This document shows positions 1 through 54,320 of a stretch of 54,320 nucleotides of DNA, one piece after another. The stretch covers positions 1 through 54,320 of the IMG/VR virus record IMGVR_UViG_3300031673_000059. One strand, given 5' to 3'. The notes beneath the pieces were generated by a model. That model did no database searches, was not told the DNA's origin, and was given only the letters and a program-made list of their open reading frames with translations. The number at the start of each line of letters is the position of its first letter. Positions within the stretch are counted from its first letter, which is position 1. A program made the position numbers and the translations under genes. This DNA is from a virus.

Positions 1-1046
1 CTCAGAGGCCCTCCGTCGCGCTTGGTGGGCTTGTTTTCGGCCCTCTTGAGGTCAGAGACCTGCTCCCGGTCTCCGACTAGCTGGGCCTTCTGACGAGCTC
101 TCTCGGCCTCCAGCTGCTCTTTACTCATGCCCATGGTGTCCTCCTCGGGTAAACCATATGGTGCACCCAGGTCCTCGTTTGGTGCGGCGCGGAACTCACG
201 ATGTTTCTCTTCGGAGTGCTGTGCCTCCGGCGGTTCGGGTGCAGGCCCAAGAGACGCGAGAGGACGTAAGTCCGATCGTGTCCTCAGACCGTTAGGTCTG
301 TCTCCCAATACATCTTCTAGTTCATCTGTACAGGGAAGCAGTGTACTGCCCGAGGGTCGGGCAGTACACTGCCATAGGTCAGGCAGTACACTGCCATAGG
401 TCGGGCAAGACACTGCCATACCTATAGCAGTGTCTTGCCCGAGGGTCGGGCAGTGTACTGCCCGAGGGTCAGGCAGTGTACTGCCCGAGGGTGAGTCGTC
501 CAGACTCGCCATCTCAGGCACTTGCGGCCCAGGACCATCACCCAAAGCATCGCCCAGGCCATCGGCAACGGCGTCATCGGCAACGGCGTCCAAATTCCCG
601 CTCGCCCACCCAGCTGGTCTGCCAGTCCGCTTCGGCCCCTTCCGCTGCTTGAATGATCTCCGCTGAAGCTCTTTGACCCCGCCTGACTCCTCGACGTAGG
701 CGATCGCGTCGACCGCTCTGTTGCTCAGTAGGCGCTCCGGGCAGTTGATGGGCGGAGGCTCTACCAGCGTGTAGACCGGGTATCGCTTGTCGTTATCGCG
801 GTAGCTGATGGAGATCAACCCGAGTCGTTCGAGGTTGCGAAGCGAGTCGAAGATAGTTCGCTCGGCTACCCTGAGCTGTCCAGCCAGGGCACCCTTCGTA
901 AGCCTGCAGACCCTCGGTCCGTCGGTCTTCTTGAGGCAGTAGGACATCAGCAGGGAGTAGAGCCTGAAGTCATGGCTGGTGAGGTCTGGGCAGCGGATGA
1001 TGTCGTCGAAGATCTGTGTGAAGAGGCGATTCTTGTCCTTGCTCAT
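1..1046 (-). CDS. winged-helix DNA-binding protein, replication-initiator-like; partial (leaves window at left edge)
   Basis: The minus-strand ATG at 1046 overlaps the TGA of ORF 1043..1369 (ATGA). Translating codon by codon I find no stop down to position 1, which explains its absence from the ORF track. The N-terminal ~95 aa (MSKDKNRLFTQIFDDIIRCPDLTSHDFRLYSLLMSYC...RTIFDSLRNLERLGLISI) are paralogous to the two upstream wHTH ORFs. The frame reads through the iteron array. An in-frame GGAGG+ATG at 134 is a possible nested start. Confidence 0.6.
   Translation of the reverse strand, partial: MSKDKNRLFTQIFDDIIRCPDLTSHDFRLYSLLMSYCLKKTDGPRVCRLTKGALAGQLRVAERTIFDSLRNLERLGLISISYRDNDKRYPVYTLVEPPPINCPERLLSNRAVDAIAYVEESGGVKELQRRSFKQRKGPKRTGRPAGWASGNLDAVADDAVADGLGDALGDGPGPQVPEMASLDDSPSGSTLPDPRAVHCPTLGQDTAIGMAVSCPTYGSVLPDLWQCTARPSGSTLLPCTDELEDVLGDRPNGLRTRSDLRPLASLGPAPEPPEAQHSEEKHREFRAAPNEDLGAPYGLPEEDTMGMSKEQLEAERARQKAQLVGDREQVSDLKRAENKPTKRDGGPL
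300..336. promoter_or_regulatory. locally AT-rich tract flanking the iteron array (possible DNA-unwinding element)
   Basis: cccaatacatcttctagttcatctgtaca is clearly more AT-rich than its surroundings and abuts iteron 1. Confidence 0.3.
337..493. repeat. iteron array: seven 14-bp near-palindromic boxes at 22-bp phasing
   Basis: Boxes are GGCAGTACACTGCC or its complement GGCAGTGTACTGCC; the two central copies are GGCAAGACACTGCC and its complement. They start at 337, 360, 382, 404, 426, 449 and 472. Copies 2-4 and 5-7 are inverted around a dyad near 421/422. Spacers are of only two kinds (CGAGGGTC, ATAGGTC). Confidence 0.9.
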
Positions 1047-1369
1047 GCGCCGCCTGCACTAGCAAGCTGTCGAAGGACGCTGTAGCCGTTATCTAGGTGC
1101 AGGAGCTCGATGTTCAGCCACCCAGGCGACCGATGGACGATCTTGATGAGTTCGAGCTCAGAGAGACGGCGGAGCGCCCTGCGGACGGTCGACGCGCTGT
1201 AGTTGGTATCGGCGGCCACGGAGCTCACGCTCCCGCAGTCAACCGGGTTGTGATAGTGGGCCCGGTATTCGGCGGCGATGTAGAGGTAGACGATCTTCTC
1301 GGAGGGCGAGAGATCGGCGTCCCGGATAATCCGGCCAGCTACCTCGGTCATCGTCCTATGCTTAGCCAA
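1043..1369 (-). CDS. winged-helix HTH protein (paralog 2 of 3)
   Basis: ORF track, 108 aa. The pattern RIIRDADLSPSEKIVYLYIAAEY...STVRRALRRLSELELIKI is shared with its neighbours. It is coupled to both neighbours by overlaps. Confidence 0.7.
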   Translation of the reverse strand: MAKHRTMTEVAGRIIRDADLSPSEKIVYLYIAAEYRAHYHNPVDCGSVSSVAADTNYSASTVRRALRRLSELELIKIVHRSPGWLNIELLHLDNGYSVLRQLASAGGA

Positions 1370-1757
1370 CGAACTGCTCCGACGAGCTGTTTAGTCGAAT
1401 CAGTCCAGTGTAAGGACCTCGCCGACTCTCCCGGCTAATGAAGCCTCTCTCCTCTAGCCGCGCGAGCACCTCGCACACGGTTCGCTTCGTAAGCCCCGTG
1501 CGCTCTGCGAGAGTTTCGAGGCCGTCGTCGATCTCCTTCGCGCTCGTGCAGAGGTCCATGAGGACCGCGAAGACGCGGACGTCCGACGACCTCATTGACC
1601 GGTCAGACACAAGCCTTCTCGGTACGCGGAGATAGCCCTGTTCACTTCGTTGCATGTGAACCCTCAAGGAGTGGTTAGTGGTGAACTTGACGCCCCGACC
1701 GGCGCAGAAAGAGTCTAGCTTGACCTGAACGGATTTCAAGTCTTTTCCGGCGCGCAT
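1362..1757 (-). CDS. winged-helix HTH protein (paralog 1 of 3)
   Basis: ORF track, 131 aa, with RVFAVLMDLC...LAERTGLTKRTVCEVLARLEERGFISR. An alternative start at ATG 1655 (GAGGG 5 nt upstream) aligns better with the paralog N-termini. Confidence 0.6.
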   Translation of the reverse strand: MRAGKDLKSVQVKLDSFCAGRGVKFTTNHSLRVHMQRSEQGYLRVPRRLVSDRSMRSSDVRVFAVLMDLCTSAKEIDDGLETLAERTGLTKRTVCEVLARLEERGFISRESRRGPYTGLIRLNSSSEQFVG

Positions 1758-1784
1758 CGAAACCCCGACCTATCACCTACATAG

Positions 1785-1792
1785 GTTCTACC
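1785..1792 (-). promoter_or_regulatory. GGTAGAAC -10-like motif, 27 nt upstream of ATG 1757
   Basis: Plus strand reads gttctacc. The TAG inside the motif is the stop of the frame-B ORF ending at 1788. Confidence 0.45.
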
Positions 1793-2231
1793 GGCAGCGC
1801 CAGGCTGCGCGCATGGTCTCTGGACGAACCATGTCGAAGTTCTCTCTGTGTCGCCTTATGCACGGCTCCCTGCGGAGAACACGGAGGCGGGTCGTCCAAC
1901 CGCCACCACGAGCAACATACGCATCAGTGATGCTGTATATGGCGTTCAGGTAAGCCCCACGAACTGGCGGCTCGGCGACGAAGTCGAACGTCATGATCTG
2001 GTAATCGACAACGCCGCCCTGCTCATCAATCGATCCACGACCGCTTTGAGAGATACCGACGCTCGAACCTTCGTTGAGCGCAGCCCGGAACCGCTCAGCG
2101 GCCTCGCCACGCAGCTCGAAGGCCGACGTCATCGTGCTCGCCCACGATTGGGTTCCGGTGACCGGGTTCTGGTTCGACGCAGCACCAGTAGGTGCCTCGG
2201 GCAGCGCGACTCTTACCTCGTCTGCTGATGT
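1788..2231 (-). CDS. +1-frame continuation of the gp23-like module of the FGE fusion protein (frameshift, error or pseudogene)
   Basis: The C-terminal part of track ORF 1788..2516 (...SADEVRVALPEAPTGAAS...MTSAFELRGEAAERFRAAL...) continues the order of conserved blocks seen in the capsid paralogs. Over the same DNA, the tail of frame A is Arg-rich and junk-like. Confidence 0.4.
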   Translation of the reverse strand, partial: TSADEVRVALPEAPTGAASNQNPVTGTQSWASTMTSAFELRGEAAERFRAALNEGSSVGISQSGRGSIDEQGGVVDYQIMTFDFVAEPPVRGAYLNAIYSITDAYVARGGGWTTRLRVLRREPCIRRHRENFDMVRPETMRAAWRCR

Positions 2232-5200
2232 TGTCGAGGTAGAAAAGCATTCCGGCTCGGTTGTCGAGTGGTTGAAGAGGGGGCGGCCAGAAGGGGTTGG
2301 AGAGTCCCTGTCTGACGAGGGGTCCTGCGAACCGGAGGAATGCTGAGTCGCTGCCCCCCTCAGCGACGACTCGGTCCATGTGTCGCTGGTGGTTTTCGAG
2401 GAGCATGCCTGTAAGAGCTCTTGTGAAACTGTCGTCGACTCCTTCGAGGAGGGGGGCCCATTTCTGGGTGTAGCGGTTGACGATGCTCTGAAACTCTGGT
2501 GCCTCAGCAGCGGCACCTCCAGGCCGCTCTTGGAGTAACTCCTGCCTCAACCTCGTCATGGTAGCGAGGATCTCTGATGGTTGAATCGGCGGTGTCGCAG
2601 ACCCAGTTGAGTCCTCGGACGACGCGACCGTCGTCCACACCTCGCTCGGGGGTGCCGTCGTCGATGGTGGCGCAGAAGACGTTGAGTCCGAGTAACTCGG
2701 GTCCGGGAGCGCCGCCGACGATCCGGACCCACTCAGAAAATCCGAGTCACCTCGCTCTCCAGGCTGACCTGGGCCCGAGCCAGCAACGATGTTCACCGGC
2801 TCGGATGATCCTGGAGTCGAAGGCCTCTCCATGCTGGTAGGACTGCCAGTTACCTCCTCGGACGGTGCAGGATCCGAACCCCATCTGCTCGATGGCTCGG
2901 TCCATGACGGATCGTAGGTAGATTCGACCGCTGGTGTTCCGGGGGGCGATTCCGAAGGTTCCCTCGACGATGTGTGTGAGTGGTCTTGGGTTGACCATGA
3001 TGGCCGCCGCTTCTGCTCTTGTGATGTTTGGGCCGTAGAGGGCCCTAACCCAAAAGGGACGTCATCGGGCCCTCCATGCCGCCCGTGGACCGGCCGTAAA
3101 GTCGGGGAGTTCGGGATCGAGCCACCAGGAATCGGCCCGATCCCACCCCTGCCAGTCTCCGCCTCTGAGCGTGTAGGCGTCGATCCCGATGTAGTGCGCG
3201 ACTTCGGGCGAGACTCGCATCCAGTTGGCTGGGTTTCTGACGGTGAGCTCGTAGATTCGTTGGGCCGCCGCCGCGACCCTGGCGATAAAGGGAGGTCACC
3301 TTGCTCTCCAGGCGCACCTGAGTCCGACGTCTCTGACGTCGTTTCCGGCACCTCGCTGCCGTCTGGCGACGAAGCCCTCGTCCTCTCCTCTGAGGACCTT
3401 AGGTCGATCCTCGGCGGTGATTGCGATGTAGGGGGCGTAGATGAACCCGGTGTCAAGGACTGTGTCGCCCTTGTAGCCGAAGAGGAACCCCGTCCTGTCT
3501 CCGTCCTGGGACTGGTCAACATGGATGAGGCGGCCGCCGTCTTGGGATGAGAATGGGGGCTCTGGGTGGACCGTCCACCCAGGCCTGATCCGAAACCCGA
3601 GTCACCTCGCTCTCCAGGCCCCTCGGAGTCCGAGTCCGTGGTCGAGGTCCCAGCCCCAGACTCTGCCGGTGTCGAGGCCTGGGTCGGCGAGTTCGAGCCA
3701 GCAGATCCCCCGGACCCTGATCCGGGGCTGGAAGGGTCCGAGCCGACCGGCGTTGCGTCCTCCGCGTAGGGGCCCAACCCCATCCCGAGGTCGGAGTAAG
3801 CGTCCATGTGCTCGTAGTCAGCGTACCGGTCGAGCAGCTGCCCGGAAGGAGACATGAGACTGTCGCTCAAGGACCCCGAGCTGGTCTCGCCATCCTGGAG
3901 ATCCCTCTGGGGGTCGTCCGACATTCCAACTGATGGACTTGAGGATGTATGGGATACCGTCCTGGTAGAAGATGCCTCCGAGGTAGCAGCGTCCGAGTTC
4001 GCCGAGCTCGATCTCGCTGCATGGGTTGACCCCGAAGGCTCCGTAGGGTCCGAGCTAATGAACCCTGGCTCTCCAGGCTGTCCTGACGCCTCCTCGGTCA
4101 ATGTTGTGGCCCCTGAAGGAGGCGCCTCGCTCCCAATCCCGGGGGGACTCATCCCAGGAGTAGCTTCGGATGAGGAATCGATGATGTTGCATGCGCTCTC
4201 GGACGGAGAGGCCTGCGTAGGGTCCGAGCTAGGCTCTCCAGGCTGGTCGGAGTCCTGCGTCCTGGGCCCCTCCGACTGCTCGTCCGATGTTGCTGACGGG
4301 GAACGGATAGGTCCCGCCGTTGAGATGATATGTAGGAGGGAATCCGTAGTCAGGAACGGGGTTGATGTAGGGTCCGGGCGTTGCTCGCCGTTAGCGATGT
4401 AGCCATTCTCGGGCAGGTCCTCGACCCCTCGAACCCACTGGCACCTGGTCCATTCGAAGACGTTCCCGCAGTTGTCGTGGAGCCCCCAGTTGTTCGGATC
4501 CTTCAGGCCAACTGCCTTGTGCCCGTCCTCAAACTCGCCGCCGAACCAGGCGATCTTCTTTAGGTCCTCATCCGTGTCGCCGTTGGGGTAGCGCGTAGTC
4601 GCTCCGGCCTTAGTCGCGTATTCCCACATCGCCTCAGAGGGGAGCTGAAAGCCGACCCGCTCACCCTTCTCGTTCCAGAGCCAGGCCTGGTAGGCCGCCT
4701 CGACCTCTGCTGAGAACACCAGCGCTTGGTTCTGGACAGGCAGAGGCATGATGTCCGTGTTGACCTGTTGCTCCCACTCTCTCCACGTCAGCGTGAAGGT
4801 CTGATCTGAGTGTGTGAACTTGCAGTTGGTCAACCGTGCAAAGTCCAGCCGGTTGATGAAGTCCTCGACCTCACGGCACCGATCCCAGGAGACGCTCTCA
4901 ACAGGGTGCTCCCCCCACCTGCGCCCATCAGAGTCCTTCAACTCCATGCGGGTCGCAGGCCCGAACGGCGCGTCACCCATGCGGGTGACGTTAAGCCCCT
5001 CCTCGACCATTTCGGTCGTAGGGAAGTGACTCGGGAACTCACGTGTGACGCGGTACCACTCACGCCCGGTCCACGGGTACTTCGCCATCAGGAATGGCTC
5101 GTCGAAGGTCCGCTTGACCTGTTGCTGGGCCGTCTCATCATCAGGGTCCGCAGTGGGACCCATCATGAACTCACCCGAAGGGATCAGAACGAAGATCATC

Positions 5201-5400
5201 CCCGTCGTCTTGTGCTGATACTCAGCCAGGCCTTGGGAGTTGAGCCCGAGACACGAGAAGAGCTCAGTCTCCTCTACGCGCAGTCCGTAGGGGACGTCGT
5301 TTCCGGCCCTGCGGATTCGCGTGATGTAGTCGCCGCGATCGGCCGCGTCGCCTGTAGCCTGCCAACGGCGTTCTGCTGCTCTTAAAGCGGCGTCTGACAT
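2095..5400 (-). CDS. FGE-sulfatase (SUMF1/EgtB/PvdO-type) domain protein with long S/P/T/G/E/D-rich disordered tether and C-terminal gp23-like N-arm module
   Basis: ORF track, 1101 aa. FGE signatures: IPSGEFMMGP, HPVESVSWDRC, LPSEAMWEYATKAG, NNWGLHDNCGNVFEWT. The C-terminal QKWAPLLEGVDD..LLENHQRH..LQPLDNRAGMLFYLD matches the T4 gp23 N-terminal region and the paralogs at 33.8-35.8 kb. AGGAG lies upstream of ATG 5400. Confidence 0.8.
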   Translation of the reverse strand: MSDAALRAAERRWQATGDAADRGDYITRIRRAGNDVPYGLRVEETELFSCLGLNSQGLAEYQHKTTGMIFVLIPSGEFMMGPTADPDDETAQQQVKRTFDEPFLMAKYPWTGREWYRVTREFPSHFPTTEMVEEGLNVTRMGDAPFGPATRMELKDSDGRRWGEHPVESVSWDRCREVEDFINRLDFARLTNCKFTHSDQTFTLTWREWEQQVNTDIMPLPVQNQALVFSAEVEAAYQAWLWNEKGERVGFQLPSEAMWEYATKAGATTRYPNGDTDEDLKKIAWFGGEFEDGHKAVGLKDPNNWGLHDNCGNVFEWTRCQWVRGVEDLPENGYIANGEQRPDPTSTPFLTTDSLLHIISTAGPIRSPSATSDEQSEGPRTQDSDQPGEPSSDPTQASPSESACNIIDSSSEATPGMSPPGIGSEAPPSGATTLTEEASGQPGEPGFISSDPTEPSGSTHAARSSSANSDAATSEASSTRTVSHTSSSPSVGMSDDPQRDLQDGETSSGSLSDSLMSPSGQLLDRYADYEHMDAYSDLGMGLGPYAEDATPVGSDPSSPGSGSGGSAGSNSPTQASTPAESGAGTSTTDSDSEGPGERGDSGFGSGLGGRSTQSPHSHPKTAAASSMLTSPRTETGRGSSSATRATQSLTPGSSTPPTSQSPPRIDLRSSEERTRASSPDGSEVPETTSETSDSGAPGEQGDLPLSPGSRRRPNESTSSPSETQPTGCESRPKSRTTSGSTPTRSEAETGRGGIGPIPGGSIPNSPTLRPVHGRHGGPDDVPFGLGPSTAQTSQEQKRRPSWSTQDHSHTSSREPSESPPGTPAVESTYDPSWTEPSSRWGSDPAPSEEVTGSPTSMERPSTPGSSEPVNIVAGSGPGQPGERGDSDFLSGSGSSAALPDPSYSDSTSSAPPSTTAPPSEVWTTVASSEDSTGSATPPIQPSEILATMTRLRQELLQERPGGAAAEAPEFQSIVNRYTQKWAPLLEGVDDSFTRALTGMLLENHQRHMDRVVAEGGSDSAFLRFAGPLVRQGLSNPFWPPPLQPLDNRAGMLFYLDNISRRGKSRAARGTYWCCVEPEPGHRNPIVGEHDDVGLRAAWRGR

Positions 5401-5418
5401 AATGATCTCCTGGTCTCT

Positions 5419-5427
5419 GTTTTACCC
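5419..5427 (-). promoter_or_regulatory. GGGTAAAAC -10-like motif, 18-nt leader with AGGAG before ATG 5400
   Basis: Plus strand reads gttttaccc, in the 28-nt gap between the ATPase and the FGE gene. Confidence 0.45.
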
Positions 5428-5428
5428 A

Positions 5429-6817
5429 TCAGACTCCAAAGAGCGCATGGAAGAAGCTCTTGGGCTGGTAGGCCTTCTTCTCGGGCTGCTTGGGCGTGAC
5501 CTTGACATTGGGCGAACTGGGACCACTCGACGGATCGAGTCGCAGCAGCTCATCACCGCTCATGGGGCCCCGAAGGAAGCTGTAGGCCCACCGGATCTTG
5601 GTCACAGCGTGCTCCCCGCTCTTCTTCAGGATCAGGAAGTGCCGCTGAGGAATCGACGTCAGGGTCGACGTGTCCACGTTCCGGCTGGAAAGCTCCTTCT
5701 TGAGGTCCCGGGCGCAGTCCCGGGGCCGCAGCTTGCCGAGGAACCAAGTGCCGACGTTGGTCAGCGCCTTGTAGTCCATGTCGTTAGGGTTCTGAGTCCC
5801 GATCAGCATACCGATGCCCTGGGCCCGGCCCTGAGCGAGGAGCGTGCAGATCGGCTTCTTGGTCGGCGGGTTGAGCGGGTAGGGCGGGAGGTAGCCCCGC
5901 GCCTCGTCCAAGACGACCAGCAGCTTCAGCTTGTTGCTGGCCGGCGCCCGGAACATGTAGTCCACGATCGCCGACAGCAGCATGCCAGCGAAGAACTGCC
6001 GCTCACCCTCGTCCAGGTGTCGGAGGGAGAACACCGAGACCTTAGGCTTGCCGGTGCCCACGTAGCTCTCGATCGAGAGCGGAGAACCGTCGAGCCACTT
6101 GGTCGCTTGCCGCCGGAAGCCGACGATCGACCGAGCGATCTGCATCCGCTTCTTCTTGGGGAAGAAGTCGTCGAGGCTCAGGCCATCGATCTCCTTCAGA
6201 TTGGCAGGGGGCGTGTTCAGAGCGGCGGACCACGTGTCCAGACCGGCCGCCTGACCCGAGGCCCAGGCGTCGACCATCACGTCCGTCAGGAAGACGTTCG
6301 CGGGGTCGGTCATGGGGTCGGCGGTGTGGCCGATCGCGTTGAGGACTCCGGCGACCAGGGCCGAGGCCCGGTCCCGCAGCGCTTGCTCACTGTAGTTGCC
6401 GGTGGGAGCGTCGAAGGACGCCAGGACGTTGACGGACTGGCCGCCGCCTCGGGTCTTGCCGGGGGCGTAGATCGTGACATCGGCGGCCGACTTCCACCGC
6501 TGGACGTTGGGAGCCAGGTGGCCGAGCTCCTTCCGAGCTCGGTCAGCGATCTCGCCCGGGTCCTTGCCGTCCTCCGCCCAGGGAGCGAATTCGCCGGCGG
6601 CCAGACCGGGGAAGGCCAGGGCCAGATTGGTGAGGTCGCCCTTGGGGTCAATGATGATCGCGGACGCGCCGCTCAGCACGGCCTCTTCGATCGTGGCGAC
6701 GGTGGCGCCGGTCTTGCCGGAGCCGGTCCGACCCAGGACCACGCCGTGGGTGGTAAGGTCGGCGGGGTCGATCGTGAGAGGAGTTCCGTCGTTCTTGGTG
6801 CCGATCAACATGCTCAT
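5429..6817 (-). CDS. HerA/FtsK-superfamily P-loop ATPase, DUF853 (YjgR)-like
   Basis: Walker A is VLGRTGSGKTG, Walker B is LLVVLDEARG, followed by GIGMLIGTQNPNDMDY. The start is moved to ATG 6817 (MSMLIGT...) because GGTAGAAA sits exactly 5 nt upstream. The track ORF starts at 6856. Confidence 0.8.
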   Translation of the reverse strand: MSMLIGTKNDGTPLTIDPADLTTHGVVLGRTGSGKTGATVATIEEAVLSGASAIIIDPKGDLTNLALAFPGLAAGEFAPWAEDGKDPGEIADRARKELGHLAPNVQRWKSAADVTIYAPGKTRGGGQSVNVLASFDAPTGNYSEQALRDRASALVAGVLNAIGHTADPMTDPANVFLTDVMVDAWASGQAAGLDTWSAALNTPPANLKEIDGLSLDDFFPKKKRMQIARSIVGFRRQATKWLDGSPLSIESYVGTGKPKVSVFSLRHLDEGERQFFAGMLLSAIVDYMFRAPASNKLKLLVVLDEARGYLPPYPLNPPTKKPICTLLAQGRAQGIGMLIGTQNPNDMDYKALTNVGTWFLGKLRPRDCARDLKKELSSRNVDTSTLTSIPQRHFLILKKSGEHAVTKIRWAYSFLRGPMSGDELLRLDPSSGPSSPNVKVTPKQPEKKAYQPKSFFHALFGV

Positions 6818-6822
6818 GGTTG

Positions 6823-6830
6823 TTTCTACC
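6823..6830 (-). promoter_or_regulatory. GGTAGAAA, 5 nt, ATG 6817
   Basis: Plus strand reads cat ggttg tttctacc. Confidence 0.55.
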
Positions 6831-6909
6831 TTTCTTAGCCTTGTGGCTTCAACCACTACGCCGCCCTGCCACGATTCATCGAACTCGGGTATCAGTAAGC
6901 AGGTGACTT

Positions 6910-7440
6910 ATGAATCGATTCTTTGACGAACTGAAGGAGGCCCGTGACCAGGCCGCAGGCAAGAGTCGATTCAATCCCGACAAGAACCTTCGTCTCACCT
7001 ACGTAAGGGAAGAGCCCAAGGGGTGGCCGCTGACCAGGCCAGCTACTCCAGCCGAGTGGGCCCACGTCCTCAAGGTGATGATCATGCGGCGAGTTCCCAG
7101 GCATGAGCCTATTCATAGGACCAAGCTGATCCAATACGTAAGCGGCGACCTGGTGTCCGCAAGCTCCGCCGGAAGGCTCTACATGGGCCCGGAGTCGTGG
7201 GGCATGAGAAGCGTACATCTCGTGCTTGACCGACAGATGATCGGCAAGGACAAGATCCTGAGAACCGCTCCGACGATGGATGACCCGGAAATGGCCTGGA
7301 GTGCTCCTGCCATCTACAGGACCGAGCACGCTGATGGTTGGCTCGGGAGAGTGCCTGTTACCGTGAACGCCCTCGTAGACTTTCTCCCGGTGACCAACGT
7401 CCTAGATTTGATCGTACAGGCGCTCCTGGACGACGAATAG
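6910..7440 (+). CDS. hypothetical protein; C-terminal NVLDLIVQALLDDE
   Basis: ORF track, 176 aa, with protein-like composition. Confidence 0.65.
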   Translation: MNRFFDELKEARDQAAGKSRFNPDKNLRLTYVREEPKGWPLTRPATPAEWAHVLKVMIMRRVPRHEPIHRTKLIQYVSGDLVSASSAGRLYMGPESWGMRSVHLVLDRQMIGKDKILRTAPTMDDPEMAWSAPAIYRTEHADGWLGRVPVTVNALVDFLPVTNVLDLIVQALLDDE

Positions 7441-7633
7441 TAACTTCGCCGAACTGCACGATCGTTCTGGTTGTTTCGATGACCTGCCAGGATGATGCTG
7501 CAGGAAGAGATAGAACCTGTCCATTCACCGCGTCGAGTGCATCAGACTCCGTGTCGTAGTGGCCGCCTGAGCAGAGCATGTTGCCTCGCTCGCTAAAAAG
7601 CAGAAGCTCAAATCGCTTACGCGGATTAGACAA
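7358..7633 (-). CDS. hypothetical small protein
   Basis: ORF track, 91 aa. The first ~65 aa look protein-like. The tail overlaps the convergent gene 6910..7440 and looks like read-on. Confidence 0.4.
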   Translation of the reverse strand: MSNPRKRFELLLFSERGNMLCSGGHYDTESDALDAVNGQVLSLPAASSWQVIETTRTIVQFGEVTIRRPGAPVRSNLGRWSPGESLRGRSR

Positions 7634-7644
7634 GGGTCACGCTC

Positions 7645-8076
7645 TCAGATGTCAGCTAATCGATCGAGGATGGTGGTCGTCTTGGCGATTGGTCTTGGAA
7701 CAGAGTCGGATACGAATAACGGTGAATCGAAGTTAACGGTCATGCCGCCCTCAGGCATTCGGCCGAAGGCCTCGGCCCGCCTGATCACTTGCTGGAGGTC
7801 CCACGCTATCTTGCCCCCTTTCGTAGGGCAACCAGAGATTCCGTGGGAGTGATTGGGGTGGGTGAGCTCGGGAAAGCACAGCTGCCGGGCCTTGTAGAGC
7901 GCATCTTCGCAGGACTTAGAAGCAGCACTGTCAGACAGCTTGTTCCAGAACTGCTCTTGAATGATGTTGAACTGGCCGATGTGAACCCGCGCGAATAGGT
8001 CGAGCGCCGTGACGACCAGCCTGGCCTGCTCCGGCGTCATTGTGACTTGGACGAAGAAGTTCTCGTTTCCGCTCAT
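7645..8076 (-). CDS. hypothetical protein; C-terminal TILDRLADI
   Basis: ORF track, 143 aa. The ATG is 5 nt downstream of GGTATAAA. Confidence 0.7.
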   Translation of the reverse strand: MSGNENFFVQVTMTPEQARLVVTALDLFARVHIGQFNIIQEQFWNKLSDSAASKSCEDALYKARQLCFPELTHPNHSHGISGCPTKGGKIAWDLQQVIRRAEAFGRMPEGGMTVNFDSPLFVSDSVPRPIAKTTTILDRLADI

Positions 8077-8081
8077 GGCGT

Positions 8082-8089
8082 TTTATACC
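8082..8089 (-). promoter_or_regulatory. GGTATAAA, 5 nt, ATG 8076
   Basis: Plus strand reads cat ggcgt tttatacc. It forms a divergent pair with 8112..8119. Confidence 0.55.
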
Positions 8090-8111
8090 GGACTGAACCC
8101 TCGCTTGTCCG

Positions 8112-8119
8112 GGTAGAAG
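8112..8119 (+). promoter_or_regulatory. GGTAGAAG, 6 nt, ATG 8126
   Basis: gggtagaag aatccc atg. Confidence 0.5.
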
Positions 8120-8125
8120 AATCCC

Positions 8126-8890
8126 ATGAGCAGCGAACAAGACAGACTCCGAGATCAAGACGCTCTGCTCGGCAAGAGACCTCACTCCCTGGAACGAGCA
8201 TTCGTTCACAGGACCCGAGGAAAGACTTTCAGGCACCCACGACCGAGCGACTCGGGTCGAGTTCAGCCGGATTTGGTCGAGGAGTTTGGCAAGCTCACCG
8301 GCATCGATTCAACTGATGCTCCAAGCGCGAAATCGCTTAAGGGAGCATTCGAGGCACTACCACCCAAGGCCCAGAAGGCCGCACTCAACCATCTCAGATC
8401 GAAGACGCAGAACTTCGAGGCGCTCTACGCCACGATGCTGGGGCTTCCTAGTCGGATTCGGTCTTTCGTCAAGAAGATTTGGAAGCGGCAAGACAAGTGG
8501 GGTGACTCGTGGGAGAAGGTCGCGTCCGAGATGGCCGCCGGGGCCGCGAAGATCCTGTCTCAGAGAATAGACGTCACCGTCTACACTCCGTTCGCGGTCA
8601 CCAGTGGTGAGGTCGATCGGGATGACCCACGGCTGGAAAGAATGGCTACCGCACAGGCGGAGTGTGATGCACTGCTTTGCCTGTTTGCCCACTACTTCAT
8701 CATCGGCGTTACCGGCCACATCGCTATGCACTGCATGTCCTATCGGATTGATGACCCGGCGACCGCTGGGGTAGTCGATGTGGCTGACTACGGATCGTTT
8801 GACGCCAGCGCCCGGCGGCATCGGCAGCTGAAGGTGTTGGAAGCGGCCAAGAAATACGGGTGGGAAATACCAGAGCGGAGTGACAAGTGA
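8126..8890 (+). CDS. hypothetical protein
   Basis: ORF track, 254 aa. The start is supported by the promoter motif. Confidence 0.65.
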   Translation: MSSEQDRLRDQDALLGKRPHSLERAFVHRTRGKTFRHPRPSDSGRVQPDLVEEFGKLTGIDSTDAPSAKSLKGAFEALPPKAQKAALNHLRSKTQNFEALYATMLGLPSRIRSFVKKIWKRQDKWGDSWEKVASEMAAGAAKILSQRIDVTVYTPFAVTSGEVDRDDPRLERMATAQAECDALLCLFAHYFIIGVTGHIAMHCMSYRIDDPATAGVVDVADYGSFDASARRHRQLKVLEAAKKYGWEIPERSDK

Positions 8891-9414
8891 CGGGCTCAGA
8901 CAAGAACGCGATTATCCTCAGCGCCACTAGGGACGGAGGAATGGTCCAGCTCAACTTGGACGACATGAAGGGCAAGGTCGCTGACCAGATGCGAGCCTTC
9001 CTTCTCAACATGCTTCCTGCTGAGGCCTTCAACGGTGTGATCGAGCAGGCCTTCAAGAGGCTAACCGAGCCCAGGCCTCCGAAGAATGACCGGTACGGTA
9101 AGCCCCAAGGATCGGAGCAGCCGTCCGAGCTCGAAGAGATGGTCATCATCGAGATGCGAAAACAACTCGCGACGAAGGTCGAGGAGTGGGGTAAGAGGTG
9201 GAAGGAGACATCGGCCGCCGACCGAGCCAGGGACCAGGCCATGTCGGATCTGGTCGACCGAGCGGCTTCTGGGTTCGTAACCCGGGTCGCGTCTCAGATC
9301 GTCCAGGACTCCTTGGCGAACCTGGCCACCTCGGCGAACACCACAGTGTGTCAGTGCGGCCGGGTAGTATCCCGGTTGAGGTCCTGTCCTGATTGCGGCG
9401 TCTACAATGACTGA
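8887..9414 (+). CDS. hypothetical protein with C-terminal zinc ribbon (CQCG..CPDCG)
   Basis: ORF track, 175 aa. GTGA overlap with the upstream gene. Confidence 0.65.
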   Translation: MTGSDKNAIILSATRDGGMVQLNLDDMKGKVADQMRAFLLNMLPAEAFNGVIEQAFKRLTEPRPPKNDRYGKPQGSEQPSELEEMVIIEMRKQLATKVEEWGKRWKETSAADRARDQAMSDLVDRAASGFVTRVASQIVQDSLANLATSANTTVCQCGRVVSRLRSCPDCGVYND

Positions 9415-9426
9415 GGGTGATGGTTC

Positions 9427-9891
9427 ATGGCCAAGAAGCGGCGAAAGCAGAAAGCGGCGGCCGATATGCTGTCGGTGATCACCGAGGAGACCCATCAGGT
9501 CGAGACCCCGGCCGAGACCCCGGCGAAGGAGGACACGGGGCCCCCCTCCTTGGGGCTCTGTGGTGTATGCCAGAAGGAGCGAAAGCAGGAGATCGCTTTC
9601 TACGACTGTGATGAGCACTGGGAGCTACCCGGGCATCCCGATCACATCTTTCGGAGCGTCTGTGTCAGCTGCGCTGGTGACTACGCGGAACGAGGGAAGT
9701 GTGCCGAGCTCGTTTACGCGGCCATGCGGGAAGCCTTCGCAAAGAAGGGCATGGGCGTCCACGAGATCGAATCGGCCGTCCATGTGATGTGGAGAACCTT
9801 CTGGGTCGATCTCGACGACGCGGCCCTGATCAAGATGGCCAGGAAACTCAAGGTCAACCACCCTTGGACCAAGGGGAAGAAAACCAAGTAG
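9427..9891 (+). CDS. hypothetical Cys-rich protein
   Basis: ORF track, 154 aa, with a basic N-terminus and CGVC..CDEH..CVSC. Confidence 0.65.
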   Translation: MAKKRRKQKAAADMLSVITEETHQVETPAETPAKEDTGPPSLGLCGVCQKERKQEIAFYDCDEHWELPGHPDHIFRSVCVSCAGDYAERGKCAELVYAAMREAFAKKGMGVHEIESAVHVMWRTFWVDLDDAALIKMARKLKVNHPWTKGKKTK

Positions 9892-9958
9892 GGCTAATAC
9901 CTCCCGATAGCTCAGGTCGCCCGTTAATCTACGTAAGTAGGTGCAACGGAGGCCGCCG

Positions 9959-10771
9959 ATGAGGGTTCGAGAGCTTCTAATCCCACTAGTGATGCTGGGA
10001 ACGCCGGCTTTCGGACAATGCCGAGGGGCGGACGTCTCTCCTATCGAGTCGACCACTCCACCGCCCGAACCACCTAGAGCCCCAGACATCATCGAGTCTG
10101 TTATCCAGCCGACGATGACGATGACCACGAACGTGGCATTCGTGGTTGATACGTCTGGGTCTATGGACAATGATGGCCGGGTTGGCATGGCGCTTACTTT
10201 CGCCAGAGGGTTGATTGAGCGACCGACCGATCAGCTGATGATCGCTCTCCTGTCCTTCAAAGATTCACACATGAGGTGGCCCGGACTCACTGCCCAGGAG
10301 CGCGAGGCGGCTCGCATCGCCGGAACACTCCAGGCGGCCAGCTCGACTCCTCCTCCGAAGGGTTGGACCTACTTTCCAGGAGTCCCAGAGCTCGCGAGTG
10401 CTCAGGCATGGCTCACTGCGCGTGGGGCGAGCGGTGGCACAAACCCAGTCAGCGCGATCGCCGAGATCTTGTCCGAGAGCGTTAGAGATCTCACCGTCGT
10501 CCTGATCACTGATGGTGAGGACTTCGATGTTCCAGCCTTCAGATTGGCCGTGACCGCAGGCCAGGCAAGCAGAGTTCAGCGCGGTGTTGGTCGTGCGGTT
10601 ATTTTCGTTATCGGCACAGGAGGGGCCGCCGCGAATAAGCAGCATCTGCGTGATGTAGGAACGTCAGAGGGCGGCGGCCTCCACGTCATTCGTAGACCCG
10701 CCCCTCCGCCTCCACCCCAGAGGGCGCCGCAGATACCTGACCTAGATATGCCCTGGTCGCGTGACGACTAG
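9959..10771 (+). CDS. secreted von Willebrand factor A (vWA) domain protein
   Basis: The MIDAS motif is VVDTSGSM, with a later GGTN...VVLITDGEDF. The N-terminus MRVRELLIPLVMLGTPAFG looks like a signal peptide. The start is moved to ATG 9959 (GGAGG 7 nt upstream). The tail is proline-rich. Confidence 0.8.
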   Translation: MRVRELLIPLVMLGTPAFGQCRGADVSPIESTTPPPEPPRAPDIIESVIQPTMTMTTNVAFVVDTSGSMDNDGRVGMALTFARGLIERPTDQLMIALLSFKDSHMRWPGLTAQEREAARIAGTLQAASSTPPPKGWTYFPGVPELASAQAWLTARGASGGTNPVSAIAEILSESVRDLTVVLITDGEDFDVPAFRLAVTAGQASRVQRGVGRAVIFVIGTGGAAANKQHLRDVGTSEGGGLHVIRRPAPPPPPQRAPQIPDLDMPWSRDD

Positions 10772-11025
10772 ATCCACTGAACCTTGGCGCGGCGCGAGCT
10801 GCGCTTCGAGATCAGGTCGTCGAGTACCGTGGTCTGGTCGAACACGAGATCGACCTTGAAACCTAGTGCCCTTGCGACGATGGCCACGTCCTTGAGGCGC
10901 ATCTCCTCATCACCTCGAAGAATTCCTCTGACCTTCCTCCTGTCCATGCCAAGGATCTTGGCAAGCTCTGCAGGCTTCATCTCACGCTGCTCTAACTCCT
11001 CGCGGAGCTTGGCGTTACCCGTCAT
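10768..11025 (-). CDS. XRE-family helix-turn-helix regulator
   Basis: MKPAELAKILGMDRRKVRGILRGDEEMRLKDVAIVARALG. The start is ATG 11025 (GAGGTG upstream). The C-terminal region contains TVLDDLI. Confidence 0.75.
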   Translation of the reverse strand: MTGNAKLREELEQREMKPAELAKILGMDRRKVRGILRGDEEMRLKDVAIVARALGFKVDLVFDQTTVLDDLISKRSSRRAKVQWI

Positions 11026-11087
11026 GAGGCACCTCACTGTTCGATGAGCTGCTCTCATCCTATCGGAAGGGGCGACCTCAGGCGGCG

Positions 11088-11095
11088 GTATAATC
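11088..11095 (+). promoter_or_regulatory. GGTATAAT -10 element upstream of recQ
   Basis: A perfect TATAAT at 11090-11095, followed by GGGAG and then ATG 11114. Confidence 0.5.
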
Positions 11096-11113
11096 ACTCA
11101 TCCGGGAGTGTTC

Positions 11114-12922
11114 ATGTCTGAAGATATCGCTCGACGCATCGAAACCGTCGAGAGCCTGCTCGGGTTCAATCTGCGCAGCTACCAGAACCAGGCGCTGACC
11201 GCCATCGGTCAAGGAAAGAACGTGATCTTGCACGTTCCGACCGGCGGCGGAAAGACGGTTGCGTTTCAAGGCGCTCCCTACGTGTCCCCCCATGATGGGA
11301 TCACGGTGATCCTCTATCCGCTGAGGGCTCTGGTGAAGGATCAGACTCGTCGCTTCAAGGAGATCGGTCTACCGTCCGTGACGCTATATGGGGAGACTCC
11401 TCCTAAAGACCGTCCGGCTATCTATGAGAGGATCGCCAACGGTAGCGCCAAGATCCTCCTTACGACTCCCGAGTCGTTCGACATGAATCGCCGCCTCCAG
11501 GCGGTACTCACTGAGCGAGGCGTGTCAGTCCTTACGGTTGATGAGGCCCATGCCTACGAGGAGTGGGCCGACGGCTTCAGACCGACATACCGGCGGGCCG
11601 GGCACGTCGCCCAGCGTGTAGGTGTGAAGCAGTTCCTCCTCTGCTCGGCGACCCTGACATCCAAGGGGTTCAAGACGGCTAGGGAGACCATCGGCCAGGA
11701 CAACTGGACCATCGTTCAGGTCCCGCCCATCAGGTCCAATCTCGTATACCGAGATCTGAGTGAGCCCAGCAGTGAGATCCTCTGTCGCGCCGTTCGCGGG
11801 GATGGTCTGGAAGCTCCTGGGATCGTCTTCTTCACGACGGTCAAGTGCCTGAACGAGACAGCCGACTTCATCGAACGGAAGACCAGGCGAAAGGTCCTTC
11901 GCTACAACGGTGGTATGACCGGCAAGGACCGCAGGGAGGCCCAGGATACTTTCATGTCCGGCGACCACTGGATCTTCGCTACCAAAGCGTTCGGCATGGG
12001 CATCGACAAGGACAACATCAGAAACATCATCCACTTCCAGCTACCCAATTCGATTCTCTCATACGCCCAAGAATGCGGAAGATCGGGTCGAGACGGCCAC
12101 GAGTCGACCTGTTTTCTGACCCAGAGCGAGGACGGCAACGCGGCCCAGTTCCTGATCAGCATGAGCGTCCCATCGATCAATCAGGTGCGCAGGGTCTGGA
12201 ACCTCCTTCAGACCCACTCCCTGAACTACGCCGACTGGTTTGATGTTGACTGGCCTGAGATCGCCAGCAGGGCGGATTTCTCGATCCAGCTGGTCCAGGC
12301 CTGTGTGAGCTGGCTGTTTACCGGAAAGATGATCGAGAAGAAGCAGAAGAGGCTCAACTGGAAGTTCACGATTCACGCTGATTCCGATGAGAAGGCCATC
12401 AAGTACAAGAGAAAGACGCCAGAAATCCTCGACATGCTGCGCGCGGAAGCGATGGTCGAGCAGGGACCTTCAACCTTCGAGCTGCGGCCTGAGTTACTGT
12501 CCGACAGTGTGGGCCAGGTGTTCGTCGGCTGGAGGGCGAAGCTTCGGAAGATGGTCGAGCTCGGGATCATCGAGATCGATGAGCCTCCTAAGGCGAAGTC
12601 TCAGTATCGATTCCTCCACAGGAGTTTTCACTTTGCCCAGGGCGAGGAGCAGCTGACTAAGTCTCGCTCAAGGGCGTTCGATCGTCTGGACGACATGCGA
12701 CGGCTGCAGGCCGCCCCTCCTCATCAACGGCGAAATCTCATGGAGGCGGCCATCTCTCTCAAGCTCGGCAACATCGATGGGCTTGAGATCATGGACGGTC
12801 AATACGATGAGCCGGTCGCGCCATCCAAGCCAGCCCAGAAGAAGAAGAAGAGCGAATCCACCGACCCGTTCAAGTTCGATGGGGACGGCGATGACGACGA
12901 CCCGTTCGTCATTCCCTTCTAG
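11114..12922 (+). CDS. recQ: RecQ-family DEAH-box DNA helicase
   Basis: Motifs are HVPTGGGKT, TVDEAHAYEEW, ATKAFGMGIDKDNIRNIIHFQLP and QECGRSGRDG. The start could be ATG 11114 or GTG 11108. Confidence 0.9.
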   Translation: MSEDIARRIETVESLLGFNLRSYQNQALTAIGQGKNVILHVPTGGGKTVAFQGAPYVSPHDGITVILYPLRALVKDQTRRFKEIGLPSVTLYGETPPKDRPAIYERIANGSAKILLTTPESFDMNRRLQAVLTERGVSVLTVDEAHAYEEWADGFRPTYRRAGHVAQRVGVKQFLLCSATLTSKGFKTARETIGQDNWTIVQVPPIRSNLVYRDLSEPSSEILCRAVRGDGLEAPGIVFFTTVKCLNETADFIERKTRRKVLRYNGGMTGKDRREAQDTFMSGDHWIFATKAFGMGIDKDNIRNIIHFQLPNSILSYAQECGRSGRDGHESTCFLTQSEDGNAAQFLISMSVPSINQVRRVWNLLQTHSLNYADWFDVDWPEIASRADFSIQLVQACVSWLFTGKMIEKKQKRLNWKFTIHADSDEKAIKYKRKTPEILDMLRAEAMVEQGPSTFELRPELLSDSVGQVFVGWRAKLRKMVELGIIEIDEPPKAKSQYRFLHRSFHFAQGEEQLTKSRSRAFDRLDDMRRLQAAPPHQRRNLMEAAISLKLGNIDGLEIMDGQYDEPVAPSKPAQKKKKSESTDPFKFDGDGDDDDPFVIPF

Positions 12923-12932
12923 GCGTACATAG

Positions 12933-12966
12933 CAAGACGGCCGCGACCTGCGCCGCAGCCGTCTTG
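12933..12966. terminator. hairpin (9-bp stem caagacggc/gccgtcttg) after recQ
   Basis: Read directly from the sequence. It lies between convergent genes. Confidence 0.4.
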
Positions 12967-12969
12967 CGT

Positions 12970-12997
12970 GGACAACTAGGACTGCTCCTAGTTGTCC
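12970..12997. terminator. bidirectional terminator hairpin (perfect 11-bp stem, 6-nt loop)
   Basis: ggacaactagg actgct cctagttgtcc. It overlaps the stop codon of the convergent gene 12988..13554. Confidence 0.6.
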
Positions 12998-13554
12998 GCC
13001 GACACGACGTCCGTAGACGCCGTTGCGGTCGCAGCCTCGCTGCCTGCGTAGTAGCGAAGCCCCCTACGCTGACCCTCGGTTCGGATGTCACCGTTCTCCC
13101 GGGCAGAGTTCAGGATCCGACGGATCGTGCCCTGCGGAAGCTTGGTGTGGCCCTCGATGTCGGTCATGTTGCAGCCCTCGTTCTTCCGAACGAAGCCAAT
13201 GATCAGGTCAGGCCTGACCGGCTTTCGCTTGGTCGACTTCGCGACCGCTGGATTGGCCTTGCTGACCTTCTCCTGCCGCGTGGACTGCTTCTTGGTGACC
13301 TTCGGCTTCGAGGTCTTCTTGGTGACCTTCTTGGTGACCTTCGGCTTCGAGGCCTTCTTGGCGGCCGTCTTCTTCTTCTTGGCGGCCGTCTTCTTGGCGG
13401 CCTTCTGAGTGGTCACCCTGGGGGCTACCGCCTCCCCTAGCGCTACCGTCGTGGCCTTGTGGGCCACCCAGGTGTCGCCGACCCTGAAAGGCTTCACGCC
13501 CTGCGCCATCGCTGGCGTGATCGTGAAAACGACCGGTCCGCTCTGATTAGTCAT
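12988..13554 (-). CDS. lysine-rich histone H1-like / winged-helix DNA-binding protein
   Basis: The central region is KKAAKKTAAKKKKTAAKKASKPKVTKKVTKKTSKPKVTKK, encoded by tandem DNA repeats at about 13290-13400. The C-terminal wH-like segment is IIGFVRKNEGCNMTDIEGHTKLPQGTIRRILNSAREN. GGAGG precedes the ATG. Confidence 0.8.
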   Translation of the reverse strand: MTNQSGPVVFTITPAMAQGVKPFRVGDTWVAHKATTVALGEAVAPRVTTQKAAKKTAAKKKKTAAKKASKPKVTKKVTKKTSKPKVTKKQSTRQEKVSKANPAVAKSTKRKPVRPDLIIGFVRKNEGCNMTDIEGHTKLPQGTIRRILNSARENGDIRTEGQRRGLRYYAGSEAATATASTDVVSADN

Positions 13555-13825
13555 GAGAACACTTTCCTCCGTGTTGGATGGTGGTAACGATTACGGGACA
13601 GTTCAGTGTGGTCGGTGTAGGCGTATGGCGTGTCGTCCGATCAACATCGGATCCGCCTTTTGACTGAGTATTAACTGCCGTCACCGATGGTGACTCTACA
13701 CATCTGTTCCATGTCTCGCCACTAATACGGAAACGATTTCTCTCCGCAGCGCAGATTCCATCGGTCCTACAGGCGGCGGCCGATGATCGATGTGTATAAG
13801 TAGTTGCCATGGTGACAGGTTCGGG

Positions 13826-14347
13826 CTAACCCCGGCTGGACCTCTTTCGGGTCGGCCGGGCTACCGCCCTCTTCTTCTTCTTCTTCTTCTTCGTCTTGAC
13901 CTTCATCTGCCGGGTCCGCGCGTAGCTGATCTTCTTCTTGCTCTGCCGAAGTTCCAGCACGTCGTTCAGCCGCTCCTCGATGAGTCGGGTCCACTCGTCT
14001 CCTCGTGACTGACTGTCCTTTGCGATGAGGAACTCAGTCCACAGCACTCGGGTCACATCTGAGAGCGGCTGCTCTCGACTCTTTGCGTAGTCCCGGAGCT
14101 TGTCGGCGACGATGACCGGAACGATCGCGCCCATCGACTGAACAGGTCTCGGGAAGAGCCTACCGAACGGGGCGAGCTCGACCTGCTTTTCACCTGCCTC
14201 GTGAACTTCGAGTTTGACCAAGACCGTGACGGTCCGCCCTCTCTTCTCCTCGGCCTTCTTGGCCCTGGAGATCGCGTTTCGGTTGTCGGCGAGTTCGCTC
14301 TGCGTGACTTCGATCGTCGTCGCATCGAGAGAGTAGTTCAGCTGCAT
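13826..14347 (-). CDS. hypothetical protein with poly-Lys tail
   Basis: ORF track, 173 aa. GGAGGGG precedes the ATG. Confidence 0.65.
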   Translation of the reverse strand: MQLNYSLDATTIEVTQSELADNRNAISRAKKAEEKRGRTVTVLVKLEVHEAGEKQVELAPFGRLFPRPVQSMGAIVPVIVADKLRDYAKSREQPLSDVTRVLWTEFLIAKDSQSRGDEWTRLIEERLNDVLELRQSKKKISYARTRQMKVKTKKKKKKKRAVARPTRKRSSRG

Positions 14348-14393
14348 GGCCCCTCCATCCGTTCATTTGTGGATTTCAGCCTGATTCGAGCCT

Positions 14394-14401
14394 TTTATAC
14401 C
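14394..14401 (-). promoter_or_regulatory. GGTATAAA motif, 46-nt leader to ATG 14347
   Basis: Plus strand reads tttatacc. Confidence 0.4.
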
Positions 14402-14554
14402 TGATTTCTCTTTCGACGATCGCCTCCGATGCCCTAAATAAGTGGAAGATTCTACATGTCATTAGCAGGTGATGACTCGGCCAAGTCCAAGTAACGTAAC
14501 GTCTTAAAGAAAATCTCAGGAAAGCTTGATCCTCACTCTCAGATCCGTATAACA

Positions 14555-14885
14555 GGGGCACTCAGCGGTTGTTGGGTGTTGCGGGTTGCTTTCGGGCGGC
14601 GCGCAGTCGAGACCTGGGACGGACATCGACTTCGGTTGATGGAGAGAAGGGTCGAGGGCGACGACTTGTGGTCGGAGGTCATACTCTGCTGCAGGAGACG
14701 GGCTCCTCAAGGGTGAGTCTCTTGAAGGCGGCGCCGAGTGGAGGCGACAACTAGCCGAACGGGTAATGCCGTCGGCGGGTGCAGCAGACCTTGTTTCCAG
14801 CCACTCTAGGGCGGGCAGAGCAGGGACGAAGACAACCGGCGGGACACGAAGAGGGCGGAGCAGGGAGACCTGTTCCGCCCTTCTT
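14555..14885 (+). ncRNA. candidate structured non-coding RNA or long structured 5' UTR (unclassified)
   Basis: Lies within a 636-nt gap that has only junk-like ORFs. There is a 7-bp helix capped by a UUCG tetraloop (14624-14641) and several other GC helices. It ends in the hairpin agggcgga/tccgccct (14852-14881) followed by tcttc. Confidence 0.25.
14852..14881 (+). terminator. terminator-like hairpin (8-bp stem, 14-nt loop)
   Basis: agggcgga ... tccgccct followed by tcttcac. The U-tract is weak. Confidence 0.35.
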
Positions 14886-14983
14886 CACATCCACCACGCT
14901 GACTCCGCTTTGCCTAACTCCCGTGAGTCTGATAGCATCATGATCTATACTGATGCAGGGCTTATCAGTCTCAGGGGTGATCG

Positions 14984-16183
14984 ATGTCTGGATTCGCGAC
15001 AGCGGGTACTGGTTCAGAGGGTGTTCTAAACGCCGTTTCGCACTCTGGAATCGACCACACGGGTATTCTCGGGGTCGGATCCGGAGGTGGCGACGCGTTT
15101 CCCATCGGGTGCATGGTCCCCTTTGGGGCCCTTGTCTCCGCCATTCCAGCCGGGTGGCTGGCCTGTGACGGGTCGGAGTATGGGCGTACAGGCGGAGACC
15201 CGAGCCCACAGCCCACGCTGTTTGGAATCATCGGCACCGCCTGGGGCATCGGTGACGGGTCCACTACCTTCAACGTCCCAGATCTCCGACACCGTGGTGT
15301 TGCCGGCATCAACGACGGAACACTACCTGCCGGCCCCGACGGTGGGTTCACCACTCGATCCCTTGGACAGCTCGCCGGCTCCGAGACCCACTCCCACACC
15401 GTCAACAACCACTCCCACACCATCTCGTCAGACGGAGCTCACACCCACACAGGCACTACTGATCCCAACGGTGTCAACATTATTGAGAGCTTGGCACCCA
15501 CTTACCCTGGTAACGACGGCATCAACTCGCGTCACACCCACACGTTCACCACCGGCGGCGCATCTCCTTCGACCCACTCTCACGGCTCGGTCACTGGACA
15601 ATCCAACCCGTCTACCAACGCGCAGCCTGGGTTCGGTCCGACCGCGTTCTGCCCGTTCATCATCAAGGCTGTAGCAGTTGGCGGTGGGGCTGGTGGTATC
15701 TCGAACCAGGTCAACGCAGGTCCTCTCCAGGGACCCCAGCCCACGATCAACTACATCGAAGGCCCCGGGATCTCGATCACGGCGGTGGAGAACATTCCTC
15801 AGAACCGCAACGACGTTACGATCAACGCCACTGGGGCGTTCGCGACACTTCCCTTCGGGTGCACCTTCGTCACTCCGAACAACTACGCAGTCGCCCACGG
15901 CGATGGTGCTCAGACTGAGATTGGATCTCTTACGGTGATCACTCAGACAGCATCACCGATTGCCGGCGGAACGGTCACACTGTCGTGGAACGTCTCTTTC
16001 TCCGGAGGAGATGCTCGCGTGTTCGTGAATGGGGTTGCCGCCGGCACACCGGTCACCCTCTCCACAGCTAACGGCGCTAGTGCGCAAGCGATTGCCGTCG
16101 CGGCCGGGGACAGGATCGCGGTCGAGTATCAGACCGGAACAGCGCCCGGACCTGCTCTCTTTGAGGTACACGTAGGCCCGTAG
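14984..16183 (+). CDS. phage tail-collar domain fibre protein (MdpB-like)
   Basis: The collar signature is GCMVPFGALVSAIPAGWLACDGSEY...LFGIIGTAWGIGDGSTTFNVPDLRHRGVAG. It is followed by HSHTVNNHSHTISSDGAHTHTG repeats. Confidence 0.85.
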   Translation: MSGFATAGTGSEGVLNAVSHSGIDHTGILGVGSGGGDAFPIGCMVPFGALVSAIPAGWLACDGSEYGRTGGDPSPQPTLFGIIGTAWGIGDGSTTFNVPDLRHRGVAGINDGTLPAGPDGGFTTRSLGQLAGSETHSHTVNNHSHTISSDGAHTHTGTTDPNGVNIIESLAPTYPGNDGINSRHTHTFTTGGASPSTHSHGSVTGQSNPSTNAQPGFGPTAFCPFIIKAVAVGGGAGGISNQVNAGPLQGPQPTINYIEGPGISITAVENIPQNRNDVTINATGAFATLPFGCTFVTPNNYAVAHGDGAQTEIGSLTVITQTASPIAGGTVTLSWNVSFSGGDARVFVNGVAAGTPVTLSTANGASAQAIAVAAGDRIAVEYQTGTAPGPALFEVHVGP

Positions 16184-16186
16184 GTC

Positions 16187-16636
16187 CTAGTAGTTCTCAA
16201 ACTCGGCGTGGCCCTCATCGATGAGTGTGTCGCCTAGGCTCTTCCAGCCGCCCTCTACCTTGTATAGGCACACAATTAGCCAACGGCCATATTTGCCCTT
16301 GTCGCCGCTCTTGAAGGACCAGACGCGGAGCTTCTGACCGACGCCTAGGAGCTCCTCGGCGCGCTGCTCGGCCAGAGCACCCATCTCCTTCTCCTTGCCC
16401 CGCGTCTCCCAGGCGTCGACGCAGTCGTCGCTCTTGTCGTCTGGGGTCAGGACGGCGCCCTCGGCCAGCAGGCGGCAGTAGGCTCGGACATCGATCTCGA
16501 AGCCGATGTCAATTCGAAGGCGGAAGCTATCGCCGTCGATGACTCCTTCTAGTTTGCCCACATCCGGCACGACCTCAGCCTCTCTCCAGGGTGTATCGAA
16601 AGGCGTCGTCTCTTCGTCGGTCCACAGCTTGCCCAT
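16187..16636 (-). CDS. staphylococcal-nuclease (SNase/thermonuclease)-like protein
   Basis: GVIDGDSFRLRI...CVDAWETRG...GALAEQRAEELLGVGQKLRV...DKGKYGRWLIVCLY...LIDEGHA follows the order of SNase-fold blocks. Confidence 0.65.
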   Translation of the reverse strand: MGKLWTDEETTPFDTPWREAEVVPDVGKLEGVIDGDSFRLRIDIGFEIDVRAYCRLLAEGAVLTPDDKSDDCVDAWETRGKEKEMGALAEQRAEELLGVGQKLRVWSFKSGDKGKYGRWLIVCLYKVEGGWKSLGDTLIDEGHAEFENY

Positions 16637-16679
16637 GAGCGGCCTCCAGGTGTCTGTAGGCTACATCATTAGGCGGGTA

Positions 16680-16687
16680 GGTAGAAT
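16680..16687 (+). promoter_or_regulatory. GGTAGAAT, 5 nt, ATG 16693
   Basis: ggtagaat agggt atg. Confidence 0.55.
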
Positions 16688-16692
16688 AGGGT

Positions 16693-17058
16693 ATGAAGAC
16701 CGGCGCGAGGAAGGCAGTCGTCCGTAAGCTACGGAAGATGGTGAACCGGCATATCGGCAACATGGTCGATGAGAAGTTCGAAATGGGCTGCCTGGCGGCA
16801 AGTCTGTTCCCGGACTGGGTTGAGAGCGACTACTCCACCTTTGATCTTTACCTGTTCCACGGCTGTGGAATCCCATGGAACATCGCCAGTCGCCTGGAGA
16901 CGATGGCTCACACCTACTACGAGATTCCATCTCTTCAGATTTGGATGCAGGTGGGATACACAAGAGCCGCCCAAGCAGCCGGACAAGGCCGAGAGGGCCA
17001 AATCCGAGCGCTGCTTGAAAGCGGCTCTAATGTGCTAGACGTGATGACGTTGATCTAG
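16693..17058 (+). CDS. hypothetical protein; C-terminal NVLDVMTLI
   Basis: ORF track, 121 aa. Confidence 0.65.
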   Translation: MKTGARKAVVRKLRKMVNRHIGNMVDEKFEMGCLAASLFPDWVESDYSTFDLYLFHGCGIPWNIASRLETMAHTYYEIPSLQIWMQVGYTRAAQAAGQGREGQIRALLESGSNVLDVMTLI

Positions 17059-18140
17059 ACGGCGATCGGCGCTTCGGTGCAGACCGTGGTGAGGATCCTG
17101 GTGCAGACCCGGTAGGGGTCGCAGTTGGCTCCGGGTCGCCGATCTTCGATGTAGCCGTAGCCCTGCTGGGCTACCTGGGCGGGGATGCGGATCGAGCAGC
17201 CGCGATCACTGTCACCGACCTTGAACGTGTTGATGTCGCACGTCTCGTGCTTGCCGGTCAGGCGCTTCTCCAGGCCGAAGCCGTAGTCTGCGATGTGCTC
17301 GGCGTGGACCTCCGACATCGCCTTGACCGCCGCCGCGATAGCCGACTTGCCGGTGCCTGGGTCTCGCATCTCCTTCGTGGAGAAGTTTGTGTGAGCGCCC
17401 GCACCGTTCCAGTCGCCTTGCTCAGGCTTGCAGTTGAGGGTGGCCGAGATGCCGTAGTCCTCGCCGATCCGGAACAGGAGCCAACGCGCAAAGATCAGGT
17501 GATCTGCGACTGTGAGAGGGTCGGCTGACTCGCCCGGGAACCCAGGACGATGACCGATCTGGAACTCCCACTGACCCAGCATGACTTCGGCATTGATGCC
17601 GTAGATCATCAGCCCGGCCCTCATGCAGGCGCTGAGGTGATCCTCGACCAGCTTGCGGCCCGCAACCTCGTCAGCTCCGACGCCGCAGTAGTAGGGTCCC
17701 TGAGCGCGCTGCGGGAGTCCCTTCTCCGGCCATCCAAGGGGGCGGCCAGTGTCTAGGTTGTAGAGCGTGTACTCCTGCTCGAAGCCGAACCAGGGATCGT
17801 GGTCCTCAGCGACCGACATGATGTCCCGCAGACGGCTGCGAGTGTTGGTCTTGTGCGGCATGTCGTCTGGAGTGGTGACCTCGCACAGGACCAGGAAGTT
17901 GGCGCCGCCGCGAATCGGGTCGTTGACGACGCGAACCGGGGTGAGCACCTGGTCTGAGTTGGACGTCCCCGCCTGATTGGTCGACGAGCCGTCGAAACCC
18001 CAGACCGGAAAGGACGTGTAGTCGATGACGCCCTTCTGATCATCGGGTAGATAGACCACACGGGTCTTCGACCGAAGGTTCTGGACAGGGATGTCGGCGG
18101 ATCCGCCGTCCATCCAGATGTATTCAGCTCGTACGTGCAT
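17055..18140 (-). CDS. glnII: glutamine synthetase type II (eukaryote-like GSII)
   Basis: 361 aa. Blocks are AEYIWMDGG...LRSKTRVV, FGFEQEYTL, YYCGVGA, INAEVMLGQWEFQIG, GAGAHTNFS, RLTGKHET and SIRIP...YIEDRRPGANCDPY. Confidence 0.92.
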   Translation of the reverse strand: MHVRAEYIWMDGGSADIPVQNLRSKTRVVYLPDDQKGVIDYTSFPVWGFDGSSTNQAGTSNSDQVLTPVRVVNDPIRGGANFLVLCEVTTPDDMPHKTNTRSRLRDIMSVAEDHDPWFGFEQEYTLYNLDTGRPLGWPEKGLPQRAQGPYYCGVGADEVAGRKLVEDHLSACMRAGLMIYGINAEVMLGQWEFQIGHRPGFPGESADPLTVADHLIFARWLLFRIGEDYGISATLNCKPEQGDWNGAGAHTNFSTKEMRDPGTGKSAIAAAVKAMSEVHAEHIADYGFGLEKRLTGKHETCDINTFKVGDSDRGCSIRIPAQVAQQGYGYIEDRRPGANCDPYRVCTRILTTVCTEAPIAV

Positions 18141-18226
18141 AAGGCCCTTCCTGACTAATGGGGTTTGAAAGGGCAGTTTATAGCGTACTTAGGGCCGCCT
18201 CGTCGAGCCAGCTCTTATGATCGGGC

Positions 18227-18421
18227 TCATTCACCGATCAGAGCGGCGGCCAGCGTGTTCATGAACGGGCCCACCACAGCATCGTTGCTGAGTCGACGAG
18301 CCGTCATCACCACGCGTGGCATATCGATGTGGTCCTCCGCGCATAGAGAGCGGATGATGGCTTGAGCTTCCTCACCTTTGAGTGAGGCCAACCAACGAAG
18401 CAGGTGTTCTTCAGGTGTCAT
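18227..18421 (-). CDS. hypothetical small protein
   Basis: MTPEEHLLRWLASLKGEEAQAIIRSL... AGGAG lies 5 nt before ATG 18421. The longer track ORF 18227..18877 is junk upstream of this point. Confidence 0.55.
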   Translation of the reverse strand: MTPEEHLLRWLASLKGEEAQAIIRSLCAEDHIDMPRVVMTARRLSNDAVVGPFMNTLAAALIGE

Positions 18422-18429
18422 AGGGTCTC

Positions 18430-19611
18430 CTAGTCTATTGATCCGACGATCCGATCGAGCACACCGACCATGTCGAGCATTGTCCCTAGGTATTCGATCG
18501 CCTTGTCTTTCCCCCAGGCGTGGAGCAGACACTCCCTCTCCTTGGGGCCGCCCTTGCAGGTTACCCCGTCCTTCTCGCCGAGCGCCTTGACTACGCTCGA
18601 ATCGAACGCCTCGTTGTTCTTCCTCTGCATCTTGATGTTGATGACCCTCTTCCGAGGGCCGATGGTGATGGTGTAGTCGCCGTAGGCGATGGCGTACCAA
18701 GGCTCGTTTTTGAACTGGTCCTTGTAGTAGCCGTTGGGGAGCTCCGTCCTCGTCTTGTTGGCCAGTCCGACCGCCTCGAAGATCTCGTTGAAGAGCTTGG
18801 CGTGCCGGAGCTTGATCGGGTCGACCGGGACCTCGATTTCCTGACTCCGCCCTGCGTCCACCGCCTCCCAGGTCCACTCGCCGTCGACCTTGTTCTGGAT
18901 CCAGACGCTGACCTCATCGCCGGGAACCTGGGGAGGGATAGGGGACGCAGGGTGCCCAGTCTGGTACCAGGACTTCTTGCCGGCCGCCGCGTGGGCTTCG
19001 AGCGCGTCTAGGATCTCCTGGGAGTGTCTCTTTACCTCGTAGAGGGCGTTCTCGGCCATGTTCTTGAGAACTGCCATCCGGTCGATGGCGTCAGGGGCGT
19101 CCATCATGCCCCATTCCGAGCCCGGGTCTGACACCCGCCTCTTCCAGTTGGGCTCCCACTGACCGATGGTTTTCAGGAGGCCGAGGAGCAGAGGACCCTT
19201 CTTGGGCTCGGCTACCCCGCCATCGAGAAGCGGAAAGACCAGCATCCCGATCGGGCCTCCGGCTCCGAGTTCGGCCAGCCTAGCGACAGCAGTGTTCCGA
19301 TCTGCCTCAGGGGTCAAGGGGGTGACAAGCGCTCTGAGCTGAGAGACCTCTTCGTCGAAGGCGGCCTTGTTGGCCCGCCAGGTCTTGAGGACCGTGCCGT
19401 TGAACCAGTCGGCCACCCTCTCGGAGAGACCCTCGCCCGGCTTCCGCATGAGCATGAAGAGGTTCCCGCCGTCGGCGGCCATATGGACCCCGAACCGGTC
19501 GCAGCCCTTGCACTTGAAGTTGCTCTGCGACATCCCGCCGAAGGAACCACCGTGACCCTGCCACTTAGGCGCGGCGCAGATACAGGACGGTACGTTCTCT
19601 GGCAACGCCAT
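18430..19611 (-). CDS. hypothetical protein; C-terminal GVLDRIVGSID
   Basis: ORF track, 393 aa. TAATG overlap with the NADAR gene. Confidence 0.7.
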   Translation of the reverse strand: MALPENVPSCICAAPKWQGHGGSFGGMSQSNFKCKGCDRFGVHMAADGGNLFMLMRKPGEGLSERVADWFNGTVLKTWRANKAAFDEEVSQLRALVTPLTPEADRNTAVARLAELGAGGPIGMLVFPLLDGGVAEPKKGPLLLGLLKTIGQWEPNWKRRVSDPGSEWGMMDAPDAIDRMAVLKNMAENALYEVKRHSQEILDALEAHAAAGKKSWYQTGHPASPIPPQVPGDEVSVWIQNKVDGEWTWEAVDAGRSQEIEVPVDPIKLRHAKLFNEIFEAVGLANKTRTELPNGYYKDQFKNEPWYAIAYGDYTITIGPRKRVINIKMQRKNNEAFDSSVVKALGEKDGVTCKGGPKERECLLHAWGKDKAIEYLGTMLDMVGVLDRIVGSID

Positions 19612-20048
19612 TAGGGCATCTCCATGATCTCTGCTCTGATATCCATCAAAATGCGGCCCAAGTGATTTTCTCCCTCACCCTCACAGACCCCCCAAAAGGT
19701 GTCGCGCCAAGAGTTTCCTTCGACCAGGTGCTGTCGTCCGGTCAGGATCAACTTCTCTCTGAGTCCAGGGTTCTCGAACTTCTTCCGCAGGATCCCTTTC
19801 ATCGTAGCGAGCTTGCAGATCCGCTCATTCTTGGTCCAGCCCTTAGACAGGGTGACCTTCTGGCCCAATCGCTTAGCCTTGCCGCAGGACTTGGCCTCCC
19901 TGATCTCTCGCCTTTGCTCAGGATCATCAGTCTTGGCGGCCTGATAGGCATGCTCTGAAGATGGATAAACGTCCCCCTGCCACTCGATGTCGATCATGTG
20001 GAAGTTGGAGAGCCAGCGGTATTCGCCTTTGAAGTCGGTGATGCTCAC
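19611..20048 (-). CDS. NADAR (YbiA/DUF1768) family protein
   Basis: YRWLSNFH...SSEHAYQAAK...AKRLG...W...KLATMKGILRKKF.NPGLREKLILTGRQHLVEGNSWRDTFWGV...GENHLGRILMDIR. The start is GTG 20048 (GTGA overlap). Confidence 0.85.
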   Translation of the reverse strand: MSITDFKGEYRWLSNFHMIDIEWQGDVYPSSEHAYQAAKTDDPEQRREIREAKSCGKAKRLGQKVTLSKGWTKNERICKLATMKGILRKKFENPGLREKLILTGRQHLVEGNSWRDTFWGVCEGEGENHLGRILMDIRAEIMEMP

Positions 20049-20314
20049 TTCGGCCCCTGACCGTAGGCGTGGTCCCAGTGCTCGTCTTCGGCGATCTCTT
20101 GGTCGGTCGGCAGTCTGTCGACCGTCACCACAGCCTCCAGCCGAGGGGCACCGAGGAGCGGGTAGTTGAAGACCCATTCCACACTCAGGACCTTCATTCG
20201 GTCGTCACTGATGTGCTTGTTGCGGAGGATCGACCCGACGGGCGGTGGCCCGTCTACAGCCTTCATCCTGTAGGGGTCTGGTACGACCCCTGGCCCTTTG
20301 TGCTTGATGATCAT
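20045..20314 (-). CDS. hypothetical protein
   Basis: MIIKHKGPGVV... The start is ATG 20314, with an ATGA overlap with the upstream gene. Confidence 0.6.
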   Translation of the reverse strand: MIIKHKGPGVVPDPYRMKAVDGPPPVGSILRNKHISDDRMKVLSVEWVFNYPLLGAPRLEAVVTVDRLPTDQEIAEDEHWDHAYGQGPK

Positions 20315-20892
20315 TTGTTGAACTGCTCGTAGTCTTCCTCGTCGTAGGCACGACAGGACGGATGATGGGCGTTGCCGCGACTCTCGCCGCAGCAGCACTC
20401 GGAGACGTGTTTGCCGCAGTCACACCACTCGGACGATCGCGACCCCGCCGCGTAGGTCTGGAGCGTGGGCTTAGGCGCAGGCTCAACCGGCTCGATGGGA
20501 GCTGGGCCGACCTTGCCGATCAGCTTGGGGCGGCGCTTCCCCCAAGCCCTGAGTTCTTCTACGTTCGGCGGCCGCCACTCACCAGTCCAGTGCTCGGACG
20601 TGTCCCACTCCTCGGGGTCCTCAGGGTGGTTCGACCTGTAGCTCGTGAGCTTGAGCTCGCCCTCGAATACCCACACACCAGGGGCAGGGGGCTCATCCAA
20701 GCCGTAGTCGCAGATGGACATCGACATGATGTTCTCCACGTAGACGCTGAACATCGGCTTCTCCTCTTCCCAGCTCAGGAGCATGCCATCGCTGCCGTCA
20801 TGCGGAACGGCGGCAAAGACCTTGATCTTCTGGGGACCGCATGTGCCACCCCGGTCGCCTGGTAGCTTGATTTGTTCTCCTCGTGTGCTCAT
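20311..20892 (-). CDS. hypothetical protein with Cys-rich tail
   Basis: MSTRGEQIKLPGD... The start is ATG 20892 (TAATG overlap). Confidence 0.65.
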   Translation of the reverse strand: MSTRGEQIKLPGDRGGTCGPQKIKVFAAVPHDGSDGMLLSWEEEKPMFSVYVENIMSMSICDYGLDEPPAPGVWVFEGELKLTSYRSNHPEDPEEWDTSEHWTGEWRPPNVEELRAWGKRRPKLIGKVGPAPIEPVEPAPKPTLQTYAAGSRSSEWCDCGKHVSECCCGESRGNAHHPSCRAYDEEDYEQFNK

Positions 20893-21509
20893 TAGGGCTT
20901 CAGCTCCTCTGCAAACCGTGTGTCTTCGGACGCGACGTGCTGCATGAACCAGCACAGCGCTTGATACCTGAAGTAGGTATTGACGTCGTGGTCCCTAAAG
21001 CTGGGAGGATCGTCGTAGTCGTGGGAGGAACAGATCTCATGCCATTCCCGCTCGGCCTCCCGTGGATGGTCCTTGGACGGGAACTCTCTCCAAGCCCGAA
21101 GCATCTTGATGTAATTGGTCACTGACGTCTTGTCGCCGGTCCTCCGCTCCTCGCCGATCCGCTCGACGAGGTAAGCCTCAACCGCGTCCGCGTCGAAGAC
21201 TTCGTTCTGGTTCTGGAGCGAGAGCTTGGACATCGGGTAGTAGGGCTGGTCGGGCTTCATCTTGCAGCCCAGCGCCCACCGGAGCGGCTTCCGGTGGTTC
21301 ACATTCAAAACCATGTCGCCGATGTCGCCAGTGACGACGATGCTGCCGGGCACCATGATCACTCTGAAGTGATAGACCCCGGTGCCCTTCTCGCCGCAGA
21401 ACCACAATCCGGGCCCCTCCCTGGTGATCTGATGCTTGTCGAAGGTCTGGAACCCGACGACCTGTTCCAGTGCCTTCTCGTTGTTCGTCTTGGGACGTGC
21501 CTTGTTCAT
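20892..21509 (-). CDS. hypothetical protein
   Basis: ORF track, 205 aa. The ATG is 5 nt downstream of GGGTAAAAG. Confidence 0.7.
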   Translation of the reverse strand: MNKARPKTNNEKALEQVVGFQTFDKHQITREGPGLWFCGEKGTGVYHFRVIMVPGSIVVTGDIGDMVLNVNHRKPLRWALGCKMKPDQPYYPMSKLSLQNQNEVFDADAVEAYLVERIGEERRTGDKTSVTNYIKMLRAWREFPSKDHPREAEREWHEICSSHDYDDPPSFRDHDVNTYFRYQALCWFMQHVASEDTRFAEELKP

Positions 21510-21514
21510 AGCGT

Positions 21515-21522
21515 CTTTTACC
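21515..21522 (-). promoter_or_regulatory. GGTAAAAG, 5 nt, ATG 21509
   Basis: Plus strand reads cat agcgt cttttacc(c). Confidence 0.55.
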
Positions 21523-21565
21523 CGTCGATCGACACAGATACGAGGTAAACAAGTCTTAGGAACAG

Positions 21566-22423
21566 ATGAGATATTACGACAAACGAGGAAACCCCATTAC
21601 GCTGGAGCAGTGGTCTGTTCTCCTCAACGACCCTGACTACCAACGGGTTGCGATCGACCAAGGCTCGGGCAGGCAGGTCTCCACCGTCTGGTTGGGACTG
21701 GATCACCGGCATGGAAGAGGCGGATCGCCGCTTATCTTCGAGACCATGGTCTTTCCGATGAGTCCTAACGGTGATGTAGGCGTGGGCGAAATCGACGCCG
21801 ATCGATACTCCACCCTGGAAGAGGCCCTAGCAGGCCACGCAGAGATGGCAAAGGATCACGCTTACGTGCTGGACAAGATCGTCAGGAAGCTGGAGGAGTC
21901 CGACAAGTCGGTCAAGGTCTGGACCATTCAGACGGAGGCGGCCTACGAGGAGCTCAAGGCGGAGGGAACGCTCTACGGTGACTGGAGCCGGGTGGACAAG
22001 GACTTCAAGAAGGCCTACTACTGGCTCTGCCATCAGATGGAGAATAGGGGCATGAGACTGAGGGGGCGGCCGCCGATCTGGGCTTGGCAGACGAAGCCCG
22101 ACCTCCGGCACAACGCCCATCTCGAAAAGGGCGAGAAGGGCGTTCGACTGGAGTTGGAGGTTCCGTCGGTTGAGCTTCTGGCGTCGAACTACAGTGCATG
22201 GCACTGCGTGCTCAACGATCACTACCTCACGTCTACCGACGCCGAGACCGACAAGGCGTTCTCTGATGACGGCTACACCAGGGATGAGATCGAGCTCAGC
22301 TGGCAGAAGGTGTTCGACCTGGACTACTGCGTGTCCGCCGACTACGGGTCTGCGGTCCAGCTGACGATGCCGGCCCTGGAGCTCCACTACGTGAAGAAGG
22401 CTCAGGCGTTTCGAGGACGGTAG
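21566..22423 (+). CDS. two-domain protein: small phage domain + DUF3841
   Basis: The N-terminal part is TVWLGLDH...LIFETMVF...RYSTLEEALAGH, ending in YVLDKIVRKLEES. The C-terminal part is VWTIQTEAAYEEL...YYWLCHQMENRG...PIWAWQTKPDLR...SAWHCVLND...SWQKVFDL. Confidence 0.8.
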   Translation: MRYYDKRGNPITLEQWSVLLNDPDYQRVAIDQGSGRQVSTVWLGLDHRHGRGGSPLIFETMVFPMSPNGDVGVGEIDADRYSTLEEALAGHAEMAKDHAYVLDKIVRKLEESDKSVKVWTIQTEAAYEELKAEGTLYGDWSRVDKDFKKAYYWLCHQMENRGMRLRGRPPIWAWQTKPDLRHNAHLEKGEKGVRLELEVPSVELLASNYSAWHCVLNDHYLTSTDAETDKAFSDDGYTRDEIELSWQKVFDLDYCVSADYGSAVQLTMPALELHYVKKAQAFRGR

Positions 22424-22604
22424 GCCTCTCGTGAGCCCTCGTTCGCGGGTCCGGACGCTTGACCTTTCCGGTGATCTTTCGGGTAAAAGCCTTTGTCTCT
22501 TGGGTCACGTGGCCCCCGCAGGTCGAGCAGAGCCAACCTGCCTCTGTAAGCTCGCACCTACGGGCATCAGCATCAGTCTTACAGAGGACGCACTTGACGG
22601 TCAC
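22296..22604 (-). CDS. hypothetical zinc-ribbon protein
   Basis: The GTG start gives MTVKCVLCKTD..WLCSTCGGH. The tail overlaps convergent gene 21566..22423 by 128 nt. Confidence 0.4.
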   Translation of the reverse strand: MTVKCVLCKTDADARRCELTEAGWLCSTCGGHVTQETKAFTRKITGKVKRPDPRTRAHERPTVLETPEPSSRSGAPGPASSAGPQTRSRRTRSSPGRTPSAS

Positions 22605-22610
22605 ATCACT

Positions 22611-23096
22611 ATGTTAGATGAGTCGAGCCCCTTTGTGATCAAAGTCCCGGAGGGTGCGTCCCACATAGACCTAGGGCCGATTCTTCGCCCACTGATCTTC
22701 TCAATCCTGAAGCGTGGCCTAACCGATCCGGTGGCCATCGAGCGATACATCAAGGATGGGGACGAGGCCCTCGCCTACCGAGAGCTTCTCCCCAAGATCA
22801 ACAGCGCCCTTCTGATCAACTATCTGCTTCAGCACGACTGGGTTCAGGCAAACAAGAACCACGTCTGCGTAGCATTCGTCAGAGAATACGATGCCAAGCG
22901 ACCGACGTACGATCGATACGGCCCAAACGTTCGAGTTCACCTAGAGCGGGAGGATGCGAACCACCTGCTCCACAGACACAACGACACTATCGGCGACATC
23001 GCGCAGCACGACAGAAAGAGCAAGTTGGAGGTCACCAAGGAGATCATCGCCTCGGCCAACATCCTTGATCGAATCGTGGCTGAGCTAGGCGACTAA
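22611..23096 (+). CDS. hypothetical protein; C-terminal NILDRIVAELGD
   Basis: Start moved to ATG 22611 (MLDESSPFVIKV...). The upstream part of the track ORF looks like junk. Confidence 0.65.
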   Translation: MLDESSPFVIKVPEGASHIDLGPILRPLIFSILKRGLTDPVAIERYIKDGDEALAYRELLPKINSALLINYLLQHDWVQANKNHVCVAFVREYDAKRPTYDRYGPNVRVHLEREDANHLLHRHNDTIGDIAQHDRKSKLEVTKEIIASANILDRIVAELGD

Positions 23097-24187
23097 TGTG
23101 CGACGTCGTGCCGCTCCCTCACGAAAGAGGGGAACCGGGGCACGCCAGCGTTGGTGAGCTCTTGGTATCGGTAGGTGATGGTCGCGCCGATCATGGGCGG
23201 ATTGTCCCGTTGAGCGTCGGACATGCCCGTGCCGACCTTGAACTCGGTCCCGTCGGCGGCCCGAACCTCCAAGGCACCACATCGACCCTTGTGTCGGCCC
23301 TTGCCCTTGGTGTAGCCGGTCACGGTCGCCTCGGCGTCGTGGAAGGTCTTGACCTTCAGGAGGGAGTGGGATCGCCCCGCCTCGTAGAGAGACTCAGGTT
23401 GCCTCAGCATGAGACCCTCACCACCGGCCGCATCCATGAGGGTCAGCGCCTTCATCAGGTAGTCGATGCTCCTGCACTGGCTCTGAGCCACCGCTTCGCC
23501 GTAGGGCATGAACTCGACGACCTTGTTGACGACCTTGAATCGGTCCTCAACCCGCTTGTCGAAGCCGGGCGTGTCGAAGACGAGGTACTTGACCTTCTTC
23601 CAGAGGTCTCCAGCGTTGTGCCGTCGGACGATGCTGACGGTGTCCTGGAAGAGACCTCGACCGACGAAGAGCTCGCCGTCGAGAGGGAAGGAGGGGAACC
23701 CTTCAGTGAACCAGGCGGGGGCGTGGTAGACGTTGCCGAGCCGGGATAGGAACTTCGTGCCGTCCCAGTAGGCTCGGACGCCGTCCAGCTTCTCGCTCAT
23801 CCACCACCCGGCGATGTCCTGCTCACCGTCCCACTTGTGGGCCAGGAGGATCTCAGGGACCTCCTTCGGAGCGACTACCAGCTTAGGAGCGGCGGCCTTC
23901 TTGGTGCCCTTCTTGGTCTTAGGGGCGGCGGCCACACCGTCGAGAGGGTTCTTCTTCTTCTTCTTCTTCCACGCCGTGGGCATGTTGTCGTGACCGACCC
24001 GGGAGACCTCGGCCTCAGCGCCCCGGTGTGTCACAAGGTGCTTACAGGTCCGGATGTCGATCGCGTGCGACTGCATCTTCCAGGCGACGCAGGAGCAGTC
24101 GTAGACGCCCCCAATGTTCCGCAGAACGTAGGGCGTCTTACCAGAACCCTTTACCTCAGTCGTCTCGCCATCATTCAGGTCAGCCAT
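23093..24187 (-). CDS. ATP-dependent DNA ligase (LigE-like core) with N-terminal SWIM-type zinc finger
   Basis: The KxDG motif is MSEKLDGVRAYWDG, followed by LDGELFVGRG. The N-terminal CSCVAWKMQ...CKH fits the CxCxnCxH pattern. Confidence 0.9.
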   Translation of the reverse strand: MADLNDGETTEVKGSGKTPYVLRNIGGVYDCSCVAWKMQSHAIDIRTCKHLVTHRGAEAEVSRVGHDNMPTAWKKKKKKNPLDGVAAAPKTKKGTKKAAAPKLVVAPKEVPEILLAHKWDGEQDIAGWWMSEKLDGVRAYWDGTKFLSRLGNVYHAPAWFTEGFPSFPLDGELFVGRGLFQDTVSIVRRHNAGDLWKKVKYLVFDTPGFDKRVEDRFKVVNKVVEFMPYGEAVAQSQCRSIDYLMKALTLMDAAGGEGLMLRQPESLYEAGRSHSLLKVKTFHDAEATVTGYTKGKGRHKGRCGALEVRAADGTEFKVGTGMSDAQRDNPPMIGATITYRYQELTNAGVPRFPSFVRERHDVAH

Positions 24188-24192
24188 GAAGT

Positions 24193-24200
24193 CTTATACC
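24193..24200 (-). promoter_or_regulatory. GGTATAAG, 5 nt, ATG 24187
   Basis: Plus strand reads cat gaagt cttatacc. Confidence 0.55.
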
Positions 24201-24206
24201 TCTATT

Positions 24207-24231
24207 CGTGGTGGTTGATTCACCCACCACG
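24207..24231 (-). terminator. hairpin (8-bp stem cgtggtgg/ccaccacg) downstream of gene 24286..24546
   Basis: Read directly from the sequence. It lies immediately upstream of the ligase promoter motif. Confidence 0.4.
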
Positions 24232-24285
24232 AGTGGCCGAGCTGATTCATCGAGTTCTAGTGGTATGGCCGGTGATCCACGTCGG

Positions 24286-24546
24286 TCATTGATGCTCCTC
24301 ATCGTGGCAGTCATCACAGTATTGACCGGCGGCCAGGCGTCTCCAGACCCTAGTCACCATGCGTGCGCATGATGAGCACTTGTAGACGCGGGGCTCCTCC
24401 CTCTCGGGAGGCTCGTAGTCCTCGCAGTCACACCCCGGCTCTACACACTCGTCCTGGCGAGTGGCGTACCAACAGCCTGGGCGGGAGAGCGGCAGGTGGT
24501 CATGACCACACTCCGCGCACGACTCGGAGTCAATGACGTGCTCCAC
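24286..24546 (-). CDS. hypothetical Cys-rich protein
   Basis: ORF track, 86 aa, with multiple CxxC pairs. Confidence 0.6.
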   Translation of the reverse strand: MEHVIDSESCAECGHDHLPLSRPGCWYATRQDECVEPGCDCEDYEPPEREEPRVYKCSSCARMVTRVWRRLAAGQYCDDCHDEEHQ

Positions 24547-25019
24547 TACTGGGAGTCGCTGCCGACCTCGTTGAGGTCGATGTGAATGGGCAACCCACTG
24601 ATGATCGAATTGTCGGCCAGCCGACTCGCCCGTGAGTTGTAGTCTTCTACTAGAGCAATACGTCTCTTCTGAGCGTCGAGGATCGCCTGGTTCAGGCGCC
24701 GTGACTCAACGCGGTCTTCCTCGCGCGAGATGCTCAGGAGACCGGACCTCTCGGCAACCTCCGCCTGGTGCCTGGCGAGCGCATCCTGCGCGAGTCTTAC
24801 CTCGACATCGGATCCAGCGATTACCTCGCGTTGCTCCAGGAACCAGTCCCGGTCGATGGTCACCGCGTCGACCTTGCTGTTCATGTGAAGGGCCAGCTTG
24901 GTGACCGTCACACCCACGCTGATCAACACGATCAGCAGCACGATCCTGACGATCCACCTCGTGATCCGCTCCGGCGACGCGACCTTGTCTACCGTCTTCT
25001 CGATCTCATCCAGTGGCAT
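24546..25019 (-). CDS. single-pass membrane protein with coiled-coil ectodomain
   Basis: The TM segment is WIVRIVLLIVLISVGVTV. Start moved to ATG 25019 (GAGGGAG 6 nt upstream). Confidence 0.65.
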   Translation of the reverse strand: MPLDEIEKTVDKVASPERITRWIVRIVLLIVLISVGVTVTKLALHMNSKVDAVTIDRDWFLEQREVIAGSDVEVRLAQDALARHQAEVAERSGLLSISREEDRVESRRLNQAILDAQKRRIALVEDYNSRASRLADNSIISGLPIHIDLNEVGSDSQ

Positions 25020-25407
25020 CGTCGTCTCCCTCAATCAGCGCCAGCTTGTCTAGCGCGTTTAGTTCTTCTAGCTCGTCCTGGTAGATCTGCGTGGCAGAGA
25101 ACTCACCATCCATCGTCTGGATCGACCAGTAGTTCCCGGCCCTCATGCCGGGGGTGTCTGGGGTGTAGTGGGTCAGCCGGACGAAGGTCCCTGGCTCGGG
25201 GCTCATCACCTCCTTGTGCCAGCCGTTCTCCGTCTCCCACTCCTTGTAGAGTTCCGGCGTCGGATCCTTCAGCTTGAAGACCTTGCCGACCATCGCATAC
25301 ATCCGATCCCGAAACGGGAGCTCATGGCCATTCCAATAGTCCCGGCACTCCTCGGTGTCCTCCTCGTGGCCGAGCACATCACACCGGGAGCAGTAGGTCT
25401 CGTTCAC
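25006..25407 (-). CDS. hypothetical protein; C-terminal NALDKLALIEGDDDATG
   Basis: ORF track, 133 aa. GTGA overlap. Confidence 0.65.
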   Translation of the reverse strand: MNETYCSRCDVLGHEEDTEECRDYWNGHELPFRDRMYAMVGKVFKLKDPTPELYKEWETENGWHKEVMSPEPGTFVRLTHYTPDTPGMRAGNYWSIQTMDGEFSATQIYQDELEELNALDKLALIEGDDDATG

Positions 25408-25730
25408 CAGGAATCGGCCCTTCCGGTTCGATCCATGTGACCGAGGATCTCTTCGATCCTGTCGTAGTGCTGTTGCCGCCGCTCGGCGAACTGGCTCAGG
25501 CTGATGATCTCCTCCTGACAGTTGGCGAAGCTACCGTTGATCGACATGAGTTCGACCTTGAGTTGCATGATCGGTGTAGGCTGCCGGAACTTAGCCGACA
25601 CGCCCGGGATACCGGGCAGAGCGTCTATAGGCGCGTCGTGGTAGCCACATGAGCCGCAGTATTTGGACCTGATGTCCATCTCGTTGAAGGACCGTCGTGA
25701 ACACTTTGGGCAGACGATGGCGTCGGCCAT
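25404..25730 (-). CDS. hypothetical zinc-ribbon protein
   Basis: CPKC...CGSCG, 108 aa. Confidence 0.65.
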   Translation of the reverse strand: MADAIVCPKCSRRSFNEMDIRSKYCGSCGYHDAPIDALPGIPGVSAKFRQPTPIMQLKVELMSINGSFANCQEEIISLSQFAERRQQHYDRIEEILGHMDRTGRADSW

Positions 25731-26084
25731 TCAGACCTCACAGACGATGTCGGCTCGAACCAATCGAGCGAACCCGTTCTTTTGTCGCTTTGCGGGCTTG
25801 CCGTCCTTCTTGTAGGCAACGTCGTGACCCTTCCACCAGTAGGCCTCGAACTTGGCGCCCCACGGGGAGAGCTCAAGCACCTTCGCTCGGCCTAGGAGGA
25901 TGGACTTGTCGCCCCTCGCGACTCGGAGAGTCGCGTAGTCGCCCTTTCGATCAAAGAAGACCTGGGCGTCCTTCCACGTCTCCTCCTTCCTAGACCCCAT
26001 CTTCTGGGTATGGAAGTTGAAGTCGTCAACCGGTTCGTCGTAGGTGATCTTGACCGTGCCGTAGCTGAAGTGCGTGAGGATCAT
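25731..26084 (-). CDS. hypothetical protein
   Basis: ORF track, 117 aa. The ATG is 5 nt downstream of GGGTAAAAG. Confidence 0.65.
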   Translation of the reverse strand: MILTHFSYGTVKITYDEPVDDFNFHTQKMGSRKEETWKDAQVFFDRKGDYATLRVARGDKSILLGRAKVLELSPWGAKFEAYWWKGHDVAYKKDGKPAKRQKNGFARLVRADIVCEV

Positions 26085-26089
26085 GCACT

Positions 26090-26097
26090 CTTTTACC
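26090..26097 (-). promoter_or_regulatory. GGTAAAAG, 5 nt, ATG 26084
   Basis: Plus strand reads cat gcact cttttacc(c). Confidence 0.55.
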
Positions 26098-26127
26098 CGG
26101 GGCGTCGGCTGTCGCCCAGCCGAGACT

Positions 26128-26307
26128 CTAGCAGCGAGTACCCTCAGGTCGGTTGAGCATCGTCTGGACAGTCTTCGGCTCCAACGCCTTGGTCAGGTTC
26201 TCCTTGACCTTGTCAGCCTGGAGCTTGGTGAACGACACAGAGCCGTCCTCTGCTGTGGCCATGCTGAGAGCGCCCTGAAACCAATTACAAAAATCTCTGG
26301 TATCCAT
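26128..26307 (-). CDS. hypothetical small protein (paralog of 26316..26678 N-terminus)
   Basis: MDTRDFCNWFQGAL... AGGAGG lies 4 nt before ATG 26307. Confidence 0.6.
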   Translation of the reverse strand: MDTRDFCNWFQGALSMATAEDGSVSFTKLQADKVKENLTKALEPKTVQTMLNRPEGTRC

Positions 26308-26315
26308 CGTGCCTC

Positions 26316-26678
26316 CTAGCACATCATTCGGGTGTCATGGCGACCACCGGATGGTCGCTTCAGCGCCTTGGTGGCTGTCGCTTGCGCCGTTTCGATCTTC
26401 TTCTCTAGCTCCTTTAGCTTCTCCTCCGACAGGGGCGTGAGCGTGTCGGCCCCTAAGTCATCGAGGAGCGAACGAAGCTTGTTGACGTCCACACCGTCGT
26501 GGACCGCCTGGAGAGCCCCCTGGACATTCGGGTCGTCTGAATGCGATGGGTCGATTTCGTGGAGGAAAACGAGGTTGAGATGTCTCCTGATGAGATCGGT
26601 CTGACGCTCATCAAGGGTCTTCGGGTCGGCCAGCTCGAATAGGCCCTGCAGCCAGTAAGCAAAGTCTCGACTAGTGAT
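26316..26678 (-). CDS. hypothetical protein with probable non-canonical ATC start
   Basis: An open frame encodes (I)TSRDFAYWLQGLFELADPKTLDERQTDLIRRHLNLVFLHEIDP...KKIETAQATATKALKRPSGGRHDTRMMC. There is no ATG/GTG/TTG between the upstream in-frame stop and this point. GGAGG lies 6 nt before ATC 26678. The ATC aligns with the ATG of the downstream paralog. Confidence 0.55.
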   Translation of the reverse strand: MTSRDFAYWLQGLFELADPKTLDERQTDLIRRHLNLVFLHEIDPSHSDDPNVQGALQAVHDGVDVNKLRSLLDDLGADTLTPLSEEKLKELEKKIETAQATATKALKRPSGGRHDTRMMC

Positions 26679-26745
26679 GACGCACCTCCAAACCGTGAAA
26701 ACTAGAGCGATTTGGAGGCATTCTAGTAGAAACTAACGGAAATGA

Positions 26746-26982
26746 CTAGTCCGTTCCCTCGTAGCCGGCGAACCGGTCGTTAGGACCCTGGTCTTCATCG
26801 ATCTTGTGCGTCCACTCCCACGGGAAGTCCGAGATCTGACGTTGGCCGCATCTGACTTGGGTGAAGGTGATTACGGCGTTTATCTCATCCAACCACTGCT
26901 CGGCTGGTGGTCCTACGAGGCGCTGGATTGTGCCGTCGGCATACTCGAACTCAACCCTCACCATCGGCGACTTGTCGGCCAC
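26746..26982 (-). CDS. hypothetical small protein
   Basis: ORF track, 78 aa. GGAGGG lies 7 nt before GTG 26982. Confidence 0.6.
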   Translation of the reverse strand: MADKSPMVRVEFEYADGTIQRLVGPPAEQWLDEINAVITFTQVRCGQRQISDFPWEWTHKIDEDQGPNDRFAGYEGTD

Positions 26983-27352
26983 TTGACGACCCTCCTACAG
27001 CATCAACGATGTCATCCAGGATCATAACCCGTCGTAGGTAGGGCAGGACGATGTCTCTCACCCGATGTCTGTTGAGATAGCCACCAGAGCCGTCGTTCTG
27101 GGTGAAGGCCCTATCTCCGTTGATCGAGGACTCTCCGGGGATGAAAAGATCGACCCATAGACCTCGCAGCTGCTCGAACTTGATGTCCACATCCCCGAGC
27201 CGGCAGGTGATCATGGATCCGGATCCCCAGTTCACGGGTATCGACTTGCCGTGGAGCTTCAACAGCTTGAAGCATCGATCCTTGAGCTCTTTGACAAGCG
27301 CCTCTTGGGTAGCATTGTCTTCAGTAGTTCCAGTCTGATCGTCGTCCCACAT
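26951..27352 (-). CDS. hypothetical protein; near-C-terminal MILDDIVDAVGG
   Basis: ORF track, 133 aa. The ATG is 6 nt downstream of GGTAAAAC. Confidence 0.65.
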   Translation of the reverse strand: MWDDDQTGTTEDNATQEALVKELKDRCFKLLKLHGKSIPVNWGSGSMITCRLGDVDIKFEQLRGLWVDLFIPGESSINGDRAFTQNDGSGGYLNRHRVRDIVLPYLRRVMILDDIVDAVGGSSSGRQVADGEG

Positions 27353-27358
27353 GTCTGG

Positions 27359-27366
27359 GTTTTACC
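27359..27366 (-). promoter_or_regulatory. GGTAAAAC, 6 nt, ATG 27352
   Basis: Back-to-back with 27368..27375. Confidence 0.5.
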
Positions 27367-27367
27367 G

Positions 27368-27375
27368 GGTAGAAC
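27368..27375 (+). promoter_or_regulatory. GGTAGAAC, 5 nt, ATG 27381
   Basis: gggtagaac atggt atg. Confidence 0.55.
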
Positions 27376-27380
27376 ATGGT

Positions 27381-28121
27381 ATGACTCGAATGACGATCAT
27401 GAGAGGTGGACCGGGCTCTGGTAAGAGCTTTCAGGTTGCCCAGCTCTGCTTCACCAGGGACAAGGCTCCTGTCGTCTGCTCTGCGGACGAGTTCTTCGTT
27501 GATGACAACGGAAACTACAGCTTCGATCCCAGATGGCTGGGGAGGGCCCACGGCGCTTGCCTGAAGAAGTGCGTGGAGTCGATGGTCGCTCGGGAAAACG
27601 TCATCATCGACAACACCAACAGCAGTCCGACCGAGATGATCCCCTACCTGGCCTTGTGTCAGGCGTTCGGTTATTCCTGCACTGTGATCAAGGTCCTTTG
27701 CGACCGGAAGATCGCTTGGAAGCGGCAGTCGCACGGAGTGCCGGAGGACAAGTTCAACGAGATCCACTCCGCCGTTGAGCAGACCAAGGTCCCGTCCCTT
27801 TACCGGGGTGCTCCGTGGCTGACCGAGAGGGAGGTCAGGTCGGACGGACTCTATCGGCCGCATCCCAAGATCTACCAGCCCTACTCCGGAGCTCGGTGCA
27901 TCAAGTGCTCCGGCAACATCGTCTACAGCTACTCCGACGGGACCAAGGAGGGCTTCCGGTACTGTGACCACGAGGAAGACTGGTGCACGTGCCCTGACGG
28001 TCAAGAGGAGCCAGGGGAACCGTACGCTGGTCTCCCCCGCGAGTGCAACTGCGGGGTGAGCAAAGGCCTGCGGTCCGACCACGAGTCACAGTGTCAGGCG
28101 ACCTACATCCAGAGGAAGTGA
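27381..28121 (+). CDS. P-loop kinase, AAA_33 / N4BP2-like (polynucleotide-kinase-like) with Cys-rich C-terminal extension
   Basis: MRGGPGSGKS...SADEFF...Y.FDP..LGRAHGAC...VIIDNTNSSPTEMIPY...HGVPEDKF. Confidence 0.75.
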   Translation: MTRMTIMRGGPGSGKSFQVAQLCFTRDKAPVVCSADEFFVDDNGNYSFDPRWLGRAHGACLKKCVESMVARENVIIDNTNSSPTEMIPYLALCQAFGYSCTVIKVLCDRKIAWKRQSHGVPEDKFNEIHSAVEQTKVPSLYRGAPWLTEREVRSDGLYRPHPKIYQPYSGARCIKCSGNIVYSYSDGTKEGFRYCDHEEDWCTCPDGQEEPGEPYAGLPRECNCGVSKGLRSDHESQCQATYIQRK

Positions 28122-28723
28122 TGCTCGAAGAACGACAAAAGGAGCGAGACGCCGTCGCCGCCGACTACGCGGCTATCGGGGTTGAGATCGCCAAGGCCAA
28201 GCTGGCTAGCGAGCCCACCGAGGTTCTCATCGAACAGGCGGCCGAGCTCAAGGAAAGGCTCAAGGACCTAGACGAGCTCATCTCTCACCTGATCCCCAAG
28301 GAGGAGAGGCCCAGGCCGAAGATCGAGGACTGCATCCTGCGGCGGCTCTACAAGCTCAAGTGCCGGAACCTAAAGATGGGTATTTATGACGGCAAGCAGG
28401 GCTTTATCGGCATTCGGAGCAAGTTTGCGTCGCGCTTCCTCGACACTGAGTATCACTGGGACCAGGGTCCGCCTTACGGCACGGTGCACACGGCCATCGA
28501 TACTGGCGTCGATCTCCCCGCGCACATCTCGCTCTGCGAGGCGCCGGGCACGGTCGATCAGACTACTGACCGGTGGGTCGAGTTCGACAAGCCCATCGCC
28601 GATGGCGGTAGGGGCTGGTACTACGCCGATACTGGTGAGGCTAGCGCGGACATCGTACCGGTGGGAAAGACCAACACCGCGCTCTTCGATTGGCTTGTTG
28701 AGCAAGGCGCTGTTCCCGACTAG
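28121..28723 (+). CDS. hypothetical protein with N-terminal coiled coil
   Basis: The start is ATG 28121, overlapping the upstream TGA by 1 nt. Confidence 0.65.
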   Translation: MLEERQKERDAVAADYAAIGVEIAKAKLASEPTEVLIEQAAELKERLKDLDELISHLIPKEERPRPKIEDCILRRLYKLKCRNLKMGIYDGKQGFIGIRSKFASRFLDTEYHWDQGPPYGTVHTAIDTGVDLPAHISLCEAPGTVDQTTDRWVEFDKPIADGGRGWYYADTGEASADIVPVGKTNTALFDWLVEQGAVPD

Positions 28724-28798
28724 ATTCACCGCATGGACCGCTCGGGGCCTCGCAGAAATAGGGGACACAGAGATCGACTCTCCTGGGTAAGAGAGAGT

Positions 28799-29254
28799 AT
28801 GAGCGACGTCCAACTATATCGAGCATCTGTTGAGATCCTGGTCTGGCACCCTGAAGCTGAGACCTGGGACAAGCCTGACGAGAACCCCCGGCTACTTACG
28901 GTCACAAATCGGCGGTGGGGAGGGTTCTCCTGCCCTGGTGGAAAGGTCGAGAAGGGCGAGAGCCTGATGGCGGCCGCCAGACGGGAGTTCTTCGAAGAGA
29001 CTGGCTGCGAGGCCCACAACCTCGAACAGTGGATGGGCGGGGTTCACTATGACGCGCCGAAGGACGAAGGACCGCCGTGGTTCTGCATGGCATTCTGGGC
29101 CAACATCGGGGATCAGATCCCAACCCAGCAAGAGGAAGGGACGGAGATCGGCTGGCACACGCCTCAACAGCTGATGAGCGACTCTATCTACCCTGAGTGG
29201 TATCGATTCCTCTTCGCCCAAGCGGACATGGGCTACCAACTAAAGGACATCTAA
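28799..29254 (+). CDS. Nudix hydrolase (MutT-like)
   Basis: The Nudix box is PGGKVEKGESLMAAARREFFEETG. Start moved to ATG 28799. Confidence 0.85.
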   Translation: MSDVQLYRASVEILVWHPEAETWDKPDENPRLLTVTNRRWGGFSCPGGKVEKGESLMAAARREFFEETGCEAHNLEQWMGGVHYDAPKDEGPPWFCMAFWANIGDQIPTQQEEGTEIGWHTPQQLMSDSIYPEWYRFLFAQADMGYQLKDI

Positions 29255-29547
29255 TGAACTGCCCGATGTGTGACCGAGATCGAGACTTGACGTTCCATCA
29301 CTTGATCCCGCAGACGTGCCACAAGAACAAGTGGTTCAAGAAGAACTTCACCAGGGAGGAGATGCACGCCGGCATCGACATCTGCCGAGACTGTCACTCG
29401 GCGATCCACAAGTACATCCCCAACGAGAAGAAGCTTGGACGGGACTACAACACGATCGAGAAGCTGATGGCCCACACGGCACTAGCCAAGTACGTCGAGT
29501 GGCTCAGCAAGCAGCGACGGCAGGGAAGGTTTAAGGTCAGAGTATGA
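29254..29547 (+). CDS. HNH endonuclease-like protein
   Basis: CPMCD...HHLIP...CRDCHSAIH. TAATG overlap. Confidence 0.7.
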   Translation: MNCPMCDRDRDLTFHHLIPQTCHKNKWFKKNFTREEMHAGIDICRDCHSAIHKYIPNEKKLGRDYNTIEKLMAHTALAKYVEWLSKQRRQGRFKVRV

Positions 29548-29858
29548 AGGTCACGGTTAAGGAAGAGTTCGATCTCTTCGAGCTCTTCGTGCATGACACC
29601 GAAGCGATTCACGCCCTCTGCCCATACGAAGTGGCCGAGGCCATTAACGAACACTTGTGCGAATCAGGCTGGAAGGTCAGCCCGCCGGAGAGCCTGAGCC
29701 GGTTCACCCTCTTCAGTATCGATGATGAGGAGGAGGGATACCTGGAGCGCTACTACACCGCCCAACAGGTGAAGGATGCTTTCCCACCCGAGGTTGTCGA
29801 AGCCCTCGAAGAGATCAACGAACTAGAGTTCGATCTCAGCCCGAGGAAGCAGAGCTAG
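29544..29858 (+). CDS. hypothetical acidic protein
   Basis: ORF track, 104 aa. ATGA overlap. Confidence 0.6.
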   Translation: MKVTVKEEFDLFELFVHDTEAIHALCPYEVAEAINEHLCESGWKVSPPESLSRFTLFSIDDEEEGYLERYYTAQQVKDAFPPEVVEALEEINELEFDLSPRKQS

Positions 29859-30370
29859 ACTCCGTGGAGCAGCGCCGACCGTAGGTCATGATGGACCGGA
29901 ATCGGACCAGCTGGCGCCGGAAGGCCCAACGCGGTTGCGAACTTGTCCACACCGTTGGCGATGGATGCTAGGTAGCGGTTCTTGGGCGAACCCTCTGGGA
30001 AGCCCAGGACTACGCGATCGGGCCAAGTGGCGGCCATGAACCCGAACTCGACGTTGGTGGTGAACGCCGGCATATTCTCCAGGTTACGGGGCACCCAGAA
30101 GAGAACTCGCTCGGCACGACCTAGCGCCTGCCACTCCCACTCGACCTGGCGTTGGTAGTCGCCACACCAGCCCCAGTTCTCGTCTTGAGGGACGAAGACG
30201 TAGCCGGTGTAGCCGGCCTCCTCCAAGATCTCCAACGCTTCCTGCCGCCACCCCTGAACGTTCTTGTCGCGCGGTGTTGGTCCCGCCAGGAAGATGCTGT
30301 TGGGTGTGACCCCCCTCCGCGTCGGAGGCAGGTCTTGGGGAACGAAGACGACCTTAGGACCGATGGACAC
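29855..30370 (-). CDS. nucleoside 2-deoxyribosyltransferase-like protein (Nuc_deoxyri_tr2-type)
   Basis: SIFLAGPTPR...WRQEALEIL...QVEWEWQALGRAERVLFWVPRNLENMPAFTTNVEFG. Confidence 0.65.
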   Translation of the reverse strand: MSIGPKVVFVPQDLPPTRRGVTPNSIFLAGPTPRDKNVQGWRQEALEILEEAGYTGYVFVPQDENWGWCGDYQRQVEWEWQALGRAERVLFWVPRNLENMPAFTTNVEFGFMAATWPDRVVLGFPEGSPKNRYLASIANGVDKFATALGLPAPAGPIPVHHDLRSALLHGV

Positions 30371-30590
30371 GAGCTCTCTCCTCCTCGATTGTCTGAGCCA
30401 CGTAGGCGCAGACCTCGACGATGCTGAGGATTGAATCAGACTCCTTGAGCTTGTCGCCGAATTCAGTCCTGGTCTTCACACCGGCCGCCTCGACCATGTG
30501 GGAAGGGAGGTGTTCTGCAAGCCCGTCGAGCATACGCCCTCGGATCTGAGCGAATCGCAGCTGGTCAGCGTCGCTGAGTGGGTCCGGCAC
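30354..30590 (-). CDS. hypothetical protein (tandem paralog of 30565..30828)
   Basis: RFAQIRGRMLDGLAEHLP compares with RFIAIKNRMIRDLATHLP. The start is GTG 30590 (AGGAGA 6 nt upstream) or TTG 30611. Confidence 0.55.
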   Translation of the reverse strand: MPDPLSDADQLRFAQIRGRMLDGLAEHLPSHMVEAAGVKTRTEFGDKLKESDSILSIVEVCAYVAQTIEEERARVHRS

Positions 30591-30828
30591 TGGCTTTCTC
30601 CTCGTGGTCAATGCAGACCGCAGTCCACGCTGTGATGTCGATGATCGCCGTCAACGTCTCGGATGTGTAGATGTGCTTGTGAAATTCGGCGCGATCCTTT
30701 GAGCCGGAGTTAGACAGCCAGTCGTCCGGCAGATGTGTGGCGAGGTCGCGGATCATCCGGTTCTTGATTGCGATAAACCTAGCATTCACGATCGGGTCTT
30801 GGGGGCTTGGACCGGTCGGCTCGTTCAT
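30565..30828 (-). CDS. hypothetical protein (tandem paralog)
   Basis: ORF track, 87 aa. GGAGG precedes the ATG. Confidence 0.6.
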   Translation of the reverse strand: MNEPTGPSPQDPIVNARFIAIKNRMIRDLATHLPDDWLSNSGSKDRAEFHKHIYTSETLTAIIDITAWTAVCIDHEEKASAGPTQRR

Positions 30829-30918
30829 ACAACTCCTCCGAGTACCACAGGGTAAATCAAATCCTTCCTCCGTGGCAGCAACGCGGTTAAAAACGACACG
30901 GTGACTAAGGCCGGTGCG

Positions 30919-31161
30919 TTATCCACCCTTAGTTAAGGCGTAGGCCATGACCTCAAGGACGGTTACGACTCGCCAGCCATCGGGTCCCTGAAGGTTCCAG
31001 CCGCCGGACATCGTAACTTTTCTTGTGATCGGGTCGACGCTATCTGCTATCGCAAACACCCCGTTCTTAGACTCTCGGACCAAGTAGGTTGAATGGCAAC
31101 CGTCGCCGATCCACCTGGCTTTCGTCGACATGATCAACTGGCCTTCGACAAACCGTTCCAT
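30919..31161 (-). CDS. hypothetical protein; C-terminal TVLEVMAYALTKGG
   Basis: Start moved to ATG 31161 (MERFVEGQ...), 5 nt downstream of GGTAGAAG. Confidence 0.6.
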   Translation of the reverse strand: MERFVEGQLIMSTKARWIGDGCHSTYLVRESKNGVFAIADSVDPITRKVTMSGGWNLQGPDGWRVVTVLEVMAYALTKGG

Positions 31162-31166
31162 AAGCA

Positions 31167-31174
31167 CTTCTACC
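31167..31174 (-). promoter_or_regulatory. GGTAGAAG, 5 nt, ATG 31161
   Basis: Divergent pair with 31184..31191. Confidence 0.55.
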
Positions 31175-31183
31175 GCGTTCGGA

Positions 31184-31191
31184 GGTAGAAC
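31184..31191 (+). promoter_or_regulatory. GGTAGAAC, 5 nt, ATG 31197 (clpS)
   Basis: ggtagaac cagtc atg. Confidence 0.55.
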
Positions 31192-31196
31192 CAGTC

Positions 31197-31505
31197 ATGT
31201 CCACCGAGACGATCACCGAAACCGATACGACCACCAGGCTCATCCCGCCCTGGCACGTGATACTCCTCAACGACGACGACCACAGCTTCGAGTATGTCAT
31301 CGCCATGCTCTACGCGGTCTTCGGGTTTCCCCCTACCAAGGGGTTTAAGCACGCCGAGGAGGTCGACGCGACCGGTCGGACCATCTTGATTACTACCAGT
31401 CGTGAGCACGCCGAGCTGAAGCAGGAACAGTGTCACGCCTTCGGCCCCGACCCCCTAGTCCCCAGGTGCAAGGGATCCATGACCTGCATCATTGAGCCAG
31501 CATGA
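31197..31505 (+). CDS. clpS: ClpS, ATP-dependent Clp protease adaptor (N-degron recognin)
   Basis: PPWHVILLNDDDHSFEYVIAMLYAVFGF....GFKHAEEVDATGRTILITTSREHAELK. Confidence 0.9.
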   Translation: MSTETITETDTTTRLIPPWHVILLNDDDHSFEYVIAMLYAVFGFPPTKGFKHAEEVDATGRTILITTSREHAELKQEQCHAFGPDPLVPRCKGSMTCIIEPA

Positions 31506-31810
31506 GCGACGACAAGACACCTCTCAACGCGACGAGACTCGCTGCGATCTACGAGACCGCCAAAGTGTGGTCCGTAGACCGGTGCGAAGGCGCGTATCAC
31601 CAGGACGGCTGTAAGTGTGTGAGGCGCAGTCCTCTGTCCGGGCCGGCGGCCGAGATGATCGAGGAGATCAGACGCCTTCGACAGATCGCGGAGGACACAG
31701 TCAAGCAGTCGGCCCTAGTTGAGGGTCCAGACGGGCCGAAGGTGATGATCAGCTACGAGAGCTTCCGTCAGTTAGCGGAGGCGGCCAAAGACAACGAGCG
31801 ATATGACTAA
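31502..31810 (+). CDS. hypothetical protein
   Basis: ORF track, 102 aa. ATGA overlap. Confidence 0.6.
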   Translation: MSDDKTPLNATRLAAIYETAKVWSVDRCEGAYHQDGCKCVRRSPLSGPAAEMIEEIRRLRQIAEDTVKQSALVEGPDGPKVMISYESFRQLAEAAKDNERYD

Positions 31811-31985
31811 GACTCACTACACTTGTCAGGCCATGGTGCGAGGTACCAGTAAAGCTGGGTGTCATCAGGAGATTCAGGCGGCCGCACGAGACTACAAGAC
31901 TTTGCGATCAGCTGGCTGGGCTCACAACGGAAACTACCGTCGGGATCACTGGAAGTGCCCAGCGTGCAAACCGGAGAATATCTGA
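31803..31985 (+). CDS. hypothetical small Cys protein
   Basis: ORF track, 60 aa, ending in CPACK. Confidence 0.55.
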   Translation: MTKTHYTCQAMVRGTSKAGCHQEIQAAARDYKTLRSAGWAHNGNYRRDHWKCPACKPENI

Positions 31986-32488
31986 TGGGAATGAGCTACA
32001 GGACCTACGTGGGGCCCTATCTCTGGTGCAGTGTTCGGACCCGACCGGCGACAAAGGAGATCAGGCTCTGCGCGCGGTCGGAGTGCCGGTTCTTCCGAGA
32101 GAGCAGTCCCATGCCCAGCGACAGCAACTTCTGCCCCCAATGCGGCACACCGGCCGTAGACAAGATCGTCGAGGTCGAGGGACAGGTCGAAGAGATCCTC
32201 AGCAGCTGCGATCTCATGGAGGCCACCAACGAGAATCTAGTTCCGGTCAACAACAACTACGCGGACGCCGGGGTCCACCTGTTCGTCTCGAACCTCGCCA
32301 AGGCTCCGGGCCTTCGACTGGAGAGGGGAGGAGATCTCGGCGAGATCATGCAGTATGACGGTGTGATCATTGATCAAGAGCTCACGGCCTTCAGGGAGCG
32401 GCACGCCGATGATCTGGAGATCGTCTACGAGCACTACGGCGAGGATCGTGTTGAGGTCCGGTGGGGCGTGTTGGCCTCTTACGGGTGA
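31985..32488 (+). CDS. hypothetical protein with zinc ribbon (CPQCG)
   Basis: The start is ATG 31985 (TGATG overlap). Confidence 0.65.
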   Translation: MGMSYRTYVGPYLWCSVRTRPATKEIRLCARSECRFFRESSPMPSDSNFCPQCGTPAVDKIVEVEGQVEEILSSCDLMEATNENLVPVNNNYADAGVHLFVSNLAKAPGLRLERGGDLGEIMQYDGVIIDQELTAFRERHADDLEIVYEHYGEDRVEVRWGVLASYG

Positions 32489-32808
32489 AAAAGACGAAGA
32501 TCGTGAACTGTCTACGCGAAGAGTTCGATGTGTATATCGGACGAGCGGGCAAGGGTCACGACGGAACCTTCGGTAATCCGTTCAGGCGCGGCCCGGACGA
32601 CCCCCCAGGCTCGACGCTCATCAAGTTCGAGGAGTATTTCCTCAAGCGCGTCGAGGAGGACCAGGAGTTCCGAGAGAAGGTTCTCGCCCTAAAGGGTAAG
32701 AGGTTAGGATGCTTCTGTCCGCCTAAGAGGGCGTGCCACGGTCGCACCTATGTCAGGTGGCTGGACGGCGAACCCGAGCCAAAGGCGGAGCAGCTGGAGT
32801 TCTTCTGA
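32485..32808 (+). CDS. DUF4326 domain protein
   Basis: FDVYIGRAGKG....FGNPF...EEYFLKRV...LKGKRLGCFCPPKRACHG. The start is GTG 32485 (GTGA overlap). Confidence 0.75.
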   Translation: MKKTKIVNCLREEFDVYIGRAGKGHDGTFGNPFRRGPDDPPGSTLIKFEEYFLKRVEEDQEFREKVLALKGKRLGCFCPPKRACHGRTYVRWLDGEPEPKAEQLEFF

Positions 32809-33128
32809 TGACCGAGCCTGAGAAATACGACTACACGACGCCGGCCGTGGTGAAGAAGATTCTGACCCCTGGCATGGCTCTGGACATCACGTTGGAGCAG
32901 GCTCAAGAGGCCATCAAGGATCTCGCGAAGGCGCTCCAGGACACGCGTGAGCGTTACACCGCTCTGGAGTACAAGCACCACAAGGCTATGTCCGATGTCG
33001 AGATCCGGCTGGCGCAGGCACGGGGGCAGAAGCCCGACCAGCCGAAGTATCAGGACGGCATTCGCTATGCCTCCGAGACCCCCCGTCCCATGGGCCCGGA
33101 CGGTTTCCCGCAGCGAGGCATCGTCTAG
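32808..33128 (+). CDS. hypothetical protein
   Basis: The start is ATG 32808 (TGATG overlap). Confidence 0.6.
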   Translation: MTEPEKYDYTTPAVVKKILTPGMALDITLEQAQEAIKDLAKALQDTRERYTALEYKHHKAMSDVEIRLAQARGQKPDQPKYQDGIRYASETPRPMGPDGFPQRGIV

Positions 33129-33133
33129 CGCCG

Positions 33134-33141
33134 GGTAGAAC
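33134..33141 (+). promoter_or_regulatory. GGTAGAAC, 5 nt, ATG 33147
   Basis: gggtagaac acggt atg; nearly identical to the 27367-27383 unit. Confidence 0.55.
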
Positions 33142-33146
33142 ACGGT

Positions 33147-33485
33147 ATGAGAGAGCCCCCGTACGACAAGATCGAGCTGATAGACCTCAAGCCGTGCCCG
33201 TTTTGCGGTCATACGCAGCGGGGAGTGGAGCCGAACACTAGGGTCCGGATCATGTTCGTCGGTATGGCCGTCTACGTACAGTGTGGGCGCTGTCGTGCGA
33301 TAGGGTCTAGTGTAGGGATACCGGGCCACATTGATGAGCTTGGTGCGTTTATGGATATGGTTGCCGACGTAGACATCTTCGGCCTCCCGTCAAACCCTCG
33401 GGCATTCAACGACTGTGAACTCGATCTCTGGATGTCGCAGCTCGCCGCCAAGTTCTGGAACAACCGAAAGCCCCAGCGAGCGTGA
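33147..33485 (+). CDS. lar: Lar-family restriction alleviation protein
   Basis: LKPCPFCGH...YVQCGRCRAIG...AAKFWNNR is the Lar-family pattern as I recall it. Confidence 0.65.
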   Translation: MREPPYDKIELIDLKPCPFCGHTQRGVEPNTRVRIMFVGMAVYVQCGRCRAIGSSVGIPGHIDELGAFMDMVADVDIFGLPSNPRAFNDCELDLWMSQLAAKFWNNRKPQRA

Positions 33486-33703
33486 TGGACCACCACGCAC
33501 TGCTCTATTCCCACGCTGTCGTCCAGGCCGCCCGGGTCGGTCTGCCTCTGCACTGGGAGGAAGACATCATGACCTTCACCGCCCCGGGGCATGACGACTG
33601 GATCATCGGTTGGTGCCCCAACACCTTCAATCAGCTGCGGATCAAGGTGATGAGGTTTCACCAACCTGAGGACGCCTACCCGGACATCAAGCGGGAGTGT
33701 TGA
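33482..33703 (+). CDS. hypothetical protein (ends at in-frame TGA 33701; see extension)
   Basis: ORF track, 73 aa. ATGA-type overlap. Confidence 0.6.
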   Translation: MMDHHALLYSHAVVQAARVGLPLHWEEDIMTFTAPGHDDWIIGWCPNTFNQLRIKVMRFHQPEDAYPDIKREC

Positions 33704-33844
33704 ACCTACGACTGGGAGGTGGGCGCCAGGCTGGTTGCCCAACTGATCGCGTCCAAGGACCCACTAGGGCTGGTCGAGTCGTGGGAGACGCCGGACAACT
33801 GCGAGCTGCCAGGATATGGCCGGGTGCGGATCGACAACGTCTAG
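33704..33844 (+). other. 46 in-frame coding-like codons after TGA 33701 (readthrough / selenocysteine / sequencing error candidate)
   Basis: TYDWEVGARLVAQLIASKDPLGLVESWETPDNCELPGYGRVRIDNV*. Most third positions are G/C, as in genes here. There is no usable start codon. It ends in a 4-nt overlap (ctag) with the stop of the convergent capsid gene. Confidence 0.4.
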
Positions 33845-34779
33845 TAGGGCGTTCCGGCCAACGTGATCAGAGATGCGAACTCCGGCCTCACGAGTGTGAT
33901 TTTGTGCCGGGTGCGGATCGCGCGCCGAAGAGTCTTGTCGGCCGGATCTACGAAGTTCGGTGTGATCTCGACCATGGTGTAAGGACTGTAGATGACGCAC
34001 GTATCCATTACGCTGTCGTCTGCCTGATACCAGGCCAGCAGCTTCCCTACGGGGAAGAGGGGATCCAGGTAGACGCCCCTGCCGTCAACCTCGCCGATTT
34101 TGGCGATGCCGTCTGCCTCTTGGACGTCAAAGCCAAGCTGGGCCAGCATCGCCGCGTTGCCAATGACCCTGTTTGCCGGGTTCCGCTGAGACCCCCGATG
34201 GACGATGTGGGCCGCCCTGTCCAGAGCTTCTTTGAGATCACCGCCGGCGGCCAACTCGATCTTGTTGTTGTCCAGGACGCCGTTCAGGATCGTTCCTACG
34301 ATCTCCCGAGCCACCTCGGTCAGGAGTGCGTCGATGTTCAGAGCCCCCTCTTCGTTGACGTCGGTGTGTGCCTTGCAGCGCCTCGACTCCGCTCGGATCT
34401 CTTGAGGGATGATGTCCAGCACGACGGAAGGCACCTTGACCTTCCTCTCGACGCCGTCTTGAATCAGGGTCGCCTCCTCCATCTCCCCGAAGCGCGGCTT
34501 GTAGTAGTAGACGATCCCGATCGGCCCAGTCATCGGCTGCACCGCGCAGAGGTCCGGGAGCACGTGGGTCCGGACCGAGGCCTTGAGGTTATCGAAGAGA
34601 TCCTCCGTCCACGAGCCGAGGACCAATGCCCGGGTCTCCTCGACGAGACGCTGAAGGTGTCTGCTCTGGTTCTCGCAGACCATGGCAGCGATGTTCGACC
34701 TGTAGCCGTCCTCTAGGCCCCACTTGGTGCGGAGCTTCTCTAGATAGCTCTCGTCCGGCATACCATCAAGCTGAGTCAT
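33841..34779 (-). CDS. T4 gp23/gp24-family capsid-fold protein, compact paralog A
   Basis: LRTKWGLEDGY..MVCENQSRH, DLCAVQPMTGPIGIVYYYK, ANRVIGNAAML and GVYLDPLFP..LAWY....MDTCVIYSPY match the remembered T4 gp23 blocks (KWKPLLEG..IFENQ, VQPMNSPTGQVF, YRVYIDQY..GYKGP..DAGIYYAPY). The start is ATG 34779 (AGGAGG 4 nt upstream). Confidence 0.85.
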   Translation of the reverse strand: MTQLDGMPDESYLEKLRTKWGLEDGYRSNIAAMVCENQSRHLQRLVEETRALVLGSWTEDLFDNLKASVRTHVLPDLCAVQPMTGPIGIVYYYKPRFGEMEEATLIQDGVERKVKVPSVVLDIIPQEIRAESRRCKAHTDVNEEGALNIDALLTEVAREIVGTILNGVLDNNKIELAAGGDLKEALDRAAHIVHRGSQRNPANRVIGNAAMLAQLGFDVQEADGIAKIGEVDGRGVYLDPLFPVGKLLAWYQADDSVMDTCVIYSPYTMVEITPNFVDPADKTLRRAIRTRHKITLVRPEFASLITLAGTPY

Positions 34780-34824
34780 AGTTCCTCCTGATGCGGAGGG
34801 TACCACAACTACATCAGATTTACA

Positions 34825-35778
34825 TCAGACAATCTGCGCCAACCGCTCCAGGACGTTGACCTTAACCACCTGGATGTGGCTCGGATGGGCCACATGGATG
34901 TTGTGGTTCAGGTAGATCGCGAAGTTGTGGCGGCCGTCCATCGGATCGAGCGGGTAGCAGAAGGGCGAGTAGACGACCGGCGTGTCTACGATGCTTGGTC
35001 CCATGTACCAGAGCATTACTTCACCGTCAGGGAACAGCGGATCCAGGTAGACGTGCATCCTCTGCTTGTAGACGCCTACCTTCTTCACCAGGCCGGTATC
35101 AGTCGTGTCCCACTCGTCCGGATCCTCCGGCGAGAAAAGCTCCAACATCTTCTCATTGCCGATCACGTGATTGGCCGGGCCCCGCATGCAGCGCTTGTGG
35201 ACCATCTGCGAGGCGCGAAGGATATCAGTGTCGAACGCGGTGTAGGTCGACTCCAACACATTGCCGGCGGCCGATCCCGCGCCGTGCATGACGCCCAACA
35301 CCTCGCGGATGGACGCCAGCATGACCGAGTCGAACACGCTGTCGATGAGCGCGAAGTTTCCTGGGTAGATCCTGACGCCGAGTCGCCTGATGGAGGCTTG
35401 GACGTTGACCGTCTGCAGGTTCAACGTCATCGTCGGGATCGATGTGCTCCCAGGAGTAGTGGGTCCGGCCGGCGTGGTGATGTTGGTTTGGCCGTAGAAG
35501 CCGATGGTGTCTGATGGCCTCCGTAGGGGCTGGACCGACACCATGTCGATCAGGGGGCAGTGCACCCAGGCCTTCACGAGAGCTCGGTAGAACTTGTCCT
35601 TCCAGTTGTCGCCATAGGTCTCTTCCAGATCATCGGGGATCAGCGATGAGCAAAGGACGTTGGCCTGGTTCTCCAACAGTAGAGCGATGACGCCAGAGCG
35701 CTTGTGATGGCCGGGGAGGTAACCCTCCCACTTCTCGGTCAGAGCCTTGATGTGGTCGTTGTCCAACATGGTGGGCAT
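34825..35778 (-). CDS. T4 gp23/gp24-family capsid-fold protein, compact paralog B; C-terminal NVLERLAQIV
   Basis: TEKWEGYLPG..LLLENQANV, MVSVQPLRRPSDTIGFYG, ANHVIGNEKML and MHVYLDPLFPDGEVMLWYMGPSIVDTPVVYSPF. Confidence 0.85.
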   Translation of the reverse strand: MPTMLDNDHIKALTEKWEGYLPGHHKRSGVIALLLENQANVLCSSLIPDDLEETYGDNWKDKFYRALVKAWVHCPLIDMVSVQPLRRPSDTIGFYGQTNITTPAGPTTPGSTSIPTMTLNLQTVNVQASIRRLGVRIYPGNFALIDSVFDSVMLASIREVLGVMHGAGSAAGNVLESTYTAFDTDILRASQMVHKRCMRGPANHVIGNEKMLELFSPEDPDEWDTTDTGLVKKVGVYKQRMHVYLDPLFPDGEVMLWYMGPSIVDTPVVYSPFCYPLDPMDGRHNFAIYLNHNIHVAHPSHIQVVKVNVLERLAQIV

Positions 35779-35803
35779 AGTACCACAAGCCCACCCAAGG
35801 TCA

Positions 35804-36139
35804 TCAGTTGTGTCGATGCTCGGCGATTTTCTCCTTGTTCTCGCTCATGAGCTGCCACTGCCGGCGGTCCGCCTCGTCGTTGCGGTCCAGGCGCGCGTTG
35901 ATAACCGCCCGATCCTCCTTGAGGGCCTGGATCGCCTTCTCGTTCTCACTAAGGCGCGAGTGGATGCCACCGAAGACGTAGCTGATGACCGCGATTGAGC
36001 CAGGAATGAAGACCAGCGCGAGAAGCGCGAGGAGTCCCTTGACCGCCCACTGAGGGATATGTCCAGGGTCCGATTGCTGGACCACAATCGGCGCCGGGGC
36101 CTGAGGATCAAAAGGGGCTGGGTCGTCTGGGGGCATCAC
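35804..36139 (-). CDS. single-pass membrane protein with coiled coil
   Basis: The TM segment is GLLALLALVFIPGSIAVISYVFGG, followed by a charged helix. Confidence 0.65.
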   Translation of the reverse strand: MMPPDDPAPFDPQAPAPIVVQQSDPGHIPQWAVKGLLALLALVFIPGSIAVISYVFGGIHSRLSENEKAIQALKEDRAVINARLDRNDEADRRQWQLMSENKEKIAEHRHN

Positions 36140-36166
36140 TAACCTCTGAGGACGAGGATAGCAATC

Positions 36167-36188
36167 AACCCTAGCTAAACGTAGGGTT
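36167..36188 (-). terminator. hairpin (7-bp stem aacccta/tagggtt) at the stop of gene 36188..36541
   Basis: Read directly from the sequence. No clear U-tract. Confidence 0.35.
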
Positions 36189-36541
36189 TAGGACTTGATG
36201 TAGCCCGTGCGGCCGCAGTTCTTGCAGGTCTCGTCTCGGGCAATCCAGCCCGTGCCGACGCAGTCCGGGCAGGCCCTTAGGCCCAATAGGCTTACGAGCT
36301 TGTTGCGCGGCGTCGTGCCGACCAGGCCCACGTCCTTGAGCTCTGAGAACGTGGTCAGAATGCCGAGCGCTTGGTGGTGCTTGGAGACGACCTTGCCCAT
36401 GCCGTCCAGCTCGGTCTCGGCCTTGGCCCTCCTCTCCTCATCAGCTGCGAGGTAGGCGGTGACCGCGTCACACATCTTCTCCAGCGCGACCAGCGACTTG
36501 TACATCTGTTGGCGCATTTGGTCTTCAGCTGGAGTGGTCAT
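36188..36541 (-). CDS. protein with C-terminal DnaJ-type CxxCxGxG zinc finger
   Basis: CPDCVGTGW...CKNCGRTGY. Confidence 0.7.
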   Translation of the reverse strand: MTTPAEDQMRQQMYKSLVALEKMCDAVTAYLAADEERRAKAETELDGMGKVVSKHHQALGILTTFSELKDVGLVGTTPRNKLVSLLGLRACPDCVGTGWIARDETCKNCGRTGYIKS

Positions 36542-36845
36542 CGAGCTCCTTGGCCATCTGGTCGAGCACGTTGATCGACTCGACCTTCTCTACCCACATG
36601 GGATAGTACCAGGTCTTGGGCATGACCACACCGTTTGTCGTTTTGATCGTGAGGGGGCCGGGACTGTCCTTCCAGGAGATCCGGATCTCCCCGTCGTCGT
36701 CATCGTTCATGGGCAGACACTCGACGACTACGCCGGTGAACTCCCAGTCGTAGCCGCCGGCCTCCTTGTCGAGCCAGACGACCTCGTCTCCGAGCCTAAG
36801 CCAGCATCCGTTGGGCGTCTTCCAAGCCACAAGCGTTGTCTCCAT
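36525..36845 (-). CDS. hypothetical protein; C-terminal NVLDQMAKELDDHSS
   Basis: ORF track, 106 aa. Confidence 0.65.
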   Translation of the reverse strand: METTLVAWKTPNGCWLRLGDEVVWLDKEAGGYDWEFTGVVVECLPMNDDDDGEIRISWKDSPGPLTIKTTNGVVMPKTWYYPMWVEKVESINVLDQMAKELDDHSS

Positions 36846-37219
36846 CAGTCGAAGTCTGCTTCCACAGCCATCCGGACAAGCACGTTGTTGAAGTCGTTGA
36901 AGTCGGCCAGAAGCTGATCGATCAGCTTCTGCTCACTCATCGTCGATCCATCTTGCCTGAGGGCCAAAGGGATGATGTTGAACCAGACGACGTTGTTGAA
37001 GGAGGCGTTTCCCCTTCGGTACTTCTTGGCCAAGAACTGCTGGAAGTCCTGAAACGTGCTCGTGCCGTGTAGACCGGCGTGCTCGTCAGCCCCCCACGCG
37101 TAACCGCTGATGTAGGAGACGGCCATGTCGTAGTTGGTCTTCCCTACGTACATCGCTGGCCGGAGCAGGATTTCCCGAATCCTCTTAACGATCTTCGGCG
37201 ACAACCTAGTGCTGTGCAT
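36845..37219 (-). CDS. hypothetical protein; C-terminal NVLVRMAVEADFD
   Basis: The start is ATG 37219 (GAGGAG 5 nt upstream), giving MHSTRLSPKIVKRIREILLRPAMYVG... Confidence 0.65.
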   Translation of the reverse strand: MHSTRLSPKIVKRIREILLRPAMYVGKTNYDMAVSYISGYAWGADEHAGLHGTSTFQDFQQFLAKKYRRGNASFNNVVWFNIIPLALRQDGSTMSEQKLIDQLLADFNDFNNVLVRMAVEADFD

Positions 37220-37221
37220 GG

Positions 37222-37506
37222 TTACTCCTCGATGGCGCCCAGGATGTCGAGCACGGTGCCGTTGATGTTGGTGTCTAGCGTCTGCAGTCGCTGTGGACTG
37301 AGGATCCTGATCCGCCCCGTCTTGAGGTTGAGGGCCGCTCGAACATCGCATGTTCCTCGGCAGCAAGAGAGCAGAGCGAATGTCGTCTCCAGTGAACCGG
37401 CCTCTCCTCCAACGCCGTCCTGCGTAAGGAGCTGACCATCGATGGGGCACCGCTGCTGCATGAGCCGAGCGATACGGTCGTGCTTGGCCTGCTTGGCCTT
37501 ACTCAT
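37222..37506 (-). CDS. hypothetical protein; C-terminal TVLDILGAIEE
   Basis: ORF track, 94 aa. Confidence 0.6.
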   Translation of the reverse strand: MSKAKQAKHDRIARLMQQRCPIDGQLLTQDGVGGEAGSLETTFALLSCCRGTCDVRAALNLKTGRIRILSPQRLQTLDTNINGTVLDILGAIEE

Positions 37507-37825
37507 CGATCAACCGCTCGCCGTTCTCGTCGACGAACTCACACGTGGAGTAGGCGGCGGCCGTCATGTCGGCGTGTCGCACCCACCAGACGTCCCCGCC
37601 GTGGCCTCCCACCCAGGAGCCGAGCTCCCCCCAGGCTCCAGGTCGTCGAGCTTCGATGTGCTTCTCCGCGATTAGGAAGCCCCCAGTCCCATGGAGGGGG
37701 GCAACCGTCCTGACGAGCTTCCGGCCGCTGGCTCGGCACCGAGCTCGGACCAACCTCTCGGCCGCGTCCTCGGTGCCCTGCTCCATGAAGGCTCGTTCGA
37801 GCTCTCGTAGTTGAGCGTCGCTCAT
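37499..37825 (-). CDS. hypothetical protein
   Basis: ORF track, 108 aa. The N-terminus MSDAQLRELERAF..G.EDAAERLVRARCRA resembles the N-terminus of the FGE protein (MSDAALRAAERRWQATGDAADRGDYITRIRRA). Confidence 0.6.
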   Translation of the reverse strand: MSDAQLRELERAFMEQGTEDAAERLVRARCRASGRKLVRTVAPLHGTGGFLIAEKHIEARRPGAWGELGSWVGGHGGDVWWVRHADMTAAAYSTCEFVDENGERLIDE

Positions 37826-38214
37826 GCTTCCTTCTTACTGCCGGACATCGACATGAGGAAGATGAGACCGACCGGCAGGGACAGCCCAATACCAAGGCCC
37901 GCGATCAGTCCGCCGAAGCCTCCGACGCCGTATCCGATGCCCATCGAGACTAGAACCACGACCAGCGCGACACCGATAAAGGCGCAACAGGCGAGGGCAC
38001 CTTCACCGTTCGACTCAGGCTTGCCCCAACCGCACCGATCACAGTGCTGCTCCATGATCCTCCACGAGACCGAGAAGGTGCAGTTCGGGCACTTCTTGTG
38101 ATCGGTCTTGGGCTTGTCCTTGGGCTTGTTGGCCTGAGTGTTCTCCGTGTTCTGATACCGCCGGTTCCCGGCGGTGTCGTCGTGGAGCCAACCATCAGAT
38201 CCTCGGTACTTCAT
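37822..38214 (-). CDS. membrane protein: zinc ribbon + glycine-zipper TM helices
   Basis: CPNC...CDRCG, then ALACCAFIGVALVVVLVSMGIGYGVGGFGGLIAGLGIGLSLPVGLIFL. Confidence 0.7.
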   Translation of the reverse strand: MKYRGSDGWLHDDTAGNRRYQNTENTQANKPKDKPKTDHKKCPNCTFSVSWRIMEQHCDRCGWGKPESNGEGALACCAFIGVALVVVLVSMGIGYGVGGFGGLIAGLGIGLSLPVGLIFLMSMSGSKKEA

Positions 38215-38654
38215 CCCTGCTCCACCCTCACCAGGAACGGCGGCCGGTACGTGGGGAACACCGACCGGACCCAGTGATCCCAGTGGGTGTTCTCCCAGTC
38301 GTAGTCATCGACGATCCGGGGCTCGTTCTGGTAGTTGATGACGCCTACCTGGAGGCAGCTGGGATCGGTCAGCTTCTTGCCGGCGGCCCTCTTCCAGTAG
38401 GCTACTACCAGAGCGTCAGCATACCTAGTGCCCTGGTCGGGTCGAGTGCTCATGTCGATACCGACGATGACCTCCTCGGACTCGCCCAGCTTGTTCCAGA
38501 AGTGCTGGACCAAGTCCGGCACCTCAACTGCCATGGCGTGGACCTGTAGTCCACCGTCCTTGTCCATCGAGATCATCTGGTGAGGGTAGACTCCTTCCTC
38601 ATCGATCGCGATCTTGACCATGCCCATAAACGTCTCGGGGAGCGTCTCGCTCAT
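38211..38654 (-). CDS. hypothetical protein
   Basis: The start is ATG 38654 (ATGA overlap), giving MSETLPETFMGMVKIAIDEEG... The longer track ORF is junk upstream of this point. Confidence 0.65.
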   Translation of the reverse strand: MSETLPETFMGMVKIAIDEEGVYPHQMISMDKDGGLQVHAMAVEVPDLVQHFWNKLGESEEVIVGIDMSTRPDQGTRYADALVVAYWKRAAGKKLTDPSCLQVGVINYQNEPRIVDDYDWENTHWDHWVRSVFPTYRPPFLVRVEQG

Positions 38655-39259
38655 GCTTCGTCTTCCTTGTCCGATTTGTCTAGGGCGTGGACGATCCGGT
38701 CTAGGAGCGGCATCGTCTCGTCTTCCAGCTCCCACTCGTGGACCTGACACATCATCCGGCATACTTCGTGGAAGTCGCTGATCCGCCTCTTGCCCCAGTA
38801 CTTGTCCCGAATGACGGCGGTGGCCGGAGCCTCCCAAGAGTAGTTGTTGTCCGTCCAGCAGTAGTTCTGCTCGGTACCCTCGGTCCATTGGTGGATCGTC
38901 GCCTGCGTGTCGGACATTAGCTGGAGGCCGTGCGCAACCTCGATCGCGTGGGCTCGCATGAGCTCGACGTTTGGCACGTTCCGCATGATGATTGTGATTA
39001 CCTCGCCGCTCCTGTCGTGAGCGACCGGGTCGGTCTTGTGGAGGACCAACTTGCTCACGTCCCGCCAGGGGATGTGGAAGCACTTCTCCAGCATCGCAAG
39101 TCGGTCGTAACCATCATCAGGCTTGTGTCTGAAGCACAACGCCTCGTAGGCACCGTCCTCTCTCCGATATAGCTGGGTGCAGAACCGACCTCCTCTGCCG
39201 CCCTCTTGGTGGCACTTGGTGCAGTGAAGCTCGCCCCTGAAGACCTTGCCGTTTTCCAT
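38651..39259 (-). CDS. hypothetical Cys/His-rich protein; C-terminal PLLDRIVHALDKSDKEDEA
   Basis: ORF track, 202 aa. First gene of an 11-gene coupled block. Confidence 0.7.
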   Translation of the reverse strand: MENGKVFRGELHCTKCHQEGGRGGRFCTQLYRREDGAYEALCFRHKPDDGYDRLAMLEKCFHIPWRDVSKLVLHKTDPVAHDRSGEVITIIMRNVPNVELMRAHAIEVAHGLQLMSDTQATIHQWTEGTEQNYCWTDNNYSWEAPATAVIRDKYWGKRRISDFHEVCRMMCQVHEWELEDETMPLLDRIVHALDKSDKEDEA

Positions 39260-39283
39260 ACCTCTTCTACCTAGAAAGAGGTA
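39259..39283 (-). terminator. hairpin (perfect 8-bp stem tacctctt/aagaggta) directly after the DHH gene stop, with a promoter motif in its loop
   Basis: Read directly from the sequence. The loop ctacctaga carries part of GGTAGAAG. Confidence 0.45.
39264..39271 (-). promoter_or_regulatory. GGTAGAAG, 4 nt, ATG 39259
   Basis: Plus strand reads cat acct cttctacc. Confidence 0.5.
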
Positions 39284-40450
39284 TTAGGCGTCCACGGTTC
39301 CAGACTCGTCCTTGTCGTAGAACCACTCCATGATCCGCTTGTGGATCAGCTCCTCCATCTCGGAGTCCGAGACCCACGGACCAACGCCCGGGAACTCGAA
39401 GAGCGCTCCACCCTCGGCCGATCCATCAGGGAGCGACTTGGCCCCCGACTTGTCGCCGAACCGGTCTGCGAGCGTCTCGCCGAGGGGTGTGGTGTAGTCC
39501 TCGCTCCTGGCGCAGACTCGAATCTTCAGTGTGACATCGCCGGTTGTCTTGTCCTTGACCTCGACAACCGCCCACGTGACCGCCAACGGCGCTCCGACGG
39601 TCCTCAGGAGCTCATCGGCGACCATGGCCAGGTCGTCGCCGCACTTCTCCGGGATCCGGCCCAGACCGCCTAGGATTCGACCCTTACGGTAGGTGTCGTG
39701 CTTGTCCACGTAGGCTACTGCTCGGGACAGGTGCTTCAGGAAGGAGAACTGGCGCTTGTAGTTGACCAGGTCGCAGAGCAAGGAAGCGTCTGTGTAGCGC
39801 TTGACCCAGGCATAGGCCTGGTCATCACGCTCCCCCGACCGTGTGTTGCTCTTGCAGTCGGTGTAAATGCCGAGGGCGAGCATCAGCGCCAGGTCGGATT
39901 TGAACTCCCAGGTCTCCGGCGTGATCTCTGAAAGAAGCTCTGCGACCATCGTACTTGCCGAGCCTGAACTCTCGTCGAGCCAGAGAAAGATGTCCTCTCG
40001 GTCCTTGATGTCAGACTTCTCGTGATGATCGACCACGATCACCGGCTCGATCACGAAGGGCAGGCGGCTGTCCTTTGACTTGCTGGAGTCGACCAGGACG
40101 ATGTTCTCTGGGCACTGACCGGATGAATCAGTGTTCGGGTCCGTGAGCGACCGCATCCTGCTCATCAGACCGAGCTTCTGGCAGAGCGCCTCGTTTTGGG
40201 GATGCCCCACTCGTCCTTGGTAGTAGATGTGAGAGGTATGGCCGAGTTGGCTCAGGACTTCTTGCATACCGAAGGCCGACCCGATTGCGTCGGGGTCGAT
40301 CTGAGCGATGTAGATGGCGAATGGGCCATGCTCGGCCCGTTCCGCCGCCACTCGCCTCAACTTCTCGATACGACTCTCGTCGATACCGGGGCGTGCGATC
40401 TTCCGGGTAACGGTCATCGTCTCCTGGGCAAGCGCCTTTACTTCGGCCAT
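39284..40450 (-). CDS. DHH-family phosphoesterase (NrnA/RecJ-like)
   Basis: IAQIDPDAIGSAFG (DxD motif) and VIVVDHHEKSD (DHH motif). Start moved to ATG 40450 (MAEVKALAQE...). Confidence 0.8.
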   Translation of the reverse strand: MAEVKALAQETMTVTRKIARPGIDESRIEKLRRVAAERAEHGPFAIYIAQIDPDAIGSAFGMQEVLSQLGHTSHIYYQGRVGHPQNEALCQKLGLMSRMRSLTDPNTDSSGQCPENIVLVDSSKSKDSRLPFVIEPVIVVDHHEKSDIKDREDIFLWLDESSGSASTMVAELLSEITPETWEFKSDLALMLALGIYTDCKSNTRSGERDDQAYAWVKRYTDASLLCDLVNYKRQFSFLKHLSRAVAYVDKHDTYRKGRILGGLGRIPEKCGDDLAMVADELLRTVGAPLAVTWAVVEVKDKTTGDVTLKIRVCARSEDYTTPLGETLADRFGDKSGAKSLPDGSAEGGALFEFPGVGPWVSDSEMEELIHKRIMEWFYDKDESGTVDA

Positions 40451-40524
40451 CCTAGAACCTCGCTCGTGCTTAGTGAAATCGGATCTCGCGCGAAGCGCGA
40501 GACCTAGTGTAGTGCGCAGGCTTC

Positions 40525-40532
40525 CTTTTACC
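40525..40532 (-). promoter_or_regulatory. GGTAAAAG motif, 74-nt leader to ATG 40450
   Basis: Plus strand reads cttttacc(c). Divergent with 40548..40555. Confidence 0.4.
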
Positions 40533-40547
40533 CTATCGGCCGAATTC

Positions 40548-40555
40548 GGTATAAC
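40548..40555 (+). promoter_or_regulatory. GGTATAAC, 7 nt, ATG 40563
   Basis: ggtataac aaacccc atg. Confidence 0.5.
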
Positions 40556-40562
40556 AAACCCC

Positions 40563-41027
40563 ATGAACGACACAATCAAAAACGATGACGCTAAGCATCA
40601 ATACGTGTTGGTTGCCATGTGGACCGCGAAGGATCATCACGGGCAAGAGCAATACTCCCACCGAGTGGTTCATTCGACGTGGGAGGGCGAGTGGGACCCG
40701 AAAGGTATCGTCGAGCGCTACGTCCAGACGGAGCACCCGACCTGGATGCCGGACAGCTTCGGCAAGATCGGATACTTCATGGCGGAGGCTGAGGTCGAGC
40801 TCAGCCGAGTCGCGGTCTATAAGGTGGTCGGCGGCCGCCACGAAGACGCCTGGCCTGAATGGCTTGAGGAAGCAAGGGCTAAGCGCGCCTCAATCGATGT
40901 GGAGCGCGAGCGTATGGCCGACATGCAGACGATCGCACTGCTTCAGAGGAAGTGGGGCCTAGGTGAGCAAACAGAAGCCAAAGAAGCGAGCGCAGCGACT
41001 GAAGAGGGCGAAGCGGCGGAAGCATAG
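40563..41027 (+). CDS. hypothetical protein with acidic tail
   Basis: Start moved to ATG 40563 (MNDTIKNDDAKHQYVLVAMW...). Confidence 0.65.
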   Translation: MNDTIKNDDAKHQYVLVAMWTAKDHHGQEQYSHRVVHSTWEGEWDPKGIVERYVQTEHPTWMPDSFGKIGYFMAEAEVELSRVAVYKVVGGRHEDAWPEWLEEARAKRASIDVERERMADMQTIALLQRKWGLGEQTEAKEASAATEEGEAAEA

Positions 41028-41253
41028 GTTCGACCTAGCCATCGAGCACTTCACTGAGTGCGGCGATGCGGCTCAGCCGAAGGCGTGGATCTCGGACCCC
41101 AAGACAGGCATGCACGTCGAGTTCGTGTGCCCTAAGTGCAAGTTGAAGTACTGGCGGCACAATGAGACCTGGGAGTTTGAGATCAGGGGCGTCGGCAGGA
41201 TCTGTGCCAACAACCCTACAGTCCTCGATCTACTTACCCTGGGAGAGGTATAA
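40963..41253 (+). CDS. hypothetical basic/zinc-ribbon protein; C-terminal TVLDLLTLGEV
   Basis: ORF track, 96 aa (GTG start). It overlaps the previous gene by 65 nt. Confidence 0.55.
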   Translation: MSKQKPKKRAQRLKRAKRRKHRFDLAIEHFTECGDAAQPKAWISDPKTGMHVEFVCPKCKLKYWRHNETWEFEIRGVGRICANNPTVLDLLTLGEV

Positions 41254-41417
41254 CGTAGGCATCGCCTGCCTGGACGTGTGAGGGACGCTTTGCACGGTAG
41301 CGAACCGGTGCCCAACACCGGATCTCGTATGGGTAGGGGATCAGGGGGTGTTGCACAGCCCCGCAGCGGCAACTCACACGGCGGACCTGGGTCAGGACGC
41401 GCAGTTGTCAACGGAGT

Positions 41418-41440
41418 CAGCCCTGGGCTAGCCGGGGCTG
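41418..41440. terminator. hairpin (9-bp stem incl. one GU) followed by tcttcgtttcc; stop codon of minus gene 41428.. lies in its loop
   Basis: cagccctgg gctag ccggggctg. Confidence 0.45.
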
Positions 41441-41814
41441 TCTTCGTTTCCGGCCGCCTGTTTTGCCGCCAGGGCCCTCTCGTCCATCATGTTGATCAGC
41501 CGGACCACCTTGGCGATTTTCTCGTCGGTCGTCCTGGAGTCGCAGACCTTGTCGATCACCTTCGAGCTGGCATGCTCGATGATGGCCCTGACCTTGGGCT
41601 GAAGCTGGGCGATGTAGAACTCCAGGTGCTCAGGGTGGACTGCGATATCGACCCGAGCATTGTTGAGCTTGGCGTATTCGGGGATCCCGGGGACGACCTC
41701 TTCCAAGAGGGCGGTCCTCCGCTCACCTTCCTTCGCCCCCCATTTCACGGTGAACTGGGCCAGGATTCGTTCGCGGATCTCCGCCTCGGTTGGATCAGGC
41801 GCCTCGTCAGACAT
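41428..41814 (-). CDS. hypothetical protein
   Basis: ORF track, 128 aa. AAGGAG precedes the ATG. Confidence 0.65.
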   Translation of the reverse strand: MSDEAPDPTEAEIRERILAQFTVKWGAKEGERRTALLEEVVPGIPEYAKLNNARVDIAVHPEHLEFYIAQLQPKVRAIIEHASSKVIDKVCDSRTTDEKIAKVVRLINMMDERALAAKQAAGNEDSPG

Positions 41815-41870
41815 CGTCTACTCCTTGTCCCAACTAGTAATAACGCATGAGCTTAGTGATTCGGAACCAA

Positions 41871-41894
41871 GTACACGAGAAATATCTCGTGTAC
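41871..41894. promoter_or_regulatory. perfect 10-4-10 palindrome GTACACGAGA-AATA-TCTCGTGTAC (operator candidate)
   Basis: Read directly from the sequence, in a divergent intergenic region. It shares the GTACAC/GTGTAC core with the iterons. Confidence 0.5.
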
Positions 41895-41925
41895 CGATAG
41901 CTCGATAGCTCGGAGCCACATCACA

Positions 41926-41933
41926 GGTATAAG
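41926..41933 (+). promoter_or_regulatory. GGTATAAG motif, 30-nt leader with GGAG to ATG 41964
   Basis: caggtataagaaacc. Confidence 0.45.
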
Positions 41934-41963
41934 AAACCACCAACCTGCAATGGAGAATAAAGA

Positions 41964-42536
41964 ATGTCGACCACCTCAATCCCAACCGAGATCGCCCAGC
42001 GCTGCGACGCCACCAAGATCAAGGTCGGAGACATCTACTCACGTCATTCGTTCGGCACGGTCAAGCAGATCGAGAAGGTCTACGACCACGTCACCCGACG
42101 GAACATCACGATGCTGACGATCGAGAACTCCAACGGCAACAGTTGGCAGATCGGCGCTGACATCGCCGCTCTGGAGTTCAGCATCGCCTCGCAGTTCGAG
42201 GACGAGGAGAAGGTCTCCCGCACCCGCATGATCGAGATCATGCTGGAGCACCCCCGCACGGCCATGACCATCAACTTCAACAAGAAGCCCAAGGTCGAAG
42301 ACGTCGCCAAGGCCCTCCAGGAGGGCAAGACCGGCACGGCCAAGGACTGGAAGGCACTGGTCAAGGAGCAGCTTGAGGGCGCCGAGCGGACCATGCTTGG
42401 GTACCACGTCTGTAGTTTCGACGAACACCGCCGCCTCCGCTTCCAGGACGCTGAGGCGAAGGGCCAGCGATTGGTCGATCCTCGGACCTTGAACTGGTTG
42501 GTGGTCGACCGCGTCAAGTACACCATCACTAAGTAG
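41964..42536 (+). CDS. hypothetical protein
   Basis: ORF track, 190 aa, with an own promoter and SD. Confidence 0.7.
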   Translation: MSTTSIPTEIAQRCDATKIKVGDIYSRHSFGTVKQIEKVYDHVTRRNITMLTIENSNGNSWQIGADIAALEFSIASQFEDEEKVSRTRMIEIMLEHPRTAMTINFNKKPKVEDVAKALQEGKTGTAKDWKALVKEQLEGAERTMLGYHVCSFDEHRRLRFQDAEAKGQRLVDPRTLNWLVVDRVKYTITK

Positions 42537-42546
42537 GAGAGTCGCC

Positions 42547-43098
42547 ATGATCAAGGGATTGCGTTGCCCCAACTGCGACACCACCGTCCACAAGGACACC
42601 ATCATCGACTTCCTTCTCAGCAAGAAGGCCTCGCACCTCCGGTGCAAGAACGCCTTCTGCAACATTCGCTGGAACCGATCCGCCTTAGAGGCCAACAAGG
42701 CACAGTTCCTCGGTGCGGAGGCGCCGAAACCAGCTCCTAAGCCCGTCGAGGCCTCAGTCAAGGTCGCGATGACGAAGATGGTGGTTCCGGCCCACACGAC
42801 CGTGGATGTGGTGAAGCGCGCGGGTATGCCGGTCACGCCGACGACAGGTAGCTGGTTGGACCGGATCCGAACGATCGCGCAGCACCATGCCCAAACCAAC
42901 GGCGTGGTGTCCATCGATGATCTACGTCTCTGGGCGGACATCCACAAGGATCACCCGACCAGCTCAAGCTCGTGGGGCGCGGTCTTCCAGGGCGACCAGT
43001 GGAAGAAGGTAAGTGAGAAGAACTCCACCTACGCCAAGAGCCGCTCGCGGAAGGTCTCCGTCTGGGCGCTTAGGACTCCTGCCAGGGTGTCCGCCTAA
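42547..43098 (+). CDS. hypothetical protein with N-terminal zinc ribbon
   Basis: CPNCD...CKNAFC; 183 aa. Confidence 0.65.
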   Translation: MIKGLRCPNCDTTVHKDTIIDFLLSKKASHLRCKNAFCNIRWNRSALEANKAQFLGAEAPKPAPKPVEASVKVAMTKMVVPAHTTVDVVKRAGMPVTPTTGSWLDRIRTIAQHHAQTNGVVSIDDLRLWADIHKDHPTSSSSWGAVFQGDQWKKVSEKNSTYAKSRSRKVSVWALRTPARVSA

Positions 43099-43407
43099 GT
43101 GGACGTCGACGCAGTTCGCAGAGCAGCAAGCGAGCCATGCGCAGCTTCCCTGACGTCTTGTTCAGAGTGCAAGGGTTCAGGGGAGTGTACTGCTGATGTG
43201 AATGACATTGGTGACTGCAAGAAGTGTGGCTGGTCAGCAGAGAACCACTGGGGCGGATCGCGGCGGTGCACTTCTTGTTTTGGCTGGGGCACAGAGACAG
43301 AGTATCCTTGCTGGCAGTACATCAACGACACGCCTGACCTTTGGTGCGACTCCTGTAAGGCGCAGCCGCCCGAAGTGACGGACGAGCAGTTCTACGAGGA
43401 GCATTAG
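43099..43407 (+). CDS. hypothetical Cys-rich protein
   Basis: ORF track, 102 aa, with about 12 Cys. Confidence 0.6.
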   Translation: MDVDAVRRAASEPCAASLTSCSECKGSGECTADVNDIGDCKKCGWSAENHWGGSRRCTSCFGWGTETEYPCWQYINDTPDLWCDSCKAQPPEVTDEQFYEEH

Positions 43408-44108
43408 TGGCATCAACTCGCGAGACGACGGGTGAACAGCAGGTTCCGGACATCGTCTGGGATCTGCCTCACTTCCAAAGCTGGCTGCAGGCCCAGAAAG
43501 GCGCCGGAAACAGGCTCGACGGGTTCAAGCCTGTTTTCCTCTTCCCTGCCGGGGGAAAGCCTTTCTTTTGGGCAGCCCACGTCAACGTCTACGTGGCATC
43601 CGAGAACCGGAACAAGGTCAACGAGGTGGTTATCTCTCGGCCGGACATCATGCACATCGTCCTGCTCCACAAGCCACTCAGGCTGAGTGACAAGATCAGG
43701 GCGGTGATGGTGCGGGAGTTCCGCTCGCCGGCGGCCACACCGAACGGGTTCATTCTGGAGACTCCCGGCGGAAGCTCGCTCAAGGGCGAGGACCCGCTGA
43801 CCATCGCTTCACAGGAGCTCGAAGAGGAGACCGGCATGGTCATCAGTCCAGATCGGCTAGTGCCCCTTGGGGCTAGGCAGCTGATGGGGACGATGTCTGC
43901 TCACAAGGCTCACGTCTACGCCGCATTGCTCAATGACCAGGACATGGACAGAGCATTGGCAGAGGCTGGGAAGACGCACGGCAACGAGGGCGACTCGGAG
44001 CGAACCTTCGTCGAGGTGCACGACGTTGGCATGCTCGTGCGTGAGCCCACCACCGACTGGGCTACGCTGGGTATGATCTACGCGGCGGCCGAAGCGCTCG
44101 GAATCTAA
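43407..44108 (+). CDS. Nudix hydrolase (ADP-ribose pyrophosphatase-like)
   Basis: The Nudix box is PGGSSLKGEDPLTIASQELEEETG. Confidence 0.8.
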   Translation: MASTRETTGEQQVPDIVWDLPHFQSWLQAQKGAGNRLDGFKPVFLFPAGGKPFFWAAHVNVYVASENRNKVNEVVISRPDIMHIVLLHKPLRLSDKIRAVMVREFRSPAATPNGFILETPGGSSLKGEDPLTIASQELEEETGMVISPDRLVPLGARQLMGTMSAHKAHVYAALLNDQDMDRALAEAGKTHGNEGDSERTFVEVHDVGMLVREPTTDWATLGMIYAAAEALGI

Positions 44109-44149
44109 TCCATCTCCTTGTGCCCCATGGTGGGGTACAGACGTCCGTT

Positions 44150-44181
44150 GAAGAGGCCGGGACCGCAACCCCGGCCTCTTC
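44150..44181 (+). terminator. strong hairpin (perfect 12-bp stem gaagaggccggg/cccggcctcttc, 8-nt loop)
   Basis: Read directly from the sequence, 42 nt after the Nudix stop. Confidence 0.65.
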
Positions 44182-44226
44182 GCTTGTACTTCGATGAATC
44201 AGGGCTCTTAGACGTTGGCGGTGAAA

Positions 44227-44234
44227 GGTAGAAC
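44227..44234 (+). promoter_or_regulatory. GGTAGAAC, 5 nt, ATG 44240
   Basis: ggtagaac acacc atg. Confidence 0.55.
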
Positions 44235-44239
44235 ACACC

Positions 44240-44416
44240 ATGAGTCAAGTCCCGTGCACCGGCCCTGAGTGTCTGCTCTGTAAGCTCCTTGGCGAGCCCA
44301 CCTCCGTTCAGGTTCCGGTCAAGGACCTGAACGACGACGGCAAGGTCAAGTTGATGACCATGAAGAAGAACAAGGCTCTGGAGCTCGGCCTGATCAAGGA
44401 CGAGGCTAATGACTGA
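44240..44416 (+). CDS. hypothetical small protein (58 aa, below ORF-track cutoff)
   Basis: MSQVPCTGPECLLCKLLGEPTSVQVPVKDLNDDGKVKLMTMKKNKALELGLIKDEAND*. The start is fixed by the promoter motif. Confidence 0.5.
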   Translation: MSQVPCTGPECLLCKLLGEPTSVQVPVKDLNDDGKVKLMTMKKNKALELGLIKDEAND

Positions 44417-44756
44417 GACGCAGACCAGACTCAATCTCCTCGACCGACTGGCGATGATCGCCGAGACCAAGGAGATCAAGATCAACGTCCACGGAATGGA
44501 TGGCAACGCCGGGAACCTTATCGGCGTCTGCAAGTCGGCCATGTGGGCAGAGAAGCTCCCGCCTGCAGTCGTGGGGACCTTTCAGCGTGAGGCCCGATCC
44601 AAAGACTACGCCCACGCCCTGGTGACCTGTGACCTGTGGTTCACGCTCGTCGACATCGCACCGTCTGGATCGAGCGGGTCTCTCATCGGCAGCTTGCGGC
44701 GGCTCGGCCTGGCGCCGAAGCCCCAGGAGGAACTCTGTTGGAGAGGGTGGGACTGA
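44409..44756 (+). CDS. hypothetical protein; motif-like NLLDRLAMIAE at the N-terminus
   Basis: ORF track, 115 aa. Confidence 0.6.
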   Translation: MTETQTRLNLLDRLAMIAETKEIKINVHGMDGNAGNLIGVCKSAMWAEKLPPAVVGTFQREARSKDYAHALVTCDLWFTLVDIAPSGSSGSLIGSLRRLGLAPKPQEELCWRGWD

Positions 44757-44953
44757 TGCCTGAGCCGAGGATCAGGCTCTACTGGAGCAAGAGGGAGAAC
44801 TCCCTGATGGGGGACAATGATGAGGGCGCCGGCAGAGGCACCGTCATCTACCTTTTCTCGCTCTTTGACAAAGACGTTCGAGACGAGCTCGAACGGCGGG
44901 GCTACGACCTCACGACCCTGAGGTTCCAGATCAGGAAGAAGCCTGATGCCTAA
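44756..44953 (+). CDS. hypothetical small protein
   Basis: The start is ATG 44756 (TGATG overlap), giving MPEPRIRLYWSKRENS... Confidence 0.55.
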   Translation: MPEPRIRLYWSKRENSLMGDNDEGAGRGTVIYLFSLFDKDVRDELERRGYDLTTLRFQIRKKPDA

Positions 44954-45470
44954 GTACCGGGAGGAGCGACAACTCAAGGCCCCGGTCCCCGGAGCCTTCG
45001 GGCTCGGCGCCAACGAGGACGCGCGGGCCAGGGACCTGTGGCAGCTGACCCAGCGACAAGCTCGGTATAGGGACAGGCTCTACATCTTCGTCGAGGAGGA
45101 GTATGGCTACGCCTCTTACCTGTGGACTTATCCCGGGACCCCAGAAGAGCTCGTCGATGACTGGTGCGCGGGTAGGGTTCCGTGGAGCGGACCGCTCGAC
45201 AAGCCCCTCTACAGAGGGGAGTTCAATCCGGCCGCCTTCCACACGCACGAGGCGAATCGAGGCATGCCCTATCCGCGATCTCTGGAACTACGGCTCACAG
45301 AGACCAACCAGGTGGTCGAAGGGTTCTCCCATATCAGCCACTTCGATGGGATCGCCCACTACCATGAGGAGGATGACTCCCACCTAAGGGTCGGCTTCTA
45401 CGAGGTCAACGGGTTCCGAAAGCCCGAGGTCGTGTTCCACGTCCTCGATGCGCTGGCCGCGATTACATAG
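44946..45470 (+). CDS. hypothetical protein; C-terminal HVLDALAAIT
   Basis: ORF track, 174 aa. Confidence 0.65.
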   Translation: MPKYREERQLKAPVPGAFGLGANEDARARDLWQLTQRQARYRDRLYIFVEEEYGYASYLWTYPGTPEELVDDWCAGRVPWSGPLDKPLYRGEFNPAAFHTHEANRGMPYPRSLELRLTETNQVVEGFSHISHFDGIAHYHEEDDSHLRVGFYEVNGFRKPEVVFHVLDALAAIT

Positions 45471-46029
45471 CCATTCCGCCGTAGGCGGAGCGGTCCATCA
45501 TCGGGTCGGTGTTGTCCGTGCCGGAGTCTGGCAGCGATAGGAGAGGCATGCGGTCGAGCTCATCGAACTCGCTGCCGTCTACCGTCTGGTAGCGCTGCAG
45601 GATGAGCATCTTCGTCTCGTCGTCGATCAGCTTGTCGAGCGCAGGGAAGACCTTGGATTCTTCTTCCTGGAAGTGATGATCGAGGCCTTCGAGGATCACG
45701 AACACGAGCTGGCGAGCCTGGTCCTCGACGTTCGTAAGTCTCGCTGAGAACAGGATCGTGTTCAGGCGGCCGATCCGAGCGAGCGTCTGGTCGTGCTCCT
45801 TGAAGAGCTCAGGCAGGACCTTGTTGTCCGCCTTGAGGAACTTCATCCCGATCAGGTAGAGGACCGATTCCTCCCGCAGAACATGGGACTGGAGCAGGTC
45901 AGACATCTGCTGAGATGTATGCCGCATGCCAGGGATGTCGAACCGTTCGGTGTGGGCTCTCAGCTCACCGGCTAAGGTCCTTACCCGGGCGTGATCGCGC
46001 AGCAGGGGCTCAATGATGCTCTTTGACAT
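45463..46029 (-). CDS. hemerythrin HHE cation-binding domain protein
   Basis: LLRDHARV...HVLREESVLY...EHDQTL...LDHHFQEEESKVFPAL. Confidence 0.8.
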   Translation of the reverse strand: MSKSIIEPLLRDHARVRTLAGELRAHTERFDIPGMRHTSQQMSDLLQSHVLREESVLYLIGMKFLKADNKVLPELFKEHDQTLARIGRLNTILFSARLTNVEDQARQLVFVILEGLDHHFQEEESKVFPALDKLIDDETKMLILQRYQTVDGSEFDELDRMPLLSLPDSGTDNTDPMMDRSAYGGMAM

Positions 46030-46076
46030 ACCTGATCTCCAGGGCAGCTGGACATCAGTAGGATAGCATCGTAAAC

Positions 46077-46820
46077 CTAGTTATCGAAGGCGATGACGAT
46101 TCTCACCTGATCCGGCGGTCCGAGAGCCACCAGCGAGGGGATCACGTCCACAAAGTTCTGGACGACGTCCCGGTAGGTCCTGGGCAGGGTGAGGGCCACG
46201 TAGGGTCCCAGCTGTTGGTAACCCCCGCCCAGACGGCACTTGCGTCGCCTGACCAGCTTCTTGGTCGTGTTGCTCAGTAGCAGCAGAAGCATCTCATCCT
46301 CGGTCACCTCTCTGTGGACGGCCACCAGGTCCTTGTGCCACATCGCCCGGCCGGTGACGTATTGCTCCTCCTCCAGCCTGGAAGGGAGCTTCCCGGTGTC
46401 CTTCCACTCAAGGTATTGGTTGGCGAATAGCGCCATTTTCTCGTGAAAGCAGACCGTGTCCCAGTCAGCGTCGAGGAGCTCCTGGACCGTGAAATGGGTG
46501 TGGGAGTGATACTCGTGGCTCTCGGCGTCAAGGGCTTTCAAGGTCGCCTTCGCGGCGTCTTCTGGAAAGCCCCGATTAGCGAATAACGCATCAACTGATC
46601 TCCATCGAACGCCGGCCAGGACTCCGAACAGAGCGTAGTTCCTCTCAGAAAGTTCGTTCAGATAGTCCGGCCATTCAGCCAGCCACTCGTCGTAAGGGAC
46701 ATCCTCACCTCTGTCCTCTCGACGACGACGGCTGGACCGGCGGCCATCCTTCGAGTCACGGAGCCCCCACCGGCCGTTTCGGCCCTTCACCTCGATCACA
46801 GGATGCGCGTCGGTTCCCAT
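46077..46820 (-). CDS. hypothetical protein
   Basis: Start moved to ATG 46820 (MGTDAHPVIEV...), 5 nt downstream of GGTAGAAC. Confidence 0.65.
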   Translation of the reverse strand: MGTDAHPVIEVKGRNGRWGLRDSKDGRRSSRRRREDRGEDVPYDEWLAEWPDYLNELSERNYALFGVLAGVRWRSVDALFANRGFPEDAAKATLKALDAESHEYHSHTHFTVQELLDADWDTVCFHEKMALFANQYLEWKDTGKLPSRLEEEQYVTGRAMWHKDLVAVHREVTEDEMLLLLLSNTTKKLVRRRKCRLGGGYQQLGPYVALTLPRTYRDVVQNFVDVIPSLVALGPPDQVRIVIAFDN

Positions 46821-46825
46821 GTTTA

Positions 46826-46833
46826 GTTCTACC
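46826..46833 (-). promoter_or_regulatory. GGTAGAAC, 5 nt, ATG 46820
   Basis: Plus strand reads cat gttta gttctacc. Divergent with 46872..46879. Confidence 0.55.
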
Positions 46834-46871
46834 TTCGATGAATCGCTGTTGGTCGCTCGTTGGTTCTGAAA

Positions 46872-46879
46872 GGTAGAAG
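46872..46879 (+). promoter_or_regulatory. GGTAGAAG, 5 nt, ATG 46885
   Basis: ggtagaag aacgt atg. Confidence 0.55.
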
Positions 46880-46884
46880 AACGT

Positions 46885-47580
46885 ATGACGCACCTGTCTG
46901 ACAAGGAAAAGGAAGAGCACCTCAAGCTCGTCCTGGACGAACTCCCTCCCGAGTTCAAGAAGCTGGCCGATCTCCGGTCCTACGGACCCCAGTTGCGGGT
47001 CAGCCATGCAACGGTCGAGGTCGAACACGACTGGTACAGCAAAGCCAACACGATGAAGCTGTCCTTCAGTTACAACGTCCTGGACGAAGAAGGCGTCGGG
47101 GCTAAGAATCGATCGTGGAAGCAGCGAGGTCGAGACAACAAGTTCTGCTACGACCGATGCGCCGCACACATCGTCGATGTGCTCACCAAGTATGAAGCTC
47201 TTCAAAAGCGGCGGCGACAGGGCGATTCCATCGCCAAGAAGCGGGGCGAGGTCCTCAAGGAGGCCTTCAGGAGCGACCCTCTGCTCGGCGGCCTGGATCT
47301 TGAAGTCCAGACTAGTACCACTCCACGGACGGAGTCCGGGTCGGTAGACGTCGAAATCCGGGGCAAGGACTATTGCGGCTCCAACGCTTCGTTGAAGTTC
47401 GACGGCGAGGCCTTTCACGGCCAGGTGGACGTCTACGGGCTCTCGGCTGAGCAAGTGGCGGCCCTGATGGTTGTCGTAAGACTCGACAAGCTGGGTGTGC
47501 TCGACCTGATCGCGCTCTCTGACGACTCGATCCTCGGTGCATCCATCCGAAAACTGACCGAAGGGCTTAACAACGCATGA
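46885..47580 (+). CDS. hypothetical protein; GVLDLIALSDD 17 aa from the C-terminus
   Basis: ORF track, 231 aa. Confidence 0.65.
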   Translation: MTHLSDKEKEEHLKLVLDELPPEFKKLADLRSYGPQLRVSHATVEVEHDWYSKANTMKLSFSYNVLDEEGVGAKNRSWKQRGRDNKFCYDRCAAHIVDVLTKYEALQKRRRQGDSIAKKRGEVLKEAFRSDPLLGGLDLEVQTSTTPRTESGSVDVEIRGKDYCGSNASLKFDGEAFHGQVDVYGLSAEQVAALMVVVRLDKLGVLDLIALSDDSILGASIRKLTEGLNNA

Positions 47581-48002
47581 AGTTCTACGCCGTATTCAAG
47601 ACTGTGGTCGAGAAGCATGTCGAGCTCGACGCCGACAGCTGGGAAGCGGCGGCCGAGATCGCCAACACGATGAAGCGGCCGATCGTCCAGGCCGAGACTT
47701 CACTTGAAGTCGTCGCCATGTGTGCGTGCGAACACCCCGAGTGCGAGTGCGACTACTACGACGCGGCCCACGAGCTCGTCGGTCCTTGCAACAAGTGCGG
47801 CTTCCAGATCCTTGAGCGGGGTTGTACCGATGCGTGCAAGGACCAGCACCAGCACTCGGAGAGCGACCTCACTTACAGCCGAGGTGGCGGTTGGTGCTCG
47901 ACGAAGCACGGCCACATGTCGTGGTGCTCCCAGGCCTGCCGAGATGCTGATCGAGCTAATGATCCAGAGGTCGAAGTACTCGACAGGATGGCAGGGATCT
48001 AG
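47577..48002 (+). CDS. hypothetical Cys-rich protein; C-terminal EVLDRMAGI
   Basis: ORF track, 141 aa. ATGA overlap. Confidence 0.65.
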   Translation: MKFYAVFKTVVEKHVELDADSWEAAAEIANTMKRPIVQAETSLEVVAMCACEHPECECDYYDAAHELVGPCNKCGFQILERGCTDACKDQHQHSESDLTYSRGGGWCSTKHGHMSWCSQACRDADRANDPEVEVLDRMAGI

Positions 48003-48244
48003 AACGAGTAGAGACCGGCCCCAGGTCCGCCTGATGACGGCGGCCGAGGAAGACCACGCTTCGCTCTCAACTTCTCATCAAGCATGGCCAGCTGCTCGAC
48101 ACGAGCCGTCTCCACGAACGGACGTAGGTCCCAGTTGTAGTCGCCCTTGACCTGGACGTTGTAGGGTCCGATCCACAGGTTCTGCTTCTCGCAGTAGTGG
48201 AACCCACGCTCGATGAGAGCCTGGCGATAGTCGTCAGGCGACAT
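47999..48244 (-). CDS. hypothetical protein (paralog of 48412..48738)
   Basis: Shared blocks are RGF.(Y/W)C..Q.W(I/V)GP and DE(K/Q)LRAKRG.PR. Confidence 0.6.
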   Translation of the reverse strand: MSPDDYRQALIERGFHYCEKQNLWIGPYNVQVKGDYNWDLRPFVETARVEQLAMLDEKLRAKRGLPRPPSSGGPGAGLYSF

Positions 48245-48380
48245 CGATCCACAGCTCCTCGAACTCCCCGCTCTCGCGAAGCGCCTTCAAATCGGCTTCT
48301 AAGTCTTGATCGCGCCTGGGTTTAGTATTTACCACACCGAAAACAAGGTCCCAACACCATCTAAACGCTGCTTTGATCAT
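48234..48380 (-). CDS. possible small protein (48 aa, below ORF-track cutoff)
   Basis: MIKAAFRWCWDLVFGVVNTKPRRDQDLEADLKALRESGEFEELWIDVA*. AAGGA lies 8 nt upstream. Its stop overlaps the start of the next gene. Confidence 0.35.
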   Translation of the reverse strand: MIKAAFRWCWDLVFGVVNTKPRRDQDLEADLKALRESGEFEELWIDVA

Positions 48381-48411
48381 GGGTTAGGTCCTTGTGTACC
48401 GCAATGCAGAG

Positions 48412-48738
48412 TTACTGCCCCGGCGGCGCGGATTGGCGGTATGGATCTCGTGGTTGACCACGCTTTGCGCGCAGCTGCTCGTCGACATCAGCGAGCAGTG
48501 ACTTGCGCAGCCCCGAGATCCCAGGACCGACCATGCCGCCCATGAGGCCCGACGTTCCGATCCCGTCTGGAGTGTCGCGGCCCGACGTCGTGGGGTAGTT
48601 GGACTCGTTCGCCACGCCGGTGACGGTGATCCCGAAGGGGCCGACCCACTGATTACCGCACCAGCGGAATCCACGAGACTTGAGCTCAGCCTCGAATTGT
48701 GGAGCGGACATCGGCGGTTTATCGAACGGTCCAGACAT
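48412..48738 (-). CDS. hypothetical protein (paralog of 47999..48244)
   Basis: ORF track, 108 aa. Confidence 0.6.
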   Translation of the reverse strand: MSGPFDKPPMSAPQFEAELKSRGFRWCGNQWVGPFGITVTGVANESNYPTTSGRDTPDGIGTSGLMGGMVGPGISGLRKSLLADVDEQLRAKRGQPRDPYRQSAPPGQ

Positions 48739-48901
48739 AACCCCAGTCTAGCTGACGCGGGGACTAAACCGTCGGATGCAGAACGGTGTGTACAAATTCC
48801 GCTGTGGCTTTCCTACTACTGATGCGCTACGACGGACCTCAAAAAATGCGGTACCACTAAATGGTCGGTCGATGAATGCCGCCGGGTATACGTAAGCAGA
48901 G

Positions 48902-49345
48902 ATGAAGCCTACCGCCTACCGAATCAAGCGAACCAAGTTAGCCGACGCTGACACCTTTGACGGCAACCATCCGGGGCACGTCGCCTACTTACAGATCCAC
49001 ATCAGCGGCGGCCGGAAGTATGGGTTCAAGTCGAACCCGCGTGTCTGTCTTTACTGCAAGGACTACCACGAGGCGATTGATTTTCCGACGGCGGCCGCCG
49101 CCAAGAGGCAGCTCAGGTCCTCCGCCGTGAGGTCCTACTTTGCCCCGGAGATCAGCTGGGTACACGACGGCTACAAGGTCGAGGTGGTCGAGCTCCGGTT
49201 CGAGGAGTGCGACGAGACCAACGCCTTCTTCAAGGCGAAGGCGCCCTTCGAGCCTGCAGTTCCCGCCGGGCACCACGTCGTGGTCAGGGAGCGGGTGGTC
49301 TGGCCTGTTCCTCCTGTCCTCGACCGATTGGCGGCCATCGAATGA
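48902..49345 (+). CDS. hypothetical protein; C-terminal PVLDRLAAIE
   Basis: ORF track, 147 aa. Confidence 0.65.
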   Translation: MKPTAYRIKRTKLADADTFDGNHPGHVAYLQIHISGGRKYGFKSNPRVCLYCKDYHEAIDFPTAAAAKRQLRSSAVRSYFAPEISWVHDGYKVEVVELRFEECDETNAFFKAKAPFEPAVPAGHHVVVRERVVWPVPPVLDRLAAIE

Positions 49346-49707
49346 CCGAAGGGGAGATCGTCGAAGAGGTCCTCGCTCGGACGAAGGAGCTCGCCAAGCT
49401 CCACGCCGCACCGCTACGGACTCACTCCGCCGGCGAGAGGGACTTCAACTTCAACAACTTCTGGTTCAAAATCTCGTTCTACGTTCCGAAGTACTGGTCG
49501 CTCTTAGGTCCGAAGTTCGGAGAGATCAAGACGCTGGCGGTCTACGCCACCGGCACCTATACCAATCCGCTTTTCTGGCTCAACCGAGAGGCGAGTAGTC
49601 CTGATGGGCTGTGGGAGATTGACAAGCCCGCGTGTGAGGGCCTTCTAATCTCGCTGCGAGCATCGATGATCCTTGATGATCTCGCGGGTATCAGTCCTGG
49701 GGCCTAA
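49342..49707 (+). CDS. hypothetical protein; C-terminal MILDDLAGISPGA
   Basis: The start is ATG 49342 (ATGA overlap), giving MTEGEIVEEVLARTKEL... Confidence 0.6.
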   Translation: MTEGEIVEEVLARTKELAKLHAAPLRTHSAGERDFNFNNFWFKISFYVPKYWSLLGPKFGEIKTLAVYATGTYTNPLFWLNREASSPDGLWEIDKPACEGLLISLRASMILDDLAGISPGA

Positions 49708-49750
49708 GATAGACGGTCGCTGATTCTCTTCCTGACAGAAGTACACAAGA

Positions 49751-54320: not shown

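Follow-up and report, generated by a model that had tools for sequence, protein, structure and literature searches.

A predicted type II glutamine synthetase carried by a tailed-phage genome fragment as a probable auxiliary metabolic gene

The window analysed here is the whole of a 54,320-bp contig, in which a gene for type II glutamine synthetase (GS; GlnII) is located 17 kb from the nearest contig end with viral genes on both flanks. The GS ORF is on the minus strand, with an ATG start codon at 18140 and a TAG stop codon at 17057–17055. The features of the locus, together with the tandem capsid-like genes located elsewhere on the contig, are as follows.

14984–16183, plus strand: phage tail-collar domain protein (Pfam Collar, 52.5 bits; PHROG tail, tail-collar and tail-fibre families)
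16187–16636, minus strand: 149-aa protein of a phage endonuclease family, downstream of GS (PHROG 452, E 1.6e-11; no Pfam match)
16693–17058, plus strand: convergent 121-aa ORF without a Pfam match (ORF list)
17055–17058, both strands: palindromic CTAG, giving the TAG stop of GS (minus) and of its convergent neighbour (plus) (sequence and ORF coordinates)
17055–18140, minus strand: type II glutamine synthetase (GlnII) coding sequence, 361 aa (ORF list, Pfam, NCBIfam, PDB and AF2)
18146–18152, minus strand: Shine-Dalgarno-like AGGAAGG, 5 nt upstream of the GS ATG (read from the sequence)
18227–18421, minus strand: 64-aa ORF immediately upstream of GS with an 86-nt spacer, without a Pfam match (sequence)
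18430–19611, minus strand: 393-aa ORF upstream of GS, without a family match (ORF list and profile searches)
19611–20048, minus strand: NADAR-domain protein, 145 aa (Pfam NADAR, 80 bits)
33841–35778, minus strand: two tandem Gp23-like (T4-type major capsid) homologues, 321 and 317 aa (Pfam, PHROG and tblastn)

An N-terminal beta-grasp domain and a C-terminal catalytic domain are both present in the 361-aa GS protein, a length within the GSII range of ~330–380 aa. Pfam Gln-synt_C was matched at 46.4 bits and Gln-synt_N at 33.3 bits (E 4e-8), the latter 0.1 bit short of its cutoff of 33.4. The NCBIfam GlnII model (NF041605) was matched end to end (449.4 bits, E 7e-135; residues 1–356 against positions 1–331 of 333). 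The score lies below the equivalog cutoff of 500 bits, a deficit that coincides with insertions absent from the model. Despite this score, the protein is treated here as a predicted divergent member of the GlnII subfamily and not as a non-member. In a PDB sequence search all of the solved GSII structures (16 of 16) matched at E 1e-92 to 4e-108, while the best type I GS structures reached only E ~1e-5.

Alignment with reference enzymes showed conservation of 21 of 21 catalytic, metal, ATP, glutamate and ammonium-site residues (D50, S53, W117, E121, E123, Y151, E185, E192, N245, G246, H250, N252, S254, R259, R293, E299, R313, R318, Y330, E332 and R334). These align with D63 to R340 of human and dog GS and with D56 to R332 of maize GS, the identities of the reference residues having been verified in the alignment; their functional labels we take to be those given in the mammalian and maize GS structure papers. 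GSII enzymes assemble as decamers built from two stacked pentamers; an AlphaFold (AF2) model of the monomer had a pLDDT of 92.6 and a pTM of 0.93, and the top 50 matches in a Foldseek search of the PDB were all GSII (TM 0.84–0.89), with Streptomyces coelicolor GlnII (4bax) as the best fold match (TM 0.89/0.93, rmsd 1.8 Å). The fold and the intact active site together predict a catalytically competent enzyme. Some residues are private to the clade to which this GS belongs: L188 replaces the usual, near-universal proline that separates two metal-binding glutamates, the mobile ammonium-site loop ahead of Tyr151 has an inserted R145 and an A160, and a further change is Cys237. Model confidence was lowest at residues 141–160 (pLDDT 64–69). 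Because clade-private changes lie near the active site and model confidence is low there, altered kinetics or specificity are possible.

The 4-base tail-to-tail CTAG overlap recurs at five other GS loci (L001, L004, L007, L129 and L130). The 121-aa ORF on the other side of it is kept in a close relative (L004, 45 % identity) but shows no detectable homology to its small convergent counterpart in more distant GS-bearing phages, the two protein families being 13–18 % identical. The small convergent ORF was considered as a conserved functional partner of GS and rejected, there being two protein families without a Pfam match, and inspection by eye found no PII likeness in the 121-aa protein. Upstream, a co-directional run consists, from first to last, of the NADAR gene, the 393-aa ORF, the 64-aa ORF and GS. 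The NADAR gene is also found upstream of GS in L001, L003 and L004 and the 393-aa ORF in L001 and L003, and the 64-aa ORF is called as a gene on sister contigs. The immediate neighbours of GS in the window are ORFs without a family match and the NADAR protein, not nucleotide-synthesis genes. The AGGAAGG motif ahead of the GS start is a predicted bacterial-type translation signal. A scan around GS found no promoter-like site, and terminator-like sites were not above shuffled expectation. The GC3 of GS (0.81) is inside the range of the other ORFs in the window.

Phage-like genes flank GS: on one side lie the tail-collar and endonuclease genes, on the other the NADAR gene and one for a phage-type ATP-dependent DNA ligase. 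Both members of the tandem Gp23-like pair exceeded the Pfam Gp23 cutoff (41.6 and 31.3 bits) and matched PHROG 138 (major head protein); tblastn gave matches to huge phages and to phages of Flavobacterium, Rhodothermus, Microcystis and Synechococcus, in the latter to proteins annotated as major capsid proteins. Helicases are also among the phage-like genes. Small ORFs are densely packed in the window and most of them match no family; two genes of the NUDIX family and one resembling nucleoside deoxyribosyltransferase are also present. A HerA/DUF87 ATPase (5429–6856) was considered as a terminase and rejected, since only its Walker-A region matched a terminase PHROG; it has a weak match to a 'bipolar DNA helicase' of Streptococcus phages. 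The window has no nucleotide-level similarity to known phages, and is collinear, at 65–77 % nucleotide identity, with a 203,521-bp IMG/VR UViG and a 150,811-bp contig. From these collinear relatives we infer a probable jumbo phage, a class defined by genomes of at least 200 kb, with a genome of ~200 kb. An earlier, sequence-only reading had described an intact 361-aa GSII that overlaps the stop codon of its neighbour and lies in the middle of viral genes, and had proposed a check of the active site. The description is borne out by the Pfam, NCBIfam and PDB matches, by the shared CTAG and by the genes on either flank, and the residue check was run with the result given above.

To place the gene among its homologues, a neighbour-joining tree was reconstructed. 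The GS of the window, identical copies of which occur on three further contigs from three samples, was nested in a 12-member clade (bootstrap 100) and in a 35-member clade (bootstrap 92). Neither clade had a GTDB reference-genome member among the matches listed, and the gene context was phage-like in seven of the seven cases examined in the larger clade. This phage-only clade spans 64–100 % amino-acid identity, and GS keeps its position in relatives whose nucleotide identity has fallen to 65–77 %. The dN/dS of GS was 0.085 against L009 and 0.16 against L004, which therefore points to a long-retained and functional phage gene. The best explanation for this clade is that purifying selection has kept it in at least two jumbo-phage genome architectures. 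A more specific proposal, which we put forward only tentatively and consider doubtful, is that the lineage (at least 35 members) derives from a single ancient capture from bacteria followed by vertical inheritance, and that the changes adjacent to the active site may have produced an enzyme that is freed from regulation or has altered kinetics, adapted to the infected cell, and not a simple copy of a host gene.

Taken as a whole, the data probably reflect a catalytically competent GSII of a tailed jumbo phage, belonging to a phage-restricted GlnII branch under purifying selection and supplying glutamine in the infected cell. Such an enzyme would catalyse ATP + L-glutamate + NH4+ -> L-glutamine + ADP + Pi. 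PII/GlnE adenylylation and transcriptional nitrogen control both hold GSI back; the adenylylation segment is missing from GSII. The phage GS would add glutamine-making capacity during infection, outside the control that the host exerts on its own GS, and the extra glutamine could serve as amide-nitrogen donor for the purine, pyrimidine, NAD and amino-sugar synthesis that would be needed for replicating a phage genome of ~200 kb. Gene context in other phages suggests a link to nucleotide synthesis. In a sister phage group (L007, L129 and L130), GS is located among 5'-nucleotidase, dCMP/dCTP deaminase, nucleoside deoxyribosyltransferase-like, phosphoribosyltransferase and tRNA-nucleotidyltransferase genes, and in another viral clade it adjoins ribonucleotide reductase. 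Ribonucleotide reductase recurred more often than any other neighbour family, with 6 of 107 neighbour proteins at 28 dereplicated viral GS loci. One or two clades contribute most of this association, and some of the IMG/VR loci concerned have cellular-looking neighbours such as TonB-receptor Plug domains. A cellular homologue of GS sits between glutaminase and an ammonium transporter (Amt) gene, and the phage copies are thus outside the cellular nitrogen-assimilation context. The proposal of the sequence-only reading that GS acts as an auxiliary metabolic gene is the most reasonable one, given the low dN/dS and the shared position in related phages.

A true GS might benefit the phage mainly in another way, by scavenging or detoxifying ammonia released by phage deaminases and nucleotide turnover, or by glutamine-dependent resynthesis of NAD+ against NAD-depleting host defences. 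NH3-releasing dCMP/dCTP deaminases are encoded within a few kb of GS in L007, L129 and L130, GS is co-directional with the NADAR (ADP-ribose-processing) gene, and the NUDIX and nucleoside deoxyribosyltransferase-like genes are on the same contig. However, the deaminase neighbours are absent from the window, the window proteins that were scanned included no NAD synthetase, Nampt or other NAD-salvage gene, and a shared pathway does not follow from co-direction with NADAR; we regard these roles as unlikely to be the main one. Both are sub-variants of the same chemistry, which sequence cannot separate.

Less probable still, and in our view improbable, is that the protein is a GS-fold amidoligase with another substrate, such as a gamma-glutamyl-polyamine or -amine synthetase or a nucleotide- or DNA-modifying ligase. 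GS-like paralogues that use other amine substrates exist in bacteria (Streptomyces GlnA2-4 and PuuA), and DNA hypermodification is frequent in large phages. The protein has a weak match to NCBIfam gamma-glutamylputrescine synthetase (28.7 bits), its score is below the GlnII equivalog cutoff, and the clade-specific substitutions and inserted residue affect the loop lining the ammonium site. Nevertheless, the protein keeps every glutamate, ATP and metal ligand of bona fide GSII, along with the ammonium-site residues Asp50, Ser53, Tyr151 and Glu299, and it is 60–63 % identical to bacterial GlnII in nitrogen-assimilation contexts. The match to the GlnII model is end to end, its shortfall in score being put down to insertions, and the alternative-substrate paralogues known to us are GSI-like, not GSII.

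A cellular origin, by which the window would be an ordinary stretch of bacterial chromosome (or a cellular contig wrongly assembled or binned) and GS the host's own glnII, is largely refuted and we give it very little credence. GSII is common in environmental bacteria, the nearest named relatives of GS among the matches listed are proteins of bacterial MAGs, and profile searches identified neither a terminase nor a portal in the 54-kb window. These points are outweighed by the tail-collar gene, the two Gp23-like homologues, the phage-type ligase, the endonuclease and the dense small ORFs, and by collinearity with the 203.5-kb IMG/VR viral contig. A scan of the window found no tRNA, and there were no cellular housekeeping genes among those annotated. 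Furthermore, the true cellular homologue occurs in a glutaminase-GS-Amt setting unlike that of the window, and the GS clade is without a GTDB genome sequence among the matches listed. Synteny and gene content thus favour a viral element, and the window is, on this evidence, a fragment of a tailed-phage genome and not host chromosome. Least credible of all is that GS is a recent, selectively neutral host passenger unused by the phage: transient host fragments do occur in phages, but the same position in diverged relatives, the deep phage-only clade, the dN/dS of 0.085–0.16, a codon composition like that of the rest of the contig and the intact active site all argue against it.

The origin of the gene was considered from its cellular relatives. 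The nearest of these, among the matches listed, were MAG proteins of Planctomycetota, Alpha- and Gammaproteobacteria and Gemmatimonadota (~60–63 % identity), with Margulisbacteria, Bdellovibrionales and others also among the best cellular matches, none of which exceeded 62–63 %. Identity over aligned columns was 56 % to Streptomyces GlnII and 51–52 % to dog and maize GS. An insert of 8–9 residues after QWEFQIG is common to the GS of the window and its bacterial relatives (Planctomycetota and proteobacterial GlnII), and is absent from eukaryotic GS and from Streptomyces GlnII. This insert was rejected as a phage-specific feature because nearby bacterial GlnII proteins have it. In the tree, eukaryotic references grouped with giant-virus MAG copies and not with the GS clade of the window. 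The comparison places the gene in the bacterial GlnII family, which corrects the assumption that a eukaryote-type GS is eukaryote-derived. The suggestion that GS forms, with MVP, a second eukaryote-like gene of this element was accordingly not upheld. Phylogeny had also been expected to reveal the donor lineage and hint at the host. A genome scan for relatives returned at least 600 candidates, and a search of 5.8 billion proteins found no NCBI-genome protein more than 63 % identical to GS. Nodes linking the phage clade to cellular groups had bootstrap values of 0–12, and because the clade branches deep without a supported cellular sister, neither donor nor host was deduced from it.

Among characterized enzymes, S. 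coelicolor GlnII (4bax) was the best PDB sequence match (E 4e-108) and shares with GS the two-domain architecture, the ~330–370 aa size class, the fold and the catalytic residues. Its sequence is ~56 % identical to GS over aligned columns and 52 % identical in the structure alignment, and GS has in addition the insert after QWEFQIG and a longer N-terminal hairpin. Unlike Streptomyces GlnII, the GS of the window is phage-encoded and located away from nitrogen-regulation or ammonium-transport genes.

Phage-borne GS has been described at scale, with 248 GS genes in 247 huge phages (bioRxiv 10.1101/2025.02.27.640493), GS in 9 of 25 moraphage genomes (PMC12619734) and further GS auxiliary metabolic genes in huge or jumbo phages (PMC13037316, PMC13172472). 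There, phage GS is read as a means of manipulating the nitrogen and glutamine supply of the host. The GS of the window is therefore another case of a known phenomenon and opens no new question. Like the published large-phage copies, it clusters with prokaryotic homologues. It differs from the other phage and IMG/VR GSII copies retrieved (its own relatives excepted) in belonging to a lineage of ~60 % GC that is 45–57 % identical to them and forms a separate, well-supported clade, which may overlap with the published 248 genes. It adds a well-documented high-GC example to the large phages with their own glutamine synthetase, and shows that at least one such GS family is a phage lineage of long standing, maintained by selection, and no recent pickup from a host. 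Activity of the enzyme and its independence from the nitrogen control of the host, if shown, would support the idea that large phages secure amide nitrogen for nucleotide synthesis, which, if true, bears on how infection redirects nitrogen flow in soils and waters.

Giant-virus GS (PMC9270025, PMC1821046) is likewise virus-borne, and the giant-virus and eukaryotic GSII enzymes (human 2ojw/2qc8, maize 2d3a) share the enzyme family, fold and active site. They differ from the GS of the window in sequence (51–52 % identity over aligned columns) and in having no bacterial-subfamily insert. The giant-virus MAG copies (L043–L045 and L047), which group with the eukaryotic references, are 39–43 % identical to it. 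The setting also differs, the window having predicted bacterial translation signals and tailed-phage genes. Type I GS (GlnA), which is dodecameric and regulated by adenylylation, performs the same reaction with a distantly related catalytic domain. The GS of the window is ~110 residues shorter and matched archaeal GSI structures at E ~1e-5 and NCBIfam PRK09469 at 21.5 bits.

The window is a complete metagenomic contig of 54,320 bp with a G+C content of approximately 60 %, in which the glutamine synthetase (GS) gene and its surroundings comprised the following features.

17055–18140, minus strand: GS ORF with an ATG start and 361 codons
5 nt upstream of the GS ATG, minus strand: Shine–Dalgarno-like AGGAAGG, read in the sequence
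16693–17058, plus strand: convergent 121-aa ORF, from the ORF list
16187–16636: phage endonuclease family protein (PHROG 452), adjoining the GS region
14984–16183: tail-collar domain protein, adjoining the GS region

In Pfam, the encoded protein matched both the catalytic domain and the beta-grasp N-domain of glutamine synthetase, and the NCBIfam model for type II GS (GSII, GlnII) was matched end-to-end with 449 bits, below the equivalog cutoff of 500 bits for this model. Against the PDB, E values ran from 1e-92 to 4e-108 across every solved type II GS, and the best match was to GlnII of Streptomyces coelicolor (4bax); type I GS structures reached approximately 1e-5 at best. The sequence-only reading had described an intact 361-aa GSII overlapping the stop of its neighbour. 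The ORF and these matches agree with this description, and the overlap was located to the palindrome CTAG (17055–17058), which provides the stop codon of both GS and the convergent ORF.

The active site was checked in an alignment of GSII from dog (human numbering), maize and Streptomyces, taken from PDB alignments, with 12 metagenomic relatives. All 21 of the metal-, ATP-, glutamate- and ammonium-binding residues checked were conserved (D50, S53, W117, E121, E123, Y151, E185, E192, N245, G246, H250, N252, S254, R259, R293, E299, R313, R318, Y330, E332 and R334). The identity of each was confirmed in the reference sequences, and the functional roles are those assigned in GS structures from mammals and maize. 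An AlphaFold2 model built from a 104-sequence alignment (pLDDT 92.6, pTM 0.93) superposed on 4bax with TM scores of 0.89/0.93 and an rmsd of 1.8 Å, and the next-ranked structures were GS of maize, Drosophila and human; the sole soft stretch was residues 141–160, the loop ahead of the ammonium-site tyrosine. ATP-dependent amidation of glutamate is well supported as the chemistry of this enzyme.

On the same strand, upstream of GS, lie a 64-aa ORF, a 393-aa ORF without an assigned function and a NADAR-domain protein. Genes farther away encode an ATP-dependent DNA ligase of phage type, a DEAD-box helicase and a HerA/DUF87 ATPase. Also there are two tandem Gp23-like capsid homologues, which match proteins annotated as major capsid proteins in distant T4-like myoviruses and in uncultured huge phages. 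The majority of small ORFs had no family match. A tRNA scan of the window found none, no cellular housekeeping genes were present among the annotated genes and a terminase or portal was not identified within the 54 kb. An identical GS with the same neighbours was present on three further contigs from three samples. Two longer contigs, an IMG/VR viral contig of 203,521 bp (GS approximately 88 % identical by BLASTP, 90 % by tblastn) and one of 150,811 bp (84 %), were collinear with the window over 21-kb GS regions at 65–77 % nucleotide identity. Because of the phage neighbours, the lack of tRNAs and annotated housekeeping genes and the collinear viral contigs, the window is part of the genome of a large tailed phage that is probably jumbo-sized. 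The placement of GS amid viral genes is thereby upheld, and an ordinary host chromosome is contradicted by the phage genes and by collinearity with the 203,521-bp viral contig.

A search of 5.8 billion proteins returned a graded series in which the matches at 84–64 % identity all came from unnamed metagenomic contigs, followed at approximately 59–63 % by proteins of bacterial MAGs (Planctomycetota, Alphaproteobacteria, Gammaproteobacteria and Coxiellaceae). Among the matches listed for GTDB species representatives, no GS exceeded 62 % identity and the top ones were scattered over many phyla. Neighbour-joining analysis of 240 GSII sequences (100 bootstraps) placed the window GS in a 12-member clade (bootstrap 100) nested in a 35-member clade (bootstrap 92) that contained no reference-genome sequences. 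Genomic context was phage-like for seven of the seven clade members examined (proteins P0001, P0002, P0008, P0017, P0033 and P0035, and IMG/VR locus L009), with two architectures: some are collinear with the window, and the others carry many nucleotide-metabolism genes. BLAST and phylogeny had been expected to reveal the donor lineage and hint at the host; no supported cellular sister emerged, and since the nodes joining the 35-member clade to any cellular group had bootstraps of 0–12, neither donor nor host can be named.

An insert of 8–9 residues after QWEFQIG is common to the window GS and its nearest bacterial GlnII, whereas it is absent from Streptomyces GlnII (56 % identity to the window GS over aligned columns) and from eukaryotic GS of dog and maize (51–52 %). 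Eukaryotic references clustered with giant-virus MAG copies. Given the insert shared with bacteria, the tree grouping and these identities, the historical label 'eukaryote-type' does not imply a eukaryotic connection here, an argument already made for marine bacterial GSII in the 2007 GOS paper. The earlier proposal of a eukaryote-like auxiliary metabolic gene stands as to the auxiliary gene in a phage and fails as to its eukaryotic likeness.

Nei–Gojobori dN/dS for GS was 0.085 against L009 and 0.16 against L004, both close phage relatives; synonymous sites were saturated in remoter comparisons. GC3 (0.81) was inside the range of other ORFs on the contig. The private states of the 35-member clade were V19, an inserted R145, A160, L188 (P in nearly all other GS), C237 (P in others) and R344. 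None is catalytic; L188 and the R145/A160 loop adjoin the active site.

GS is already known from large phages, and the window adds one more case. One preprint reports 248 GS genes from 247 huge phages, most of them aquatic (bioRxiv 10.1101/2025.02.27.640493), and GS occurs in 9 of 25 'moraphages' (PMC12619734). Jumbo-phage auxiliary genes in the literature include glnA, which is common in mudflat large phages and clusters there with prokaryotic homologues; giant-virus copies cluster with eukaryotes. GS in giant viruses has been reported (PMC9270025), and viral type II sequences were noted in the 2007 GOS paper. INPHARED contained GSII in four uncultured 635–735-kb phages (45–47 % identity to the window GS) and IMG/VR contained 39 GSII loci; together these formed at least six virus-only clades in the neighbour-joining tree, although IMG/VR membership alone is no proof of viral origin. 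A literature search found no phage GS that had been characterised biochemically, nor any paper singling out type II GS in phages. The added value is modest and lies in evidence for an old, phage-restricted GSII lineage, maintained by selection, in which a handful of private substitutions lie close to the active site.

Cellular homologues occur in nitrogen-assimilation contexts, for example glutaminase–GS–ammonium transporter on a 1.9-Mb contig, whereas the phage copies do not. At this bacterial locus (L128, 6092–10336), the GlnII is 63 % identical to the window GS and is flanked by the ammonium transporter on one side and, on the other, by a glutaminase that carries fused ankyrin repeats and an EF-hand domain, an unusual glutaminase architecture beside GlnII. 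In the sister phage group (L007, L129 and L130), GS is surrounded by genes for 5'-nucleotidase (NT5C), dCMP/dCTP deaminase, nucleoside deoxyribosyltransferase-like proteins, phosphoribosyltransferase, tRNA nucleotidyltransferase and peptidyl-tRNA hydrolase. A 550-aa dCTP-deaminase-family protein (PF22769 DCD) of L007 (12869–14521, minus strand) has a faint LAGLIDADG match, which suggests an intein or homing-endonuclease insertion in this gene of a GS-bearing phage.

Two genes on each side of GS were pooled across 28 dereplicated viral loci, and the commonest neighbour family was ribonucleotide reductase (6 of 107 proteins). This is weak evidence for the role of GS, since one or two clades contributed most of the signal and TonB-receptor-like neighbours are present at some of those loci. 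In one 'viral' clade (L024, L032 and L042), GS seemingly lies between a class II ribonucleotide reductase and a protein of approximately 920 aa that probably bears TonB-dependent-receptor Plug and CarboxypepD_reg domains; domains were assigned from ORF sizes, with family counts from the pooled survey. These flanking genes look cellular and Bacteroidota-like, and a part of the GS loci in IMG/VR may therefore be non-viral.

GSI is under the control of adenylylation through PII/GlnE and of nitrogen-responsive transcription; the adenylylation segment is missing from GSII. The best reading is that the phage GS would add glutamine-synthesising capacity outside host control, which would keep the glutamine-dependent synthesis of nucleotides, NAD and amino sugars going while a very large genome replicates. 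Variants based on ammonia recapture or an NAD-related role are inseparable from this reading by sequence.

Several other genes on the contig were of note. The NADAR-domain protein (19611–20048, minus strand; 80 bits) heads a co-directional run of NADAR, 393-aa, 64-aa and GS genes and is kept upstream of GS in collinear relatives. Since enzymes of the NADAR type process adducts of ADP-ribose, this protein may serve in counter-defence. The Gp23-like pair (33841–34806 and 34825–35778, both minus strand) both exceeded the Pfam cutoff; at approximately 320 aa each, they are far shorter than T4 gp23, and the Pfam Gp23 model alone has 376 positions. The HerA/DUF87-type ATPase (5429–6856, minus strand), also conserved close to GS in L004 and in another GS-bearing locus (L005), resembles a terminase PHROG at the Walker-A level only and has weak similarity to a Streptococcus-phage 'bipolar DNA helicase'; it may act in packaging or as a helicase. 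A 1101-aa protein (2095–5400, minus strand) has an FGE-sulfatase (formylglycine-generating-enzyme-like) domain at residues 70–336 and a PHROG 'kinase' match at residues 237–335, with the other approximately 765 residues lacking annotation. A nucleotide and small-molecule gene cluster (28733–29254 and 43407–44108, plus strand; 29855–30370, 45463–46029 and 39284–40579, minus strand; 27351–28121, plus strand) comprises two NUDIX hydrolases, a nucleoside 2-deoxyribosyltransferase-like protein, a hemerythrin, a DHH phosphoesterase and an AAA_33/polynucleotide-kinase-like ATPase. The MVP-like gene noted earlier was recovered as an ORF of more than 964 aa (51425–54319, plus strand) running past the contig end, in which Pfam detected an MVP_shoulder domain (80 bits) and, weakly, a Vault_3 repeat; phage-encoded MVP homologues were described in a 2023 preprint (bioRxiv 10.1101/2023.11.10.566534).

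Follow-up and report, generated by a model that had tools for sequence, protein, structure and literature searches.

An orphan phage NADAR-domain protein related to AdfN and its candidate role in counter-defence

The NADAR gene and its neighbours

The window analysed here is a stretch of 54,320 nucleotides of viral DNA (IMG/VR record IMGVR_UViG_3300031673_000059), which carries a gene for a NADAR-domain protein in a tightly packed run of minus-strand genes (Table 1). The open reading frame was recovered with exactly the boundaries and strand of the original prediction. Several observations favour the GTG start: it shares the four nucleotides GTGA with the stop codon of the upstream gene, an AGGGG sequence lies 6 nt 5' of it, and the homologues (141-149 aa) begin at the residue where the window protein does. 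The product is a single-domain protein that matches the Pfam NADAR family (PF08719) with E=2.6e-22 and 80.2 bits (gathering score 35.1), the match spanning positions 9-162 of the 163 in the profile, and matches phrog_1017 with E=5e-39; the NADAR signatures, which had been called clear at the outset, are genuine and far above chance. A promoter and terminator scan over 16.5-22.5 kb was uninformative.

Table 1. Coordinates of the NADAR gene, its motifs and the companion genes in the window (L001 to L013 denote related contigs)
Feature	Coordinates	Strand	Description or evidence
Gene A, 205 aa	20892..21509	-	First gene of the packed block; weak match to phrog_4657
Gene B, 193 aa	20311..20892	-	Conserved upstream neighbour of the NADAR gene: synteny in L001, L004, L012, L013
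Gene C, 89 aa	20045..20314	-	Between gene B and the NADAR gene; ATGA and GTGA overlaps
NADAR-domain protein CDS	19611..20048	-	GTG start, TAA stop, 145 aa, no internal stops
Motif SSEHAYQAAK with E32 and K39	19932..19961	-	Translation, homologue alignment
Motif LVEGNSWRDTFWG with E110, D116 and W119	19689..19727	-	Translation, profile alignment to 8bau and 2b3w
Gene E, 393 aa	18430..19611	-	Translationally coupled, downstream of the NADAR gene
Gene F, 64 aa	18227..18421	-	Last gene of the block; 8-nt spacer with GGAG

The six genes, running from 21509 to 18227, are joined by overlaps of 1, 4, 4 and 1 nt and by the one spacer that precedes gene F, and the translationally coupled block described in the original prediction is physically real. 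The block is not conserved as a module. In related phages, genes A and B occur together with the NADAR gene (gene A is conserved in L001, and in L012 by position and size, 204 aa), while genes C, E and F, like the nearby GlnII gene, vary between these phages, GlnII lying near the NADAR gene also in L012. As a context for counter-defence, the use to which the prediction had put it, the block lends little weight, since only genes A and B accompany the NADAR gene elsewhere.

None of the five companions (A, B, C, E and F) matched Pfam, NCBIfam or PADLOC, and gene A was the only one with PHROG matches, which were weak and fell in families of unknown function. Alignments of gene B show a beta-rich domain at the N-terminus and, at the C-terminus, a tail that is rich in Cys and His and nearly invariant (WCxCGKHVSECCCGE..HHPSGRAYDEEDYEQFYK); the N-domain was modelled by AF2 with a pLDDT of ~90, and the model had no significant fold match in the PDB (best Foldseek E=0.47). 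Gene C is present in this phage only: tblastn against contigs L001 to L008 gave no match except in L008, which is from the same phage, and in L012 and L013 gene B directly overlaps the NADAR gene. Gene E is rare, with 6 homologues in a database of 5.8 billion clusters, and those in L006 and L007 have no adjoining NADAR gene.

The phage and its relatives

The window has a GC content of 60% and ~85 densely packed ORFs. It is phage DNA, as had been assumed when the NADAR gene was described as a phage copy: two Gp23-like major capsid proteins are encoded side by side, and the window further encodes a tail-collar protein, a DEAD-box helicase and an ATP-dependent DNA ligase. Also encoded are a HerA/FtsK-type ATPase weakly similar to the large terminase, a GlnII glutamine synthetase and two NUDIX proteins.

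A 6-kb region had no megablast match among 50,697 GenBank phage records. In metagenomic data, the window has a 99.6% identical counterpart in an ENA contig of 11.4 kb, and further contigs carry the genes for DNA ligase, DUF3841 protein, NADAR and DEAD helicase in this shared order. Among the syntenic relatives, a JGI contig measures 358,707 bp, and a contig of 400,294 bp is listed in the cluster of another relative; the NADAR gene thus comes from an uncultivated clade of phages that are large and probably jumbo. With regard to the host, no tRNAs were found in the search for host signals, and the closest NADARs of cellular organisms, scattered over many phyla, reach no more than 52% identity. 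One metagenome-assembled genome labelled "Nitrospira sp." includes a 17-kb contig whose genes are also found on L001, a phage-like contig.

Homologues of the protein are widespread. By tblastn they occur in 644 of the 50,697 GenBank phage records (~1.3%), mainly in phages of Staphylococcus (181), Streptomyces (125), Vibrio (89), Salmonella (51) and Escherichia (41), and at least 308 IMG/VR stretches encode relatives. In public records they are labelled variously as hypothetical, "swarming motility protein", "riboflavin biosynthesis protein", "GTP cyclohydrolase II" or "NADAR family protein". Relatives that are 40-52% identical are common as stand-alone chromosomal genes across many bacterial phyla, and a housekeeping origin or role is for this reason possible.

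Fold and active site

The protein has a YbiA-like alpha-helical core flanked by small beta-sheets. Foldseek gave a TM of 0.81 both to E. coli YbiA (2B3W) and to the Phytophthora-type structure 8BAU, the P. nicotianae NADAR with ADP-ribose; in a further fold comparison the values were 18.1 (1.8 A; 140) for 2B3W, 17.3 (2.0 A; 142) for 8BAU and 8.9 (3.3 A; 121) for 8BAT, the DarT1-associated NADAR of G. lovleyi. When the PDB was searched by sequence, the single protein found YbiA alone (E=8.7e-16) and the family profile found YbiA (2.4e-32) and 8BAU (5.5e-16); neither query matched a DarG1-type structure.

The active site of NADARs has been described in several members. In the P. nicotianae protein the distal ribose is contacted by E43 and E125, and the pyrophosphate by K50, R79, W89, R93, W133 and, via water, D130, while the catalytic residues of the E. 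coli C7 NADAR are E88, K95 and D171 (Schuller et al. 2023, PMC11543638); T4 AdfN is impaired by the substitutions E36A and K43A (Johannesman et al. 2025, PMC11825919). In the window protein, E32 and K39, seven residues apart, correspond to E43/K50 of P. nicotianae, E88/K95 of E. coli C7 and E36/K43 of T4 AdfN, and both are invariant in 62 homologues as well as in Bas33_0070, YbiA, the P. nicotianae NADAR and T4 gp30.3. E110, D116 and W119 are the counterparts of P. nicotianae E125, D130 and W133, and they too are invariant in the 62 homologues; W71, a further active-site counterpart, is at least 90% conserved among them. The catalytic residues for which the original prediction had proposed an alignment to characterised NADARs, and whose loss it had named as grounds for abandoning the idea, are thus in place (E32, K39 and E110, together with D116 and W119).

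Two features set the protein and its relatives apart. The equivalent of R79, a pyrophosphate contact in P. nicotianae, is Gln63 in the window protein and in all 24 relatives displayed, with R60 and K64 flanking it in the window protein; and a 4-aa insertion after W71 is common only to this protein and its four nearest relatives.

Which type of NADAR

The residue at the position of P. nicotianae E125 is diagnostic, being Glu in the YbiA family, Asp in DarT1-linked NADARs and His in those of T4-like phages (PMC11543638). With E110 the window protein carries the YbiA-family state. Assignment to the DarG1 antitoxin type was rejected: the position is Glu110 and not Asp (D171 in E. coli C7), a transferase does not adjoin the gene, and the protein is without the basic N-terminal beta1-beta2-alpha1 extension of DarG1, which has been proposed to bind ssDNA (PMC11543638). 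The T4 gp30.3 type was likewise rejected, with an identity of 22%, 16.6 bits to PF08010 against a cutoff of 36, and a different PHROG (E=0.001 for phrog_652, the gp30.3 family, as against the match to phrog_1017).

With 75.6 bits, the protein lies just above the TIGR02464 cutoff (73.7 bits) for a "riboflavin biosynthesis intermediates N-glycosidase", a label that does not discriminate, because relatives of the clade straddle the cutoff (67-90 bits) and AdfN-Bas32, which is active against DarT1, scores 66.8; true YbiA scores 169.5. Neither a RibA/RibD fusion nor riboflavin genes were found among the 48 window ORFs scanned.

By sequence comparison the closest characterised relative is AdfN-Bas32, represented by bas33_0070 of Escherichia phage HildyBeyeler (Bas33), since the Bas32 and Bas33 NADARs are identical according to Johannesman et al. 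(PMC11825919); the two proteins share 43.4% identity over 141 aa (119 bits, E=1.7e-39). The window protein is a member of the published class of phage orphan NADARs, or AdfN (PMC11825919), in a new phage lineage.

Search for a partner ADP-ribosyltransferase

No ADP-ribosyltransferase (ART) domain was found in the 48 window ORFs with Pfam, none in eight genes of the locus with PADLOC, and none among the neighbours with NCBIfam or PHROG. Gene B was considered as an ART and rejected, its N-domain being modelled confidently and having no fold match in the PDB. Gene E was considered as a partner ART and found no support, given its few homologues and their separation from NADAR genes elsewhere.

Clustering of the neighbours at 80 viral and 80 bacterial NADAR loci yielded no ART and no partner that was present in more than 10 loci. 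This absence of a recurrent partner or transferase in 160 loci fits the description of phage NADARs as "orphan". Judged from representative sequences, the top viral neighbours are proteins that we take to resemble SLOG/DUF2493-like, Cys-phosphatase-like, metallophosphatase and PTH2-like proteins.

Proposed role and alternatives

NADARs remove ADP-ribose from guanine and serve as antitoxins of DarT1 (Schuller et al. 2023, PMC11543638), in agreement with the biochemistry given in the original prediction. Johannesman et al. (2025, PMC11825919) demonstrated counter-defence by NADARs of phages, which bear the name AdfN. In E. coli, AdfN-Bas32 needed no further phage factors to neutralise DarT1; on DarTG1 hosts it enabled RB69, T5 and Bas25 to plate again, though T5 was not rescued on DarTG2 (PMC11825919). 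In published assays G-ADPr on DNA and RNA was hydrolysed by every NADAR family tested, and C-ADPr by NADAR and YbiA types. Protection in cells is selective even though activity in vitro is general, E. coli YbiA and T4 gp30.3 being active in vitro and failing to rescue cells from DarT1 (Cihlova et al. 2024).

We consider it somewhat more probable than all other readings together that the window protein is an AdfN-like NADAR that reverses base ADP-ribosylation of phage DNA or RNA by a DarT1-like or other guanine- or cytosine-directed host ART. During infection, such a transferase would modify bases of the phage DNA or RNA. The helical pocket of the NADAR protein may then bind the ADP-ribose through W71, D116, W119 and the basic residues around positions 60-64, and E32, K39 and E110 would cleave the N-glycosidic bond between ribose and base, releasing ADP-ribose; its removal would restore replication or expression. 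The enzymatic activity, the substrate (G-ADPr and possibly C-ADPr, on DNA and/or RNA) and the counter-defence role we infer from homology, and counter-defence is the role that this homology best supports. The idea of counter-defence put forward in the original prediction is supported by the kinship with the tested AdfN-Bas32, which shares the PHROG of the window protein, with the caveat that the window protein is not of the DarG1 partner type.

Several observations weigh against an AdfN-like role. The in-cell protection is selective in the cases of YbiA and gp30.3, and T4 AdfN depends on a T-even context. The basic N-terminal extension of the DarG1 type is absent, and Gln63 stands in the place of P. 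nicotianae R79. The TIGR02464 cutoff is passed, if barely.

This last observation belongs to a different reading, in which the protein would be a YbiA-type metabolite damage-control N-glycosidase that hydrolyses reactive intermediates of the riboflavin pathway (5-amino-6-ribosylamino-uracil derivatives), encoded by an auxiliary metabolic gene. YbiA is the top PDB match in both sequence and fold, E110 is the state of its family, and the phage possesses other metabolic genes (GlnII and the two NUDIX proteins). However, the TIGR02464 label does not discriminate, the window protein is nearer to AdfN-Bas32 than to YbiA (70 bits), the ORFs scanned hold no riboflavin genes, and YbiA itself removes G-ADPr and C-ADPr; we regard a damage-control role as unlikely. 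The conserved residues of the ADP-ribose-binding pocket would also suit a non-catalytic or ADP-ribose-binding inhibitor of an NAD+-consuming defence, modelled on a phage NADAR, attributed to Carabias et al. (2024), that reportedly inhibits Retron-Eco1 with no requirement for enzymatic activity. The invariance of E32, K39 and E110 in 62 homologues argues for selection on catalysis and not on binding alone, and such an inhibitor seems to us slightly more improbable still.

The neighbourhood bears on two further readings. The protein might be the immunity or regulatory partner of an ART encoded by the phage, reversing the phage's own ADP-ribosylation of nucleic acids in the manner of YarT-YbiA or DarT-NADAR. 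YbiA-like NADARs can indeed act as antitoxins of adjoining non-DarT ARTs such as YarT (Cihlova et al. 2024), T4 30.3 lies ~3 kb from the alt ADP-ribosyltransferase gene, and gene B is conserved, uncharacterised and translationally coupled. But the ART searches of the 48 ORFs were negative (in 54 kb of a phage possibly longer than 350 kb), as was PADLOC on the eight genes of the locus; the model of gene B has no ART-like fold match, the homologues of gene E elsewhere lack a NADAR neighbour, and the 160 loci revealed no recurrent ART neighbour, which leaves this the most improbable of the readings considered here. Very improbable, too, is that gene B and the NADAR gene form a functional two-gene module of the jumbo-phage clade. 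Gene B, with its Cys/His-rich tail and a fold unmatched in the PDB, would potentiate or target the enzyme or be a metal-dependent partner, analogous to the T-even factor needed by AdfN-T4; alternatively, the pair would act on a modification of bases, such as C-ADPr or RNA ADPr, that is made by an undescribed defence of non-model hosts.

If the AdfN-like reading is true, coliphages share the AdfN strategy with a clade of large, uncultivated phages from the environment, and base-ADP-ribosylating defences act on the hosts of that clade. The finding adds a data point and not a concept, because homologues are present in ~1.3% of phage genomes and their function is published. Its practical value lies in annotation, such genes still carrying names such as "hypothetical" or "swarming motility protein" in public phage records.

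Comparison with known systems

The DarG1 and other DarT1-associated NADARs compared, 8BAT of G. lovleyi and the E. coli C7 NADAR, differ from the window protein in the features of type given above. The P. nicotianae NADAR (8BAU) is eukaryotic, has extra N-terminal and inserted elements, is 27-29% identical and carries R79 where the window protein has Gln63. The gene of YbiA (2B3W) is chromosomal and part of an operon under LexA control, and the protein has been connected with damage control of riboflavin; YbiA also differs in its far higher TIGR02464 score and in giving no in-cell protection against DarT1 (Cihlova et al. 2024).

AdfN-T4 (gp30.3; Pfam Phage_30_3, phrog_652) resembles the window protein in being an orphan phage NADAR with the E/K pair, and an anti-DarTG1 role has been demonstrated for it; in both phages the NADAR gene lies at most ~3 kb from a DNA ligase gene. 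It differs in its low identity (22%), in reportedly having His instead of Glu at the diagnostic position, and in its need for a T-even factor. Positional orthology with T4 30.3, suggested by the nearby ligase genes, and a common ancestry of the two arrangements are unsupported: the DUF3841 neighbour has no counterpart in T4 30.2, and the sequence of gp30.3 is distant.

AdfN-Bas32 is the nearest counterpart. Both are orphan, single-domain phage NADARs of ~145-149 aa that belong to PHROG 1017 and lack an N-terminal extension, and they share the E/K motif and the pattern LxEGNxWxDTxWGVCxGxGxNxLG with Glu at the diagnostic position. The phages differ, that of AdfN-Bas32 being a T5-like siphovirus of the Markadamsvirinae and the one described here a large, T4-like phage with a Gp23-type capsid, and the proteins differ in that Bas33 has Arg where the window clade has Gln63 and that the window protein has the 4-aa insertion after W71. 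Of the two, the Bas32 protein is the one whose activity has been tested.

Mobile elements and duplicated NADAR ends

Mobile elements are active in the phage clade to which the window belongs. The L001 ortholog of the DEAD-box helicase (1424 aa; L001 is a related metagenomic contig) is split by an intein that carries a LAGLIDADG/Hom_end endonuclease; the window copy lacks this intein. In the same related phage, a GIY-YIG homing-endonuclease gene lies directly after the NADAR gene and is followed downstream by a residual duplicate of the C-terminal end of NADAR, GVCQGEGENHLGRILMDTRAEIIEE, which is 87.5% identical to residues 120-143 of the window NADAR; the GIY-YIG cassette appears to have supplied a replacement 3' end, keeping NADAR intact. 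A similar partial duplicate, of a 149-aa gene, occurs after a 208-aa insert in another related contig (L004 9580-9675).

NADAR relatives are also found in bacteria: the Bryobacterales chromosome OZ241991.1 carries at least four copies (loci L026, L027, L028 and L032), which share roughly 50% identity with the window NADAR. Because these copies are scattered across the chromosome and have flanking ORF-like sequence in common, they suggest that the Bryobacterales NADARs are borne on a repeated mobile element.

Coordinates of features in the window and of their counterparts in related contigs
Feature	Window position	Strand	Pfam or PHROG match	Position in related contigs
1101-aa protein	2095..5400	(-)		
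DEAD-box helicase, 604 aa, intein-free	11108..12922	(+)		L001 13099-16450 (ortholog)
GlnII-type glutamine synthetase, 361 aa	17055..18140	(-)	Gln-synt_C, Gln-synt_N	
Gene B C-terminal tail	20314..20439	(-)		L012 6508-6621; L014 6523-6636
DUF3841 protein gene	21566..22423	(+)		L001 4109-4618; L004 5247-5774; L012 3565-4422
Nucleotide-/ADP-ribose-related enzyme genes	28733..29254; 43407..44108; 29855..30370; 27351..28121; 39284..40579	(+); (+); (-); (+); (-)		
Gp23-like major capsid protein gene, 321 aa	33841..34806	(-)	Gp23, phrog_138	
Gp23-like major capsid protein gene, 317 aa	34825..35778	(-)	Gp23, phrog_138	
867-aa ORF	51434..54037	(-)		
GIY-YIG homing-endonuclease gene and leftover NADAR C-terminus				L001 8478-9256; L002 1257-1969

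Conserved neighbours of NADAR

The DUF3841 gene is divergent from the block formed by genes A and B and NADAR, and its position between DNA ligase and NADAR is kept in all related phage contigs examined. Within this block, gene B ends in a Cys/His-rich tail of about 37 aa that is almost invariant, WCxCGKHVSECCCGE(D/S)HxxPHHPSGRAYDEEDYEQFYK; conservation is much higher in this tail than in the N-terminal domain, where identity is about 40%. Nucleotide changes in the tail fall mainly at third codon positions, so it is the tail peptide that is under selection. The tail was found in only 4 cluster representatives among 1.84 billion proteins, and in the protein P0138 it is joined to an N-terminus unrelated to that of gene B. 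The tail might bind metal, be the substrate of a modification or serve as a targeting tag.

Metabolic enzymes and structural proteins

The glutamine synthetase scores 449 bits against NF041605, below the cutoff of 500. In L012, a related contig, a gene for this enzyme likewise lies close to NADAR, and the phage gene is likely to be an auxiliary nitrogen-metabolism gene. The window further encodes two NUDIX hydrolases, a nucleoside 2-deoxyribosyltransferase-like protein, an AAA_33/zeta-toxin-like kinase and a DHH phosphoesterase. As a putative link, a NUDIX enzyme could dispose of the ADP-ribose that NADAR releases, but the NUDIX genes do not lie next to NADAR.

Among the large proteins, the 1101-aa product has an FGE-sulfatase (formylglycine-generating-enzyme-like) domain; the 867-aa ORF has no match in Pfam or PHROG, and its first-codon-position GC of 0.87 is unusual. 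The two Gp23-like capsid genes are paralogues lying side by side, and could be the counterparts of a T4-like head's major capsid and vertex proteins.

Follow-up and report, generated by a model that had tools for sequence, protein, structure and literature searches.

A candidate selenoprotein gene with a conserved in-frame UGA and a SECIS-like stem-loop in an uncultured bacteriophage

We describe a small phage gene whose reading frame continues through a conserved in-frame TGA, and we consider it fairly likely, though by no means assured, that this codon is decoded as selenocysteine (Sec), which would make the gene at 33485..33844 a phage selenoprotein gene. The gene was found in IMG/VR record IMGVR_UViG_3300031673_000059, of which the whole stretch of 54,320 nucleotides was analyzed and is here called the window. 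An initial annotation, made from the letters of the window, had described an ORF that ends in TGA and whose frame then runs on for 46 coding-like codons to a TAG at 33842-33844, and we find the sequence to be as described. The features of the locus are as follows.

33485..33700, plus strand: N-terminal coding part of 72 codons from the ATG at 33485 (alternative GTG at 33482), ending in the conserved ...YPDIKREC
33701..33703, plus strand: in-frame TGA, the candidate recoded codon, present at the homologous codon in 14/14 distinct family members with DNA
33704..33841, plus strand: C-terminal in-frame extension of 46 codons, reading TYDWEVGARLVAQLIASKDPLGLVESWETPDNCELPGYGRVRIDNV from the TGA up to the TAG; dN/dS 0.09, pS 0.62
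33842..33844, plus strand: TAG, the stop of the extended product, overlapping the stop of the capsid gene (33841-33843, minus strand) within ctag
33841..34806, minus strand: convergent capsid gene of the Gp23 family
33709..33749, plus strand: SECIS-like two-helix mRNA stem-loop of 41 nt, from RNAalifold and single-sequence folds, pair counts and covariation

The gene is tightly packed at both ends. Its start overlaps the TGA of an upstream Lar-like gene (TGATG), and at the other end the palindrome ctag (33841-33844) is common to the extension TAG and the stop of the convergent capsid gene, the stop-stop overlap that the initial annotation had pointed out; the same geometry is seen in the relatives L001, L004, L005, and L007. 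The gene neighbours are small genes of early type (ClpS, Lar-like, DUF4326), and no promoters or terminators were found around the TGA site. All gene callers cut the family at the TGA, leaving a false 137-nt 'intergenic' gap, and their product for the window, P0001, is identical to the 33485..33700 stretch. The third positions of the extension are G/C-rich, as had been noticed (GC3 0.83, GC3-GC2 0.39), and its GC3-GC2 is the highest among post-stop extensions once those explained by the next gene in the same frame are set aside. Many window genes have open post-stop extensions that are as long or longer, and the probability of meeting no stop in 46 codons is ~0.2 at the local composition, as estimated from base composition. 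Thus, 46 open codons alone are not beyond chance, and the significance of the extension rests only on the comparison with relatives.

In that comparison the TGA falls at exactly the same codon throughout the 14 distinct sequences with DNA (window included), which represent at least 11 independent metagenome assemblies (JGI, ENA, NCBI, Logan). The close members share 65-80% protein identity with the window protein, and five distant members are far lower. All family proteins in databases end exactly at the TGA position. A sense codon at the TGA site was seen in none of the ~20 family members, and no member with one came from a search of 5.8 billion proteins, so that the orthologues with Cys, Trp, or a sense codon that the initial annotation had envisaged did not appear. 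The N-terminal profile retrieved only members ending at the UGA position from 1.84 billion representative proteins, and the full-length and C-terminal profiles retrieved only truncated forms or fragments from the 5.8 billion proteins; no Cys homologue aligning with the UGA was found. Searches of 50,697 phage records by blastn and tblastn and a full-length scan of GTDB genomes gave no relative, IMG/VR scans gave no true relative, and sequence searches of Pfam, PHROG, NCBIfam, and PDB with the full-length protein or profile found nothing. The single IMG/VR match (L018) is spurious, being a chance match of 14 residues.

Downstream of the TGA, the peptide is conserved in frame in all relatives with the consensus TYDW..G.RLVAQL..DP..LV.SWETP.NC..G.GRVRIDN. 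The dN/dS ratio among 9 orthologues is ~0.09 in the extension vs 0.16 in the upstream ORF, with synonymous sites of the extension saturated at a pS of 0.62; the initial annotation had held that downstream sequence that is not conserved in orthologues would speak against a recoded TGA, and the reverse is observed. The extension frame has zero stops in any sequence, the other two sense frames have ratios >1 and 16-20 stops, and an antisense gene was rejected since each antisense frame is interrupted in at least one sequence. Comparison of the relatives demonstrates translation of the extension in frame with the upstream ORF, and the suspicion that the TGA is recoded, by readthrough or as selenocysteine, is borne out by its presence in 14/14 sequences together with the conserved extension. 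A UGA conserved at one position and downstream coding conserved in the same frame are expected of selenoproteins and of readthrough alike. As a conserved in-frame extension is common to the two, this feature does not discriminate between them.

The stem-loop suspected in the initial annotation at about 33716-33747 proved to be a hairpin at 33720-33741 that is conserved in relatives and forms the upper part of a two-helix element. The lower helix pairs 33709-33715 with 33743-33749. The window's upper helix consists of 33720-33724 paired with 33737-33741 and of 33726-33728 paired with 33732-33734; across the family its consensus is nt 21-27 with 33-39 (U of UGA = 1). The apical loop at ~33728-33732 is A-GGC-U in the window and AGGUU in most relatives. 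A stem-loop is found at the same position in 14/14 sequences; its loop lies 24-25 nt from the UGA and reads (A)GGU(U), GGC, GUU, GGUCU, CGUGU, or CGGGU. Among the invariant positions are C27 and G33, the topmost pair of the upper helix, and, within the apical loop, G29 and U32. In L013 and L014 the C-G of pair 26-34 is replaced by U-A, covariation is also seen at pairs 12-46 and 13-45, and 6 pairs have changes on both sides.

We asked how far this pairing departs from that of slid registers and recoded sequences. In the true register 81.6% of cells are paired vs 20-53% in slid registers. The real sequences form 160 consensus pairs, vs 131.7 on average and 144 at most over 2000 trials of synonymous recoding, in a test whose structure was partly derived from the same sequences; for the distant sequences, from which the lower helix was not derived, 3/5 gave P<0.03. 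Synonymous diversity at 4-/6-fold sites is 0.38 at codons +1..+14 vs 0.66 elsewhere (p=0.012). By these comparative measures, codon choice at the element is under constraint additional to that from the protein. In free folding energy the region shows no advantage over its synonymous recodings, and its z-score against dinucleotide shuffles is -0.42; the hairpin therefore does not stand out by thermodynamic stability alone. A covariance model of the element turned up no further copy, either in the window or in related loci, and no SECIS or other Rfam family was matched. A fluoride riboswitch candidate (RF01734, 33637-33685) was rejected, as it scored 25 bits vs a gathering score of 34 and was absent from the gathering search of the whole window and from the 14 orthologous loci.

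The bacterial SECIS (bSECIS) consensus, which PMC13188914 takes from the Zhang and Gladyshev model, has an apical loop of 3-9 nt on an upper stem of 4-16 bp, a G as the first or second loop nucleotide (usually as G[G/U]), a distance of 16-37 nt from the UGA, and an MFE at or below -7.5 kcal/mol. SECIS hairpins have also been described as having 6-8 bp stems and a conserved loop G ~20 nt after the UGA (PMC4605307). The SECIS modelling that the initial annotation had recommended gives a fit, with a loop of 3-5 nt, an upper stem of ~7 bp, and G then G/U at the loop start, and 12/14 sequences reach a local-fold MFE of -7.5 kcal/mol or lower, the other two being L013 at -6.9 and L017 at -5.3. The model is permissive here, with 36% of random window TGAs passing, and 19% when a G[G/U] loop is demanded.

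The apical motif of the element, CC-AGGUU-GG (GCC-GGUCU-GG in L005), is one that we take to resemble the SECIS loops of fdhF and Moorella. The family is like bacterial selenoprotein genes, of which E. coli fdhF is the archetype, in that the UGA is conserved among homologues and the frame continues. As in bacterial in-ORF SECIS elements, the stem-loop lies immediately 3′ of the UGA with a small loop starting (N)G[G/U], a 7-bp upper helix, and a lower helix, and its UGA-to-loop spacing is within the allowed range. A Cys adjoins the UGA in most members, as it does in bacterial selenoprotein genes. The C-U pair that would result from Sec decoding, to which the initial annotation had drawn attention, holds for the window, where Cys precedes the TGA, but is no family feature, as this Cys is Leu in the distant members P0009, L013, L014, L015, and L016. 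Cys107 is replaced by Ser in L015 and by His in L017, and no partner Cys is universal in the family.

Unlike bacterial selenoprotein genes, the family is phage-borne, is without relatives in Pfam, NCBIfam, PHROG, or PDB, and lacks both a Cys homologue and a universal partner Cys. Cys homologues are present for nearly all known selenoprotein families according to PMC13188914, and within the set of relatives compared the absence of Cys homologues and of a universal partner Cys counts against the Sec reading. In addition, the literature searched contains no report of a phage selenoprotein, which lowers the prior for this reading. The only viral selenoprotein genes in PMC8310308 are those of poxviruses, MC066L of molluscum contagiosum (a GPx1 homologue) and the GPx4 homologue of fowlpox. 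The phage gene would be like these in being a virus UGA/Sec gene that relies wholly on host Sec machinery, and the fowlpox SECIS also lies in the coding region 3′ of the UGA. However, poxviruses are eukaryotic viruses with a eukaryotic-type SECIS and the phage element is of bacterial type; the poxvirus genes are glutathione peroxidases captured from the host with abundant cellular homologues, whereas the phage family has no cellular homologue.

If the UGA is decoded as Sec, the gene would yield one product of 119 residues (120 if the start is GTG 33482). The 41-nt stem-loop directly 3′ of the UGA and within the coding sequence would serve as a bacterial-type SECIS; a fraction of ribosomes would insert Sec and go on to the TAG at 33842, and the remaining ribosomes would terminate and release a 72-residue fragment. 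We infer that the residue inserted at the UGA is Sec and that SelB binds the hairpin. The phage would contribute the mRNA signal only; neither SelA, SelB, nor SelD was detected among the scanned window ORFs of ≥250 aa. The phage ClpS is 56-66% identical to ClpS of Gemmataceae and other Planctomycetota, the closest being Gemmataceae, and with ClpS as the one gene on which the host assignment is based, the phages probably infect Gemmataceae or other Planctomycetota. Full Sec-insertion gene sets have been reported in Gemmata obscuriglobus and Isosphaera pallida (PMC4807772), so the likely host clade would be able to decode Sec.

AlphaFold2 models of the extension alone contain helices only, with a helix at residues 4-16 at a pLDDT of 74-91, and the N-terminal half, modelled by itself, was poorly predicted (pLDDT 58). 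The UGA site is flanked by a predicted beta-strand (...IKRE-C/L) on one side and by a helix predicted from W78 onward on the other. Since redox-active Cys or Sec residues usually sit in such a strand-U-helix arrangement, the product is probably a small early-gene protein that is redox-active or thiol-reactive. In its full form, the proposal is that this is the first phage-encoded selenoprotein family, Sec-only and without Cys homologues or cellular relatives, in uncultured phages with T4-like capsids that probably infect Gemmataceae/Planctomycetota, and that it hijacks host SelB and tRNA(Sec) through its own in-ORF SECIS for a small redox-active early protein; we lean towards this composite picture slightly.

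Programmed UGA readthrough of the Qbeta A1 type is the main alternative explanation of the locus, and one to which we give distinctly less credence. RF2 would end translation for most ribosomes, giving the 72-residue protein, and a set fraction would give a 119-residue isoform through a near-cognate tRNA, most likely that for Trp; the stop would fix the ratio of two needed products, with the hairpin and the invariant +4 and +5 bases (A, C) modulating leakiness. The A1 protein of Qbeta, an ssRNA phage, is a bacteriophage precedent for UGA readthrough. Its extension of ~200 residues arises by readthrough by tRNA-Trp at a few per cent and makes A1 a minor capsid component, and to our knowledge no conserved hairpin at SECIS spacing is required. 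The family is like A1 in being a phage gene that ends in UGA followed by A, with an in-frame extension giving a longer product, and unlike A1 in being a small non-structural gene of a dsDNA phage with a conserved 3′ stem-loop. Universal retention of the TGA, with no sense variant in ~20 members, is what a ratio-setting stop predicts and is unusual for selenoproteins, and the lack of a universally conserved Cys partner and the weak discrimination of the SECIS criteria, which 19-36% of random TGAs pass, also argue for readthrough. The invariance of A4 and C5 after the UGA can be counted on the same side but is also explained by an invariant Thr codon. Against readthrough, the conserved loop G and U, the fixed 24-25 nt spacing, and the compensatory changes match the bacterial SECIS consensus, and we know of no comparable 3′ stimulator established for bacterial readthrough. 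The extension is moreover constrained more than the N-terminal part, which fits one full-length protein over a minor isoform, and Sec machinery is reported in the likely host clade (PMC4807772). The mechanism of programmed readthrough has itself been termed 'remarkably unclear' (PMC7026636).

Three further explanations fare worse. General or late-infection suppression of TGA, by a suppressor tRNA or an altered code in phage or host that turns the in-frame TGA into a timing switch, is improbable. Stop-codon-recoded phages have many in-frame stops scattered over many mostly late genes, often together with suppressor tRNAs, and an in-frame stop in them is likewise read through to a full-length product. 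Such phages are documented, with TAG recoded to Gln and TGA to Trp, for example among crAss-like phages (PMC9523058). Here there is one gene with an in-frame TGA, position-specific over deep divergence and sitting among early-type small genes rather than late genes, and, as the initial annotation had recognized, TGA is otherwise a normal stop: it ends 36/85 heuristically called window genes, including the Lar-like gene, ClpS, and the second capsid paralogue, some of them with full Pfam matches. The window has no tRNA genes, although this 54-kb contig covers only a portion of a larger genome, one that has T4-like capsid genes, and a tRNA cluster could lie elsewhere. Marginally less probable again is the making of two separate products, in which the 72-residue protein stops at the TGA and ribosomes reinitiate on the 46 codons or begin them at a non-canonical start, for example GTG 33719. 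This GTG opens a 41-aa ORF in the window, contrary to the initial statement that the extension has no usable start codon of its own, and is preceded by GGGAGG, and internal-start fragments are sometimes called (P0020-P0023; a 37-aa gene in L004). The codon is CTG, ACG, TTG, or AAG in relatives, among which no conserved start codon follows the TGA; additionally, GGGAGG lies directly against the GTG with no spacer, T-Y-D-W right after the TGA is invariant or nearly so upstream of any candidate start, and the extension abuts the TGA in the upstream ORF's frame in 14/14 sequences with constant spacing. An artefact or decay, with the TGA arising from faulty sequencing or assembly or, in a pseudogene, from a recent nonsense mutation, and the extension as a relic, has a negligible probability: it is favoured by nothing beyond a stop inside an apparently coding frame, and the trivial error that the initial annotation had allowed for is contradicted by the same TGA in 14 distinct sequences with saturated synonymous divergence around it, and by the dN/dS of the extension. 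Altogether, comparison across the family excludes sequencing error, a pseudogene, and a separate downstream gene.

The family illustrates how viral metagenome annotation misses recoded genes. If the UGA is instead passed by readthrough, the family would be a conserved example of a kind seldom met in dsDNA phages, which would interest those who study recoding. Cells and two poxviruses are known to use Sec recoding, and no bacteriophage example is given in the reviews PMC8310308 and PMC13188914. If the selenocysteine reading is true, the family would provide a compact natural SECIS-plus-selenoprotein module of ~360 nt. A phage gene needing host SelB and tRNA(Sec) would represent a new kind of host dependency, which would possibly be a determinant of host range and would tie phage fitness to selenium supply.

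The window carries a true case of translational recoding: the site is deeply conserved in a phage gene family whose members have been cut short by every gene caller. As the initial annotation described, an ORF in the window ends ...YPDIKREC-TGA and the same frame is then open for 46 codons to a TAG; this TAG and the stop of the convergent capsid gene (33841..34806, - strand) both lie within the palindrome ctag at 33841-33844, the stop-stop overlap it had also noted.

Features of the recoded gene and its neighbourhood (window coordinates)
31197-31505, + strand: phage-encoded ClpS adaptor
32461-32808, + strand: DUF4326 protein, just upstream of the recoded gene
33147-33485, + strand: Lar-like restriction-alleviation zinc-ribbon protein, just upstream of the recoded gene
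Start at ATG 33485 (or GTG 33482), + strand: N-terminal ORF ending ...YPDIKREC; its start overlaps the TGA of the Lar-like gene
33701-33703, + strand: in-frame TGA
From the TGA to the TAG at 33842-33844, + strand: extension of 46 codons, TYDWEVGARLVAQLIASKDPLGLVESWETPDNCELPGYGRVRIDNV, in the frame of the upstream ORF
33841-34806 and 34825-35778, - strand: tandem Gp23-family capsid paralogues of 321 and 317 aa

The extension has a GC3 of 0.83. From base composition, the chance of an open run of 46 codons in this 60% G+C DNA is estimated at about 0.2, and many other genes in the window have post-stop extensions that are equally long or longer. The open extension is unremarkable by itself, so the case depends on comparative evidence. 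Rfam's Fluoride riboswitch model matches below threshold inside the codons for ...RIKVMRFHQPEDAYPD (33637-33685, + strand; 25 bits against a gathering score of 34). The match lacks the P3 stem, was recovered neither in the whole-window search nor in the 14 orthologous loci, and is most likely due to chance.

With the fused product as query, a search of 5.8 billion proteins yielded eight proteins of 66-82 residues, all with the end ...YPDIKREC. We compared the DNA of their contigs and of further metagenome loci, and found a TGA at the homologous codon in every fetched locus, followed in frame by TYDW(E/K)LGARLVAQL...DP..LV.SWETP.NCE.PGYGRVRIDN. Seven more distant members came from 1.84 billion representative proteins searched with an N-terminal profile, and each terminates at the last profile position (an eighth match, the window's own called product P0001, was left out). 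The five of these with DNA (loci L013-L017) again have the TGA and a recognisable extension. Altogether the TGA is kept in all 14 distinct sequences, a set that includes the window and draws on at least 11 independent datasets; neither the N-terminal profile, over the same representatives, nor a profile of the extension found any member with Cys, Trp or another sense codon there. All that the extension profile matched were short ORF fragments whose called starts are internal Met or Val codons. The neighbours are kept on several contigs: upstream lies ClpS, a Lar-like gene or DUF4326, and most also have the convergent capsid gene. This gene order recurs in part: ClpS in loci L001 and L002, DUF4326 in L002 and L003, and a faint Lar-like match in L002.

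One database protein outside the window, P0022 (75 aa, from a 541-nt ENA contig), has a relative of the extension, MVSQLVESEDPLALVRSWETPANCRHPGDRVRLDN..., that runs on into a C-terminal stretch matching Pfam PF01597 (glycine-cleavage H-protein family); this may reflect a fusion, a chimeric assembly or in-frame reading of a neighbouring gene. IMG/VR yielded a single 'relative' of the extension, in locus L018 (IMGVR_UViG_2870654421_000003, 3001-3042), and this is a chance 14-residue match (DPLGLVSSWRTP) in an unrelated ORF and no family member.

Among nine close orthologues, the extension has a pS of 0.62, a pN of 0.11 and a dN/dS of 0.09, compared with a dN/dS of 0.16 for the upstream part, so the non-conserved downstream sequence that would have pointed to simple termination was not found. 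The other two sense frames have pN/pS >1 and 16-20 stops, and on the antisense strand each of the three frames is closed in at least one sequence. Invariant residues P20, T29, P36, G37, R40, V41 and R42 of the extension each use three or four different codons, and the T-Y-D-W straight after the TGA is invariant or nearly so. The initial annotation saw no usable start in the extension; it missed GTG 33719, which in the window only, with GGGAGG abutting it 5′, begins a 41-aa ORF (33719-33844, + strand), but the codon is indeed unconserved, being CTG, ACG, TTG or AAG in relatives. Judged from these comparisons, the extension is translated in the frame of the upstream ORF and belongs to one product with it. 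Because of the selection on its frame, the closed other frames, the invariant T-Y-D-W and the unconserved GTG, a sequencing error (which recurrence of the TGA across datasets does not bear out), a pseudogene, a gene on the antisense strand and a downstream gene with its own initiation are excluded or very unlikely.

The stem-loop suspected after the TGA proved real, since a hairpin occurs at the same position in 14/14 sequences (RNAalifold and single-sequence folds) and shows covariation.

RNA element 3′ of the TGA (U of UGA = nt 1)
33709-33749 of the window, + strand: whole element
nt 9-15 with 43-49: lower helix
nt 21-27 with 33-39: upper helix
nt 28-32: apical loop

C27, G29, U32 and G33 are invariant. 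Pair 26-34 changes from C-G to U-A in L013 and L014 via amino-acid changes on both sides, and pairs 12-46 and 13-45 also covary. Paired cells make up 81.6% overall versus 20-53% in slid registers, and double changes occur at six pairs, a number reached in only 2/500 shuffles. Synonymous diversity at invariant 4- and 6-fold codons is 0.38 at codons +1..+14 versus 0.66 elsewhere (one-sided p=0.012), in agreement with a pS of 0.41 versus 0.72; these structure and diversity statistics rest on sequences related to one another. The real sequences form 160 consensus pairs versus a mean of 131.7 in synonymous recodings (0/2000 trials reach 160), a test that is partly circular because the structure was derived from some of the same sequences; P<0.03 is obtained for 3/5 distant sequences, which were unused in deriving the lower helix. 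By free MFE, the region does not outperform its dinucleotide shuffles or synonymous recodings. No second copy of the element was found in the window by a covariance model, and Rfam gave no match to it in the ORF region or the 14 orthologous loci, nor any at gathering score across the window.

The published consensus for bacterial SECIS (bSECIS) elements is a 4-16 bp stem capped by an apical loop of 3-9 nt, with G at loop position 1 or 2 (usually as G[G/U]), a UGA-to-loop distance of 16-37 nt and an MFE at or below -7.5 kcal/mol (PMC13188914, Fig 2 legend); stems of 6-8 bp whose loop carries a conserved G about 20 nt past the UGA are also described (PMC4605307). The element fits this model by its loops ((A)GGU(U), GGC, GUU, GGUCU, CGUGU or CGGGU), its spacing of 24-25 nt and its MFE, with -7.5 kcal/mol attained in local folds by 12/14 sequences. 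However, 36% of 300 random TGA trinucleotides in this genome also satisfy the model (19% with a G[G/U] loop), and we therefore place weight on conservation and covariation rather than on model fit.

The window is a piece of an uncultured phage genome; none of 50,697 phage records is a DNA relative, and its capsid protein is only about 24% identical to those of the nearest cultured phages. Besides the two capsid genes, ClpS and the Lar-like and DUF4326 proteins, the last three of which lend the cluster an early, host-takeover character, it encodes a DEAD helicase, a HerA-like ATPase, a DHH phosphoesterase, an ATP-dependent ligase and a glutamine-synthetase-like gene. The latter, a 361-aa ORF (17055-18140, - strand) with catalytic and beta-grasp domains, is an auxiliary gene unusual for phage. 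Large ORFs at 51434-54037 (867 aa) and 18430-19611 (393 aa), both on the - strand, have no Pfam match at E<=0.001. By analogy with T4 gp23 and gp24, the capsid paralogues are presumably the major capsid and vertex proteins; the upstream paralogue stops at a TGA, and the next gene begins 18 nt on in the same frame. In GTDB species representatives the phage ClpS has 30 relatives; Planctomycetota account for nearly all, with Gemmataceae MAGs the closest (56-66% identity), which suggests a planctomycete host. Full Sec-insertion gene sets are reported for Gemmata obscuriglobus and Isosphaera pallida, as are selenoproteins for other planctomycetes (PMC4807772), so a Sec-competent host is plausible.

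The recoded protein has no relative in Pfam, PHROG, NCBIfam or PDB. Predicted alone, the N-terminal half has a low-confidence beta-strand just before C-U and the extension a helix from three residues past U (pLDDT 74-91); from these separate models, U would sit in a strand-loop-helix, a typical setting of redox-active Cys or Sec. The proposed C-U pair would hold in the window, where Cys directly precedes the TGA, but several distant members have Leu there. Cys107 is missing in two members, and the TGA is the sole universally conserved 'cysteine-like' position.

We consider it probable that the UGA at 33701-33703 encodes Sec, which would be inserted there in the phage product. Sec is favoured because the UGA is strictly specific, because a conserved structured element lies at SECIS spacing, carries the loop motif expected of it and shows compensatory changes, because of the extra synonymous constraint directly 3′ of the UGA, because the full-length product is under more constraint than its N-terminal part, and because the host clade is plausibly Sec-competent. 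It is disfavoured by the lack of a Cys homologue, which nearly all selenoprotein families have (PMC13188914), by the lack of a universal partner Cys, by the permissive SECIS model in this genome, and by the lack of phage precedent, as the searchable literature yielded no phage selenoprotein.

The main rival, programmed readthrough in which the stop fixes the ratio of short to long isoforms, is a good deal less likely; it predicts the universal retention of the stop that we observe but leaves the SECIS-like element unexplained. General suppression or recoding of TGA seems improbable: as the initial annotation held, TGA is a normal stop here, ending 36 of 85 heuristically called genes (TAG 30, TAA 19), including some with full Pfam matches, and no tRNA genes were found in the window. 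Separate products, for which the window's GTG 33719 offers a start, are marginally more improbable still, and the chance of an artefact is at most negligible. Under either leading explanation, Sec or readthrough, the site is new for dsDNA phages. If Sec, the best-supported explanation, is true, this would be the first bacteriophage selenoprotein.

Follow-up and report, generated by a model that had tools for sequence, protein, structure and literature searches.

Two proteins of an uncultivated T4-like jumbo phage, designated A and B, are compact members of the Gp23 family, and they are neither orthologs of gp24 nor the main capsid gene pair of the phage. Alignment with their relatives shows that they arose from the clade's own long gp23-type major capsid protein (MCP) through duplication, with the insertion domain and three short segments lost. 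Their most likely role is that of minor subunits in the prohead or shell, perhaps of a vertex type. The window (54,320 bp), which is the whole stretch of DNA analyzed, is a fragment of the phage genome; it represents an entire contig, the longest that carries A or B.

Two compact Gp23-family proteins

About 60 ORFs of the window were scanned against Pfam and/or PHROGs, and a family-HMM scan covered all six frames. The tandem minus-strand pair of Gp23-family genes reported in the preliminary description was confirmed. Both ORFs were intact, with GC3 values of 0.79 to 0.83, like those of bona fide genes. The features of the locus are as follows.

33841..34779, minus strand: A, a compact Gp23-family paralog of 312 aa, conserved A-type (Pfam Gp23, 41.7 bits)
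34825..35778, minus strand: B, a compact Gp23-family paralog of 317 aa, fast-evolving and nearly orphan (Pfam Gp23, 31.3 bits)
34782..34822, minus strand: TGATG..TGATGTAGTTGTGGTACC, then CCTCC(N6)GGAGG, overlapping the Shine-Dalgarno sequence of A (conserved in relatives)
35780..35787, minus strand: second copy of TGTGGTAC, abutting the ATG of B (motif search)
35804..36136, minus strand: predicted membrane protein of 110 aa, last of ten co-directional genes upstream of B (ORF list)

The 312-aa form of A starts at the ATG at position 34779, and an alternative GTG at 34806 would give 321 aa. Gp23 (PF07068) was the sole Pfam match of both A (E value of 1.3e-10) and B (E value of 1.9e-7), each exceeding the gathering threshold of 24.4 bits, and both proteins also matched PHROG 138 (major head protein). 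The same ORF scans and six-frame HMM scan revealed no further full-length Gp23 in the window. A and B were 27% identical over 314 aa (E value of 2e-27). Alignment with relatives of 475 to 485 aa showed that KW...ENQ...RL.EE at the N terminus, QPMTGP and the C-terminal blocks are all kept in both proteins, upholding the earlier claim that the gp23 landmarks persist from the N terminus to the C terminus, and that both lacked the E-loop insertion of about 110 aa together with three short segments. An RL.E(E/D) motif was present at the homologous N-terminal position in A, in B (as DLEE) and in the long MCPs; the T4 prohead protease cuts after L/I-x-E. The C termini of A (...LITLAGTPY) and B (...LERLAQIV) did not bear out the assignment of a shared C-terminal peptide to one of the paralogs, as ..AWR.R-stop was found only in ORFs between positions 1788 and 4318.

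AF2 modeling of A (pLDDT of 90, pTM of 0.86) and B (pLDDT of 87.3, pTM of 0.86) predicted that both fold as complete HK97 subunits which retain the gp23-type N-terminal helical region. The models exhibited an N-arm, a plain E-loop hairpin (residues 89-127 in B), a P-domain spine helix and an A-domain, and the A model matched solved capsid proteins. The bare E-loop indicates that A and B have no insertion domain, and the proposal that their compactness reflects loss of this domain was thus supported by both the alignment and the models. A sequence search of the PDB with A gave no match. When the A model was searched with Foldseek, the top PDB matches were T4 gp23/gp24 chains (E value of 5e-10), the first encapsulin chain appeared at rank 32 (E value of 4.5e-7), and the TM score against BFVD reached 0.70.

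Full-length homologs of A are 290 to 350 aa, and most of the 16 library representatives with E values of 1e-30 or lower were of that length. A was 48 to 53% identical to the syntenic genes compared, on contigs of up to 369 kb, and A-type conservation among relatives ranged from 48 to 66%, as expected of a functional protein. B had only four matches, all distant, among 5.8 billion proteins, and was 26 to 32% identical to the compact paralogs compared and 31 to 34% identical to long MCPs. The number of compact genes per relative varies between one and two, with additional fragments, and divergence is fast among the second copies (26 to 40% identity). Compact Gp23 forms also occur in IMG/VR.

The A/B locus was syntenic in contigs of 182 to 359 kb from relatives, whose contigs reach at least 369 kb. 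The order was hemerythrin, DHH, small ORFs and compact Gp23, with Lar, DUF4326, ClpS, NUDIX and AAA_33 next on the opposite strand. The ten co-directional genes 5' of B comprise DHH and nine small genes. The 110-aa membrane protein had no match to a Pfam or PHROG family, and two of the small proteins upstream of A and B had obvious hydrophobic helices, in line with the small unknowns and membrane proteins described previously. Several neighbors are of accessory or anti-defense type (Lar restriction alleviation, ClpS, NUDIX and NADAR), and relative L009 has a Tad4-family gene. The TGATG..TGATGTAGTTGTGGTACC element was also found ahead of the first compact Gp23 gene in L093, L094, L096, L009 and L115. 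TGTGGTAC occurred only three times in the window. A soc/e-like hairpin that would sequester the Shine-Dalgarno sequence of A is weakly supported, as RNAalifold gave it only -1.85 kcal/mol and a single compensatory pair. The T4 late promoter TATAAATA was missing from the window and from related head modules alike, and its absence is therefore uninformative about expression timing.

A long capsid protein in the head module of relatives

No portal, prohead protease, scaffold or terminase gene was detected in the 54-kb window by the ORF scans or the six-frame family HMM, in agreement with the earlier statement on the first three. Since the window is a whole contig with no terminal overlap, missing head genes say nothing about the genome as a whole. 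Megablast of 20 kb of the window against phage genomes gave no match, and the sole tblastn match of B was one uncultured 595-kb phage, leaving the lineage with no cultured reference. The 203,521-bp contig Ga0210057_1000066 of a close relative is syntenic with the window, and its A-type gene shares 49% identity with A; a 477-aa Gp23 is encoded about 166 kb from this gene, directly downstream of a Peptidase_S77 prohead protease and a p277 homolog. This was the one relative's contig in which an A-type gene and a long MCP were seen together. The head module of relative L090 has the order Portal_T4 ... S77 ... Gp23 ... gp13 ... sheath, and that of L092 has the order S77 ... Gp23 ... sheath ... gp19, with no portal match. 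A standard head module with a long MCP thus exists elsewhere, and A and B are extra paralogs. Long-form MCP contigs of matching GC were also present in the window's own sample series.

The long MCPs of the clade (475 to 485 aa, with the E-loop insertion domain) are the closest noncompact relatives of A. In BLAST comparisons with two of them, A was 37 to 40% identical overall and 83% identical over the last 35 aa, and the range for A and B together against the clade's long MCP was 27 to 40%. Within one genome, the compact gene and the long MCP gene were 79% identical at third positions in the 3'-terminal 29 codons, compared with 38 to 59% across genomes, suggesting coevolution or gene conversion. 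In L090, L092 and L100, no second Gp23 gene was found at a distance of up to 10 kb from the long MCP, so any vertex paralog would be encoded elsewhere.

A and B share with T4 gp23 the PF07068 family, the HK97 fold, the N-terminal helical region (KW..LLEG..ENQ), the L-x-E motif, QPM.GP and the C-terminal blocks. They differ from it in being about 200 aa shorter and without the E-loop insertion domain, in not adjoining portal, protease or scaffold genes, and in the presence of a separate long gp23-type MCP in the relative. The insertion domain and head-module position that mark a gp23-type major capsid protein are thus missing from A and B, and neither is the sole or principal gp23 homolog, as judged in the syntenic relative (Ga0210057_1000066). 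In phmmer searches, T4 gp23 matched A and B weakly (E values of about 1e-3) and other compact forms with E values down to 5e-10. T4 gp24 matched A with an E value of 1.2, and B was not among its matches at E values of 10 or lower. Orthology to gp24 was accordingly abandoned, since T4 gp24 misses both proteins and both carry the long gp23-type N terminus. T4 gp24 is, like A and B, a diverged extra MCP paralog, and its penton role provides the most plausible analogy; it forms pentamers at 11 capsid vertices. However, in gp24 the long N-terminal region is missing and an insertion domain is present, and T4 encodes gp24 close to gp23, whereas the A-type paralog lies about 166 kb from the MCP gene in the relative.

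Sinorhizobium phages PhiM12 and PhiM9 have T4-superfamily MCPs with a minimal E-loop insertion (PMC4621102), showing that gp23-type proteins can work with a reduced or minimal insertion domain. Those proteins are the sole MCPs in their head modules, whereas A and B are additional to a long MCP, judging from the relative. PhiM9 encodes no gp24 and builds its pentons from gp23, as do many T4-superfamily phages in which gp24 is not encoded (PMC4621102).

Reading frames of the FGE gene

A partial third gp23 copy fused to an FGE protein, also reported previously, was verified about 29 kb from A and B, in a gene with the following features.

2095..5400, minus strand: FGE-sulfatase ORF of 1101 aa, ending ..LRAAWRGR-stop (Pfam FGE-sulfatase, 70.2 bits)
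4393-5193, minus strand: lectin-like FGE domain, aa 70-336 (Pfam FGE-sulfatase)
2504..4390, minus strand: -1-frame array of eight consecutive same-frame segments, 53 to 104 codons each (frame reading, HMM)
2221-2490, minus strand: gp23 N-terminal-like region, C-terminal in the FGE ORF, aa ~971-1060 (pairwise E value of 2e-4, family HMM E value of 6e-6)
1788..2094, minus strand: +1-frame continuation past the FGE ORF stop, ending ..RAAWRCR-stop (resembles a long-MCP insertion-domain segment)

The linker of the FGE ORF is rich in S, T, P, G, D and E and contains PGE.GDS repeats. The fusion is conserved in 13 ORFs of 636 to 1733 aa, including that of the window; the other twelve (P0228-P0239) have the N-terminal FGE part in common, and the full architecture of FGE, linker and gp23 N terminus was also read in P0228, P0232 and P0234. 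For the +1-frame continuation, the best HMM support for likeness to the insertion domain came from relative L149 (E value of 0.004). The end of this ORF (MVRPE..) had been considered as a gp23 C terminus and was rejected when the HMM placed the ORF on the insertion-domain segment.

Six of the eight array segments in the window end in ..AWR.R plus zero to three residues and a stop; the ends of the remaining two are AWRA-stop and a degenerate AAARPVR-stop. Two resemble pieces of gp23 (3299-3601, HMM E value of 3e-7; 3065-3295, E value of 1e-4). FGE-type ORFs of the lineage have 2 to 16 consecutive -1-frame segments, nearly all ending in G.R..WR.R-stop and then a slip-prone run, and this peptide, conserved at the protein level, stands on about 10 to 18 ORF ends per genome. 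An X|XXY site was located within 18 nt of 31 of 32 motifs, exactly at +10 in 22 cases (background 0.32). Canonical heptamers were a minority among the slip sites, most of which were single-codon X|XXY. Upstream of the slip-prone run, at about 10 nt (range, 7 to 19), stands an SD-like GGAGG, and the -1 frame is open. Stops were depleted in both frames of the window's array (P values of 0.0015 and <0.0005). In the -1 frame of the linker, 13 and 16 stops were observed against 50 and 54 expected. The dN/dS of the linker was lowest in the -1 frame (0.53), intermediate in the main frame (0.75) and highest in the +1 frame (1.11). The signs of two translated frames in the FGE gene span 0.4 to 3.7 kb and are statistically strong. 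Based on these patterns, the linker is a candidate array of serial -1 programmed frameshifts, an interpretation we hold tentatively and rate somewhat below an even chance.

Several other causes of the array were rejected. An assembly error was ruled out because the frame relations are common to four independent assemblies, and stop-codon reassignment because the units are terminated by TAG, TGA and TAA alike. Independent small genes were rejected because half of the units (four of eight in the window) have no ATG, GTG or TTG. A DNA- or RNA-level motif behind WR.R was ruled out because CGN and AGR codons both occur at its three Arg positions and because the Trp never changes, although the main-frame residue that overlaps it does (P/S/L/I/H/R). 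A diversity-generating retroelement was likewise excluded, there being no long TR/VR repeat and no reverse transcriptase among the scanned ORFs.

The arrangement resembles dnaX-type -1 frameshifting in its SD-like GGAGG upstream of a slip-prone run and its open -1 frame. It differs in having up to 16 sites in series per gene, with each -1 product expected to end in WR.R. To our knowledge, no such serial arrangement has been described. Serial programmed frameshifting, if true, would be a new route to protein families from one gene and a warning to annotators, since gene callers see only the longest frame. GGAGGTGATTCGGATTTTCC, with a T-run and an SD sequence, was noted as a candidate frameshift sequence of the FGE ORF.

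Possible roles of A and B

The explanation that we favor, and to which we give about an even chance, is that A and B are lineage-specific insertion-less MCP paralogs in an accessory region, with A co-assembling with the long MCP as a minor subunit of the shell. An A-type protein would enter the prohead through its gp23-type N-terminal region, be cut there by the prohead protease at RL.E|E, a conserved site, and then take its place among the long MCP subunits. A vertex (penton) or other special lattice position would be the most plausible, giving a gp24-like function of independent origin. B would be a rapidly diverging tandem duplicate of the compact Gp23 unit. Several observations argue against the minor-shell reading: the genes around the locus are small unknowns and accessory genes (Lar, ClpS, NUDIX) rather than structural ones, the variable copy number and fast-diverging second copies better fit genes in an arms race, the motif upstream of A and B was not found at the head-module loci sampled, and the gp23-built pentons of many T4-superfamily phages mean that a separate vertex protein is not required (PMC4621102). 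In T4-like jumbo phages, the vertex protein or minor shell components have often still to be found; for example, an in silico search of phAPEC6 found no vertex protein (PMC7247149). One concrete candidate is a conserved MCP paralog that lacks the insertion and is encoded far from the head module. A and B also illustrate the duplication of a capsid protein and its trimming back to a minimal HK97 core, and MCP pieces are reused in the lineage, in which an MCP N-terminal fragment terminates the lectin-like FGE protein.

The accessory and anti-defense-type neighbors, the Tad4-family gene of L009 and the behavior of the second copies would fit a non-virion role, in which A and/or B mimic the MCP and so titrate or mask host immune sensors of it. 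Such MCP-sensing defenses are widespread, as exemplified by Avs7 and Dsr1 (PMC13581612). We consider this role unlikely, because a complete, assembly-competent fold was confidently predicted for both proteins, the N-terminal region and RL.EE are common to the long MCP, A-type proteins are fairly well conserved, and no known precedent for an MCP decoy was found.

We also considered that A, B and the FGE gene may form an MCP-derived toolkit. Here A and B would be special capsomers or a shell that docks lectin-like FGE isoforms, all ending in WR.R, produced by the 2 to 16 serial -1 frameshifts. The isoforms may be nested, differing in linker length and C-terminal modules, and might include the insertion-domain fragment. 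The FGE ORF, with its binding domain, long flexible linker and capsid-related module, recalls T4 Hoc-like capsid fibers (PMC10385173). The frameshift array is much better supported than its functional link to A and B, and we regard the combined scheme as improbable.

A more encapsulin-like version, in which A and B form a separate HK97 compartment or specialized capsomers recruiting proteins with the WR.R peptide or MCP N-terminal fragments, such as the FGE isoforms, appears quite unlikely. Its appeal lies in the retention of G.R..WR.R-stop on so many ORF ends of the same phages, in the gp23 N-terminal fragment at the end of the FGE ORF, and in the finding that the compact forms lack exactly the insertion domain, a fragment of which follows that ORF. 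Presumed N-terminal trimming would leave A with about 265 aa, matching in size a minimal HK97 core such as HK97 gp5 or an encapsulin. These proteins were among the Foldseek matches of A, but ranked below T4 MCPs. Neither A nor B matched an encapsulin signature in Pfam, and the adjacent genes, small unknowns with no shared C terminus, included no cargo gene bearing a C-terminal targeting peptide. The peptide-bearing ORFs are 29 kb away and are themselves MCP-derived. No support was found for the separate compartment raised in the preliminary description; the best structural matches are T4 MCPs, and the scaffold- and protease-related N-terminal region with RL.EE is kept in A and B and common to the long MCP.

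The earlier proposal that A and B are the MCP and vertex protein of a distant T4-like virion, that is, its only capsid genes, displaced from the head module, fared worse still and is now very unlikely. They are indeed intact tandem Gp23-family proteins with predicted HK97 folds, like gp23/gp24, and minimal-E-loop MCPs exist in PhiM12 and PhiM9 (PMC4621102). However, in the syntenic relative the contig with the A-type gene also encodes a distinct 477-aa Gp23, placed behind the prohead protease, long-form MCP contigs of matching GC accompany the window in its sample series, B is nearly orphan and fast-evolving, and neither protein is gp24-like. Finally, the Gp23-derived fragments scattered near the FGE gene and the orphan status of B might suggest decaying, functionless duplicates, but this is extremely improbable given the intact ORFs with their gene-like GC3, the confident fold predictions, and an A-type gene that is syntenic and conserved in several genomes along with its upstream element.

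Two compact Gp23-family genes

The tandem pair of Gp23-family (T4-type capsid protein) genes reported in the preliminary description was recovered as two adjoining ORFs, and apart from the remark on a shared C-terminal peptide the description held true.

34825-35778, minus strand: B, a compact Gp23-family ORF of 317 aa
33841-34779, minus strand: A, 312 aa from its ATG, or 9 aa longer if it starts at a GTG at 34806
34782-34822, minus strand: conserved element TGATG..TGATGTAGTTGTGGTACC, then CCTCC(N6)GGAGG over the Shine-Dalgarno sequence
35780-35787 and 30842-30849, minus strand: further window sites listed for this element

Both ORFs were intact, with GC3 as in real genes, and both exceeded the Pfam Gp23 gathering cutoff of 24.4 bits (A, 41.7 bits; B, 31.3 bits) and matched PHROG 138, "major head protein." The two proteins were 27% identical across their full length (E value of 2e-27). 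A search with the family profile, covering every one of the window's 1266 stop-to-stop segments, gave no further full-length Gp23 copy. Long antisense ORFs opposite A (33697-34716, plus strand, 339 aa) and opposite an ATPase gene (5402-6838, plus strand, 478 aa) are probably artefacts of high-GC codon bias, not genes.

In an exhaustive phmmer search, the proteins matching A from end to end were of 290 to 350 aa; 16 library representatives, mostly of this size, matched at E values of ≤1e-30, and the next tier consisted of Gp23 proteins of 460 to 650 aa that matched in one N-terminal and one C-terminal stretch only. Alignment with the closest long forms (475 to 485 aa) revealed that A and B lack a block of ~110 aa, flanked in the long forms by the first E-loop strand (QPMTGPIGG.AFYRP) on one side and by the returning strand (IPEVQLDI) on the other, as well as three shorter segments. 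T4-superfamily major capsid proteins (MCPs) carry a variable insertion domain at exactly this E-loop position (PMC4621102). The structure prediction that had been proposed gave confident AlphaFold models of A (pLDDT of 90.0, pTM of 0.86) and B (pLDDT of 87.3, pTM of 0.86). Each begins with three or four helices and has an E-loop that is a long, plain hairpin, together with a spine helix and the remaining HK97 core. Neither model contained an extra domain, and the earlier guess that the insertion domain is missing was thus correct. A structure search, run for the A model, returned T4 gp23/gp24 chains as the top solved matches (E value of 5e-10), and among predicted viral structures T4-type MCPs were best (TM up to 0.70); HK97 gp5 and encapsulins came lower in the ranking.

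The element upstream of compact Gp23 genes was also found at five relatives' loci (L093, L094, L096, L009, and L115). It may be a phage-specific promoter combined with a translational hairpin, for which structural support is weak; the putative hairpin over the Shine-Dalgarno sequence recalls T4 soc/e regulation.

Head modules of relatives and origin of the paralogs

As had been noted, head genes were absent from the window: neither portal, prohead protease, scaffold, nor terminase was found among about 60 ORFs scanned with Pfam and/or PHROG. The families that were matched were an FGE-sulfatase protein, a HerA/FtsK-type ATPase, a DEAD helicase, a tail-collar protein, a glutamine-synthetase-like protein, NADAR, DNA ligase, a polynucleotide-kinase-like ATPase, NUDIX, ClpS, Lar, hemerythrin, and DHH. 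Two large minus-strand ORFs had no Pfam or PHROG match, one of 393 aa (18430-19611) and one of 867 aa (51434-54037), the open frame of the latter extending 5' as far as the end of the contig (open to 54319). At 54,320 bp, the window is the longest contig known with A/B proteins and no terminal overlap was found in it. This makes it a fragment of a genome, so that the missing head genes are uninformative.

Relatives shared the order hemerythrin, DHH, small ORFs, and compact Gp23 at the A-type locus, followed on the opposite strand by Lar, DUF4326, ClpS, Nuc_deoxyri_tr2, NUDIX, and AAA_33. The related proteins P0006 and P0009 (53% and 48% identical to A) lie on contigs of 182 kb and 359 kb, and the longest contig of one cluster measures 369 kb. 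A metagenome scan found the JGI contig Ga0210057_1000066 (203,521 bp) twice, through an A-type gene at ~174-175 kb, identical to P0009, and through a 477-aa Gp23 at ~7-9 kb. By tblastn, the latter was directly preceded by an intein-bearing Peptidase_S77 prohead protease, 54% identical to that of the relative L090, and also by a homolog of the module's 277-aa protein. The L090 order starts with Portal_T4 and continues with proteins of 277 aa and 416 aa, the S77 protease, and Gp23, with gp13 and sheath further on; that of L092 is S77, Gp23, sheath, and gp19, with no portal match recorded. On Ga0210057_1000066 an FGE homolog lies ~29 kb from the compact gene, the same spacing as in the window, and the sample series of the window also holds long-form MCP contigs of 59 to 63% GC.

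Peptidase_S77 genes with Hint/LAGLIDADG intein insertions
L090, 7155-9986
L092, 6679-8550
L100 (on Ga0210057_1000066), 6982-9786

The co-occurrence of an A-type gene and a protease-preceded 477-aa Gp23 on one contig places a standard head module with a long MCP elsewhere in the lineage. A and B are thus very probably extra paralogs and not the main MCP, and, the window being a fragment, the apparent puzzle of an MCP and vertex pair without a head module disappears.

A was 37 to 40% identical to two long MCPs (L090 and L100), rising to 83% over the last 35 residues. T4 gp23 detected the compact forms weakly, and T4 gp24 failed to detect A (E value of 1.2) or B (absent among matches at E values of ≤10). 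A and B also keep the gp23-type N-terminal region, which T4 gp24 lacks; both observations place them outside the ancient gp24 lineage. Judged by sequence comparison, they go back to a later duplication of the MCP of this very clade, after which the domain was lost. A-type genes of relatives were 48 to 66% identical, whereas second copies reached 26 to 40% identity to anything compared; the L094 second copy was 36% identical both to A and to its own neighbor. The compact family is dynamic.

Second copies of compact Gp23 genes
Window, B
L009, 276 aa, upstream of the A-type gene
L094, 347 aa, downstream of the A-type gene
L115, 337 aa

Between the compact gene (L096) and the long MCP (L100) of Ga0210057_1000066, the sole genome available with both forms, the last 29 codons were 90% identical in DNA and 79% identical at third positions, albeit over few sites; A and long MCPs from other contigs shared 38 to 59% of third positions over the 3'-end codons. 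The similarity within one genome hints at gene conversion or at coevolution of paralog and MCP. In uncultivated T4-like jumbo phages, the compact proteins constitute a family of MCP paralogs that is conserved, lacks the insertion, and evolved independently.

Likely role of A and B

T4 gp23 is cleaved after L-x-E. The compact and long forms have their N-terminal region in common, as well as a motif, RL.E(E/D), which presumably sits where T4 gp23 is cut. From these shared features we infer that A and B are probably recruited to the prohead through the N-terminal region and probably cut down to ~265 aa, as long as a minimal HK97 core. We put the chances that they are a minor prohead or shell subunit at about even; a penton role specifically is proposed more tentatively. 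Since in three relatives a second Gp23 gene was not found within 10 kb of the long MCP, a vertex or other special-position subunit encoded at a distal locus would be the simplest role. Against a shell subunit, the A/B locus is ringed by accessory and anti-defence-like genes, and copy number and second copies vary strongly; against a vertex role, several phages of the T4 superfamily manage without a separate vertex protein (PMC4621102). A rival explanation is that A and B act as MCP decoys against immunity that senses capsids; such immunity is known (PMC13581612). Alternatively, they could form a separate compartment or docking capsomer.

The FGE gene and its overlapping frames

The dual-frame array in the FGE gene is more surprising than the A/B paralogs.

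2095-5400, minus strand: FGE ORF, 1101 aa, in which a linker of low complexity joins an FGE/lectin-like domain to a C-terminal region with homology to the MCP N terminus; it ends in the WR.R peptide
2221-2490, minus strand: the MCP N-terminal-like region of this ORF
1788-2094, minus strand: +1-frame ORF after the main stop, resembling an MCP insertion-domain segment and ending in the WR.R peptide
2504-4390, minus strand: -1-frame array in the linker (relatives: L146 6930-7526; L148 ~4000-7190; L149 ~4000-7790)

The N-terminal FGE part was common to twelve related ORFs (P0228 to P0239, 636 to 1733 aa). The full FGE-linker-MCP architecture was read in P0228, P0232, and P0234, and the terminal region was unmistakable in P0228 and P0232 (KWAPLL.G..LE.ESRHLQ...QPMLGPVGG.AFYRP). 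The reported fusion of a partial gp23 copy to the FGE protein is therefore real and conserved; it suggests that the FGE protein may be targeted or anchored to capsids through MCP fragments. Two -1-frame linker units also resembled MCP pieces (HMM E values of 3e-7 and 1e-4).

The shared C-terminal peptide had been assigned to one paralog, but neither A nor B ends in it. The pattern ..R..AWR.R-stop occurred nine times in the window; all nine copies lie on the minus strand within 1788-4318, spread over three frames. In its -1 frame, the linker holds consecutive same-frame segments of 43 to 119 codons (window, 8; L146, 2; L148, 14; L149, 16). Nearly all are terminated by G.R..WR.R-stop; the few others end in close variants, AWRA-, WRAK-, and WRVG-stop among them, and in one case in a degenerate AAARPVR-stop. 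Across 39 instances (32 from the -1 frame, the others from the ends of main-frame and +1-frame ORFs), CGN and AGR codons were both used at each of the three Arg positions, the Trp was invariant while the overlapping main-frame residue varied, and the stops were TAG (17), TGA (19), and TAA (3). This pattern points to selection on the translated peptide, not on a nucleic-acid motif.

Linker -1-frame stops numbered 13 and 16, whereas shuffling of the main-frame codons led to expectations of 50 and 54. Both frames were depleted of stops in the window (P of 0.0015 and <0.0005), and the third frame of the array was not. Between L148 and L149, linker dN/dS was 0.53 (-1 frame), 0.75 (main frame), and 1.11 (+1 frame), compared with 0.12 in the main frame of the FGE domain and ~1.8-1.9 in its other two; constraint thus acts on both the main and the -1 frame of the linker. 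Half of the window's -1-frame units lack ATG, GTG, and TTG altogether. A main-frame X|XXY run followed within 18 nt of 31 of the 32 -1-frame motifs (T|TTT, 15; C|CCT, 11; C|CCG, 3; G|GGT, 2), beginning exactly 10 nt after the first base of the stop in 22 of these (background expectation, 0.32), and SD-like GGAGG lay 7 to 19 nt upstream of the runs. The array is a candidate for serial programmed -1 frameshifting, a reading we hold at somewhat less than an even chance. A main-frame ribosome could slip at each site, read one -1-frame unit, and terminate at the next WR.R-stop, which would yield nested FGE-linker isoforms with an identical C-terminal peptide on all.

Upstream of the FGE ORF, a HerA/FtsK-like ATPase (DUF87) was a kept neighbor in all relatives examined; it also weakly matched a PHROG labelled terminase large subunit.

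DUF87 ATPase genes
Window, 5429-6856, minus strand
L148, 1264-2955
L149, 1037-2755
L146, 4288-5973
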